NCBI GenBank assembly: GCA_038874655.1 | Contig: JAVZBY010000009.1 | Location: 1 to 43,155 of the forward strand | DNA from: Candidatus Woesearchaeota archaeon | GTDB lineage: Archaea > Nanobdellota > Nanobdellia > Woesearchaeales > GW2011-AR15 | DNA: 43,155 nucleotides | Direction of reading: 5' to 3' | Shown here: positions 1 to 43,155 of the stretch, piece after piece | Numbering within the stretch: the stretch's first letter is position 1 | Layout of the letters: every line of letters starts with the position of its first letter | Translations under genes and position numbers: made by a program | Notes under the pieces: generated by a model | The model's input: only the letters and a program-made list of their open reading frames with translations | The model's database searches: none | Told to the model about the DNA's origin: nothing

Positions 1-2
1 AT

Positions 3-518
3 TTATCTGGTGTTTTGCCTGATTTGGTTTTAAGAGGAATAAAAAAGGTTTGGACTTCCCCATCAATCAGAGAAGAAGAAAAAGGAAAAAGAATAGAGTA
101 TTATTTTGGCAATATACCATTAAGGTTATCAAGTTTTGTTGAATGGTATGTTGAAAGATCATTAAATGGAGAATTTACGGATTATAGATTCAGGATTATT
201 GATGCCAATGTAAAAGGTATTAGAGAAAAAAGATTAAAAGAATATCCTGAAAATGAAGTTGTTGTATGCACAATAGAAGGGATTTTACATTCATTTGATT
301 GTAAACTTTATGATCCAAAGATTTCATTTTTATTTGATTTAGATAAAGAAAGTATGGATGAAATTATTGCTGGTAGATTTGTTTTAGTTCCTGGTTTATA
401 TATAGGTTTAGAACAAAATAACTTATATATAAAACAGCCGAAACCTTTAAAAATAGAAATATGCAAAAATTGTGCAAATGATTACCTAAAAAAATTTGGA
501 TATGAATTAATAAAATAA
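3..518 (+). CDS. Hypothetical protein, probably 5'-truncated by the window edge
   Basis: Frame is open from position 3, upstream of the TTG at 15; C-terminal CxxC (ICKNC); no family recognised. Confidence 0.6.
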   Translation, partial: LSGVLPDLVLRGIKKVWTSPSIREEEKGKRIEYYFGNIPLRLSSFVEWYVERSLNGEFTDYRFRIIDANVKGIREKRLKEYPENEVVVCTIEGILHSFDCKLYDPKISFLFDLDKESMDEIIAGRFVLVPGLYIGLEQNNLYIKQPKPLKIEICKNCANDYLKKFGYELIK

Positions 519-553
519 AAAATTTTTAAAATAATCAATTTCTAAGAAATTAT

Positions 554-1216
554 ATGTCTATTAATCATGAATTTATAAAAGAGATTTGTAATTATAATAT
601 AGTCCTAGTTGCAGTCACAAAAAATAGAACAATTGAAGAAATAAAAAATCTTGTTTCATTAGGAATTAAAAATATTGCAGAAAACAAAATTCAAGAAGCA
701 GAAAAAAAATATTTTTTATTAAAAGATTTTTTAAAAAGTAATAATGTAAAATTTCATTTTATAGGACATTTGCAAAAAAATAAAGTAAAAAAAGCTGTTT
801 TAATGTTTGATGTTATTCAAAGTGTTGATTCTTATGAATTGGCTTTTGAATTAAATAAGAGAGCATTTGAGATCAAGAAGATTCAAGAAATTTTTATTCA
901 AGTTAATATTGGAAAAGAAAAACAAAAATTTGGTGTTGAAAAAGAAAAATTATTTGATTTAATTGAAAAAATTAAAGATTTGAAAAATTTGAAATTAAAT
1001 GGCTTGATGTGTATTGCTCCTTTCTTTGATGATGCTGAAAAAACAAGACCTTATTTTAGAGAAATGAAATTTTTATATGATAAAATTAATAATAAACTAT
1101 CTAATGAAAAGAAAAAAATTGATTTTTTATCAATGGGAATGACAAATGATTATAAAATTGCAATAGAAGAAGGAAGTAATATGGTTAGAATTGGAAGAGG
1201 TCTTTTTTTAGATTAG
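554..1216 (+). CDS. yggS: YggS/PROSC family pyridoxal phosphate homeostasis protein
   Basis: LVAVTK, ENKIQE, HFIGHLQKNK, LSMGMTNDY and GSNMVRIGR motifs. Confidence 0.95.
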   Translation: MSINHEFIKEICNYNIVLVAVTKNRTIEEIKNLVSLGIKNIAENKIQEAEKKYFLLKDFLKSNNVKFHFIGHLQKNKVKKAVLMFDVIQSVDSYELAFELNKRAFEIKKIQEIFIQVNIGKEKQKFGVEKEKLFDLIEKIKDLKNLKLNGLMCIAPFFDDAEKTRPYFREMKFLYDKINNKLSNEKKKIDFLSMGMTNDYKIAIEEGSNMVRIGRGLFLD

Positions 1217-1334
1217 TGTGATTGAGCAAAGCGAAACACACCTGTTTCCCTCAAGGATTTTTTAAAGCCTTGTGAAAAATGATTATAAAATTGCAATAGA
1301 AGAAGGAAGTAATATGGTTAGAATTGGAAGAGGT
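1144..1334 (+). repeat. Exact 58-bp direct repeat of the yggS 3' end (1144-1201 and 1277-1334)
   Basis: aaatgattataaaattgc...ttggaagaggt is identical in both copies; tails read GLFLD* and GLFK*. Confidence 0.95.
1216..1278. mobile_element. Short two-hairpin REP/MITE-like insert between the yggS repeats
   Basis: gtgtg..gagcaaagcgaa..cacac (1216-1241) and caagg..ccttg hairpin (1245-1278); GC-richer than neighbouring intergenic DNA. Confidence 0.45.
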
Positions 1335-1467
1335 TTGTTTAAGTAAAGAATATATAAACATAATATATTTACTATTTTATATATTACTAGTAAATAAAAA
1401 AAATATGTAAATAAAACAAGTAAATAAAAACAAATTTTTTAAATATAAAAATATCTATATACAAAAA

Positions 1468-2550
1468 ATGACAAAAATAATTGATCCATGGGGTTCAAAT
1501 TTAATAGAAGATTATGCTAAATTAATAACTGATTTTCATTTAGATTTTTTTGATTCTAAGTTGTTTCCGGAACCAAATAGGTTAATGCGTCGTGGAGTAG
1601 TTTTTTCTGGAATTGGACTAAAAGAGATTAGTGATTGCATTAAAAATAAAAAACCTTTTTATGTTTTAAGTGGCATAATGCCTTCTGGAAAAAAGATACA
1701 TTTCGGCAATAAAATGGTTGTTGAGATGATGTCTTATTTCCAAAAATTAGGAGCAGAAACTTATATTTTAGTTGCTGACTTGGAAGCTGAAGCAACAAGA
1801 GAAATATCATTAGAAGAAGCAAAAAAAAGAGCTTTAGAATTTCATATTCCTGCATATATTGCATTAGGTTTAGACCCTAAAAAAACTATTTTTTATTTTC
1901 AATCAGAGAATAAAGAAGTTATGAAAGCAGCATATAAATTTTCAAAAAAAGTTACCCAAGCGCAATTTGAGGCTTTATATGGAAATGCTGATCCAGAAAG
2001 AATTTTCTCGGCATTAACACAAGTTGGAGATATTTTATATCCTCAATTCAAAAAAAGAATCCCTGGTATAATTCCTGTTGGAGTAGATCAATTACCACAT
2101 ATTTTATTGGCAAGAGATATTGTTAATAGAATGAAATCTGAAAAATTTTTTTTGCCAAGTGCAACTTTTCATAAATATACGCCATCATTAGATGGCTATT
2201 TTAAAATGTCAAAATCAAAACCAGAAAGCATGATAGAATTACCCGAAGATCCTAAAGAAGCATGTAAAAAAATAAAAAAAGCAATTACTGGTGGTAGAGA
2301 CACTATTGAAGAACATAGAAAATTAGGTGCAATAATTGAAAAAGATATGGTTTTTGAATTATTAAAACAACATTTAATTGAGGATGACAAAGAATTAGAA
2401 AAAATTTATGAAGATTATAAATCTGGAAGAATGTTGTCTGGTGAATTAAAAGAGATTGCTTGTAAAAAGATTACTGATTTTATGACAAAATTAGAAAAAG
2501 ATATTGAAATAGCAAGAAAAAATATTGATAAATTAAAGTTTATAAGATAA
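1468..2550 (+). CDS. trpS: Tryptophanyl-tRNA synthetase, archaeal type
   Basis: IDPWG start, GIMPSGKKIHFGN (HIGH), PVGVDQLPH, KMSKS, SGELK. Confidence 0.95.
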   Translation: MTKIIDPWGSNLIEDYAKLITDFHLDFFDSKLFPEPNRLMRRGVVFSGIGLKEISDCIKNKKPFYVLSGIMPSGKKIHFGNKMVVEMMSYFQKLGAETYILVADLEAEATREISLEEAKKRALEFHIPAYIALGLDPKKTIFYFQSENKEVMKAAYKFSKKVTQAQFEALYGNADPERIFSALTQVGDILYPQFKKRIPGIIPVGVDQLPHILLARDIVNRMKSEKFFLPSATFHKYTPSLDGYFKMSKSKPESMIELPEDPKEACKKIKKAITGGRDTIEEHRKLGAIIEKDMVFELLKQHLIEDDKELEKIYEDYKSGRMLSGELKEIACKKITDFMTKLEKDIEIARKNIDKLKFIR

Positions 2551-2590
2551 AACAATAGATATGTTAGTATTTTTTTATCAAGTTTATATT

Positions 2591-3589
2591 TTATTTTTGC
2601 TCTCTAATCATATTTAGGGATTCTAATTTTTTAACCATTTCTATTGAATAAATTTTAAAAAATGTAGCTAATGGTGTTGTTATAATAGCAAATATAAAAA
2701 AAAGAAATAAAAGTAAGAACAATATTAATAATATAAGAATCGTATCTGAAATCCTTATATGAAACCTTAAAAGTATTTGATATGCGAAATATCCTATGAT
2801 TGCTAGTAATATAGAAAATAAAAGAATTGAAATAAAAATAAAAATATAGATAAAAGCAACTGCTATAGATAATCCTATTTTTATAAGCCAGTACATAAAT
2901 ATTTCTAATTTATTATTTTGAGCAATTTTTTTAAAATAATTAAATGCATCATTAATAGTATATTTTTTTAGATACATAATTGGCACAAGAAAATCATCCA
3001 CTATAAATAAAATAATATTAACAAAAATAAAGAATATGATAAATAGCATCAAAATAGGTATTAATAAAGCCAAATTAAAATTAGATAAATTATTCGTGAA
3101 AAAGTAATAAATAACTGGGGATAATATTAAAAGAGTTATTAAAAGATTTATTAAACCAAAATAAAATCTAAATAGAAAAAGAGAATTTTTTTGTTTTTCT
3201 GTTTCTTTAATTGCATTTTTTATTTTAAGTTCTTTTTTTACAATACCATCTAAAAAAACAAAAGTAAACATTGAAGAAATGTATTGTAAAAATAATATAA
3301 AGATGTAAATAACAAGAAAAAAAATACCAACTAAATTACCATATTTTGATACAAAATTAAGTGCTTCTGTATTAATTTGTGAGATTGCTTGATTAAATGA
3401 TAAATTATATGATGTTTTTGTTGTATTTGGAGAAGAGATATTACTAAAACTATTAAAATTCATGTAATTAGAATTTCCTGCTAATAAATTAGCAATCGTC
3501 ATTTTAATCCAATATGCTTTTCTTATCGGGAAGAAAAGTTCTTTTGTTTTTGCAATACACTCATTTAAGATATCTGCTGCATATACCAT
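2591..3589 (-). CDS. Polytopic membrane protein (DUF7544-like)
   Basis: Several hydrophobic helices; DFLVPIMY motif typical of this archaeal family. Confidence 0.65.
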   Translation of the reverse strand: MVYAADILNECIAKTKELFFPIRKAYWIKMTIANLLAGNSNYMNFNSFSNISSPNTTKTSYNLSFNQAISQINTEALNFVSKYGNLVGIFFLVIYIFILFLQYISSMFTFVFLDGIVKKELKIKNAIKETEKQKNSLFLFRFYFGLINLLITLLILSPVIYYFFTNNLSNFNLALLIPILMLFIIFFIFVNIILFIVDDFLVPIMYLKKYTINDAFNYFKKIAQNNKLEIFMYWLIKIGLSIAVAFIYIFIFISILLFSILLAIIGYFAYQILLRFHIRISDTILILLILFLLLFLFFIFAIITTPLATFFKIYSIEMVKKLESLNMIREQK

Positions 3590-3679
3590 ATGTCAATTAA
3601 GAAAAAATAATTAAGTATAAAAAGTTTTTTAAATTTGATAACATTATTACATTTAGATTTTAATATATTAAATTAAAAA

Positions 3680-4690
3680 GTGGATAAAATGTTTGCAATA
3701 TTTGTTGTTATTGTATTTATACTATCTATATTTATCATTTTAAAAGGTTCTGACTGGCTTACTGATTCTTTAATACCTGTTGCTAATCAATTAGGCACTA
3801 GTTATATTGCTGTAACTACTATATTAGCTTCATTTATGATGAGCACTCCTGAGATAGTTAGTTCTTTGTATTCATATTTTTTAGGTCATTCTAATTTAGG
3901 AATAGGTGTTTTAATAGGAAGTGCAATGATTAATGTTGGTTTAACATTAGGATTAAGTGCATTGATAAAACCTTTGAAAATTGAGAAAGATATTTTAATT
4001 AGAGATGGTATTTTTTTGGTAGTTGTTTGTTTTATTGTTATGGTTTTTGGTTCTGATTTAATGTTTGAAAGAAGAGAAGGAATTGTTTTAATGTTAATGT
4101 TCATTCCATATATGCTAAATGTATGGTGGTTTGAAAAATCTAGAAATATAAAAACAAGAGAAAAAAAAGTTGAATCATTAAAAACAAATTTAGATTTGTT
4201 TGGAGCACAAGATCCAATATTTAAAATTAAACCTGGATTAAAAACTTTTATTTTAGGTGCTTTATTTTTATTTACAGGAAGTTATTTTTTCTCTTGGGCA
4301 CTTATAGAAACAGCTAAATTAGTTAAAGTTCCTGAAATAATTATTGGTGTTATTTTAGGCGCAATTGGAACAGGAACACCTAATATTGCTGCAGGAATTC
4401 AAGGAACTTTGAAAGGATATGATGATGCTGCACTAACAGAAACTTTTGGATCGAATATATTTACTTTATTATTTACTTTAGGTTTATTTATAACAATAAG
4501 CCCAACAAAAATTCCTCTTAATGTTTTTTATTATGATTTAAATTGGATGGTATTATTGCATGTTTTATTAGTAGCATTTATTTTTAAAGGGTTTAAATAC
4601 AGAGAAGAATCATTAACTAGATACGAAGGTGCTATTTTAGTTGTATTTTATTTGACATTATTAATTGCAAATGTATTATTTTTTAACTAA
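3680..4690 (+). CDS. Na+/Ca2+ (CaCA, YrbG-like) antiporter
   Basis: Two alpha repeats (MSTPE..GS..N and GTGTPN..GSNIF); C-terminal LTRYEG. Confidence 0.9.
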   Translation: MDKMFAIFVVIVFILSIFIILKGSDWLTDSLIPVANQLGTSYIAVTTILASFMMSTPEIVSSLYSYFLGHSNLGIGVLIGSAMINVGLTLGLSALIKPLKIEKDILIRDGIFLVVVCFIVMVFGSDLMFERREGIVLMLMFIPYMLNVWWFEKSRNIKTREKKVESLKTNLDLFGAQDPIFKIKPGLKTFILGALFLFTGSYFFSWALIETAKLVKVPEIIIGVILGAIGTGTPNIAAGIQGTLKGYDDAALTETFGSNIFTLLFTLGLFITISPTKIPLNVFYYDLNWMVLLHVLLVAFIFKGFKYREESLTRYEGAILVVFYLTLLIANVLFFN

Positions 4691-4757
4691 AATATTTTAA
4701 AATTCTTTTTTAATAATAATTTAAGAATTTATTTATAAAAACCTAAAAGATTCAATT

Positions 4758-5222
4758 TTAAATATTTTCTTTATATTGTATAAATTCTATACCTGCTTCT
4801 TCAAATAACTTTTTTGAAATTTCATCCAATGCATATTTTTCACTATAAAATACTTTAGTTATACCTGCATTTATGATATGTTTTGCGCAATATCTACATG
4901 GACATAAACTTGTATATAAGGTTGCACCTTTGACAGAAATACCATTATAGGCTGCTTGTAATAATGCATTTTCCTCTGCATGCACGCAAACACATTCATC
5001 TAATCTTTCTCCTGAGTTAATTTTTCCTAATTTTCTATCCATACACCTTTGACAACCACCTTCATCACAATTTTTTATTCCTCTGGGTGTGCCATTATAG
5101 CCAGTAGAAATAATCATTTTATCTTTAACAATAACACAACCTACTTGTCTTGCTAAACAAGAGCTTCTTGTTGAAATTAATTTTGCTATTTTTATAAAAT
5201 ATTCATCCCATGTTGGTTTCAT
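4758..5222 (-). CDS. dCMP deaminase (ComEB-like)
   Basis: KPTWDEYF, TGYNG, HAEENA, PCRYC zinc motifs; SD AGGTG. Confidence 0.93.
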   Translation of the reverse strand: MKPTWDEYFIKIAKLISTRSSCLARQVGCVIVKDKMIISTGYNGTPRGIKNCDEGGCQRCMDRKLGKINSGERLDECVCVHAEENALLQAAYNGISVKGATLYTSLCPCRYCAKHIINAGITKVFYSEKYALDEISKKLFEEAGIEFIQYKENI

Positions 5223-5280
5223 AATTACACCTTTAATTTATATATTTATTTTAGTTAATTCTATTATATTAAAGTTAATT

Positions 5281-5841
5281 CTATTTTTCAATTTCTTCTT
5301 GCTCATTAAGCCATTCTAAAAATTTTTTATAATTTATTTCCAAATCATATAAGGTTCCTACATTTAATAATGTATAATCTGCCATTACTATTGGACCAGC
5401 TTTATTTAAATTTTCTATTTCTGCTTTGTCTCTAGCTTTAGCTTGCTCTTTTGTTAAACCTCTGATTTCTCTTTCTGTTAATCTTTCATATCTCATTTCA
5501 GGAGGAGAATAAATTGCTAAAACAATCATATATGGAAATTTTTCTTTTAGAAATAAATATTCTTCCCAACTATATAAACCATCAATTATAACATTTCCTC
5601 TCTTTAATAGTTCTTCTATTTTTGGTAGATTAAGTTTTGCATATGCAGCCATTCCATGTTCTTTTCTTATGCTTTCTCTTATAAGTTTTTCATTTTGTTC
5701 GTTTTCAACTAAACCTTTTTGCTTAATTATTTCTGTGGTTATATCGCCAAATCTTATTTTTTGATAGTTATCTTTTTCAAATAATTTTGCTAATTCTGAT
5801 TTACCAGAACCTGTCATACCAACTATAGCAATTAGTCTCAT
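5281..5841 (-). CDS. P-loop kinase, dephospho-CoA/NMP kinase-like (archaeal UPF0200 type)
   Basis: GMTGSGKS Walker A, IIDG, R..R...R.R lid, RD..E. Confidence 0.8.
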   Translation of the reverse strand: MRLIAIVGMTGSGKSELAKLFEKDNYQKIRFGDITTEIIKQKGLVENEQNEKLIRESIRKEHGMAAYAKLNLPKIEELLKRGNVIIDGLYSWEEYLFLKEKFPYMIVLAIYSPPEMRYERLTEREIRGLTKEQAKARDKAEIENLNKAGPIVMADYTLLNVGTLYDLEINYKKFLEWLNEQEEIEK

Positions 5842-5909
5842 AACAAAAGAGAAAAAAAAAGAATTTATTATTGTTTCGTTTTTTTCTGGGTAAGATTTAA
5901 AATTATTTT

Positions 5910-6428
5910 TTATGGATTACATATTTCTAAGCTTATAAAAACAGGTGGATATAAAATAGGTAAAGGATACTCTGCAACTTGCTCTTTTTCTACAAACCTA
6001 GATAAACATTTTGAATTTATAGGAATATCATTTATTTTATTAGGTTCATTATCTCTTCTTATTGAAAATCTATAATCCCTAGACCAATTTCCTAGTGTTG
6101 CTTCTAATGCATTTTTTATTGTGTTTTCTGCATAAGCACAACAATTTGAATTTTGTCCACACATATCATGCTTATTTTCATAACATGCTTTTATAATGTC
6201 TACTACTTTTAAATTTTTTTCAGTATTTGTGTTTAAAATAGATGACAAAAAATTGTCTGCTAATTTAGGGTCTAAAAATCTTTGTGAGATTTTTCGTTTA
6301 TTTGTATTTATACTTATTATTATAAAACTACCTATAACTAATATAATGACTATTATTACTAAACCTACTATTTCTGTTTGTGCTTTTTTATTTTTTGATT
6401 TTTTACTAATTTTTTTTATTTTTTGCAT
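5910..6428 (-). CDS. Class III signal peptide (pilin-like) protein
   Basis: KKAQ-TEIVGLVIIVIILVIG: basic leader plus hydrophobic helix; Cys-rich body. Confidence 0.75.
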   Translation of the reverse strand: MQKIKKISKKSKNKKAQTEIVGLVIIVIILVIGSFIIISINTNKRKISQRFLDPKLADNFLSSILNTNTEKNLKVVDIIKACYENKHDMCGQNSNCCAYAENTIKNALEATLGNWSRDYRFSIRRDNEPNKINDIPINSKCLSRFVEKEQVAEYPLPILYPPVFISLEICNP

Positions 6429-6433
6429 TTTAA

Positions 6434-6940
6434 TTATTCATAAATTCTTAAAAATAAAACACCAAATTTATCTTCATGATCTACAACATTTCTTAGCAAA
6501 ATAGGCATTTGAATTTCTAAAAAACCTTTGTTTTCTTTTTTTGGGTTATCATAAATTTCCCATGTCTTTATCCATCTATCTCCATTTAAACAATCATAAC
6601 AATCTGGACTAGGTTCAAATTGTTTTATGAAAATTTTTACATTGCCAAATAAAGGTTCATAATAAAATTTTTCTTCATTTAAAATATCTTTAAATGATTC
6701 TATTTTTAATATATCATAACAATTTTGTGAAACTTGATTGTTACCCATGCATTGCAATTCAACCATAGAATTTAGTAATTGTATTTTTTTTATCATTTCA
6801 AGTTGCTTAAATTCTCTATCTTTTTCTTTTAATTGCTGATTTTGATATCCTAAAAAAAATATGAATGCAAATATTAAGATTATGAAAACTACTAAGATTA
6901 CCAATGCGTTTTCCATTATTTGTAGTTGTGCTTTTTTCAT
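6434..6940 (-). CDS. Class III signal peptide (pilin-like) protein
   Basis: MKKAQ-LQIMENALVILVVFII. Confidence 0.75.
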   Translation of the reverse strand: MKKAQLQIMENALVILVVFIILIFAFIFFLGYQNQQLKEKDREFKQLEMIKKIQLLNSMVELQCMGNNQVSQNCYDILKIESFKDILNEEKFYYEPLFGNVKIFIKQFEPSPDCYDCLNGDRWIKTWEIYDNPKKENKGFLEIQMPILLRNVVDHEDKFGVLFLRIYE

Positions 6941-6962
6941 TTTAATAAGTATCCATCATTTT

Positions 6963-7976
6963 TTAATAAATGCTTGGGCATGATTTTTTCATTAAATTAG
7001 TATTTAATTCTTTTAATTGATTTTTTGTTGAAACAAAATTATTTTCTGAAATTTCACCATCATTAGTTATTTGTTCTATTTGCTCTAATAAAGATTTAGC
7101 TATTAAATATTGGTTTTTATCACAACTTTGAAGCAAATCTGAACTAGATAATTTTTCAGCTCTTTTTATTAATAATTTTGTTATTTTATTTAATCTTGTA
7201 ATTGCCTTTTTAAGATTACATTCATATGCTTCTTTGTTATCAGAATAAATAGCTGCTAATAATGTTTCTTTATCATAAAAATTTGATGAACCTTTTTCTT
7301 CAAATGAAAAACCTTTTTTTTGATAATAGGTTATTTTATTAAGATCAAAATTAATTTTTACTGCTGTTATTTTTGAATCTTTAAAATTTCTTATTGCATT
7401 TGGTAGATTGTAATTTAAAGGATCTGTATTTAAAAAAATAAATCTAATGGAATCATAGTTTTGATTTTGAAAATTTGATAATGATTTTGCTTTTATATTT
7501 GAAGGTAGATTTTTTTTTATATTTTCATCATCATAAACATAAAGATGATTAGAACTTGTCATATAAATAAAATGAGTTACTTTAAAAGGACTATACCATG
7601 CTAAAGTATTTGTAAATAATTGAGAATTAATTGTTTCTGGAGAAAAGATCGGAATAAATTTATTCTCTTTTTTTATTGCATTTTTTCCAATTGTGTAATA
7701 ATTACATTGATCATTTCCTGTTTTTGCAGAATCTATTTTTAATTGCATATTTGATAAAGAGATATTGCTTTCGCTATTTTCTAAATCCTGTACACCAACT
7801 AAAAGAGCGTCAAAATAATTTAAAAGTTCATATTCTTGTTGTTTTTCTGCTGATTTTCTTATGCCATTTGCTACTGTAAAGAAAACTAATAAAATAAAGA
7901 AACCTGCAATAGCAACATAAAGCCAATTAAACTGTATTTCAACTGCTGCTTTTTTATTTAATTTTTTTATTTGCAT
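6963..7976 (-). CDS. Class III signal peptide (minor pilin-like) protein
   Basis: KKAA-VEIQFNWLYVAIAGFFILL. Confidence 0.7.
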   Translation of the reverse strand: MQIKKLNKKAAVEIQFNWLYVAIAGFFILLVFFTVANGIRKSAEKQQEYELLNYFDALLVGVQDLENSESNISLSNMQLKIDSAKTGNDQCNYYTIGKNAIKKENKFIPIFSPETINSQLFTNTLAWYSPFKVTHFIYMTSSNHLYVYDDENIKKNLPSNIKAKSLSNFQNQNYDSIRFIFLNTDPLNYNLPNAIRNFKDSKITAVKINFDLNKITYYQKKGFSFEEKGSSNFYDKETLLAAIYSDNKEAYECNLKKAITRLNKITKLLIKRAEKLSSSDLLQSCDKNQYLIAKSLLEQIEQITNDGEISENNFVSTKNQLKELNTNLMKKSCPSIY

Positions 7977-8007
7977 TTTTTTAATAAGTTTTATCTAGTT
8001 TATCTTT

Positions 8008-8514
8008 TTATGGATTTGTGTATAGTTCAGCTACTTTGCCTGTGCCTCTTATCCATAATTCTTTTCTTTCTTTGCTTTTAATACACAAAAAATCATCCAA
8101 TACATCTAATTTATCTACATAAAAAGAGCTTAATATTTTTTTGTTTTTTAATAAAAAAATATTGGGCTCTGCATCATTTAAAATACTTGTTTGAATTAAA
8201 GGATAATTTGCTAATAAATCATTATTTTTTAACTGTTGACTAAATTTATTATTTTCTTTTGAATCAGCAAAACATATTTCATCAAAAGGGGTTGGTGGAA
8301 TTTTTTCTGTGAATTTTTTTTGGCTATTATATTGTGTTGCATAAGTATAGATGTAATCTTCAAATTCCTTTTGAAAAGATTCTATGTTAATTGATTTTTG
8401 TGTAGATAATAATGTAGAAATTGATCTATATCCTACTATAAAGAGTAATCCAATAATAATTGCAGCCATGAGATAAATAAAAACTTGTGTTGAGATTTGT
8501 GATTTTTTTGCCAT
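8008..8514 (-). CDS. Class III signal peptide (pilin-like) protein
   Basis: KKSQ-ISTQVFIYLMAAIIIGLL. Confidence 0.75.
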   Translation of the reverse strand: MAKKSQISTQVFIYLMAAIIIGLLFIVGYRSISTLLSTQKSINIESFQKEFEDYIYTYATQYNSQKKFTEKIPPTPFDEICFADSKENNKFSQQLKNNDLLANYPLIQTSILNDAEPNIFLLKNKKILSSFYVDKLDVLDDFLCIKSKERKELWIRGTGKVAELYTNP

Positions 8515-8575
8515 TTTTATAATTTAATATTTTTATTTTTTCATTTAATTTATAAGTTATTTTTTATAGTCATTA

Positions 8576-11164
8576 TTATTTCCTATTTAATCTTTTTTTT
8601 GCTAAATTATCTAATTCATCAAAAACAACATCTTCTTTTTCGCTTTTTTCTTTTTCTGTTTCTTTTTGTTCTGCAAACTCATCAAATATGGATTTCATTT
8701 TCCTAAGTTTTAATTGTTCTTTTTTTCTTTTGATTAAATAATCCGGATCTGCTTCTGCAATTGGTCTATAATCATTATTTGGTTTTATTTCTTTAAATTC
8801 TGGATTTGGGTAAAAAGATTGTTGATTCTGCATTTGTGTTTTTTGAAATAAATTTTGATGATTTATATTTGGATTTTCAAATTTATTTTGTGAAATAGTA
8901 TTTGGTGTTTGTTTATCTTGAATTCCTGTTTGCGTTTTTTTATAGGTGTTAGTTAGATTAATATTGAAAGAAGATTTTGGCATTTTTTTTATTACAAAAT
9001 ATATTCCAACAGATAACAAAGATACTAACAATATAATTAAGATTATTGTTATTGTATAATTTTTAGGATAACTTTCAGAATCTAATGGATCTGTTTCTTT
9101 TTCAATTTCTATTTTGTCAGAAAAACCATCTCCATCACTATCTTTTTCATCAACTTTTGTACCATAAGTTAGGCATTCTTCTTTATTTGTTAAACCATCT
9201 TCATCATTATCATCATCAGCATCATTTTTATTAGGATTTAAACCACATTCTATTTCTTTTTTATTTGAGATTCCATCTTTATCTGTGTCTAAATCATTTG
9301 GATATTTTGTTTTATCTAATGGGTCTGTTTTTTTTTCAATTTCAATCTTATCATCTGCTCCATCTTCATCTGTGTCTTTTTTTCTAATATCTGTTTTATA
9401 AGTTAGGCATTCTTCTTTATTTGTTAAACCATCTTTATCAAAATCTGCGTCTGCATCTGTAGAATTAAATTTGTCTAAGCCACATCTTTCTTCATCTACA
9501 TCTAATATTCCATCTTCGTCTGAATCTAGATTGGAAGTATCACAGATAATAGGCAATTTAACACAGACATCTTGAACACATTGTAATGCTTTTTTTCTTA
9601 AACAGCATTCTGTTATATTTGTTTCTGTACAATTCTCAATTTTAAAGTTCATTACTTTTTGTGTTGTTAAATTTTTTGAATTTGTCGAGAAATAGCATAA
9701 ATTTGTTGTATTATCAATATTAATTGTAGAGAGATATCTTCTTGAATTATTACACACATCTGAGAAAGAATAATTAATTGTACATTGTCCATATACATCT
9801 GAACAACTTAAATTAACCATAATGTTTTTTCCTGTGAAGATAGCTGATAAATTTAATACTGGTGGTTTTAAGAAACATTCGGATTCTGGATTTATGTATA
9901 TAGATTGAGATTTAACAATAGAACTGTTTTGGCCTGCAATATTTTGAGCATATGCTAATAAATAATATGTTTCACCTCTTGTGAAATTATATTCTATATT
10001 AATAAATGACGAACTTGTAAATAAATTGCTCAGTAATGTGTAATTTGAGTTATTAACTAATGTGTAATAATAACCTCTAATCCCAGTATTATTTATAATA
10101 AAAGTTGCATTTATGCTTGTATTATCACATGTTGTTCTTGTTGCATTTATTATTAAATTTGATGGAGAAGATAAAGATACTATAAAAGATATGTCTTGAT
10201 ATAAGGTAGAAGGTTCTCCTTGATCAAAATCACACCTTATTTTATAGGTGTAAGAACCTTCGTTTAAATTAGATAATTGAATAAAATGCTCTTTTTTGTT
10301 GAGTTGTGGAAAAAAGTTCATATAGTTTTCGCCATATTTGCAATTACTATTTCTATTTGTTATTACTAATAGTTCAAGGCTTCTATTAAAAATAATTCCA
10401 CTTGGTTTTGTTTCTAAAATTTTATTTTTTTCAGATAAATTTGTTTTAAAATTAATTTTTTCGATTTTTGAAAATAATTGTGCTAAATTCATACAACTTA
10501 CAAAAAAGGTGTAATTTTTATTATCCTCTAATTTTGGAGTTGTTTGATCTGTTAAAGTTAATATATGTCTTTTCCTAAAACTAGAAATATTTGAACTATT
10601 AAAAAAACTAAAATATTCTTCTATATCTGGTTGAGTTAAATCAAATCTACAAATAGTTAGATCATCTGTTTCAACTATAAGCTGAACATATAATTTTTCA
10701 ATTACATAATCTGGAATTGCTAATAAATTTAAAAATTGGGGTTCTGTTCTATCTAAAACTAGAGTAAAGTTTATTGGAAAACCATCATTTACATAATTAT
10801 TATCTAATGTTTTACATAAGATAAATATTTTTTTTTCTTCGTTTTCTGGGATATTCAACTGAAAATCTTTTATAATATGATCATAAGGTGATTCTGTGCT
10901 AAAAAAATTACTTGGACTTGTTATCTCAGAATAATTTAAGTTTGGATTATATGTATATTTACAATTAGATGCATTACTTGTTTTTATTCTTAAATCAAAT
11001 CTATCTACTTGTGTGCCTCCATATTTTGGTTCTATTAAGGTTATGTTTATTAAACTACTATTTGGTTTAGTTTGTTCTGTTTGTGCATTTAAAAAATCTA
11101 TATTTAGATAATATATAGTTAATAGTACTAAAAATATTAAAAAAGATTTATTTATTTTTTCCAT
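8576..11164 (-). CDS. Large single-pass surface protein with Ig-like repeats, Ca-binding DxDxDG repeats, TM helix and cytoplasmic tail
   Basis: Signal peptide; many N-x-S/T sequons; DSDEDG/DTDKDG repeats; TM ITIILIILLVSLLSVGIYFVI; SD GAGGT. Confidence 0.8.
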   Translation of the reverse strand: MEKINKSFLIFLVLLTIYYLNIDFLNAQTEQTKPNSSLINITLIEPKYGGTQVDRFDLRIKTSNASNCKYTYNPNLNYSEITSPSNFFSTESPYDHIIKDFQLNIPENEEKKIFILCKTLDNNYVNDGFPINFTLVLDRTEPQFLNLLAIPDYVIEKLYVQLIVETDDLTICRFDLTQPDIEEYFSFFNSSNISSFRKRHILTLTDQTTPKLEDNKNYTFFVSCMNLAQLFSKIEKINFKTNLSEKNKILETKPSGIIFNRSLELLVITNRNSNCKYGENYMNFFPQLNKKEHFIQLSNLNEGSYTYKIRCDFDQGEPSTLYQDISFIVSLSSPSNLIINATRTTCDNTSINATFIINNTGIRGYYYTLVNNSNYTLLSNLFTSSSFINIEYNFTRGETYYLLAYAQNIAGQNSSIVKSQSIYINPESECFLKPPVLNLSAIFTGKNIMVNLSCSDVYGQCTINYSFSDVCNNSRRYLSTINIDNTTNLCYFSTNSKNLTTQKVMNFKIENCTETNITECCLRKKALQCVQDVCVKLPIICDTSNLDSDEDGILDVDEERCGLDKFNSTDADADFDKDGLTNKEECLTYKTDIRKKDTDEDGADDKIEIEKKTDPLDKTKYPNDLDTDKDGISNKKEIECGLNPNKNDADDDNDEDGLTNKEECLTYGTKVDEKDSDGDGFSDKIEIEKETDPLDSESYPKNYTITIILIILLVSLLSVGIYFVIKKMPKSSFNINLTNTYKKTQTGIQDKQTPNTISQNKFENPNINHQNLFQKTQMQNQQSFYPNPEFKEIKPNNDYRPIAEADPDYLIKRKKEQLKLRKMKSIFDEFAEQKETEKEKSEKEDVVFDELDNLAKKRLNRK
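9070..9530 (-). repeat. Intragenic tandem duplication, 234-bp (78-aa) period, Ca-binding repeats
   Basis: ataagttaggcattcttctttatttgttaaaccatct at 9164 and 9398; DGLTNKEECLTY and DKIEIEK.TDPLD each occur twice. Confidence 0.85.
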
Positions 11165-11210
11165 ATATTACCTCTTTTTTATTTTTAAAAATTTAAATTT
11201 TTATGAAATT

Positions 11211-13220
11211 TTAAGGAATTGTTAAATCATATAATGCTTGAGCAAATTTTGTATTGCCTATTGCCAATAATTCATATGTAAATGTGCCTTTTCCTGGTTG
11301 TGTGTCTTCAAAAGAGGTTAATTGACAATCATTTGTTTTATGCAATAGGTTTCTATTTTTAAGTAAGGTTAATTCTTTACAATCACCATACACTTGCCAT
11401 GTTATTTTTACTTTGTTGTTATCTAAAACAGCTTTAAAATCTTTTATGTAAGTGAAATCGTTTGATGTTGATGCATATATTATTTCTGTGTCTGATTTAT
11501 CTTTTCTAGATAAGGTTAATTTATAATAATAAATTTTATCTTTTTGTAAATTTTGATCTAAATAATTTAAATCTTTTCCTTCATAAATTAAGGGTGCTGT
11601 GTTAAAGTTTTCTGTTTCAGATCTATATAGTTTAAAAGATCCATAAGGATATTTTGCATCCCATATTAAATAAATTGTATTGTCTGTACTATATAGTTTT
11701 TTGAATTGTGTTATATCTTGTATTTCTGAGTTTGTGCAAAATTCATCTTGCTTTTTATCTTCAATTGTGTTTTTTCTAATTATTAATGTATAATTATAAC
11801 ATTTATCTTTCTCTAAATTTTCATCAATATATTTTGTTTTTGTGCTGTCATTTAAAATTAAATCATCATTTCTATATAACAAAATTTCATCAGGATATCC
11901 ATCAAAAGACCATTGTAATTCAATTGTGTTATCTGTAAATGATTTTTTGTCAAATGCATTTATTTTGATTAGGTCTATCTTAATTTTTATAGAAACTGGT
12001 TTACTTTCTTTTATATCTTTTGTTGAATTATATGCATATATTGTATAGTTATATTCTACATCAAGTTCTATATCTGAGTCATTATAGTTATTTATAGTTA
12101 TGTTAGCTAATAAGATATCATTTTTCTTTATTATATAGTATTCTGCTTCAGGATTATTGTCCCAGGTTAATTTTATTTCTCCTTCTATGTATTCTGCTTT
12201 AAAATTTTCTACTGGTTTTGTTTGCGTAATCTCTGGTGTTTTTATTGTTATTGTTTTATTTTTGCTTTCTTTTATGTCATAGGTTTCATTATATGTTGAA
12301 ACAGAATAAGTATATTCTGTGTTAGAAGTTATTTCTGTATCTTCATAGGTTGTGGATTCTAAATTTAATTGTTTAACTCCATTTTTATAAATTATATAAT
12401 ATTGTGCTTCTGGATTTGTATCCCAAGTTAAGATTATTTTACCTTCTTTATATTCTGCTTTCAGGTTTTCTATTTCTGGAGTTTGTGTTTCTTGATTTGT
12501 TTCTTGATTATTTTGATTGTTATCTAAAAATTCTTTTACGCTATTTAATCTAACATAAAAATCTGGTTTATAACCATCTACTATTTGTTGTGATTCAACT
12601 AAGAGCCAACATTCATTATTCCTTAATGCTGAGTCAAATACTAAAAGTTCTGTTTCATAAGATAATCCAATATCTGTCGGATAATCACCAAAAGAATCGC
12701 AAAAGTTTCTATCCCTAGTGTCTAAAACTTTATTGGATTTGAATTTTTTATTTATATATTGATCATGTTCATTACATTTTTCTAATTGTGTTATTTGATT
12801 ATTACATTTTTCTTGATTATCTGTGTTTTGAGAATTTTGATTTGATGTGTCTGTAGTAGTGTCTGATGATGATGTTGTATCTCCTTGAGAAGTTGAACTT
12901 GGATAACCACTACTACTGGGATCTGATGATGAAGAAGATGGTAGCGAATTTTTATTATTACCAGAATCTTGATTTGTAAATGTTTGTGTAGTCAAATCAT
13001 AAATTTTATCTTGTGAAAAAAGGCATGATGGATTATAATTAAAAGTAAGGGTTCCTTTGGTTGTTTGTTGTGGTTCAGGTAAACTTTGAGATACTGAACT
13101 AGAACTAGTATCTGTTGAAGTTTCTGAACTTTGATTCTCACAACTAAATAATAATATCATAAATATGAAAATCAAAAATAAATATTTATTACTGTTTTTC
13201 TGAGGAATCTTTTTTTTCAT
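11211..13220 (-). CDS. Predicted lipoprotein with Ser/Thr-rich linker and about five fibronectin type III-like domains
   Basis: Lipobox-like LLFSC; repeated LTW...Y.I.KN...Y.D......Y.Y units; overlaps the upstream gene by 32 bp. Confidence 0.8.
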   Translation of the reverse strand: MKKKIPQKNSNKYLFLIFIFMILLFSCENQSSETSTDTSSSSVSQSLPEPQQTTKGTLTFNYNPSCLFSQDKIYDLTTQTFTNQDSGNNKNSLPSSSSSDPSSSGYPSSTSQGDTTSSSDTTTDTSNQNSQNTDNQEKCNNQITQLEKCNEHDQYINKKFKSNKVLDTRDRNFCDSFGDYPTDIGLSYETELLVFDSALRNNECWLLVESQQIVDGYKPDFYVRLNSVKEFLDNNQNNQETNQETQTPEIENLKAEYKEGKIILTWDTNPEAQYYIIYKNGVKQLNLESTTYEDTEITSNTEYTYSVSTYNETYDIKESKNKTITIKTPEITQTKPVENFKAEYIEGEIKLTWDNNPEAEYYIIKKNDILLANITINNYNDSDIELDVEYNYTIYAYNSTKDIKESKPVSIKIKIDLIKINAFDKKSFTDNTIELQWSFDGYPDEILLYRNDDLILNDSTKTKYIDENLEKDKCYNYTLIIRKNTIEDKKQDEFCTNSEIQDITQFKKLYSTDNTIYLIWDAKYPYGSFKLYRSETENFNTAPLIYEGKDLNYLDQNLQKDKIYYYKLTLSRKDKSDTEIIYASTSNDFTYIKDFKAVLDNNKVKITWQVYGDCKELTLLKNRNLLHKTNDCQLTSFEDTQPGKGTFTYELLAIGNTKFAQALYDLTIP

Positions 13221-15564
13221 CTTTTATTTCTCCACATAAATTACAATCTGTTGAGTCTTTCCAAATACCATAATAATTATTATAAGGTTGGCATTCATAA
13301 CATCTAGTATCTACTATTATTTTTCTATTAATTAATGAAGCTGCACAACAATTTGGGCTATTATCTAAAGATGAAATGCATTTGAAATAAACACAATTTT
13401 GATTTGAGTCTTTCCAGATAAAGTTCTTCTCATTTTTTTCACATTTCTTACATTTTCCATCAATAAAATCATATTTGTCTTTTGAGTCTTCATTGCATAA
13501 AATATTATAATCTTCTTTTACACCACTTCCTTTAAACAATATTTGTGCTGCACCCATTAAACAAGCATCTGGATTTTTATTATCAAGCTTACTATTTTTT
13601 GATTCAATTGTGAATTCTAAAATAACATCAGTTGAGCAATCATCTTTTTCATCTTTTTTTTGGCATGTATCTCCACTTTTAAATTTTTTAAAATGCGCAT
13701 TTAATATTTGACAATCATCGTCATCATAACAAATAGGAGTTATATCTATGCTTAAAGTGTGGGTAGTAGTTTGACTACTTCCCCCTGAAGAAGAGGTACT
13801 AGGAAGAGTATATTCAACAGTAATTGTTTCTCTTTGTTTTATTTGAGACTGAGCTCTTGGTAAATTAACATCTATTCCCTCTCCTGCTGAAATTGCCTTT
13901 TCCGTTTTAGTCTCATCATTTTTTTGTGCAATACAACTATCACCTAAACCTTTAAAATGAATTTCATAAACTTGTCTTGCTTTTAAATCATCATATTTTT
14001 CATAAGCACATGATTCTAAGCCGCAGAAGTAAAGATAATTATTATCATATTTTACATTTTCTATTTTTATAATTTTACCTTTAATTTCTGAACCACATTC
14101 ACCTTCTAATTTATAATTAGTTGATGAAATAAATTTTTTATTTTGACTTAATTGATTTACTAAATCAAGAAAAGTTTTTAATTCCTCTAAATTAAAAGTT
14201 TTTCCGTTTATTGTTGTTGATGTTTTTTCAGTATCAAATTTTACATTTTCTTTATTAAATTCTGTAATTAAATCAGTTGTTTCATCTGCAAAATCCAAAA
14301 ACACATATCTTTTATTATCATCATCACAAACACATCTTTGAACACCGCATTTGTCTTTATCTTCTTTTATTTCAGAACACTCATTTGAAAAATCCATACA
14401 ATTATTATTACTATCTTTAAAAAAGAAATCGTTGTTTATTGTGGTTGGAGATCTTGTTGCTGTTGTTTTTATTCCATCAACAGTGCATTCATTACCACTT
14501 AAAAATTCAACTTCTTCTAATTTTTTTGTTCCTTCTTTTATTGCTACAGATGATGCTTCTTTGTATAATTGTCCTGGATAAATTGGATTTTTTTTATCAA
14601 AATTTTCAACATATTGCCATTCATTACAATCTCTACAACCTTCTTTTATTAATACAGGTGTTATTATTTGGTTTATTGCATTTTCAGAACCACATCTCAC
14701 AACACTTCCATAAATACTAAAATGCTTTGTTTCAACTGTTAAAACATTATTAACAGGATCAACCTTAGTAGGCAAACCAATCCAAATTCCTAAATTATCT
14801 GGATAATAGCCAACTTTAATGTCTTCTTCTTTAATAAATGGCGGAATTTCCCAATCTTCATAAAAATAATATATCTTTACTGGCTTAGAAAATACTGCTC
14901 CATGTGGAATTAAATTATAAGCAGTCATTCCCATCAAAACTGAATTACTTAATGCATTAAAATTTCTATCTAATTGTTTTATTCCAACTGAACTTACAGG
15001 TTTTCCATCTAAAATTGCTTCTGTTTCAGGAGGAATTTCAATTTTTATTTTCTTGTCAGCTGAAAAAACAATTGTTTCAGAATTTTTATTTAATCTTTCC
15101 ATAACAGTTCTAGGATATGTGTAGATTGATTTATCAAAAGACAATTTTAAATTATCTTTTTGCAAATTTATTTTATAACTAACCTCTGCAATTAAAGCAT
15201 CATTAGTTATTTTAATATTAACATTTGGTTTTTGTTCCTCTACAACATAACCTAAATCTTTATATGAATTTAAATTTAAACAATTTGGAAGATATTTCTC
15301 AACATGGGATTTTATCATGGGTGGTGAATTAACTCTATTTAGACCATACAATTTTTCTCCTTCAATAACTATTTCTTTTATACAAGAATCAACTTTTGAT
15401 CTAAATATATCTTGTTCAACTTTCTTGTTTATATTTTGCTCTTTATTTGGCTTTAATGATAAAAAGACAATGCTAATAATTAATATAATTAAAATACCAA
15501 TTATAAAAAATATTGTTATTTGAGACTTTTTAACACACTTATTATCAAAATTAAATCTAATAAT
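13189..15564 (-). CDS. Large pilin-like adhesin: class III signal, ZU5-like domain ending in HFS, Cys-rich C-terminal region
   Basis: Frame extends 5' of the TTG at 15351 through KKSQITIFFIIGILIILIIS; no ATG/GTG/TTG upstream; ATT codons at 15564/15561 follow GGGTGGGT. Confidence 0.7.
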   Translation of the reverse strand: MIRFNFDNKCVKKSQITIFFIIGILIILIISIVFLSLKPNKEQNINKKVEQDIFRSKVDSCIKEIVIEGEKLYGLNRVNSPPMIKSHVEKYLPNCLNLNSYKDLGYVVEEQKPNVNIKITNDALIAEVSYKINLQKDNLKLSFDKSIYTYPRTVMERLNKNSETIVFSADKKIKIEIPPETEAILDGKPVSSVGIKQLDRNFNALSNSVLMGMTAYNLIPHGAVFSKPVKIYYFYEDWEIPPFIKEEDIKVGYYPDNLGIWIGLPTKVDPVNNVLTVETKHFSIYGSVVRCGSENAINQIITPVLIKEGCRDCNEWQYVENFDKKNPIYPGQLYKEASSVAIKEGTKKLEEVEFLSGNECTVDGIKTTATRSPTTINNDFFFKDSNNNCMDFSNECSEIKEDKDKCGVQRCVCDDDNKRYVFLDFADETTDLITEFNKENVKFDTEKTSTTINGKTFNLEELKTFLDLVNQLSQNKKFISSTNYKLEGECGSEIKGKIIKIENVKYDNNYLYFCGLESCAYEKYDDLKARQVYEIHFKGLGDSCIAQKNDETKTEKAISAGEGIDVNLPRAQSQIKQRETITVEYTLPSTSSSGGSSQTTTHTLSIDITPICYDDDDCQILNAHFKKFKSGDTCQKKDEKDDCSTDVILEFTIESKNSKLDNKNPDACLMGAAQILFKGSGVKEDYNILCNEDSKDKYDFIDGKCKKCEKNEKNFIWKDSNQNCVYFKCISSLDNSPNCCAASLINRKIIVDTRCYECQPYNNYYGIWKDSTDCNLCGEIKDEKKDSSEKQ

Positions 15565-15681
15565 TTTTACCCACCCATGACTTTATCTTTAAGACAATAA
15601 TATTTAATTTTAATTTATAAACATTTTTATTTTTAAGTTAAAATGAATAATTTTTTTAATTAACTAAAAAACCATTATATA

Positions 15682-17016
15682 ATGATAGAAATTCATGCAA
15701 TTGGCGGCTATTCTGAAATAGGAAAAAATATGACTTTAATTAAGTATAAAGATGAATCTGTTATATTAGATATGGGTATTCATTTAGAAAATTATATAAA
15801 ATATATGGGAGATAATGAGTTAGACGAAGAAAAAGAAAAAAAAGTAAGTTATTATGATTTAAAAAATGCAAATGCTATACCAGATGATTCTAAGATTGAT
15901 AGAAAAAAGGTTTTAGCAATTATTCCTAGTCATGCTCATTTAGATCATATTGGAGCTATTCCTTTTATGGCTAAAAGATATGATTGTCCAATATTATGTT
16001 CTAATTATACTGCTTCTGTGATAAAAGCAATATTAAATGATAAAAAAGAAGAAATTCCTAATGAGATTATAATATTGGATATAAATAAACCATATAAATT
16101 ATCTGATTCTATTAGTGTTGAATTAATAAGCATAACACATAGCATACCCAATGCCACAATTATTTTAATACATACACCAGATGGAAAAATTGCTTATACA
16201 AATGATTTCAAATTTGATGATAGCCCTGTAATGGGAAAACCAACTGATTACAATACATTAAAAGAAATAAAACCAAAAATTCTTTTTTTAGATTCATTAT
16301 ACTCAGATAAAGATAGAAAAACACCTTCTGAGAAAAATGCTAAAAAAATGTTAAATGAACTATTATTAAATTTAGAAGCAAAAGATAATGCAATTATAAT
16401 AACAACATTTTCTTCGCATATTGCAAGATTAAAAACAATTATAGAATTAGGTGAAAAATTAAACAGAAAAGTTGTTTTGTTAGGAAGAAGTTTAGCAAAA
16501 TATGTTTATGCTGCTGAAGATATTGGAATTATAGATTTTTCAAAAAAAGCTAAAATAATTTCTTATAAAAGTCAAATTGCTAGATATTTAAAAAAAATAC
16601 AAAAAGAAGGAAAGAAAAATTATTTAATTATTGCAACAGGGCATCAAGGTGAAAAAGATGCTGTTTTATCAGAAATTGCTAATGATAAATTTAAATTTAA
16701 ATTGGAAAAAGATGATGTTGTTGTTTTTTCATGCAACACAATTCCAAGTGAATTAAATATTGAAAACAGAAGAATATTAGAAGAAAATTTATCAGAAAAA
16801 GGTGTTAGAATTTTCAAAGATGTCCATGAATCTGGACATGCATCAAGACAAGATCATAAAGAAATGATTGAATTATTAAAACCTAAGCACATAATTCCTA
16901 GTCATGTTAATAAAGAAAAAGCTCTTTACTTAGTTTCATTGGCAGAAGAATTAGGTTATAAAAATGGAAAAGATGTTCATGTATTAGAAGATGGGAATGT
17001 ATTAGAAATAAAATAA
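15682..17016 (+). CDS. rnj: Ribonuclease J (MBL/beta-CASP)
   Basis: GGYSEIGKNMT, SHAHLDHIG, HSIP, DFKFD, TGHQGE, HESGHA. Confidence 0.93.
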   Translation: MIEIHAIGGYSEIGKNMTLIKYKDESVILDMGIHLENYIKYMGDNELDEEKEKKVSYYDLKNANAIPDDSKIDRKKVLAIIPSHAHLDHIGAIPFMAKRYDCPILCSNYTASVIKAILNDKKEEIPNEIIILDINKPYKLSDSISVELISITHSIPNATIILIHTPDGKIAYTNDFKFDDSPVMGKPTDYNTLKEIKPKILFLDSLYSDKDRKTPSEKNAKKMLNELLLNLEAKDNAIIITTFSSHIARLKTIIELGEKLNRKVVLLGRSLAKYVYAAEDIGIIDFSKKAKIISYKSQIARYLKKIQKEGKKNYLIIATGHQGEKDAVLSEIANDKFKFKLEKDDVVVFSCNTIPSELNIENRRILEENLSEKGVRIFKDVHESGHASRQDHKEMIELLKPKHIIPSHVNKEKALYLVSLAEELGYKNGKDVHVLEDGNVLEIK

Positions 17017-17039
17017 ATTATAAATAAATTGTAAAAAAA

Positions 17040-17612
17040 TCACTTAAAATTTATTAAACCAAAAATTCCATTTGAAATCATTTCTATTGAAATTGCTAAC
17101 AAAAATAAACCTAAGATTCTTGAAAGCATATTTACAATTTTAGGATCTACTTTTGAAACTAATAAAGAAAAAATAAAGAAAACTAAACCAACTAACAAAA
17201 ATGCCCATGGTAAATTAGCTAAAACAACAAACTTACCTAGTTCTATTGTTTTTAAAGTTATAAACGAAATTGTTGCTGGACCTGTTAACATTGGTGTTGC
17301 TATGATTGTAATTAAGCTATCAATATTTCTATAATCTGATTTTTCTTTTTCATGTGGCCTAACCATGTCTAATGCCAATAAAAATAATACTATGCCACCT
17401 GCTATTCTAAAAGTATTTATAGTTATTCCAAAAATACTAAATAATATAGGACCTATTAATGCCATAATAACAGCAATAATAAAAGCTGTTAAAACTGCTT
17501 TTATTGTAATTATTTTAAGATTCATTTTTCTTTCATAAGCAGAAATTAGAAAAGGAAAGGAAGATAAAGGATTTAATAAAACAAAGATTTGTATAATTAA
17601 AGATATATCCAT
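17040..17612 (-). CDS. marC: MarC family membrane protein
   Basis: LNPL, FRIAGGIVLF, ATPMLTGPATI, RILGLFLLAI. Confidence 0.9.
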   Translation of the reverse strand: MDISLIIQIFVLLNPLSSFPFLISAYERKMNLKIITIKAVLTAFIIAVIMALIGPILFSIFGITINTFRIAGGIVLFLLALDMVRPHEKEKSDYRNIDSLITIIATPMLTGPATISFITLKTIELGKFVVLANLPWAFLLVGLVFFIFSLLVSKVDPKIVNMLSRILGLFLLAISIEMISNGIFGLINFK

Positions 17613-17629
17613 TTTAAAAAATACTCTTT

Positions 17630-17887
17630 TTATTTATTTTCTTTATTGAACATAGGCATACAACACTTTTCATTTTCATTACAATCTTTTGCTTTAATCT
17701 CTATTTCTGAAAGAGGATCACAAGCCATAACCTCTTTACAATCACCGCCTTTTAATCTACATCCTTCTGTTGTGTCATTTAAGTTTTTCACATTTCTACC
17801 TAATATAAAAATAAGAATTACTAAAACTAACATTGCTAAAATAGCAATTATAATTGTGTTTATTGATAAGGATTGTGCTTTTTTCAT
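17630..17887 (-). CDS. Mini-pilin with six-Cys (beta-defensin-like) head, copy 3
   Basis: MKKAQSLSINTIIIAIL; C-x6-C-x5-C-x12-C-x5-CC; ATG at 17887 overlaps the upstream TGA (ATGA). Confidence 0.8.
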   Translation of the reverse strand: MKKAQSLSINTIIIAILAMLVLVILIFILGRNVKNLNDTTEGCRLKGGDCKEVMACDPLSEIEIKAKDCNENEKCCMPMFNKENK

Positions 17888-18150
17888 TCTTTCCCGCTTA
17901 TTGGAATGCAACATAATTTATTTTTATCTTCGCACTTTCCAAATGGATGTAAAGTATAGCCATCATTGCATTGGTTATCTGTGAATTTATCACATGTTCC
18001 ACCATTTGAGATGCAACTATCTGTTGTTTTTGTAAATATTTTTATGTTGCCTGTTAATATTGCTATTAATAAAACTAAAACTAATAATGCCAATAAAGCT
18101 ATTATTATTGTGTTTATTGATAATGATTGTGCTTTTTTGAATTTTTTCAT
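17884..18150 (-). CDS. Mini-pilin with six-Cys (beta-defensin-like) head, copy 2
   Basis: KKAQSLSINTIIIALL; C-x6-C-x7-C-x11-C-x6-CC. Confidence 0.8.
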   Translation of the reverse strand: MKKFKKAQSLSINTIIIALLALLVLVLLIAILTGNIKIFTKTTDSCISNGGTCDKFTDNQCNDGYTLHPFGKCEDKNKLCCIPISGKE

Positions 18151-18168
18151 TTTAGTTAATTCTTGCTT

Positions 18169-18465
18169 TTATGTTTTTATACAGCAAACTTTAGTTTCAT
18201 CTATATCGCCATTTATTTTAAAACATTGATAGTTTCTATTTACTAAAGAATAATCTCCAGAGCATTTTTCATCAATTTCATTCTGATTAATGCAAACACC
18301 TTTGTGAGATTCACAAGAATCTGCTCCACGCCTAAATCTAGTCATATTTGTTGTAAATATCATAACTACTAATATCATAACTACTAATGCTATTGCTGCC
18401 ACTATAATTGTATTTATGGAAATAGATTGTGCTTTTTTATTATTTTTATAATCAAATTTTTTCAT
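18169..18465 (-). CDS. Mini-pilin with six-Cys (beta-defensin-like) head, copy 1
   Basis: KKAQSISINTIIVAAI; C-x6-C-x9-C-x12-C-x12-CC. Confidence 0.8.
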   Translation of the reverse strand: MKKFDYKNNKKAQSISINTIIVAAIALVVMILVVMIFTTNMTRFRRGADSCESHKGVCINQNEIDEKCSGDYSLVNRNYQCFKINGDIDETKVCCIKT

Positions 18466-18538
18466 TTTATTATTATAATGTTTTGATAAAAGTATATAAA
18501 AATTTCTATTTTAAATTTTCTCATAATTTTATTAAAAA

Positions 18539-19057
18539 CTATATTTTTATTATTTTTGCGTTTATTTGATTTTCTTTTATTTCCAAAATCGCAATTGAGG
18601 GTTTTGTCCAATTATAATTTTTATAATTGTCAGGAGAAATGCATAATGTTCCAGGATTAATAAAGAGAGTTTTTTCATTTTTTTTTATTTCTGCTTTATG
18701 CGTATGCCCTATTAATAAGATATCATATTTTTTGCTGGAAAATAAATCCTCAACAATTTCAGAAGGATCTCCATGAAACGCTAAAATATTCTTTCCTTCA
18801 ATAAAATCTAATAATATTTCACCATAAATTTCAATATTATCTGATTTGAATTTATACATCCTATTCACATCAGAATCATTGTTTCCTAATACCATTTTTA
18901 AATTGCATTTTAGATCTTTAAATAAAGAAAGCATAAAAGGGCTACATAAATCTCCTAAGTGATAAACCAAAGAAACTTTTTCTCTATTAAAAATGGAAAT
19001 TGCTTTTTTTGTTTTTTCTATTTGATCATGTGTATCTGAGATAATGCCTATTTTCAT
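18539..19057 (-). CDS. YfcE/MJ0936 family metallophosphoesterase
   Basis: ISDTHD, HLGD, GNND, FHG, GHTH, INPG. Confidence 0.92.
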   Translation of the reverse strand: MKIGIISDTHDQIEKTKKAISIFNREKVSLVYHLGDLCSPFMLSLFKDLKCNLKMVLGNNDSDVNRMYKFKSDNIEIYGEILLDFIEGKNILAFHGDPSEIVEDLFSSKKYDILLIGHTHKAEIKKNEKTLFINPGTLCISPDNYKNYNWTKPSIAILEIKENQINAKIIKI

Positions 19058-19096
19058 TTTAACATTTTTTATTATTTGATATGGGTTTAATAATTT

Positions 19097-20275
19097 TTAA
19101 ATTTTTTTATAGAATAAATTATAATTTTCTTCCAATGCTTTTATTCCCGGCATTTCTTTCCCTGATAATAATTCTAAAGATGCACCCCCTCCTGTTGAAA
19201 CTAAAGTCATTTTATCTTCTAAACCAAATTTAATTATGGCTTCTCCACTATCTCCGCCACCAATGATTTTAGTTATGTTTAATTCTGCTAAATGCCTCGC
19301 AATATCCCATGTTCCTCTCTTAAATGGCTCCCATTCAAACACACCTATTGGGCCTGCCCATACAACTGTTTTTGCTTTGCTTAGAATTTCTTTATATCCT
19401 GTTATAGTATAAGGGCCAATATCCATAATGATCCATCCTGTAATATCGTCTGGCAAACCTGCACATCTTGTTTTTGCATTTTCTGAAAAAGAATCTGCAC
19501 ATATATAATCAACTGGCAAAGCTATTTTATTTGGATATTTTTCTAACATTTTTTTTGCATAATCTAAATATTCTTTACTATACTTTGAATTTCCTATATT
19601 AAGGCCTTTTGCTTTTAAAAAGGTGTTTGCTAAAACACCACCTACAATTAGGGTATCCACTTTTTCAATTAATCTATCAATAACAGAGATTTTGTCTTCT
19701 TTTGCACCACCAATTATGGCAACAAAAGGTTTTTCTGGATTTTCCATTTTTTCTTTTAAAAAAGTAACTTCTTTTTCCATTAAAAAGCCCATACAACTAG
19801 GTAAAAATTTTGGAATTCCTGAAACAGAGGCTTGGTCTCTATGACAAACACCAAAAGCATCAAAAACAAAAAGATCTGCAAAAGATGCTAATTTCTCTGC
19901 TAATTTTAAGTCATTTTCTTCTTCGCCTTTATCAAATCTAATATTTTCTAACATTATCCTTTGAAAATCTGGTAAAACAGGAATGTTTCTAATATATGGG
20001 TTACTGTGAAACATAAAATCTTTCCCTAGTAATTGATTTAATCTTTCACAAACAGGTTTTAGAGAAAATTCTGGTTGATATGATTCGGGTCTGCCCAAAT
20101 GGCTTATTATTATTAATTGCTTAGGTTTTTTTTCTAAAATGTATTCTATTGTTGGAATTGCTTTTCTTATTCTAGAATCATCACTAATCACATTATTTTT
20201 TATGGGTACATTAAAATCAACTCTTAAAAGAACTCTTTTATCCTTAAAATTAAAATCTTTTAATTTAAAATACAT
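19097..20275 (-). CDS. pgk: Phosphoglycerate kinase
   Basis: RVDFNVP, SHLGRP, LENIRF, GGAK, STGGGASLE; start set at ATG 20275 from SD GAGGTG spacing. Confidence 0.97.
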   Translation of the reverse strand: MYFKLKDFNFKDKRVLLRVDFNVPIKNNVISDDSRIRKAIPTIEYILEKKPKQLIIISHLGRPESYQPEFSLKPVCERLNQLLGKDFMFHSNPYIRNIPVLPDFQRIMLENIRFDKGEEENDLKLAEKLASFADLFVFDAFGVCHRDQASVSGIPKFLPSCMGFLMEKEVTFLKEKMENPEKPFVAIIGGAKEDKISVIDRLIEKVDTLIVGGVLANTFLKAKGLNIGNSKYSKEYLDYAKKMLEKYPNKIALPVDYICADSFSENAKTRCAGLPDDITGWIIMDIGPYTITGYKEILSKAKTVVWAGPIGVFEWEPFKRGTWDIARHLAELNITKIIGGGDSGEAIIKFGLEDKMTLVSTGGGASLELLSGKEMPGIKALEENYNLFYKKI

Positions 20276-20406
20276 CATTAACACCTCTTTTTTAAAAAAG
20301 TTTATGTGTTTTGAAAGATTATTGTTTTATATAAAAATTTCTTTTTATGAAATTTAAGTTTTATAAATAATTATTTATCCATACTTATATAAAACATCAC
20401 TTTAAT

Positions 20407-21249
20407 TTAAACATCTATCCCGATATATTTTCTTAAAATGAAACCAACTAAAAAGCTTATTAATGCTACTGTTAAAGATATGATTGCCATTTCAATAAAT
20501 TTTGGCAAGAATTTTGTGTTTTTTGCTGTTGAGATATAAAAAGTGTAAAAAGCTATTATAGATATTGTTGTGGATAACATTATTATCATTGAAAGCATTA
20601 CATTATTAATTAAAATAAAAGGAAGTATTAAAAGTAAGACTGTTATTATATAAGCGATTCCTGTATATGTTGCACCTTTTAATGAATCTTTATTGTTCTC
20701 TTCTTTTGAAGATAAATAGGCTGATGCTGCCATTGACATAGATGCAGCAAAACCAGTAATAAAACCTACTGTTGCAATTAATTTGCCATTTTGTATTGCT
20801 AATGATAAGCCTGCTAATGCTCCTGTTAATTCTACTAAGGCATCATTTAAACCTAAAACAATTGAACCCGCATATTCTATTCTTGAATCTTTTAGAATAT
20901 TTATTAGTGCATTTTCATGATTATGCTCATCTTTTAACAATGTTTTAAAATCCTCATGTTTTTGTGTTTCATAAAGTTTTTGTGCATATTGTTCTCCTTT
21001 TTCCATTAATCTTATTGCAAAAGAAATCCCAAAAATTTTAGCTAAAAAAGAATATAAAAAAATTTTAAATTTATCTGGTTGGACATCTTTATTAGAATGT
21101 TTTTTTAAAATATTGTAATGCTTTAATTCATCATTAGATAATTTTTCAAGTGTTTTTTTATTATAATTATCTTTAGATCTTTTTGCTAAATTTAAATAAA
21201 TAAAGTGTTCTGTTATTTCGTTTTTTTGTGCTTTTAGGATGAGGTTCAT
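20407..21249 (-). CDS. Ferritin-like domain plus VIT1/CCC1 iron/manganese transporter
   Basis: E..E, DELKH and DEHNHE di-iron motifs; VLGLNDALVE; SMAASAYLS. Confidence 0.9.
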   Translation of the reverse strand: MNLILKAQKNEITEHFIYLNLAKRSKDNYNKKTLEKLSNDELKHYNILKKHSNKDVQPDKFKIFLYSFLAKIFGISFAIRLMEKGEQYAQKLYETQKHEDFKTLLKDEHNHENALINILKDSRIEYAGSIVLGLNDALVELTGALAGLSLAIQNGKLIATVGFITGFAASMSMAASAYLSSKEENNKDSLKGATYTGIAYIITVLLLILPFILINNVMLSMIIMLSTTISIIAFYTFYISTAKNTKFLPKFIEMAIISLTVALISFLVGFILRKYIGIDV

Positions 21250-21347
21250 TTTAATTTTTTAATTTTTTTCTAAATCTTGGTAAATATTTTTTAATGTTAT
21301 CATAAAATTTTTTAAAGATATCTTTAAAATTTATTTAAAATTTTGTT

Positions 21348-21992
21348 TTAATCTATATAACCTTTAACAATTAATCTCCCCATTGGTGTTAAATCTACTG
21401 AAACTTTGCCTTTTTCTTCTTTTGTTTCAACTAAGCCCATTGTTTTTAAACCTTCTGATTTTAAATTGCCGTTTATATGATAAGAAATTAAAGGTAAACT
21501 CATTCCAGTAAGTTTACTTAATTCTTCTAACGAAGAACAACAATTTTTATCATACAATATTTTTAAAATTTGCATTTTTTTATCTGGAATCATTCTATAA
21601 TAACTGAATTTCATTACTGGAAGCATCATTACTTCATTTCCTGATGTTGCAAATGCCTTAAAACCATTAACAAATGCAGCACTTGTTGCTGCACATCTCG
21701 TAACTTTGTCACCTGTTGCAACATTGACTAAAACTTCTTTGTCTTTTTCATTAATCTTTATTTCTGATATTGCTTTAAAGATATTCTCCCATATCTCTAT
21801 TTCAGAATCCCCTTCTATAAAGATTATATGCATAGGAATTTTGTATTTTTCTAAATCTTGCTTTAATTTATTTGCTTCTTCTTTTTTAGATAAAGGTGAA
21901 ACTAGTATAACTTTTTCAGTTGGAAATTCTTTTAAACCAACAAATAATGCATCTGGGTTATCACCCATTGGAGCTATTATAATATATTTCAT
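21348..21992 (-). CDS. CARF-like Rossmann plus winged-HTH regulator (Csa3/DUF6293-like)
   Basis: IIIAPMG..., VLVNVATGDK motif; C-terminal SLEELSKLTGMSLPLISYH...LT..G wHTH. Confidence 0.65.
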   Translation of the reverse strand: MKYIIIAPMGDNPDALFVGLKEFPTEKVILVSPLSKKEEANKLKQDLEKYKIPMHIIFIEGDSEIEIWENIFKAISEIKINEKDKEVLVNVATGDKVTRCAATSAAFVNGFKAFATSGNEVMMLPVMKFSYYRMIPDKKMQILKILYDKNCCSSLEELSKLTGMSLPLISYHINGNLKSEGLKTMGLVETKEEKGKVSVDLTPMGRLIVKGYID

Positions 21993-22147
21993 GAATAAAA
22001 AAAAATTGATTTTTGTTTATATAATTTTTTATTTGATTTTTAAAATTTAATTTAAAAGAATTTGAAAAAGGTTTTTTATTTTTTTATTATTTAGATAGGA
22101 ATTTTATTTAAGATAAGTTTAAATACCCTTATTTTTTTGAAAAATCT

Positions 22148-23971
22148 ATGCAAACAAAATTAAATCCTAATGAAAATGAAAAATTAGAAAATAAAAACAA
22201 TGAAAGTAATGAAAATAATTTTGATAATATAATTGATAATAAAAAGACAAATGAAAAAAAAGATAATGAAAATAACAAACCTATTGCGTTAGAATTAGCT
22301 AAAAAGCAGAGAGAAATTTCAATTGCTGAATTTTTTGAGAAAAATAGACATTTGTTAGGATTTGATAACAGAAAAAAAGCATTGTTAACTACAATAAAAG
22401 AAGCTGTTGATAATTCTTTAGATGCATGTGAAGAGGCAAAAATTCTTCCTGAAATAGTTGTTATGATTACAGATATGGGTAATTATAGATATAGAGTTTT
22501 AATTGAAGATAATGGCCCTGGAATTGTTAAAGAACAAATTCCAAATATTTTTGCTAAATTACTTTATGGAAGCAAGTTTCATCGCTTAAAACAAAGTAGA
22601 GGACAACAAGGTATTGGAATTAGTGCTTCTGTAATGTATGGACAATTAACTACTGGAAGACCTGCAAAAATAATTTCTAAAATTGGGCCTAATTATCCTG
22701 CATATGAGATTGAATTAAAATTGGATACTAGTAAAAATAAACCAATTATTGTATCTCAAAAAGAGATTGAATGGCATAGAGATCATGGAACTAGTGTTGA
22801 AATAGATTTGGAAGGTGATTATTTAAAAGGTTCTCAATCTGTTGATGAATACTTAAAACAAACAGCAATAATAAATCCACATGCCACTATTATTTATCAA
22901 CCTCCAAATGGAAGCCAAATTATGTTTGTAAGAGCAACAGAAGAATTACCAAAAGAAGCTAAAGAAATAAAACCACATCCTTATGGTGTTGAATTAGGTA
23001 TGTTAATGAAGATGCTCGAGAACACAGAATATAGAACTTTACAATCATTTTTAATTAATGAATTTTCAAGAGTCGGAAGTGGAACTGCAAAAGAGATATG
23101 TGAACATGCTTTTTTATTGCCTAACACAGATCCAAGAAAGATGAGTAGAGAAATGGCTGAAAAATTAATGGAGGGAATTAAAAAAACAAAAATAATGAAT
23201 CCACCAACAGACACAATTTCTCCAATTGGAAAAGAGCTATTAGAAAAAGGGTTAAAAAAGGAGATTAATGCTGAATTTTATACCTCAACAACAAGACCTC
23301 CTGCTGTATATAGAGGAAATCCTTTTATTGTTGAAGCTGCTATTGCATATGGAGGTAATTTGCCAGAAGAAGAACCAGTTGAAGTATTAAGATTTGCTAA
23401 TAGAGTTCCATTGCTTTATCAACAAGGTGCTTGCGCAATAACAAAAGCAATTACAACAACAAATTGGAAATCTTATGGATTAAAACAAAGCACAGGAAGT
23501 TTACCAATTGGCCCGTGTGTTATTCAAGTCCATATAGCATCTGTTTGGGTACCTTTTACAAGTGAAGCAAAAGAAGCTATTGCTCATTATCCTGAAATAA
23601 TAAAAGAAGTAAAGCTTGCATTACAAGAAGTTGGTAGAGAATTAGGCAAATATTTGAGTAAAAAACAAAGATTAAAACATGAATTAACAAAAGTTGATTA
23701 TATATCAAAATATCTACCTCATGTAAGTTCTGCATTACAAGAAATATTAAAATTAGATGAAAATGAAAAACAAAGATTAGAGCAGCATTTAAGAGTAGTT
23801 TTAGAAAAAACAAGAAGCGTTAAGATGGATGAATTAGAAGAATTAAAGAAGGATTATGGGCCAAAAATAAAAAGAGAATCTATTGAGGACTATGAATATA
23901 TAGAGAATGAAGATGAAGTTTATGAAGAAGACAATAGTGAAAAAAAGAAAATCAGAAAATTTGGATTTTGA
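22148..23971 (+). CDS. top6B: DNA topoisomerase VI subunit B
   Basis: [36 protein letters not shown]. Confidence 0.97.
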
Positions 23972-24028
23972 AGAAAATAATTATGAAGAATATGAAAATG
24001 AAGAATAAGATTAAACGGATGATGTAAA

Positions 24029-25123
24029 ATGACTGAAAATCAAGAACCAGTTCCTGAAAAAATAAAAAAAATATCAATGAAAATTTATAATGAAATAATC
24101 AATGAGCAAAAACCAGAAATAAATATGCCATTGAGAAGTTTGGCTAATGTCACATATGATGAGAAGGTTGGATATTTTGAATTGGATAACAAATTTAAAT
24201 CTAGAACATTAACAGCATCAACAGTAAAGACATTTGCACAAACATTAAGGATGATGGCACTCTCAAAAAATATTGTAGAAACAGATGATATTGCAACAAA
24301 GAGAGAAGTTTATTATGTAAGTAAAAATTGGGGAGATGCTAGATTTCATGAGCAAATAGAATCTGATACTGTTATGGATGATATTGAAGCAATGTTTATG
24401 GTAAATAGAGAGCAACTAGGTTTTATTCCTGAAGAAAAAGGAGGTGATGTTGCAGGAAAATTAATTGTTATTGATAAAGATCCTGATACTGGAAAAGAAT
24501 TAAGAATTGATTGCACAAAGTTTGGCTCCGGTGCATATTCTATTCCTATTTCTGTTGAGCATTTAAAATTTGAGACAGATGCGAAATTTATTTTAGCAAT
24601 TGAAACAGCAGGTATGTTTCAAAGATTAGTTAAGCATGCATATTGGAAAACTGCTAATTGTATTTTAGTTTCAATGGGAGGAGTTCCTACTAGAAGTGTT
24701 AGAAGATTTATAAGAAGATTGGCAGATGAGAAAGGAATTCCTGTTTATGTTTTCACTGATGGAGATCCTTATGGTTTTTTGAACATTTATAGAACTTTAA
24801 AAGTTGGGAGTGGTAATGCTGCTCATATTAACAAATATTTTTGTGTGCCACAAGCAAAGTTTTTTGGAATTACAACACAGGACATAATTGATTATAAATT
24901 ACCAACTCATCCATTAAAAGATGTTGATATTAAAAGAATAAAAGATGGTATTAAAAATGATCCTTTTGTTAAACATTATAAACAATGGGAAAAAGCATTA
25001 ATAGAAATGGCTAAAATGAAAAAAAGAGCAGAACAACAGGCATTAGCTCAATGGGGTTTAAATTTTGTTATTAGCAATTATTTGCCTGATAAATTGAAAA
25101 ATCCGAAAAGCTGGTTGCCTTAA
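24029..25123 (+). CDS. top6A: DNA topoisomerase VI subunit A
   Basis: REVYY catalytic Tyr; TOPRIM IE...FTDGDPYG; AEQQAL. Confidence 0.97.
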   Translation: MTENQEPVPEKIKKISMKIYNEIINEQKPEINMPLRSLANVTYDEKVGYFELDNKFKSRTLTASTVKTFAQTLRMMALSKNIVETDDIATKREVYYVSKNWGDARFHEQIESDTVMDDIEAMFMVNREQLGFIPEEKGGDVAGKLIVIDKDPDTGKELRIDCTKFGSGAYSIPISVEHLKFETDAKFILAIETAGMFQRLVKHAYWKTANCILVSMGGVPTRSVRRFIRRLADEKGIPVYVFTDGDPYGFLNIYRTLKVGSGNAAHINKYFCVPQAKFFGITTQDIIDYKLPTHPLKDVDIKRIKDGIKNDPFVKHYKQWEKALIEMAKMKKRAEQQALAQWGLNFVISNYLPDKLKNPKSWLP

Positions 25124-25167
25124 AATTGATTATTTTATCACTTAGATAATCTTAAAGCAATAAGTTA

Positions 25168-25491
25168 TTACCAAGAATTTTCAGAATCCTTAAATAAAGA
25201 AGGTAAACCAAAAATTAATCTTGCTCTGTTTACAAAATCAAATTCCTCTAATTTTAAAGCAATTGGTTTTAAATGTCCTTTGTCAATTTGCCAAATACTA
25301 TACCTAATACCTCCAGGAATTTGTGATATTAATAAATCTAGGTTAGAATAATCATTTATTTTTGAACCATGAGAAAAATTATGAATAGTAGGAACTATAG
25401 AAATTGTAATTATATAACCTAAATCAGTTAAGATATGAATGCTTCATGAACATTTTTTAAAGATATTTCTCCATATATCATTTATTAACAT
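25168..25491 (-). pseudogene. Interrupted small ORF (in-frame TGA at codon 16, or a 1-nt frameshift)
   Basis: ATG 25491, TGA at 25444-25446, then 91 further sense codons to TAA 25168. Confidence 0.45.
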
Positions 25492-25589
25492 TTTTATCCT
25501 ATTATACTTAAAGGTTTCTATTTTTTTAAAAAAATTAGTTAATAATTATCCAAAACATTTTAAAATAGAAAGAAAATCCTTTATTTAAA

Positions 25590-25690
25590 GGCCTAGTAGC
25601 TCAGCTTGGATAGAGCGGCAGCCTTCTAAGATAATGCATAAATGCATCAAAGTCAGCTGAAGGTCGGGGGTTCAAATCCTCCCTAGGCCA
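25590..25690 (+). tRNA. tRNA-Arg(TCT) with 26-nt intron (25629-25654)
   Basis: GGCCTAG/CTAGGCC acceptor; GCAGC-CT-TCT-A|intron|A-GCTGA; GGGGG-TTCAAAT-CCTCC. Confidence 0.92.
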
Positions 25691-25801
25691 TAATCAATTT
25701 CCATTCTTAAACTTTAAAAAAAAGTATGGTTTTATTTATAGTATTTATAAAGTTTAAATTATTATATTTAAAATATTTGTGCTTTAAATTGTAAAGATTA
25801 T

Positions 25802-25930
25802 GCCACGGTCGCATAATGGTATTGCGAGGGTCTCGAATATAAAATATATGCAAAAAAATTATGTGAAAAGATTAATTATACAGAAAACCCTTGCCGAAAG
25901 GCATTCTCGGTTCGAATCCGAGCCGTGGCG
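25802..25930 (+). tRNA. tRNA-Ser(CGA) with 48-nt intron (25838-25885)
   Basis: GCCACGG/CCGTGGC, G73, long variable arm TGCC-GAAA-GGCA, AGGGT/ACCCT anticodon stem. Confidence 0.92.
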
Positions 25931-26045
25931 TTTTTTTTATGTTTTGCGATAGCAAAACCTTTTTACGGAGTAAAAAGATTTTTGATTAAACTTTTGTTTA
26001 AAAGTTTAGTTCTGAATCCGAGCCGTGGCGTTTTTTTTATGTTTT
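25914..26045 (+). repeat. Exact 32-bp direct repeat of the tRNA-Ser 3' end and T-tract (25914-25945 and 26014-26045)
   Basis: gaatccgagccgtggcgttttttttatgtttt twice, period 100 bp. Confidence 0.95.
25941..26008. mobile_element. Three-hairpin REP/MITE-like insert
   Basis: Perfect stems gttttgc-gata-gcaaaac, ctttttac-gga-gtaaaaag and taaactttt-gttt-aaaagttta. Confidence 0.55.
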
Positions 26046-26105
26046 AATTTTCTTTTAGTTATATTTAATTAGTTTAAGATCTTAATATTTTTAGTAATAT
26101 AAGAT

Positions 26106-26660
26106 TTAATAAGTTTTTTTTGCTAATTCAATATATCCTTCTGGAATGACAAATTTTCCGTTTTCTATCAAATATCTATAGGGTAAAATTACTTCTTGAT
26201 ATTTGCCAATTTTTATTTTTAATTTTTTAAATTTCATTTTTTCTATTGGCAAACCATGTATTATTTTCCAAGCTACATATGCAGCTGTATTAGTAGACAT
26301 TTGTACTTTACCTAAATTTCTTGAAGGATAATTTAATTTATTAGTTAATTCTTTTTTTGTCCTTTTTTGAGGTGGATAATCTCCTAAAATACCTCCAATT
26401 ATTAGATAATCAAATTTATCATTTGGTGTTAAGGTTTGTTTAGCAAATGGATCTAAAACACATGCATTTTTGAAATTTAATTTTTCAATTTTTTCTTTAT
26501 AAATGGTTCCATAATCTTTTAATTTCTCACTTGCTTTATCTGTTTTTATATTAGTAAAAATAATGTTTTCTTTACCTATTAATTGTGAGGCATGTATATA
26601 TTCTAATAAAGACCATTTCCATAATCTTTTATCTAAATGCTCTATTATTATTTTTGTCAT
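26106..26660 (-). CDS. Sfm1-like (DUF431) SPOUT methyltransferase
   Basis: IIEHL..W..LEY, IIGGILGDYPP..RT, RNLG..QMSTNTA, LPYRY. Confidence 0.85.
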   Translation of the reverse strand: MTKIIIEHLDKRLWKWSLLEYIHASQLIGKENIIFTNIKTDKASEKLKDYGTIYKEKIEKLNFKNACVLDPFAKQTLTPNDKFDYLIIGGILGDYPPQKRTKKELTNKLNYPSRNLGKVQMSTNTAAYVAWKIIHGLPIEKMKFKKLKIKIGKYQEVILPYRYLIENGKFVIPEGYIELAKKTY

Positions 26661-26739
26661 TAAAAAAAGAAAGTTGAAAACTTTTATAAATATGTCAATT
26701 TTTTATAATTATTAAGTAAAATCAATTTGTAAAAATAAT

Positions 26740-26863
26740 GCGGGGGTAGCCAAGCGGCTAAGGCAGTCGCCTGCAGTGCTGCCGAATGCTATGGCTGTGT
26801 AGAGCCGAAAGGCAATGACATTTAGACAGCGACGATTCGAGGGTTCGAGTCCCTCCCCTCGCT
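26740..26863 (+). tRNA. tRNA-Cys(GCA) with 51-nt intron (26777-26827)
   Basis: GCGGGGG/CCCTCGC, U73, GTCGC-CT-GCA-G|intron|A-GCGAC, GAGGG-TTCGAGT-CCCTC; T-tract follows. Confidence 0.92.
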
Positions 26864-26916
26864 CTTTTTTTTTTATTATTTTATTAAAAATATTAAAAAA
26901 CTTAAAAAAATAGAAA

Positions 26917-27406
26917 ATGGAATTTTCAATTGAAATTGGATTAATTATTTTATTTGCTTTATTGAGTGGTGTTTTATCTGTAAGATTTAGAATTCCAACT
27001 GTTTTAGGACTTATTTTCATTGGTGCTTTAGTAGGAAACTTAAATCTTATAAAAGATCATAAATTATTAGATATTGTCCTAGAAATTGGAGCTATTTTAT
27101 TATTATTTACTGTAGGTATAGAATTTAATTTAGAAAAGTTAAAAAAATTTGGGTTAAGTAAATTCAAAAGCTTTTTTTATGGTCAATTATCAGGTATTAT
27201 TGAACAAATTTTTGGTTTAATTGGATTTTTCTTAGTTTTCATCGCTAAATTTGTCTTATGCTTTAGCTTTTGCAGCAGGTGCTATGGTTTTTGTAATTGT
27301 AGAGGAATTAATTCCAGAATCACAAATAGGAGGTAATTCTGATTTTTCAACTCTAGGGGTTATTTTGGGTTTTACTATGATGAGGATCTTACTTTCTTTT
27401 TATTAA
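26917..27406 (+). pseudogene. Chimeric pseudogene: CPA2 cation/H+ antiporter 5' part fused to a frameshifted ZIP/ZupT 3' part
   Basis: IPTVLGLIFIGALVG..LLLFTVGIEF, then FFYGQLSGIIE and, after a frameshift near 27257, YALAFAAGAMVFVIVEELIPES. Confidence 0.85.
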
Positions 27407-27462
27407 TATTTTTTACTTTTTAGTACTAAACATGATATAAATTTAAATATAACTAATTGTTA

Positions 27463-29130
27463 ATGTCAAATATGTCTATTAATTTAAAACAAAAAGAAGA
27501 TGATTTATTTGGATTAAAAGGTTTAAGTCTAGAACAATTATGTTCAGAAATAGATAAAGAATTATCCGATAGTTTATGGTGTGAAAATTTTGAGGAGAGT
27601 TTTTTCTATGCTTTATCAAAAGAATTAAAAAAAGTTCCTTATTTATTAACTGGGTTTATTAATAGTCTTTTTGCCAGAGTAAATCCTGTAATTATGGATA
27701 ATTCTTTTCCTAGACCTTTTTTAGATTTAGAAACAAAAGAAATAAAAACTAAATATGATGACCCTGGGAATTTAGCAAGAATAATATCTAATCTTACAGG
27801 AATTTCTTCTCAAGAATTACCTAAATGGTTAACACATAATTTAGAACAATACAAAGAATATCATCAATTACGAATATATGCATTAACACAAGAATTAATA
27901 AAAAAATTAAAAGAAAATAAAAATAAGTCTTATTTGGTTGATAAACTAGAAGGTTTGATAAATAAGTTTTATAGATATAAAAAAATAGATTATTTAGATT
28001 TAAATAGTATTATTAGAACACTTAATTCTAAAAAAAATAATCCTCCTATAAATAATATACATAGGTTAATAGTTACATCCATAATTACATTAGCATTAGC
28101 TGGTCTTAGTGGTGTTATGACTTATAATTCTGTATATAATAAGCTTCAAGAATCTGATAAAAATAGAACTTATGAAATTGCAGAACAAATACCTCCATCA
28201 CTAGATCCAATGCATGGTGCTGTTCCTTTATCTATTCAAATAGGGAATCTATCTGGAATAGCAGATAGATGTTATATGTCTTTATATGATGGGGAAGGTA
28301 ATTTTAATGACGAATTTCCTAAATTTTTAGATAATCTTTCAACAGCAAAAGAACAAGCAAAAATAGTTATTTCTGTATATAGAGACCCAAATCTTCAAAG
28401 AGCAGTTTCTTCAATAGAAATAGGTTTTGGAAGAATAGTAAATAGTATTAGCGAAAGTATAAGAAATGAAGTTTATAATGAATGTGATGATGAAGGCCAT
28501 TGTGAGAGTCAGTGTAAAAAAAGGGTCTTTATTCTTAGTAAAAATCAAGAATCTATAACTTGGGGTTTTGGAGAAATGTGGTATGGACTAGAAACAATTG
28601 TTAATGGGAAACCTTTTAAAGATATTACTTTTCATGAAATAAAACCTGGACCTAATGCTAATAATTCTATTGTTCTTATTTATAAAAATGCCGGTTCATC
28701 ACTTCTTATAATTAGAAATGACTTAGAAGATTATGAAAGAAAAATTGCAAGTTATCCGGATTTTGAAGAAAAAGTAGATTATAATTGCATTTCTTTAAGT
28801 GCTTCTTGGGGGCCTAAGGAGGAAATAAATAAATTAGAACCTTATATAAACAATATTACTAGTTTAAACAGAATTCCAGAAAAGCTAGAAAAATTTTTAG
28901 ATTTATCTGAAAAATATGAGGAAATGCTAAAAAACGCTAAGTCAGATAAAGAAAGAGCTAGGATTCTAGGTGATTATTCTATAGAACTACATAGAATATT
29001 CGGGTATCCAGGAGAGGGACATTTATTTCAAAGAGAAATTAACCTTATTTCATATGGTGCTGGAACGCTGATATTTTTTTTTGTTTTAGGTGGGGGTTAC
29101 ATTATATATAAAACATTTATAGAGTTTTAA
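27463..29130 (+). CDS. Hypothetical membrane protein with two TM helices and a large loop
   Basis: Long ORF; hydrophobic segments LIVTSIITLALAGLSGVM and GAGTLIFFFVLGGGYII; CDDEGHC motif. Confidence 0.75.
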   Translation: MSNMSINLKQKEDDLFGLKGLSLEQLCSEIDKELSDSLWCENFEESFFYALSKELKKVPYLLTGFINSLFARVNPVIMDNSFPRPFLDLETKEIKTKYDDPGNLARIISNLTGISSQELPKWLTHNLEQYKEYHQLRIYALTQELIKKLKENKNKSYLVDKLEGLINKFYRYKKIDYLDLNSIIRTLNSKKNNPPINNIHRLIVTSIITLALAGLSGVMTYNSVYNKLQESDKNRTYEIAEQIPPSLDPMHGAVPLSIQIGNLSGIADRCYMSLYDGEGNFNDEFPKFLDNLSTAKEQAKIVISVYRDPNLQRAVSSIEIGFGRIVNSISESIRNEVYNECDDEGHCESQCKKRVFILSKNQESITWGFGEMWYGLETIVNGKPFKDITFHEIKPGPNANNSIVLIYKNAGSSLLIIRNDLEDYERKIASYPDFEEKVDYNCISLSASWGPKEEINKLEPYINNITSLNRIPEKLEKFLDLSEKYEEMLKNAKSDKERARILGDYSIELHRIFGYPGEGHLFQREINLISYGAGTLIFFFVLGGGYIIYKTFIEF

Positions 29131-29257
29131 ATGTCCAAATTTAAAATAGTTTGATTTTTAACAAAAAGGTTAGAATTTTACTAAAAAACTACAACCAAAT
29201 TTAAACCTATTAAAGCATTTAAATATTTATTCTATTTTTATAGTATTGGTGATATAA

Positions 29258-29935
29258 ATGAGAAATATATCAAAAATAATATTTTTAGCTTTTTTAGCTT
29301 TGTTTTTTGTATCTGCATGTCAAATTAACAATCCAGAAAATAATATAATAAAAGAAGAAAATGAGAGATATGATTGCTTAAATGGCTATTCTTGGAATGA
29401 AAAAATTGATGCTTGTATTAAAAATTTAGAATTAGATGAAAGTCAACTTAAAGCAGTACAAATTGCTGTTGCACCATTAAGTTATAAACCTGTGCATATA
29501 GAGAGAGTTGAGACATTAAGATGTCCAGGCTGTTTTATAATTACATTAATATATAATAACAATCAAATTAGAGATATAAAATTAATAAATTGGAAAATAT
29601 CTAAAGAGGATATACAATTTTGCAGTGAAGAAGAAAAAAAAGGAGTTATTTGCACTTTAGAGTATATTCCTGTTTGTGGAGATAACGGAAAAACATATAG
29701 TAATAAATGTGCAGCTTGTGGAAGCAAAGAAATAGATTACTATTACTTAGGGGAATGTAATGAAACAAAAAATAAAGAAACAAATCAAGATTATGAGATT
29801 GATGAAAAAAAGAGAGATTGCAAAGAATGCCCTTTATTAAGTCAACCAAGCCCTGATTTCTGTAAATACGGAACTATTGTTGCAGGAGAAATTGATGAGT
29901 GTGGTTGCCAAGGCCCACCAAAGTGTGTTTATTAA
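29258..29935 (+). CDS. Predicted lipoprotein with a Kazal-type protease inhibitor domain
   Basis: Lipobox-like FVSAC; CTLEYIPVCGDNGKTYSNKC...GEC; SD GGTGA. Confidence 0.85.
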   Translation: MRNISKIIFLAFLALFFVSACQINNPENNIIKEENERYDCLNGYSWNEKIDACIKNLELDESQLKAVQIAVAPLSYKPVHIERVETLRCPGCFIITLIYNNNQIRDIKLINWKISKEDIQFCSEEEKKGVICTLEYIPVCGDNGKTYSNKCAACGSKEIDYYYLGECNETKNKETNQDYEIDEKKRDCKECPLLSQPSPDFCKYGTIVAGEIDECGCQGPPKCVY

Positions 29936-30003
29936 GTGTGTATAAGTATAAAAGTAAATAAAAATTTTATAAGATATTTTTTAGAAAATAGGATATTATG
30001 AAA

Positions 30004-30120
30004 CTAATAACTTTTTATTATTTCTTTGTTATAATCCATAAACCATGAGTTTTTACACTCATCTGAACAAAATATTGTATCATTTGTTTCTTTTCTACAT
30101 GTTCTACATATATTTACCAT
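30004..30120 (-). CDS. 38-aa zinc-finger microprotein (TRASH/FCS-like), absent from the ORF track
   Basis: MVNICRTCRKETNDTIFCSDECKNSWFMDYNKEIIKSY; TTTAAATA box about 25 nt upstream. Confidence 0.7.
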   Translation of the reverse strand: MVNICRTCRKETNDTIFCSDECKNSWFMDYNKEIIKSY

Positions 30121-30172
30121 AAAAGCTAAATCTATTTTGTTATATTTAAATCTTTTGTTTTTTAACCACTTA

Positions 30173-30964
30173 TTAGTAGTTAAATTTATTAATGTTTTTT
30201 TGTTGGTTATTTTTTAAAAAGAATTCATGTATTTTTCCTCTTTGCCAATCATATAATAAAGAACGAGCCATTCGTTTTAAATCAGGAGTATTTCCTTTTA
30301 ATAATATTTTTTTTGAGATTGCTATTTTTTCTAAAAAGGTATAAGAATCGTTTTCATAGGTTAGGTTATAGTATTTTTCAAACAATTTTGGTTGTAGGTC
30401 AATTAGTCTCATTGCAAAATATTCTGGTTCTTTTAGATGCTCTGGATTTTTTGAACCAATAATTACTTGTTTTTCAATACTTTTTTCTGGATCTTTTTCA
30501 TCAAATGGCAAAACACCTGGCGTGTCTATTAATTTTAATTTACCTCTTTTTACAAATTGAATTCCTTTTGTATGGCCAGAAACAGGACTTACAGAAGCTG
30601 ATTTTTGCCCTTTTAATAAGTTTATAACTGAACTTTTTCCCACATTTGGATAACCTAAAATTCCTATTACGCTTTCCTTACCTTTAACTAATTCCATTAT
30701 TTTTTTATAAAGAATTGTGCCACCTAATTTTTTTGTAGATGAAACAAACACACTAGGTTTAAAATTTTTTTTAATCTCTTCTGCTTGTTCTTTTGTTATT
30801 AAATCACATTTATTTAACACATAAAGTAATTTTTTATTCTTCTGTTTAATTTTTAATTCTATTTCTTTGTGTCTAGTTAATTCTGGCATTCTTGAATCTA
30901 AAATTAGTAATAATAAATCTGATTCATCAATAACTTTATTTACTAAATTCCAATAATTTGCCAT
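30173..30964 (-). CDS. Circularly permuted ribosome biogenesis GTPase (RbgA/YlqF family)
   Basis: G4 NKCD precedes G1 GYPNVGKSS, G2 GHT and G3 DTPG. Confidence 0.92.
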   Translation of the reverse strand: MANYWNLVNKVIDESDLLLLILDSRMPELTRHKEIELKIKQKNKKLLYVLNKCDLITKEQAEEIKKNFKPSVFVSSTKKLGGTILYKKIMELVKGKESVIGILGYPNVGKSSVINLLKGQKSASVSPVSGHTKGIQFVKRGKLKLIDTPGVLPFDEKDPEKSIEKQVIIGSKNPEHLKEPEYFAMRLIDLQPKLFEKYYNLTYENDSYTFLEKIAISKKILLKGNTPDLKRMARSLLYDWQRGKIHEFFLKNNQQKNINKFNY

Positions 30965-31107
30965 GTTTTATTTAAAGAATTTTTTTACAATTATAAAATA
31001 TACTTTTTAATTAATTTCTAGTGTTTAAATTAAGTATCATTTTAATATACATTTTTAATATACTAATATACGAAAATTTTAAATAGTAAGAGTTTATTAT
31101 AAGTAAT

Positions 31108-31776
31108 ATGACTATTTGGACTCCTAAAGCAGATGTTGGTATTAAAAGCCAATGGGCGCCTCAAAAAGATGGTAGATGGGATGAGTCCAATATTTTAGTT
31201 TATAGCACACAAATAAAGCAAGAGAGAATAATTCATTTAGAGAATGTTTATAGATATATGTGGCATTATTTTAGTGAAGAAGGTTGGAATGCTTCTGAAA
31301 GTATTGGAGATGTTGATGATAACAAAAGATATGAAGTTTTTTTTGGTGAATATAGGGATAGTCAAGGTCATAAAGAAATAAGATTTTGGTGGAGAATGCA
31401 AAAAAATTGTGGTGGTATTGCTGGTGTTCATAACTATTTTTTATACAAAGTTTATGTTGATGTTTTAACAACTAATATGAAAAGAATTGAAATGACTTAT
31501 AAAGGTAAAAAAATAAAACCTTATGTTGGAGAATTTATATTATGGTTTAATTCAATCTTAGTTTTAGATAGAAATGGTTGGTTTAAAAAAGATGGTCCTT
31601 TAAGTGTTTTTGCAGATTTCTTCCCAAGAATGATATATAAAGATAGGATAAGGGAACAAGAAATTGAATTAAGAAGGTTTTCTGAAAGATTTATTGAAGA
31701 TTTAAAGTTCTTTATTGGTTTGAATAGATTAAATGCTGTCAGACAACCCCTAGAACCAGAAAAAGAATGGTTCTAA
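31108..31776 (+). CDS. Hypothetical protein, Trp/aromatic-rich
   Basis: 222-aa ORF with TTTAAATA about 25 nt upstream; no family recognised. Confidence 0.75.
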   Translation: MTIWTPKADVGIKSQWAPQKDGRWDESNILVYSTQIKQERIIHLENVYRYMWHYFSEEGWNASESIGDVDDNKRYEVFFGEYRDSQGHKEIRFWWRMQKNCGGIAGVHNYFLYKVYVDVLTTNMKRIEMTYKGKKIKPYVGEFILWFNSILVLDRNGWFKKDGPLSVFADFFPRMIYKDRIREQEIELRRFSERFIEDLKFFIGLNRLNAVRQPLEPEKEWF

Positions 31777-31842
31777 GAATATAGAAACTAAAAAAATAAT
31801 TATAAAAAATTAAAAAACAAGATATATAATCTTATTTTTATC

Positions 31843-34800
31843 TTATTTCAGAACATAGCTAAAGTCAATTGTACTATTATCATTTAAAGTTATTCTATAA
31901 TTGTATCTATATGCTAAAAATCCTATTAAGTTCTTTGTATTTATGTTAAATATCCATAGCTTATCTTTGTCATCCCATCTAAATTCATTAAAAGGTGTGG
32001 TTGAAATAATTTCTTCTTCTGTTATCTCTACAAAAGGATTAGTTAAAGAACTTTTTAATAATTTAAATTCCTTAACTATGCCAGGTGTATTAATTGAATT
32101 TCCATTTGCATCACAGACCCTAAATTTTGCAGGGACAGTGCTTTTTTGTTTGAAAACACTTGTACCATCTGCTCTAATTGGAGGTAAAATTTGATGACCT
32201 GGCATATCTAGACATAATCCATCTGGAGCATATATTACTCTGTAATTTAATAATGTCTCTCTTTTATTACCCACATTATCAAAAGCAAAACAATTTATTG
32301 ATTTTTCTCCAACACTATTTAAGTCTAATTCTTCACATGCTTGATTAAATAAACCTGAACCATAATCAACTGCGTTTAAAGTTATTGTTGCATTTCCATT
32401 TAATATTATTGGATTTGGCTCTACTATTGGATTTAAAATTGGTGCTTTTTTGTCAATTTTATTTCCTTCAACAGTTATTGGATAAACACAATTTCCAACT
32501 AAATCACAAACTTCTTCATTTGAAAATGCAACTGCATTATCTGTTTCTGTTTCTTCAGAAACATCTGTTTTTAATTTAATCTCTTGTGTTTCTGGACCAG
32601 AACCATAATCACTATAATTACATAAAATTTCTACATCTTCTTTGTGCCATAAACCATCTGGCTCTTCACATGACAATAATTCAGGGGATTTTTTATCTAC
32701 TTTAATATTATAAAAAGGCCCAGCTATAACACAATTATTTAATTTATCACATACATTAAAAGTATTTGTAGATGCATTGTTTGTTTCAATTCCAATATCA
32801 ACAGTAGTAGTTAAATTGAAAATATCATAATCAATACCAACTCCATTATCAGCAACAGAACAGAGTATCAAGACATTTTCATTATTCCAATTATCATCAG
32901 GCATTTGGCATTCAAATGTAGGCGATTTTCTATCTATTTTAAATTTAAAAGGACCAATAATTACACAATTTCCAGCATTATCACACACTTCTTTAGTGTT
33001 TGTTTCTGCATTATCAGTTTCAATACCTTGCTCAATATTTGTGGTTAAAACAATTATATTATCTCCTGAAAATCCTGAAAAATGATCAGAAACATTACAA
33101 ATTACATTTACATTATCATTATACCATTTATATTCTGGAATCTCACACTCTACAATAGGAGCACTTTTATCAATTTTAATTATATCATATTTAATTTCCT
33201 CAACATTTCCATAATCACTAAAATTAATATTTTCATAAGTTCCATTTCCAAATCCACTATTATCAACACTTAAATACCTAAGATAATTAATTCCTTCATT
33301 TGATATTAGAATTTGATTTCCTTGATGATTTGGTTGACATATATTTTCATTATCTATGCAATAATAAGTTGCTTGAACACCGCATATATTATCTATAGAG
33401 CTTAAATTTACTATAATATCTGTGTTTTGCCATTCATTTGGAACATTACTTGTAGTTATTGGTGGTTCTTGATCATGTTCATCTATTAAATTATTACAAT
33501 CATTATCTTTTCTATCGCAAATTTCTGGGTTTCCAGAAAAGATATCAGCATCTAAATCATTACAATCTCCGCATGTTAAGCTATAATTATCTAAGTCATT
33601 ATCTTCTTCACAAGATACTTGACAGGTGTTTTGTGTACATGTAAAAAGAGCTGAACAATAGTTATTTACAAATTCTGGAAAATCACCAAAGATATTTACA
33701 GAACAGCCAGAACCACAACCATCATTTGGACATATAGTTGGCTCACAATCTTGGTTTTGTGTATCATCAAAAATAGGATTTCCATTTTCATCACAAATAG
33801 CACATATTCCTGCATCATTTCCAAAACTTGTGCAATTACTCCAAACGCCATAGAAACAAGTTCTTGTTCCTAAGCATAATCCTGAACCACATTCACTTAT
33901 TAAATTTTCATCAATTAAATTATTGCAATTATTATCCTTATTATCACAAGATTCATTATTATTAGGAAAGTTTAAAGGATCATTGTCATTACAATCACAA
34001 AGTTTACCTGCTCCATCCTTATCATTATCTAATTGATCTGGATTAAGAACAAAAGGACAATTATCACATGCATCTCCGTATTTGTCTGTAAGAGAATTAT
34101 AATCCCTATTAAAATTTAATTTAATATCATCAAAATAAGCATATTGCCCATAAACTCTAGAATAATCCCAACCACCTATTTTTAATCTAAACCTTGAAGA
34201 TGAACTCATTGCTGTTGTTGGCTCTGATCTAACTAAAACACCATTTTCCCAATATTCTATAGAATTTCTCTTTACTACAAATTTAAAGTTCACATACTCT
34301 CTTGGCAAAGTTCTGGATTGTTCTGTTGAACTAGTTGAGGATAAAATAAACCTAATTCTAGAACCATAAGCAGCATAACCAACACCAACATTATTATTTG
34401 TGGAAGCATCTTGAAGCAATAACAGCATTTCTGCTGTAGAGGCAGGATTAAATTTCCATTTTCCTTCAATTGTTATGTTCTGCCATACTGAATTAACAAT
34501 GTCCCTGGAAACCAAATAAATATGATAATCTGGACTTCCTCCTTTTCCGAGAATATTAAATCTAGCTTCTTGGTTTATTTCTTCAAAAACACTATCCCCA
34601 ACTTTATCAAACATAGGCCATTTTGTTGTGTTTAATAAGTTATCATTAAAATTATCTTCAAAAGAACTTTCTAATCTATCAGAATCTTTTTGGTCTGGAT
34701 TATATGCATAAGGACAATTATCACATACATCACCTATACCATCTTGATCAACATCTTTTTGGTTTGGATTATATAGATAAGGACAGTTATCGCAAACATC

Positions 34801-36075
34801 TCCGATCCCATCTTTATCATCATCATTCTGATCAGAATTAAATATATAAGGACAATTATCGCAAACATCACCAAAAATATCATTATCAATATTTAATTGG
34901 TCTGGATTATATATTAAAACACAATTATCATTTCCAGTACATTCATTTGAATAAAAGTTTTTTCTGCAAATACCATCATGATCAATATCAGGAAGCCAAC
35001 CATAAGGAATAATAAAAGGATAAATGTCTTTTCCTGTATCAAAAATAGAATAATTTGTATCTCCAATACTATCACCATCTATATCTTTTCCTTTGTAATC
35101 ACTCCAATAATTACCACCATTAGGATAACCATCGTCAAAATAATTTTGAGTATTAGAATAATAATTTCTTAATTGGTTTATATTATCAATAAAATTATTA
35201 TGGTATATTTTATTATTAGAAGAATATCTATCTAAATAAACACCATAAGAAGAGTTTAAAATATTATTTTTTGTTATTAAATGCCTTTGTCCTAGAGAAG
35301 TATAAATTCCAAATGTTGTTTTGTTTATCTGATTGTTTATAATTGTAATATTATAACTATTATAAGTAAAAATTCCATAATTTACATTTTGAATCTTACA
35401 ATTTTGGATAGTGATGTTTTTTTTACTATACAAATAGATTCCATTCTCTGTAGTAGGTTGTATTACATGATCATTACAATCCAAAGTTATAGTGTCATTT
35501 GTTATTTCTATTGTTTCCATTATGTTTGTTGTTAATGTACATTTTTTTTGCATATTATCCCAAATTCCTATCTTTACACAATCTCCACCTGTAGAATTAT
35601 CCCTAATAAACTTTGTAGAGGGTTTATTTTGAATCCAAACATGTTTCGGATAACCTTCTATTGAGAAATTTATTTTTCCTTGGCAATCTTCACAATCTTT
35701 TTCAGCAGGAATGGTTTGCTTATTTTCATAAGTATTTTCATACAAGTAATATTCTTTATCAGGAATTAATCCATAAACTGAGAAATCTGTTTTCCCTTCT
35801 AATTCATCTATTAGCATATCAACTCTTTCAATTTCATCTGTGCCTAAAACCAAAACACTCATTTTTACGCTTTTATTTGTTTCAATAAAAATTGCAGGCG
35901 TCTTAGTAATAAAAGTTGTATTCAAAGTATCTAAAATTTCAAAATTCGGAAAATCTATTTTTTCAACTTTTTCTAGGTTTTCATTTGTATCAAAAAATTC
36001 ATTTTCCTTTTGCTGTGCAAAAGAAAAACTTAAAAAAAATATAACTAAAAAGAAATAGATTGTACTTTTTTTCAT
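31843..36075 (-). CDS. Large secreted multidomain protein: NosD/beta-helix, TSP3 repeats, ConA/LamG-like insert, MopE-like Cys repeats, Ig-like repeats, PxKF-like C-terminus
   Basis: [14 protein letters not shown] signal at ATG 36075 after GGGGGGT; GNYWSDY; CDNCP..NPDQ.D.D.DG; DCND....P...E.CD.KDN.C; KID...P repeats; VPAKF. Confidence 0.85.
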
Positions 36076-36237
36076 TGTAGACCCCCCGAAAAGAATATAT
36101 AATATATATAAGTATATATAAGTTATATAAAAAGATTGCTGAATTTTATATTTAGATAAAAATTTAATAATATAATAAGATATTATAATAAAAAAGTAAT
36201 GAAAAAATACTTGCAAAAAAATTAAAAAAAGTGAATA

Positions 36238-36310
36238 AGCCTCCGAAGGGAGTTGCACCCTCGACCTGCGGATTACAAGTCCGCCGCAATAGCTACTATG
36301 CTACGGAGGC
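36238..36310 (-). tRNA. tRNA-Thr(TGT), intronless
   Basis: GCCTCCG/CGGAGGC, GCGGA-CT-TGT-AA-TCCGC, GAGGG-TGCAACT-CCCTT. Confidence 0.9.
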
Positions 36311-36463
36311 ATATATAAAAATTATTAAACTAATAGGGTTTTGAATTTTATTTATATTTAAAAAAGTTTTCATAGATATTTATAAAGATTTAATTTAAAA
36401 AATTTTAAAAAAACAAAAAGAAAAAAAATTTATTATAAGAAAATGATTTTTAGAATTATTTTA

Positions 36464-36622
36464 TCAATTTTTCTTATGATTTTGATAACATGTCCTACAA
36501 TAGACAGGTTTGCCTTCTATAGGTTTAAAAGGAACTTCTGTTTCCTGACCACAGTCAGAGCAAATTGCTTTATGCATTTGCCTGTTGAAGTTTCTAAAAC
36601 CTTGGCTTTTCATATATGCCAT
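36464..36622 (-). CDS. CxxC-x17-CxxC domain protein (52 aa), absent from the ORF track
   Basis: RQMHKAICSDCGQETEVPFKPIEGKPVYCRTCY; SD AAGGTGA. Confidence 0.92.
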   Translation of the reverse strand: MAYMKSQGFRNFNRQMHKAICSDCGQETEVPFKPIEGKPVYCRTCYQNHKKN

Positions 36623-36645
36623 TATTTCACCTTATATATATTTAA

Positions 36646-36698
36646 TGAAAATTCATAACCTAACTAACTCTTATAGAATTAGCTGTTATAAATTATCA
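36646..36698 (-). promoter_or_regulatory. Long hairpin in the predicted 5' leader of the CxxC-x17-CxxC gene
   Basis: About 22 bp including three G-U pairs that form only on the minus (mRNA) strand; TTTATAAA box near 36722-36729. Confidence 0.55.
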
Positions 36699-36836
36699 CA
36701 AATTAATGAAAAAGAGAGATATTTATAAATGTATTTAAATTGCATTTTTTCTAATTATAGAAAATAATTTAAATTATTTTAGTTTTCGGCTTATATAAAA
36801 ACCTTATAAAAAAATTGTTAAAGATATTATTAAAAT

Positions 36837-36932
36837 GGGACCTTAGCTCAGCCTGGGAGAGCACTACGCTGAAGATAAAATATTATAAAATCTGAAACGT
36901 AGGTGTCCGGGATTCAAATTCCCGAGGTCCCA
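36837..36932 (+). tRNA. tRNA-Phe(GAA) with 22-nt intron (36875-36896)
   Basis: GGGACCT/AGGTCCC, CTACG-CT-GAA-G|intron|A-CGTAG, CGGGA-TTCAAAT-TCCCG. Confidence 0.92.
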
Positions 36933-36964
36933 TCTATTATTATAAAATTTAATGAAATAAATAA

Positions 36965-37062
36965 GGGCCCATAGCTTAGCCTGGTGGAGCGCTCGACTGA
37001 TATCCAAAAGCTATAAAAGGCAAGAAATCGAGAGGTCGCCAGTTCAAATCTGGTTGGGCCCA
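36965..37062 (+). tRNA. tRNA-Ile(GAT) with 24-nt intron (37003-37026)
   Basis: GGGCCCA/TGGGCCC, CTCGA-CT-GAT-A|intron|A-TCGAG; probably co-transcribed with tRNA-Phe; T-tract follows. Confidence 0.92.
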
Positions 37063-37158
37063 CTTTTTTATTTGTGAATTTTTTATTTTATATTTTCTTA
37101 TTATTATAAAATGTTTTAAGAAAATTATAAAAAAATAAGATTATTTATTTTTATTATA

Positions 37159-37596
37159 ATGTCTTTAATTATAATTTCTGTTGGAAAATTAAAAAATAAT
37201 TTCATAAAAGAACTTATAAAGGATTATTTAAAAAGATTGAACAAACTGAAAATTGAATTTATTGAAATTAAAGAAACTAATCCAATAAAAGAAAAAGAAG
37301 ATATATTAAATAAAATTACTAAAATAGACAATAAGAATATTTTTTTACTTAGTGAGGAAGGTAAATTATTGGATTCCTATGGATTTACAAATATTTTAAA
37401 AGATAGTTTACTAAATAATACAAATTTAGTATTTGTTATAGGGAATTATTATGGAATTGATATTTCCTTAAAAGAGAAATTTCCAATTTTATCTCTATCA
37501 AAAATGACATTCACTCATGAAATAGCAAGGTTATTGCTAATAGAACAAATTTACAGAGCATATACAATAATAAATAATCTTCCCTACCATAAATAA
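37159..37596 (+). CDS. rlmH: 23S rRNA m3-pseudouridine-1915 methyltransferase
   Basis: SVGKLK, FVIG..YG, LSLSKMTFTHE.ARL.L.EQIYRA..I....PYHK. Confidence 0.93.
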   Translation: MSLIIISVGKLKNNFIKELIKDYLKRLNKLKIEFIEIKETNPIKEKEDILNKITKIDNKNIFLLSEEGKLLDSYGFTNILKDSLLNNTNLVFVIGNYYGIDISLKEKFPILSLSKMTFTHEIARLLLIEQIYRAYTIINNLPYHK

Positions 37597-37712
37597 GAAT
37601 TAATATTATAATAAATTATAAGTTAATATCTTCACTGATTTTGTTATAATTTATATAATCTTTTTGTATTATAACAATTAAGTTTTTTAATTTATTTAAA
37701 ATCCCAATATTA

Positions 37713-38714
37713 ATGAGTAATATTTCAAAGGATTCAAAAAATAGTTTCATGATTATATTAAATTTTTTTTTTATGATTTTTATATTTTTATTAATATTGA
37801 GAAGTGTAAATCCTATAGAAGATGCTAAAATTTATTCAATTTCTGCAACATATAAAATTAATGTAAATAATTCTGTGGAAGAATCTATAAACTACACATT
37901 AAGCTCTTCTATTAATAAAAGTTTAATCAAGATTTCCAAAGAATTTAGTGATTTAAGTATTAATGATGGAGTTAATGAATTAAACTACACTATAATCCCA
38001 AGTGAAAAATATAATATTATTAATCTTACTTTAAATAATACTGTAAAGCTCAATTTAAAATATGTTGCTTTAAATGAGATATTTCAAAAGAATAATGTTA
38101 ATTTATTTTACACTAATTTTGATTTTAAAGAGCCTATAACAAAAGTGGATATTAAATTTATACTCCCAAAGGGTTATTCAATATATAAAGAAGAATATTC
38201 TCCAAAAGATGCTAATATTGTTAGCGATGGTAATAACATTTTAATAATATGGACAAAAGGTGCTTATAAAAGTATGACTTATTCCGTTAGTTATTATAAT
38301 CCGTTTTTGGAAGAAAATTTAAATAATTCTACAACTGAACAAAATAATCAAGAAGAATTATCAGAGATAGTTAAAATTTTTAATTTTATAAAAAACAATA
38401 TTAGAAAATTGATAATTTTCATTTTAGGATTGCCCCTATTTTTTATTTTATTTATATTGTCAATAACTCTTTTTATTATTAAAAAATTTAAGAAAAATAC
38501 TAATGAATTACTTTTAAAAGGATTTATGGAAGATGAGCAGAGAGCAATTTTATATTTACAAAAAAATAGGGTTGTATGGCAAAATAAACTGAGAAAGGAT
38601 TTAAACTTAAGTAGAGTAAAAACAACTAGAATAATAAAAAAATTAGAAGCTCAAGGTTTAATTAGAAAAGAAGATTTTGGAAAAACTAACAAGATTTTCT
38701 GGAATAGCAAATAG
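37713..38714 (+). CDS. Membrane-anchored protein with an extracellular domain and C-terminal wHTH (COG2512-like)
   Basis: Signal, LP.GY beta domain, TM, then EDEQ..Q..LR..L..S..K..R....LE..GLI.KE..GKTNKI. Confidence 0.8.
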   Translation: MSNISKDSKNSFMIILNFFFMIFIFLLILRSVNPIEDAKIYSISATYKINVNNSVEESINYTLSSSINKSLIKISKEFSDLSINDGVNELNYTIIPSEKYNIINLTLNNTVKLNLKYVALNEIFQKNNVNLFYTNFDFKEPITKVDIKFILPKGYSIYKEEYSPKDANIVSDGNNILIIWTKGAYKSMTYSVSYYNPFLEENLNNSTTEQNNQEELSEIVKIFNFIKNNIRKLIIFILGLPLFFILFILSITLFIIKKFKKNTNELLLKGFMEDEQRAILYLQKNRVVWQNKLRKDLNLSRVKTTRIIKKLEAQGLIRKEDFGKTNKIFWNSK

Positions 38715-38801
38715 TTAAAAGAAATATTTTTTATTATTGTTTCTTATTGTTTCAGTAAAAAAATATCTATTTGCAACAATTTCTTGTTATAGGTGATATT
38801 C

Positions 38802-38942
38802 ATGAATAAATTAAAACTACTTGTAAAAAAATTAAAAAATAGTTTATTAAAAAATGAAGAAATTGATGCTATAACAATTATTGAATTAGAAGAATTAGGT
38901 TTTAAAATTTATCCGCCAACACAATACCCTGAAAAAAACTAA
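38802..38942 (+). CDS. 46-aa small ORF or gene fragment
   Basis: Strong SD AGGTGA upstream of ATG; MNKLKLLVKK...LEELGFKIYPPTQYPEKN. Confidence 0.4.
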   Translation: MNKLKLLVKKLKNSLLKNEEIDAITIIELEELGFKIYPPTQYPEKN

Positions 38943-39095
38943 ATATTAAAAGATATTAAAAACTGAAATATGACATTTTTTTGATAAGAATGGTTTTATA
39001 AGAGTAGTAGTTTTATAAGAATAGTTTTTGGTATTTTATATTTATGTAATCTAAAATAGTTAATATTTTATAAGAAAAATTTTTCTTTTAGTTAG

Positions 39096-40724
39096 ATGAG
39101 TGAAATTGAGGATATTAGTGATAATGCAACTATTAACTTAGTTTTAGACACATTGAAAAAAAATAAACAAGCATTAGTTTTTTGCAATACTAGGAAAAGC
39201 GCAGAAGCCACTGCTGAAAAGATTTCTAAATATATAAAAAATTTTGATAAAAATTTAGAAAATGAATGGCTTAATATAAGTGAATCTGCATTAAATGTTT
39301 TAAGCACACCTACAAAACAATGCCAAAGATTAGCTTTATGCTTAAAGAAAGGAATTGCTTTTCACCATGCTGGATTACATTCTGAACAAAGAGCAATAGT
39401 TGAAAATAATTTTAGAAAAGGATTAATTAAAGTAATATGTGCTACACCAACTTTAGCTTATGGCTTAAATTTACCTGCGTTTAGAGCAATTATTAAAGAT
39501 TTAAAGAGGTATGGTGGTAAATGGGGAATGGAATGGATCCCAACTTTAGAGTATCACCAAATGGCAGGAAGAGCAGGAAGACCAGATTTTAATGATAAGT
39601 ATGGTGAAGCTATATGTATAGCTAATAATGAAAAAGAGATTGATGAAATCTTAAACAGGTTTATTAATGCACCACCTGAAAAAATTTATTCTAAGTTAGC
39701 TGTTGAACCAGTTTTGAGAACTTATTGTTTAAGTTTAATTGCTACAGATTATTGCAAAACTAAAGAAGATTTAATTAATTTTTTTGAAAAAACTTTTTAT
39801 GGAAAACAATATGGAGATATGGAAAGATTAGCTAAAATAATTGATAAAATTTTAAATTATTTAGAAGAATGGGAATTTATTATACTTCCTGATAAAAATA
39901 ATGATTATGAATTGTCTAAAAAAGCAAGTAATTTAATTAGAGAAAGTGAGTTTATATCTGCTAATGATATTTTAAAAAATGAATATAATAATAAGGAAAT
40001 AATTAAAATAACTAAGTTAGGACAAAGAGTTTCAGAACTTTATATAGATCCTTATACTGCAAATTTTATAATAACTTCTCTGAGAAGAGCAACAGGATTA
40101 AAAGTAAATGAATACTCTTTTATTCAAATGATTTCTTCTACTTTAGAATTAAGACCCTTACCTAGTTTAAGAATGTCCGAGATAGAGGAGATTGAAAGTA
40201 AAATTGATGACTTAAATCTGATTATAAATAAACCTGATTATTTTGATGCTGATTATGATGAGTTTTTAAAATCTATGAAATTAACTTATGCATTAATTGA
40301 TTGGATGGAAGAAAAGACAGAAGATGATATATTAAACAAATATAATATTGCTCCTGGAGAATTAAATGTAAAAAAAGAATTAGCAGATTGGATATTATTT
40401 TCAACAGAGGAGTTATGTCATTTACTAGGTTTTATGGATATATTAAAAATAATAAAAAAAGCTAGATATAGGCTAGATAAAGGTATAAAAGAAGAATTAA
40501 TACCTTTAACAAGATTAACAGGAATTGGTAGAGTTAGAGCAAGAATATTATTTAAAAACGGAATTAAAGATATTGGAGATATTAAAAAAACAGACTTAAA
40601 TATTTTAACTCAATTAGTTGGAAAAAAGATTGCTGAAAATTTGAAAAATGAAACAGGAGACTTAAAAGAACCTATATCTGAAAGCAAAAGAAAAGGACAA
40701 CTAAGTTTAGGAAAGTTTGATTAA
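39096..40724 (+). CDS. hel308: Hel308/Ski2-like helicase lacking the N-terminal RecA1 domain
   Basis: LVFCNTRK, AFHHAGL, ATPTLAYGLNLPA, QMAGRAGR, GIGRVRAR, C-terminal QLSLGKF; no Walker A or DExH. Confidence 0.88.
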   Translation: MSEIEDISDNATINLVLDTLKKNKQALVFCNTRKSAEATAEKISKYIKNFDKNLENEWLNISESALNVLSTPTKQCQRLALCLKKGIAFHHAGLHSEQRAIVENNFRKGLIKVICATPTLAYGLNLPAFRAIIKDLKRYGGKWGMEWIPTLEYHQMAGRAGRPDFNDKYGEAICIANNEKEIDEILNRFINAPPEKIYSKLAVEPVLRTYCLSLIATDYCKTKEDLINFFEKTFYGKQYGDMERLAKIIDKILNYLEEWEFIILPDKNNDYELSKKASNLIRESEFISANDILKNEYNNKEIIKITKLGQRVSELYIDPYTANFIITSLRRATGLKVNEYSFIQMISSTLELRPLPSLRMSEIEEIESKIDDLNLIINKPDYFDADYDEFLKSMKLTYALIDWMEEKTEDDILNKYNIAPGELNVKKELADWILFSTEELCHLLGFMDILKIIKKARYRLDKGIKEELIPLTRLTGIGRVRARILFKNGIKDIGDIKKTDLNILTQLVGKKIAENLKNETGDLKEPISESKRKGQLSLGKFD

Positions 40725-40768
40725 ATAAGTTAATTAGATTTTTATTTTTATTTTATTTGCTAATTATT

Positions 40769-42001
40769 ATGCAACCTGTTATTGTTGGCATTGATCCTGG
40801 AACAACTAGTGCTTTTGCTATTTTGAGTTTTGATTTTAAAGTATTAAAAGTAAAATCAAAGAAGAATTATTCTTTTCCTAGTTTAATATATGATATTTAT
40901 AAATTTGGACTTCCAATTATTGTTGCAACAGATAAAAAGGATATTCCTTCTTTTATAAAAGAATTTTCTCAAAAAACAGGGGCCAAGATTTATAATCCTA
41001 AATATGATACTAAAAAAGGTGAAAAACATTCTATTGTAAAAGAAAAAGGTTTTCTTGATTATTGTAAAAATACACATGAAACAGATGCTTTAGCAAGTGC
41101 CTTATTTGCTTATAGAGAATATTATCCAATAATAAGGAAAATAAAGAATTATGTAGAAGAAAATAAAAAACATAATTTAAAGGATTTGTTAATTATAAAA
41201 GTTTTAAATGAAGATAAAAATATAACAAAGGCTGTTAATGAATTAGAAAAAAAGACAGAAACAAAAAAAATTGAAGTAAAGAAAATAAAAGAAATTATAA
41301 ATAATGTATTGACAAAAGAAGAAAAAGAAGTATATTTACTTAAGAAAACAATTGACAAACTAAGATTTGAAATTGAAACATTGAAAAAGGAAAATAAAGT
41401 ATTAAAAGAAAAAAGAATTGACATAAATGAGGAAATAAAAAAAATAATTTCTTTTAAAGAAAAAAAAGCACTATCATTAATAAAAGAAAATAATTTTTTA
41501 AGAGAGAGAATTAAAGAAAAAAATATAAAAATTAGAGAGTTAAATGAATTTATATTAAAAACAAAAAATTCTGTTTTAGTAAAAAAATTGAAAAATTTAA
41601 GCAATGTTGAATATGAAAAGAAAAAAGATATTTTAAAAATTGAAAAAGATGATATTATTTTTATTGAAAATTTTGATTCCTTTAGTGAAAATGTTTTTAA
41701 TAATCTAAAAGAAAATATAAAATTTATATTATATAATAGTAAAAAAGTTAGTATAGAGAACGATTTAAAATATAATTTAAAAGATTCAAAAAATAATATT
41801 ATTGAAGTTTTAAAAAAATATTTTTTTTTAATAGATATTAATAAATTTACTTTTTATGAAAATGAGAATTTTGTATTAATAAATAAAGATGAATTTAAAA
41901 TAATATCAAAAAAATTAATAAATGAGACTAATAAAAATGATTTACTTAAAGAGATCATAGAAAATTATAAACAAGAAAGAAAAAAAGAGTTGTTTGAGTG
42001 A
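40769..42001 (+). CDS. DUF460 (COG2433) RNase H-fold/coiled-coil protein
   Basis: IVGIDPGTT, P.IVATD, HETDALASA, long coiled coil. Confidence 0.85.
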   Translation: MQPVIVGIDPGTTSAFAILSFDFKVLKVKSKKNYSFPSLIYDIYKFGLPIIVATDKKDIPSFIKEFSQKTGAKIYNPKYDTKKGEKHSIVKEKGFLDYCKNTHETDALASALFAYREYYPIIRKIKNYVEENKKHNLKDLLIIKVLNEDKNITKAVNELEKKTETKKIEVKKIKEIINNVLTKEEKEVYLLKKTIDKLRFEIETLKKENKVLKEKRIDINEEIKKIISFKEKKALSLIKENNFLRERIKEKNIKIRELNEFILKTKNSVLVKKLKNLSNVEYEKKKDILKIEKDDIIFIENFDSFSENVFNNLKENIKFILYNSKKVSIENDLKYNLKDSKNNIIEVLKKYFFLIDINKFTFYENENFVLINKDEFKIISKKLINETNKNDLLKEIIENYKQERKKELFE

Positions 42002-42038
42002 TAGGAAAATTATAAAATAAAATTATAAAAAGTATGTA

Positions 42039-43007
42039 TTAATTGAGTAAATAATAAATTCCCTCATCAAAAATAACTTTAACATTTTGTCCTAATTTAA
42101 ATTCATAAGTTTCTATGTTTCTTAGTGTGTTTTTCACTGGCACACTTTGATATGTTTCCAAATCCATTATTTCTAGGTTTGGATAAACTTTTGTTATTTT
42201 AGTTTTATTTTTAGGGATGATTTGTATTTCTCTTTTATCAATTTTTTCTAATGATTTCAGTGTTGTTTTTTTTCCTGTTTTTAAATCAATTGCATTTATT
42301 TCTTTTTGAACATTGGTTAAATAATAAAGATTATTCTCTATTTTTAAAACATCTCCTTTTTTATATTCTGGAGCTTCGTATAAAGCATTTACTCTATAGA
42401 TTTGCTTACTTGTTAATCTATCTTGTGTAAATTGTCTAACGCTGATTTTAAGTTTGCCACCAAAATTTTTTTTTAAGTTTTGTGCTAAATTTTGTAGTTT
42501 TTTTTGATCAGAAATATCTAAGTCATAACCTGTTTCATTTTTTCTTTTATTTGCTATTTTTAAATTATGGTTTTGAATATATTTTTCTATATAGTCTATA
42601 ATTTCATCATTACTATTTCTTATTTGTAAGGTGCCTTCATAATATTTACTATGAGTTTTTGAACATTTTTCACAATAAGTATAATAAATTTGGGCAGGTA
42701 TTAAAAATAAATTATTATTTTTTATTGCTTGAATTTCTATATTATATTTTAGTCCTGGTTTTTTTTGCTCTATCTTGTCAAAATCAATATTTGATAAATC
42801 AATTTCAACATTATCCTTTATTTTATCCTTTGCTATTTTTACTATTGCTTCATTTATTTCTAAAGAAATCCATTTATTGTTTTTAAAAAATTTGCCACAA
42901 TTTGCACATATTTTAATAATGATTTCCTTTGCTTTTATATCTTCTATAGGTTTACATTCCTCACAAAACCCATTTGATTTTTTTCCGCAGACAGGACAAA
43001 AGCTCAT
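42039..43007 (-). CDS. nmd3: Archaeal NMD3 ribosome biogenesis protein
   Basis: Four CxxC pairs, YYEGTLQIR, FGG, C-terminal MDLETYQ OB-like domain. Confidence 0.88.
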   Translation of the reverse strand: MSFCPVCGKKSNGFCEECKPIEDIKAKEIIIKICANCGKFFKNNKWISLEINEAIVKIAKDKIKDNVEIDLSNIDFDKIEQKKPGLKYNIEIQAIKNNNLFLIPAQIYYTYCEKCSKTHSKYYEGTLQIRNSNDEIIDYIEKYIQNHNLKIANKRKNETGYDLDISDQKKLQNLAQNLKKNFGGKLKISVRQFTQDRLTSKQIYRVNALYEAPEYKKGDVLKIENNLYYLTNVQKEINAIDLKTGKKTTLKSLEKIDKREIQIIPKNKTKITKVYPNLEIMDLETYQSVPVKNTLRNIETYEFKLGQNVKVIFDEGIYYLLN

Positions 43008-43091
43008 ATTAAAGAAAAAATTGTTTATATTTAATAAGTTTAATATTTTTATAACAAAATTTATTTAAATGAAAAGTGTTTCTTTTGAACT

Positions 43092-43155
43092 ATGCTATTC
43101 AGAACATTAGGAACTTTGGATTTCATAACTGTTTTAGTTTTAATAGGTGCAGCAA
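43092..43155 (+). CDS. 5' fragment of a membrane protein running off the window
   Basis: MLFRTLGTLDFITVLVLIGAA...; TTTAAAT box upstream. Confidence 0.5.
   Translation, partial: MLFRTLGTLDFITVLVLIGAA

Follow-up and report, generated by a model that had tools for sequence, protein, structure and literature searches.

The closest described counterparts of the proteins discussed here are small archaeal pilins for the N-terminal part of the molecule and animal defensins for the C-terminal part. For EpdE (MMP1685), the major pilin of M. maripaludis, a mature mass of 6400 Da is predicted, and the Gln at its +1 position is reported to be needed for processing by the peptidase EppA (PMC4390842). Like the Epd pilins, the mini-pilins described below are very small once mature, are encoded among clustered pilin-like genes, and begin with a short basic leader that ends in K-[G/A] and is followed by Gln at +1 and a long hydrophobic helix. 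No report of a three-disulfide knob on a pilin was found in the literature on DPANN and archaeal pilins or on defensin-like pilins.

Vertebrate beta-defensins, platypus DLPs and crotamine (Pfam PF00711 and PF13841) resemble the mini-pilin heads in the order of their cysteines (C-C-C-C-CC), in the opening C-x6-C and in the GG before Cys2. Typical beta-defensin spacings are about x6, x3-5, x9-13 and x4-7, whereas the loop lengths of the mini-pilins range far more widely. Beta-defensins are, moreover, cationic and preceded by a Sec signal and a propeptide, whereas the archaeal heads are anionic and fused to a pilin-type helix. The big defensins (PF14862; PDB 2rng and 6qbk) share with the mini-pilins a two-part layout in which a linker joins a hydrophobic N-terminal part to a C-terminal domain resembling a beta-defensin; their N-domain is described as a globular beta1-alpha1-alpha2-beta2 unit of a soluble secreted peptide (PMC7203481), unlike the single long helix with a prepilin-type leader modelled for the mini-pilins. 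A further resemblance is to the plant family PF25052, 'AtDEF-like', whose 25-bit cut-off is exceeded by 4 of 143 members of the archaeal family (15 at E ≤5e-4) and by none of the three copies described here, copy 1 scoring 21.7 bits. These matches cover model positions ~7-77 of 79 and align the archaeal helix with the presumed plant signal peptide.

The window, a 43,155-nt stretch of a Woesearchaeota genome (contig JAVZBY010000009.1), carries three co-oriented genes of this kind on the minus strand. Copy 1 (18169..18465, 98 aa), designated type A, has the leader MKKFDYKNNKKA with the junction before Q, a helix at about residues 17-49 and a 45-residue head with six cysteines, the protein ending three residues after the final CC. 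Copy 2 (17884..18150, 88 aa) is of type B, with the leader MKKFKKA, Q following the junction, and a 36-residue six-Cys head. Copy 3 (17630..17887), also of type B, has 85 aa when counted from an MKKAQS start. Its longest open reading frame, 17914-17630 (94 aa), would overlap copy 2; the ATG at 17887 shares the tetranucleotide ATGA with the copy 2 stop codon TGA, and homologues begin with MKKAQ. Open reading frames and alignment thus agree with the earlier note, which had placed three small paralogues here and credited them with a common leader and helix: KKAQS(L/I)SINTII followed by a hydrophobic run is common to all three. The cysteine spacings, 6/9/12/12/0, 6/7/11/6/0 and 6/5/12/5/0 in copies 1, 2 and 3, likewise reproduce the C-x6-C-x5-9-C-x11-12-C-x5-12-CC pattern that it had given. 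With 0.15 occurrences expected, the DNA pattern of the leader, AARAARGCNCARWS, is found four times in the window, a number that none of 100 shuffles reached; the fourth match, at 6376-6389, lies in another pilin-like gene. Type A occupies the first place of the tandem in all four family-f1 genomes examined (that of the window, G081, G193 and G169).

Judged by sequence similarity, the mini-pilins form part of a large archaeal family without a name. With a profile, 4201 cluster representatives were retrieved at E 1e-3 or better, and a copy-number survey within the phylum found a match in 176 of the 201 sampled genomes, typically as two tandem copies. Several hundred genomes contain the family, and other orders of the class gave weak single matches at E 1e-7 to 1e-11. 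No earlier description of the family was found in the literature on archaeal and DPANN pilins or on defensin-like proteins outside subscription journals. Two database searches yielded a set of 162 proteins, including one identical to copy 2, and 160 of these have exactly six cysteines in the same order, a pattern far beyond chance. In a 146-sequence alignment the six cysteines are the sole invariant columns, with K-2, Q+1, S+4, N+6, I+8, A+11 and V+17 near-invariant and Gln occupying +1 in 97% of the sequences. The leader motif [KR..]-[AGS]-[Q] is present in 163 of 165 family sequences, most commonly as KKAQ (91), followed by KKGQ (14) and RKAQ (12).

Conservation is distributed unevenly along the protein. 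Column entropy is 1.14 bits in the leader and helix against 3.21 bits at the non-Cys positions of the head, which bears out the variable head loops claimed before, and over the first 25 codons dN/dS between copies 2 and 3 is ~0.10/0.76. C-x6-C and the cysteine order are kept in nearly all members, while the remaining loops span 3-16 (C2-C3), 9-24 (C3-C4) and 3-28 (C4-C5) residues; the loops are free to vary because the only fixed positions of the head are the six cysteines and the GG before Cys2. The spacings of copies 2 and 3 (6/7/11/6 and 6/5/12/5) are close to those of beta-defensins, whereas the family extends to x16, x24 and x28. The net charges of the three heads, -3, -1 and -2 for copies 1, 2 and 3, agree with their description as non-cationic. 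The proteins are small, abundant in databases and easily expressed.

The resemblance of the heads to defensins differs between the two types. For copy 2, AlphaFold gives a model (pLDDT 82.9) with a helix at residues 12-43 and a head of three strands, at 52-55, 65-67 and 78-83. The best eight Foldseek matches of this model are defensins or defensin-like peptides, all with E of 0.25 or worse. Human beta-defensin-1 is at the top, with a TM-score of 0.67 (target-normalised), an rmsd of 1.7 Å over 36 of 36 residues and 28% identity, a level that over 36 columns would be given by six aligned cysteines and a few further residues. In VIA-align, run against 48,161 chains, six chains of beta-defensin type lead with Z from 4.2 to 3.3. 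No match reached E ≤1e-3 in Foldseek and no chain Z ≥5 in VIA-align with copy 2, and AlphaFold may have learnt the cysteine pattern from solved defensins. The model of copy 1 (pLDDT 87.2; helix 17-49) contains an extra helix at 61-67. In Foldseek, no defensin stands near the top and the nearest related match comes only in 33rd place, with the tick carboxypeptidase inhibitor, and in VIA-align DLP-2 (Z 3.3, rmsd 4.2 Å) stands level with coiled coils; neither method places a defensin above helical noise for this copy. The defensin-like head put forward in the earlier note is supported by the model of copy 2, at weak scores, and not by that of copy 1. The type B head of copies 2 and 3 is predicted to have a beta-defensin-like three-stranded fold, and the type A head of copy 1 to be an elaborated version of it with an inserted helix.

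At the level of sequence, when the family profile was compared with PDB sequences, a big defensin came first at a marginal E of 0.022, crotamine and platypus defensin-like peptides were also among the leading matches, and in all these alignments the six cysteines are in register. The Pfam families PF00711, PF13841 and PF14862 are matched at E ≤1 by 10, 7 and 8 of 146 members, with best E-values of 0.0055, 8.2e-4 and 0.005 and scores that do not reach the cut-offs; none of the three is among the members' matches at E 5e-4 or better. An EGF-like head was considered and rejected: coagulation-factor light chains do appear in the Foldseek list of copy 2, but with TM-scores of 0.12-0.32 and rmsd of 4-11 Å, and the cEGF Pfam match has an E of 0.0086.

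The N-terminal part looks like that of an archaeal class III prepilin. All three copies carry the KKA-Q leader, with K at -2 and A at -1, where class III signals have K/R and G/A/S, respectively. An uncharged hydrophobic stretch of at least 20 residues follows directly after the junction in the sequences of copies 1-3, and in the models of copies 1 and 2 it lies in a long N-terminal helix with pLDDT of 89-97. Scans of copies 1-3 against Pfam and NCBIfam gave no match of any kind above a cut-off, curated pilin and archaellin models included, in which they differ from the Epd pilins; Flp1_like is weakly matched by 7 of 146 members, with a best E of 0.018.

The gene neighbourhoods point in the same direction as the leader. 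The mini-pilin genes lie inside clusters of pilin-like genes at all 12 relatives' loci, the twelfth judged by eye, and at each of the 11 loci scored 2-8 further class-III-like ORFs (63 in total) were found within 5 kb, against a background of 0.31 per 10 kb across the window's own whole genome. Together with the KKA-Q leader, these clusters uphold the class III prepilin-type signal that had been recognised at the outset. In the window itself, four pilin-like genes of 172, 168, 337 and 168 aa are located at 5910..8514 on the minus strand, with the leaders KKAQTEIVG, KKAQLQIMEN, KKAAVEIQFNW and KKSQISTQVF and no matching Pfam family. Beside them, at 8576..11164 on the same strand, a secreted protein of 862 aa that contains bacterial TSP3 repeats (PF18884, E 1.7e-11) and a C-terminal membrane segment is a candidate adhesin; it also matches the Amuc_1099 pilus-like system protein weakly, at 27 bits where the cut-off is 50, and in NCBIfam the pilin-like and large proteins of the window give sub-threshold matches only. 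This cluster (5910-11164) is set apart from the trio by ~9 kb, whereas in relatives the four-gene pilin-like set is located directly upstream of the mini-pilin genes. Orthologous motifs of the set adjoin family members at six loci (L027, L028, L029, L030, L032 and L035). The gene at 5910-6428 has homologues upstream of the family, at a distance of 40-92 nt in four loci and of ~3 kb in two more, and the 862-aa protein is the counterpart of a conserved gene that opens the island in relatives, with homologues at L027-L030.

Genes for pilus assembly are encoded in the genome, all of them outside the window. A single A24 prepilin peptidase was found, above the cut-off at 52 bits (contig C11 of the same genome, 11322-11690). 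Its score is 27 bits with the model for EppA, whose cut-off is 450, and 58.6 bits with that for FlaK, whose cut-off is 330; it thus is not an EppA equivalog, which is a further difference from the Epd system. Of the EppA-type signal originally proposed, the Gln at +1 stands; because the sole peptidase scores nearer to FlaK and under both cut-offs, that residue is all that now speaks for the label. Five T2SSE-type ATPases are above the cut-off and a sixth is below it, and TadC/T2SSF proteins are above the cut-off at three places, each beside an ATPase, giving three ATPase/TadC pairs. The genome, 97% complete, also encodes a DsbA-like protein that carries a CYSC motif and has membrane helices at its N-terminus; a VKOR was not found in it.

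Taken together, these data favour, with a probability of roughly 0.55, the reading that the trio encodes subunits of a surface fibre that resembles a type IV pilus, is conserved in this archaeal order and bears a hypervariable disulfide knob; these are probably its main subunits. We infer the cleavage, polymerisation, disulfide pairing and function of the mini-pilins as follows. The short basic leader would be cleaved behind K-K-A by the sole A24 peptidase, leaving Gln at +1, and the conserved hydrophobic helix of ~30 residues would pack into the core of a filament assembled by one of the three ATPase/TadC machineries. The head of 34-45 residues would then be exposed on the fibre surface, its three disulfides probably formed by the membrane-anchored DsbA-like oxidoreductase. 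Free loops and anionic heads would suit a surface that makes contacts, in adhesion or in the recognition of a partner, and not one that attacks membranes; host recognition and antigenic variation are roles that the heads might serve.

The same features could be accommodated without a long fibre. The class III signal might serve for export and anchoring only, as in the sugar-binding proteins of Sulfolobus, with the knob acting as a receptor-like or ligand-binding module at the membrane or on a short pseudopilus. We regard this as rather unlikely, though it has several points in its favour: no ATPase, TadC or peptidase gene is present near the trio in the window, inspection by eye of the 20-kb loci of the 12 relatives revealed none, and curated pilin models leave copies 1-3 unmatched. 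According to the census of archaeal pili, class III signals do serve non-pilus proteins too (PMC4858521). Against simple anchoring, the mini-pilins are multi-copy and small even for pilins, their helix is conserved beyond the needs of an anchor, with the polar S+4 and N+6 near-invariant, and in relatives they come after a four-gene set resembling a minor-pilin operon and a large adhesin-like protein. It is also improbable that the proteins are ordinary single-pass membrane or Sec-secreted Cys-rich peptides, whose pilin and defensin looks are both coincidental. The commonest weak Pfam matches are indeed families with a hydrophobic segment (DUF948, TMEM154 and WSS_VP), and the matches of some members to PF25052, a plant family with a signal peptide and a Cys domain, mean that such an architecture cross-matches easily. 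The hydrophobic run of ~25-30 residues nevertheless exceeds the h-region of a Sec signal, which is shorter, and the highest conservation in the protein is at the residues flanking the proposed cut. Coincidence also sits poorly with the strong enrichment of class-III-like genes round the family loci and with the KK[AG]Q junction shared by canonical-looking archaeal pilins of the same genome (C1:186808-187275 and C1:279276-279803).

The defensin likeness could instead be taken at face value. By analogy with big defensins, the proteins would be effectors, whose helix targets or stores them and whose knob is released, or acts in place, on a cell of the host or of a competitor. The top PDB sequence match is a big defensin, aligned from the hydrophobic part through the six cysteines, and defensins are the top structural matches of copy 2, but the E-values are marginal and the 165 heads are anionic, with a median net charge of -2 (81% negative, 8% positive). 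The linker between helix and head, with an entropy of 2.82 bits, contains no conserved cleavage site, and the single 32-residue helix in the model of copy 2 differs from the globular N-domain reported for big defensins (PMC7203481). An effector role appears very doubtful. Equally little credence is given to the boldest version, in which the animal trans-defensin fold would have true archaeal homologues in pilin-like heads, the big-defensin layout would be descended or acquired from such a prokaryotic protein, and the family would be the main host-contact fibre subunit.

If the surface-fibre reading is correct, a gene that nearly all members of a major group of ultrasmall archaea possess, in several copies, would encode the subunit of their surface fibre; the 2016 pilin census mentions some nanoarchaeal ATPases without identifiable cognate pilins (PMC4858521). 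The exposed head, a minimal disulfide scaffold whose loops are free, would form a natural display platform, and the choice of partner cell could depend on it. A beta-defensin-like fold outside animals would also be a first: one account of defensin distribution credits bacteria with cis-defensins only, and places trans-defensins in vertebrates and in some invertebrates (PMC11561630). Such a fold, be it convergent or inherited, would bear on the origin of trans-defensins.

It is also worth mentioning the signals that border the trio. The five sequencing runs listed for the stretch are all of DNA and carry the label of hot-spring metagenomes, with no RNA run among them, and the following elements were identified by reading the sequence. 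A TATA-box-like element, TTTATATA (18493..18500, minus strand), located ~30 nt 5' of the copy 1 ATG, is a candidate archaeal promoter of the three genes. A terminator scan found no hairpin after the trio; a run of six T residues on the same strand (17616..17621), which starts 9 nt past the copy 3 stop codon, is a candidate oligo-T terminator.

The three tandem six-cysteine mini-pilin genes lie on the reverse strand of the window: copy 1 (18465–18169, an ORF of 98 aa), copy 2 (18150–17884, an ORF of 88 aa), and copy 3 (17887–17630, 85 aa counted from MKKAQS, the longest possible ORF starting at 17914). Since the copy 2 TGA and the copy 3 ATG overlap as ATGA and the gap between copies 1 and 2 is 18 nt, the trio is most likely one transcription unit. 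On the same strand, an TTTATATA element ~30 nt upstream of the copy 1 ATG and a T6 run after the copy 3 stop can be read from the sequence, each with a putative function. All three proteins align over KKAQS(L/I)SINTII and a hydrophobic run, beyond which lie six cysteines with spacings of 6/9/12/12/0 (copy 1), 6/7/11/6/0 (copy 2), and 6/5/12/5/0 (copy 3). Matches to a degenerate DNA pattern for the leader number four in the window against 0.15 expected, the fourth belonging to a different pilin-like gene. By these measures the tandem paralogues with a shared leader and six-cysteine heads described in the earlier note are real. Pairs of copies are identical at 16–28 of the 40 residues preceding the head, and at only 10–13 aligned residues of the head, six of them cysteines. 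Genes for topoisomerase VI A and B, NMD3, RNase J, and an archaeal Hel308-type helicase mark the window as archaeal; it has a G+C content of ~25% and is contig 9 of a 1.26-Mb genome (17 contigs, 97% complete). All public runs that contain this stretch carry a hot-spring metagenome label.

A word-indexed search with copy 2 gave 16 further proteins of 81–115 aa without functional names, and a profile of 19 sequences, searched against 1.84 billion cluster representatives, gave 4201 matches at E 1e-3 or better, 1512 of them at 1e-10 or better; the best 150 of the 4201 are all full-length matches of 76–132 aa. The trio belongs to a large, unnamed, and undescribed family: a literature search found no description of it or of a defensin-like pilin head, and in the ESM Atlas the protein falls in 'hypothetical protein' clusters from Archaea (Nanobdellota, Candidatus Woesearchaeota). 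Exactly six cysteines are present in 160 of the 162 stored database proteins. In a 146-sequence alignment these cysteines are the only invariant columns; conservation of 90% or more is seen at K-2, Q+1, S+4, N+6, I+8, A+11, V+17, and, within the GG preceding Cys2, at the second G. Column entropy is 1.14 bits for the leader and helix, 2.82 for the linker, and 3.21 for the non-cysteine head positions. A survey of copy number in relatives, proposed earlier, shows the family to be widespread, with a match at E 1e-6 or better in 176 of 201 sampled genomes of the phylum (137 of 158 genera), usually in two copies (range 1–5) that are mostly adjacent. The 25 genomes without a match comprise one of the same family, five of the same order, 14 of the same class, and five more not listed. 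Outside the order, matches are single and weaker.

Two types of paralogue can be distinguished. In all four genomes examined from the window's own taxonomic family (its own, G081, G193, and G169) the first tandem gene is type A, which resembles copy 1, carries the linker N[FW]R[RQ], and ends three residues after its CC; the second, as with copies 2 and 3, is type B. In the window type B is duplicated. With ~0.75 synonymous divergence separating the copies, no duplication is recent, and types A and B are old paralogues. Variants in relatives (locus L020, 2197–2478; L021, 915–1205; L025, 1746–2054) combine the family leader and helix with a longer linker and other cysteine patterns, one of them ending in CCCC; thus, the helix carries more than one kind of disulfide knob.

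The 20-kb surroundings of family members were fetched from 12 relatives. In all 11 loci scored, two to eight further ORFs with a class-III-like N-terminus lie within 5 kb of the family (63 in total), against a genome-wide rate of 0.31 per 10 kb (39 ORFs, by the same crude rule) in the window's genome; the twelfth locus gives the same picture by eye. The recurrent gene order is an ~880-aa TSP3-repeat protein, four pilin-like genes, the family, and further pilin-like and large genes. For the four in this set, recognisable homologues lie on the reverse strand of the window at 8008–8514, 6963–7976, 6434–6940, and 5910–6428; for the last, the gap between the end of the homologue and the family is 40–92 nt in four loci and ~3 kb in two more. 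In the window this island is rearranged, the trio lying upstream of it with the MarC and RNase J genes between, while in G081 the relatives of the trio still adjoin the island, and RNase J is their neighbour. The genome also encodes a class-III-like protein of 105 aa with six cysteines arranged differently, C-x8-C-x2-C ... C-x3-C-x2-C (contig C5, 18117–18434, forward strand; L005 1498–1815; also L028 9350–9655). In G081 its counterpart directly adjoins the mini-pilin pair. In the window's genome it is found on another contig, with a PCNA-like gene beside it, which shows that the island is scattered there. Upstream of the island (11211–15351, reverse strand) are two large proteins without a Pfam family, one (669 aa) containing a Ser/Thr-rich stretch and repeating a unit of ~75 residues, the other (720 aa) very cysteine-rich; both may be fibre-associated adhesins.

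The genome encodes one A24 prepilin peptidase and five above-cut-off matches to T2SSE-type ATPases, three of them each with a TadC-type match beside it. The sole peptidase (contig 11, 11322–11690) is ~7 kb from one ATPase/TadC set (557–4434) and on a different contig from the pilin-like genes. It scores 58.6 bits on the FlaK model (cut-off 330) and 27 bits on the EppA model (cut-off 450), which marks it as a generic archaeal prepilin peptidase rather than an EppA equivalog. The KK[AG]Q junction is also used by two canonical-looking pilins of the genome.

The trio are probably subunits of a type-IV-pilus-like fibre, and probably its principal ones, as argued by the conserved K-K-A|Q junction, a long helix conserved beyond the needs of an anchor, small size, the tandem multi-copy layout, near-universality in the order, and a place behind a 'minor-pilin-like' set of four genes that is accompanied by a large adhesin-like protein. 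Gene context thus supports the earlier pilus-subunit proposal well, with cleavage and polymerisation as predictions. A precedent for so small a subunit is EpdE, the major pilin of M. maripaludis, for which PMC4390842 gives a predicted mature mass of 6400 Da and a need for +1 Gln in processing. The 2016 census of archaeal type IV pili (PMC4858521) failed to identify cognate pilins for some nanoarchaeal ATPases.

As for the head, an AlphaFold2 model of copy 2 built with the 146-sequence alignment (mean pLDDT 82.9) has a helix at 12–43 and strands at 52–55, 65–67, and 78–83. Foldseek found nothing in the PDB at E 1e-3 or better, and its eight best rows are defensins or defensin-like peptides: human beta-defensin-1 (E 0.25, probability 0.87, target-normalised TM 0.67, rmsd 1.7 Å across all 36 residues, 28% identity), then beta-defensin-3, the platypus defensin-like peptide DLP-2, and the avian defensin AvBD11. 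Named defensins are 19 of the 50 among the matches listed; EGF-like clotting-factor light chains form much of the remainder, but with far worse TM and rmsd. VIA-align, independent of Foldseek and run against 48,161 representative chains, ranks six beta-defensin-type chains first, DLP-1 (Z 4.2, rmsd 2.9 Å, 42 of 42 residues), the C-terminal half of AvBD11 (3.7), DLP-2 (3.6), beta-defensin-4 (3.5), beta-defensin-2 (3.3), and a sea-anemone peptide (3.3), with coiled-coil noise next at 3.2 and none of the chains at Z 5 or more. The alignments start at model residues 36–41, so the end of the pilin helix replaces the short N-terminal helix of these peptides. The top PDB sequence match of the family profile is the big defensin 2rng (E 0.022), aligned from the hydrophobic part through all six cysteines, followed at E 0.2–4 by tick carboxypeptidase inhibitor, crotamine, DLP-1, DLP-2, gallinacin-11, and another big defensin. 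Single members among the 146 match Defensin_beta (10), Defensin_big (8), Defensin_beta_2 (7), and Inhibitor_I68 (12) weakly, all below the cut-offs. A review (PMC7203481) states that big defensins' N-terminal domain has no known homologue outside them. Of 146 members, 37 match the plant AtDEF-like family PF25052 at E 1 or better; of 143, 15 do so at 5e-4 or better and 4 above the 25-bit cut-off (best 32.1 bits). The matching members are mostly type A (e.g., P0021, P0047, P0066, and P0130), and copy 1 (18169–18465) scores 21.7 bits. The matches span almost the whole model, with the archaeal helix aligned to what is presumably the plant signal peptide.

Structure prediction therefore places beta-defensins at the top for copy 2, as the earlier note expected, but with weak scores, none at E 1e-3 or better. 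Such scores are expected for 36–45 residues and are equally what a convergent cysteine framework would give; AlphaFold may also reproduce a fold learnt from the cysteine pattern. Family loop lengths vary far beyond those of beta-defensins. The copy 1 model (pLDDT 87.2) has an extra helix at 61–67, defensins are absent near the top of its Foldseek list, and in VIA-align DLP-2 (Z 3.3, rmsd 4.2 Å) and DLP-1 (Z 3.1) tie with helical noise, so the resemblance is supported for the minimal type B head only, where a defensin-like fold stands as a prediction; for the elaborated type A head it stays at noise level. Homology to animal defensins is unproven. In a 2024 paper (PMC11561630), only cis-defensins are reported from bacteria, with trans-defensins in vertebrates and some invertebrates. 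The heads are not cationic, as had been noted earlier: the median net charge of 165 sequences is -2, with 81% negative and 8% positive, which makes an antimicrobial role unlikely. On the surface of the proposed fibre, the head would form a minimal scaffold held by three disulfides, its loops free, for which we infer adhesion or partner recognition.

VKOR was not found in the genome (97% complete). A 315-aa open frame (contig C1, 112592–113077, reverse strand) has a DsbA-like domain (Thioredoxin_4, 105.8 bits) with a CYSC motif, preceded by membrane helices with paired cysteines, and is a candidate oxidase for the many extracellular disulfides of the organism. With this protein and several further cysteine-rich secreted proteins in the window, extracellular disulfide formation is plausible. 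It is also worth noting that a 225-aa protein (29258–29935, forward strand) has a Kazal-type serine protease inhibitor domain (PF00050, E 7e-10, above the cut-off), another animal-style small disulfide domain in this archaeon. A 1471-aa protein (31843–36258, reverse strand) combines MopE-type metal-binding motifs with those of NosD/beta-helix type. Because the GTG start listed for it overlaps a tRNA-Thr gene (36238–36310, reverse strand) by 21 nt, the protein probably begins further downstream.

Follow-up and report, generated by a model that had tools for sequence, protein, structure and literature searches.

The tRNA genes of the window

The window, meaning the whole 43,155-nucleotide stretch of DNA analysed here, contains six tRNA genes detected by Rfam, five of which carry an insertion after nucleotide 37. 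The source is a tiny hot-spring archaeon of a Woesearchaeal (DPANN) lineage, and its genome is 97% complete. Intron boundaries were set by a strict cloverleaf parser and by reading by eye, and both agree with an earlier sequence-only reading of this DNA. That reading had placed the introns at 37/38 and assigned them central helices of 3, 2, 3, 3, and 2 of four pairs (in the order Arg, Ser, Cys, Phe, Ile), which the parser reproduced when pairing was scored between nucleotides 32–35 and intron positions −6 to −3.

The five intron-bearing genes lie on the + strand, each with a T-run downstream. tRNA-Arg(UCU) (25590..25690; Rfam 53.1 bits) is composed of exon 1 (25590-25628), a 26-nt intron (25629-25654), and a second exon starting with nucleotide 38 at 25655. 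Its central helix, CTTC/AAAG, has three of four pairs with a C35·A mismatch and G(−3) at 25652; the inner helix has 3 bp, and the anticodon stem contains a single mismatch, G27·A43. tRNA-Ser(CGA) (25802..25930; 42 bits) possesses a long variable arm and a 48-nt intron (25838-25885; nucleotide 38 at 25886, G(−3) at 25883), with a central helix of two pairs (CTCG/ACAG) and an inner helix of 4 bp. The 51-nt intron of tRNA-Cys(GCA) (26740..26863; 46.7 bits) occupies 26777-26827, followed by nucleotide 38 at 26828, with G(−3) at 26825. Its central helix (CTGC/TTAG) has three pairs counting one G-U, the inner helix has 1 bp, and the intron harbors a k-turn or box C/D-like module as read from the sequence.

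Further downstream, tRNA-Phe(GAA) (36837..36932; 49.9 bits) has a 22-nt intron at 36875-36896, with nucleotide 38 at 36897 and G(−3) at 36894. Three pairs of its central helix (CTGA/TCTG) are formed around an internal U33·U mismatch, and the inner helix has 1 bp. tRNA-Ile(GAU) (36965..37062; 55.6 bits) contains a 24-nt intron at 37003-37026 (nucleotide 38 at 37027, G(−3) at 37024), with two central pairs (CTGA/CAAG) and an inner helix of 2 bp. The sole intronless tRNA gene of the window, tRNA-Thr(UGU), is located on the − strand at 36238..36310 and was detected by both ARAGORN and Rfam (63.4 bits). Five intron-bearing genes in six had been taken as a high density; genome-wide, 24 of the 40 tRNA genes found bear introns, so the window is not special.

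Anatomy and conservation of the splicing motif

None of the five window introns forms the strict archaeal BHB (hBHBh′), in which each splice site lies in a 3-nt bulge and the flanking helices have at least 2 pairs. Section 4.8 of a preprint places introns with at least three central pairs of four at the splice boundary in a relaxed BHB class (bioRxiv 10.64898/2026.10.13.758758); by this definition Arg, Cys, and Phe are relaxed BHBs, and Ser and Ile fall below it (2/4). The central helices are degraded, but their pairing is not due to chance, because the five introns together form 13 of 20 central pairs, versus 6.66 ± 1.71 for a partner 4-mer placed randomly within the same intron. None of 2000 random draws reached 13 pairs, and moving the 3′ partner over offsets of −6 to +2 yields just 3 to 8.

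The two halves of the motif are unequally preserved. All five introns have a clear 3′ bulge, enclosed by the anticodon stem and the 32:(−3) pair, whereas the 5′ bulge is closed by 35:(−6) in Phe only. As previously counted, G at −3 faces C32 in all five introns and A occupies −4 in four. The outer helix had also been described as weak in Phe and Ile. This does not hold for the exon-side outer helix, the anticodon stem, which has 5 bp in each of the two genes. The weakness lies instead in h′, the helix on the intron side, with 1 bp in Cys and Phe and 2 bp in Ile. In all five genes, MFE folding of the intron together with the anticodon arm gives no BHB, so the motif is not presented by the RNA on its own. 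No alternative splice register with a valid cloverleaf gives four of four pairs for Arg, Ser, Phe, or Ile, and alternative excision registers in tRNA-Cys would require a variable arm of 11–22 nt.

Tabulation of helix pairing across genomes shows that the relaxed pattern is lineage-wide. The canonical set contains 90 distinct introns, 19 in the source genome and 71 in 16 related genomes of its order; it is limited to parser-readable tRNAs detectable by ARAGORN or Rfam, and its orthologues are not independent. Pairing decays from 32:(−3) (89 introns) through 33:(−4) (77) and 34:(−5) (69) to 35:(−6) (59). The 32:(−3) pair, which covaries (C-G 77, U-A 11, U-G 1, C·A 1), is the most conserved element of the motif. 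Only 33 of the 90 introns have a 4/4 helix, with 48 at 3/4 and 9 at 2/4, and the lineage therefore clearly tolerates mispaired central helices; in the source genome, 6 of 20 canonical introns have the full helix. Moreover, orthologous introns of Phe and Ile vary in length and sequence and keep the pattern at the 3′ end. The TCTG partner of Phe recurs in five relatives (G001, G002, G003, G026, and G035), and the Ile orthologues span 2/4 to 4/4. The comparison by which these motifs would count as unusually relaxed is with statements in the literature.

The position-wise decay shows which part of the motif is protected by selection, and the same pair is kept by eukaryotes. The sequence-only reading had termed C32:G(−3) eukaryote-like. 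This anticodon–intron pair is real, as it is found in all five window introns and in 89 of the 90 lineage introns with C-G/U-A covariation, but in the archaeal central helix it is no more than the outermost pair, and the likeness therefore reflects a degree of erosion rather than a different system.

The splicing endonuclease

The genome contains one EndA-family gene (PF01974/PF02778/TIGR00324). Its 209-aa product is composed of PF02778 (residues 45-105) and PF01974 (115-201), and its match to TIGR00324 covers positions 9-176 of 177. The N- and C-terminal domains and the catalytic Tyr/His/Lys are thus joined in a single-gene unit, as in the α4 type. Y145, H155, and K186, as well as the 9-residue Tyr–His spacing, are invariant in 120/120 homologues. 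The closest sequence match is the catalytic subunit of Nanoarchaeum equitans (3iey_A, 3.7e-42), and the top fold match found by Foldseek is M. jannaschii EndA (1a79_A; TM 0.91 on target, rmsd 2.1 Å, 37% identity, 174 alignment columns for 171 residues), with which it shares domain order, catalytic residues, and Tyr–His spacing.

Other architectures were considered and rejected. For the (αβ)2 type, there is no separate β subunit gene: NF007085 and PF01974 match the sole EndA only, and a profile search agrees. The ε2 type is a three-unit polypeptide of ~390 aa, in contrast to the single unit of 209 aa found here. In addition, no insertion corresponding to the L1/L2/L3-type specificity loops (CSL, ASL, NEQ/ARMAN loop) is present near the active site. 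The Tyr–His interval has no gap relative to M. jannaschii, whereas NEQ205 is six residues longer there. In NEQ205, the L3 insertion (residues 90-98) is described as surrounding the catalytic His (PMC3488258).

EndA is probably a homotetramer according to modelling, with a predicted association through the C-terminal strand as in the M. jannaschii α4 enzyme. The complex model of four copies of residues 45-209 scored 0.52 versus 0.01 for the best control. Of the calibration proteins, 20 of 30 with a solved structure of one-chain pairs and 1 of 23 with a single-chain structure reach the mark for such scores, and the EndA run differs from this calibration in using its own alignment and four copies. 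Across the runs, contact agreement is at least 77% and partner pLDDT at least 75, and the interface is formed by strand 200-209; the score may stem from the similarity of EndA to the known α4 tetramer structure 1A79. The acidic loop ahead of the last strand, which we take to be the α4 tetramerisation loop (L10), is full length in EndA, and the NEQ205 alignment has a gap of two residues at this loop.

α4-type EndA is described as a strict BHB cutter in the account of PMC5829648. In contrast to that description, the natural substrates here are mostly not strict BHBs, and their sequence motifs argue against a narrow strict-BHB specificity of this EndA.

Recognition of the relaxed motif

The reading we favour, and hold to be rather likely, is that these are functional tRNA genes with relaxed BHB motifs, or bulge-helix-loop-like ones as judged from the sequence, which are cut by a permissive BHB-type EndA anchored on the 3′ bulge. 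In the retained 3′ half, an anticodon stem of 5 bp is followed by a 3-nt bulge with the 3′ splice site and by two or three central pairs counted from that end (32:−3, 33:−4, often 34:−5). Losses are frequent in the intron-side helix and in the central pairs adjoining the 5′ site, which therefore lies in an internal loop. One active site of the tetramer would dock on the well-formed 3′ bulge, and the fixed tetramer geometry would set the second four helix steps away, on nucleotide 37/intron +1. After cleavage at these predicted sites, the exons would be joined by RtcB, which is present in the genome. Permissiveness of the endonuclease, as the sequence-only reading had proposed, is a fair inference because no better register exists, no further gene, with or without an intron, was found for any of these anticodons, only a minority of canonical helices are complete, and 32:(−3) covaries. 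Against it stand the described strictness of α4 enzymes, an EndA without broad-specificity loops, MFE folds that do not form the BHB, and the 2/4 pairing of Ser and Ile.

The ruler-type enzyme proposed in the same reading fares less well. Eukaryotic TSEN uses a ruler mechanism, measuring from the tRNA body. The source genome also contains introns in the D-loop (Lys-CUU, Arg-CCU), the T-arm (Ser-UGA), and the T-loop (Glu-UUC, Glu-CUC), with boundaries set by identity to other mature tRNAs, and a pure ruler could not place the cuts of these five. All five have a 4/4 helix. Moreover, the genome has a single EndA gene, and a search of it for a body-measuring subunit of eukaryotic type gave no PF12928 (Sen54-type N2-domain) match. 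The window introns are like eukaryotic pre-tRNA introns in their 37/38 site, the 3′ bulge closed by 32:(−3), and the weakly structured 5′ site; unlike the TSEN system, introns at other positions here need a body-independent motif.

A body-assisted, eukaryote-like mode might nevertheless act at 37/38, though we regard it as unlikely. EndA would also bind the anticodon stem or tRNA body, perhaps via its Lys-rich N-terminal tail, so that 37/38 introns need only the 3′ bulge and 32:(−3), the 5′ cut is set by distance, and a full BHB is required elsewhere only. The fall of pairing with distance from the 3′ bulge is in line with this, as is the rarity of 4/4 helices in canonical introns (33/90 vs 11/15 non-canonical, Fisher p = 0.011 with relatedness ignored; 6/20 vs 5/5 in the source genome). 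The comparison is small, several of its tRNA-Ile D-loop introns probably belong to one family, and weakly structured non-canonical introns would go undetected. Relative to M. jannaschii, EndA has a 44-residue Lys/Glu-rich N-terminal extension, and a basic extension missing in the M. jannaschii alignment occurs in all 120 close homologues (median 28 aa; K+R 0.29 vs 0.18 in the core). This tail is variable (10 to 96 aa), of low complexity, and modelled with lower confidence (block-mean pLDDT 59-78 for residues 1-40). In addition, neither a Sen54-type N2-domain nor a Sen15-like gene was found in the genome, and the anticodon stem already constitutes the outer helix of a normal BHB, which makes a separate mode unneeded.

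It is still less probable that the specificity comes from an undetected partner. This could be a structural subunit of very divergent sequence, an RNA chaperone, or L7Ae on the k-turns of introns, with the motif folded beforehand for an otherwise strict enzyme. The MFE folds agree with such help, N. equitans, whose catalytic subunit matches best, uses a second subunit, and several introns contain a k-turn-like module, with fibrillarin encoded in the genome; yet the module is found in one of the five window introns, that of Cys. No second real match emerged when 33 diverse EndAs, combined into a profile, were compared with the 4584 six-frame ORFs of the whole genome, in agreement with family searches, the lone weak match being antisense within a 504-aa gene. 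Exactly one EndA match was found in 37/40 relatives and in 116/121 genomes sampled across the phylum; a further genome of the phylum sample (G093) has two EndA genes of 160 and 157 aa. The full-length acidic loop, gapped in NEQ205, also speaks against a partner. That the genes are decaying, with introns poorly spliced or unspliced and the cell dependent on other copies or a host, is hardly credible: DPANN genomes are reduced, and the Rfam count of tRNAs is low in some relatives with complete genomes (14 in G035), but the five anticodons gave no second gene copy in the search, the exons are intact cloverleaves of 42–56 bits, the covarying pattern holds in 17 genomes, and a T-run follows each gene.

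The favoured reading of a permissive EndA has parallels. Relaxed BHB and bulge-helix-loop introns are reported from Crenarchaeota, N. equitans, and ARMAN in the accounts of PMC4090602, PMC5829648, and PMC12397907. As described there, those introns are likewise protein-spliced with one good bulge-helix unit and the other half degenerate, and the genomes likewise combine many canonical and non-canonical introns with multi-intron genes. In contrast, erosion here mainly affects the canonical central helix while non-canonical introns keep 4/4, and a single α-type gene replaces the (αβ)2 or ε2 enzymes. The link between α4-type DPANN EndAs and heavily disrupted tRNA genes was already drawn by Kaneta et al. 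2018 (PMC5829648), who describe α4-type DPANN EndAs with an L3 loop and whose set includes one Woesearchaeota genome. Unlike the L3-bearing enzymes, the EndA here and its 120/120 close homologues have no insertion at the L3 site relative to M. jannaschii. The parts worth testing are the absence of loops in the enzyme and the looser pairing at canonical sites.

In the usual view of motif and enzyme co-evolution, α4 or α′2 enzymes are matched with strict BHBs, and relaxed motifs occur where the enzyme is (αβ)2, ε2, or loop-bearing. The lineage bears on this rule, as it offers many natural relaxed substrates (57/90) together with an EndA resembling the textbook strict type. A broader reading, which we advance with considerable doubt, is that in Woesearchaeales, and perhaps most Nanoarchaeia, a loop-less α4-type EndA splices canonical introns in a half-motif mode and requires the full BHB only at non-canonical sites. 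The anticodon stem, the 3′ bulge, and 32:(−3)/33:(−4) may alone be read, and the 5′ cut may be set by enzyme geometry or by the basic N-terminal tail on the tRNA. If true, this archaeal mode would parallel the eukaryotic anticodon–intron-pair mode with a single subunit and would contradict the rule under which a relaxed motif needs either a heteromeric enzyme or a specificity loop.

Standard tRNA finders overlook three or four of the 40 tRNA genes here and far more in the relatives, and DPANN tRNA complements are consequently under-called.

Degraded central helices in the window and across the order

The window is contig C9 of the host assembly, which comes from a hot-spring community and spans 1.26 Mb in 17 contigs, with 97% completeness and 24–25% G+C. 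Rfam places six tRNA genes in the window, alongside genes for topoisomerase VI, an archaeal helicase, and RNase J. ARAGORN run without introns detects only Thr-UGU among them, and the other five genes (Arg-UCU, Ser-CGA, Cys-GCA, Phe-GAA, and Ile-GAU) are interrupted directly after nt 37 by introns of 26, 48, 51, 22, and 24 nt, respectively, as determined with Rfam and a strict cloverleaf parser. Direct sequence reading and this purpose-written parser give the same boundaries, which are those placed by the sequence-only reading of this DNA. A brute-force scan of the pre-tRNAs for bulge-helix-bulge (BHB) motifs and an ARAGORN-based enumeration of splice sites were too permissive, and the strict parser was used instead.

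In the BHB central helix, tRNA nucleotides 32–35 face intron positions -3 to -6, counted from the 3' end. This helix is eroded in the window introns, as had been claimed, pairing at 3, 2, 3, 3, and 2 of 4 positions in Arg, Ser, Cys, Phe, and Ile. The C32:G(-3) pair is invariant in all five introns, and A(-4) is present in four. The sequence-only reading, otherwise correct on these introns, erred in describing a weak outer helix in Phe and Ile: the exon-side helix (the anticodon stem) has its full 5 bp in both, and the weak element is the intron-side helix, with 1 and 2 bp. The window introns together form 13 of 20 pairs, whereas random placement of the partner 4-mer within the same intron yields 6.66 ± 1.71; none of 2000 random draws reaches 13, and shifts of the 3' partner between -6 and +2 leave only 3 to 8 pairs. 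The central helix of these introns is thus real, beyond chance, but degraded.

No other splice register restores a complete helix. Among all excisions leaving a valid cloverleaf, none yields four central pairs for Arg, Ser, Phe, or Ile; alternative Cys registers need a variable arm of 11–22 nt, and none with a normal variable loop is fully paired. ARAGORN with introns and Rfam find no second gene for any of the five anticodons in the whole assembly. Minimum free energy folding of the anticodon arm together with its intron does not produce the BHB in any of the five window genes, and thermodynamics alone therefore does not explain recognition. Judged from sequence, the window introns are real, being predicted to be functional, spliced introns of a relaxed BHB- or bulge-helix-loop (BHL)-like form. 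A perfect 32-nt direct repeat lies at window 25914–25945 and 26014–26045, 100 nt apart; it duplicates the tRNA-Ser-CGA 3' end together with the T-run of that gene, and resembles a scar left by an integration event, or by a small insertion, at the 3' end of the tRNA.

The same pattern extends over 90 distinct canonical introns (those at 37/38); the host genome supplies 19 of them, and 16 relatives within its order supply the other 71. The 90 introns derive from the 97 of 111 ARAGORN intron calls that were parsed (14 were not), after removal of two wrong parses (a 30/31 intron in an Ile gene and a questionable 'AAA' tRNA) and five same-locus duplicates. Pairing is found in 89 introns at 32:-3, in 77 at 33:-4, in 69 at 34:-5, and in 59 at 35:-6; the central helix has four pairs in 33 introns, three in 48, and two in nine. 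The 32:-3 pair is C-G in 77 introns and U-A in 11, so the conserved element is a pair and not a G. The full hBHBh' motif (four central pairs with an inner helix of 2 bp or more) is present in 1/19 introns of the host genome and 16/71 of the relatives. The five window introns are the low end of a continuum, and the relaxed pattern is common to the whole genome and lineage, here the host and the 16 relatives of its order. We found no description of such a position-wise pairing gradient in Woesearchaeota in the literature searched. AT drift as the cause of the erosion is rejected, since intron G+C and the number of central pairs are uncorrelated (Spearman 0.12, p = 0.27). The commonest mismatch is an intron A opposite C or G, 36 of 66 (G.A 21, C.A 13, A.A 2), a tally from which no conclusion is drawn.

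Introns outside the anticodon loop and the tRNA complement

In the host genome, D-loop introns are located in Lys-CUU and in Arg-CCU, where the intron is a 15-nt BHL; Ser-UGA has a T-arm intron, and both Glu tRNAs have T-loop introns. All five of these non-canonical introns have a complete central helix. They are not placeable by measuring from the tRNA body, and the enzyme must therefore act in a motif-driven manner. The ruler-type endonuclease raised by the sequence-only reading finds no support in its strong form. A milder, body-assisted recognition at 37/38 is possible. With the boundaries of non-canonical introns set by identity to other mature tRNAs, complete helices are found in 11/15 non-canonical and 33/90 canonical introns (Fisher p = 0.011, orthologous introns counted separately), a contrast that is suggestive only, as weak non-canonical introns would be missed. 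No description of this contrast between the two kinds of site was found in the literature searched.

ARAGORN with introns detects 36 tRNA genes in the host genome, 20 of them interrupted, to which Rfam adds Ser-UGA. BLAST with relatives' genes, together with one weak Rfam hit, revealed three more that ARAGORN missed: Arg-CCU (contig C3, ~160598–160686, minus strand), Glu-UUC (C8, ~503–620, plus strand), and Glu-CUC (C7, ~23105–23233, minus strand), the last with both a canonical and a T-loop intron. The total is 40 tRNA genes, 24 of them interrupted; passages of a review (PMC4090602) give ~15% intron-bearing tRNA genes as the archaeal average and ~48% for Crenarchaeota. For these three genes, Rfam yields at most one sub-threshold partial hit, that for Arg-CCU. 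It detects only 14 tRNAs in G035, a complete relative in one contig, and 20 in G026, a relative of 20 contigs and 99% completeness, and many disrupted tRNA genes must still be hidden in this order.

In the host genome, tRNA-Gly-UCC (C8:27458–27555, minus strand) combines a 14-nt anticodon-loop intron with ~10 extra nt in the variable region, around which no BHB-like motif was found. At C12:8702–8808 (plus strand), a tRNA-Ile gene carrying the UAU anticodon has a fully paired BHB intron; its presence suggests that a UAU tRNA, and not a modified CAU tRNA, decodes AUA.

The splicing endonuclease

The host genome contains one gene for EndA, the tRNA splicing endonuclease, located on contig C1 and encoding 209 aa that include both endonuclease domains, N- and C-terminal. 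Searching 4584 six-frame ORFs with a profile built on 33 diverse homologues identifies no real second EndA-like frame. A weak PF01974 match at C1:181839–181946, considered as a second subunit, was rejected: it contains stops and lies antisense within a 504-aa gene. Among 40 relatives, 37 have exactly one EndA match, a single relative has two, and the remaining two lack any; exactly one is found in 116 of 121 genomes of the phylum sample. Both the nearest EndA homologues and the 80 best genome loci carry the labels Woesearchaeota, Nanoarchaeia, or Nanoarchaeota, except for some records that depositors assigned to uncultured Methanosarcinales. G093, a genome of the same class in a single 0.5-Mb contig, contains two endonuclease frames, 160 and 157 aa long, a layout resembling the α+β arrangement of N. 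equitans.

Among solved structures, the best sequence match of the host EndA is the N. equitans catalytic subunit. In that subunit, the region of the catalytic His is longer by six residues and the loop that precedes the last strand is shortened, whereas M. jannaschii EndA aligns with the host protein without gaps at both places. The Tyr, His, and Lys residues and the 9-residue Tyr–His spacing are kept in 120/120 close homologues. The AlphaFold model (mean pLDDT 91.5) has M. jannaschii 1a79_A as its best structural match. Four core copies are predicted to associate via the C-terminal strand (0.52 vs 0.01 for the best control), a prediction that may simply echo the tetramer structure already solved. 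The sole lineage-specific feature of the protein is a basic, low-complexity N-terminal tail of 10–96 aa. RtcB and fibrillarin are also encoded in the host genome, and the RtcB ligase gene (C8:1252–2571, minus strand) lies within ~1 kb of the intron-bearing tRNA-Glu-UUC gene (C8:503–2571 for the pair).

According to passages of Kaneta et al. 2018 (PMC5829648), only (αβ)2 and ε2 enzymes were known to cut non-canonical introns, and EndA specificity is tied to the inserted loops L1, L2, and L3; L3 corresponds to residues 90–98 of the N. equitans enzyme in the part of Hirata et al. 2012 (PMC3488258) that describes it. The same passages of Kaneta et al., whose genome set took in one Woesearchaeota genome, link the L3-bearing α4-type enzymes of several DPANN lineages to greater disruption of tRNA genes. 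As a general inference, an α4-type enzyme that is permissive in DPANN has therefore already been published there (PMC5829648). In the literature searched, which for Kaneta et al. 2018 means text passages, no α4-type enzyme lacking all three loops was found. The tRNA introns and EndA of this lineage form a good experimental system for the rule of motif–enzyme co-evolution.

A module shared by several introns

The introns of Cys, Leu-UAG, Leu-CAA, elongator Met, and Trp share a module that combines a short GC hairpin with one box-C-like and one box-D-like word, and the same module is present in the orthologous introns of five relatives. The module-bearing loci are window 26777–26827 and, elsewhere in the host genome, C2:224846–224989, C3:186941–187078, C8:9183–9306, and C5:57040–57173. 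Rfam returns no snoRNA family match; by its sequence elements, the module is a putative k-turn or C/D-box-like structure. In Leu-CAA and Met, its 5' flank is complementary to anticodon-loop nucleotides 32–36, and would compete there with the BHB helix.
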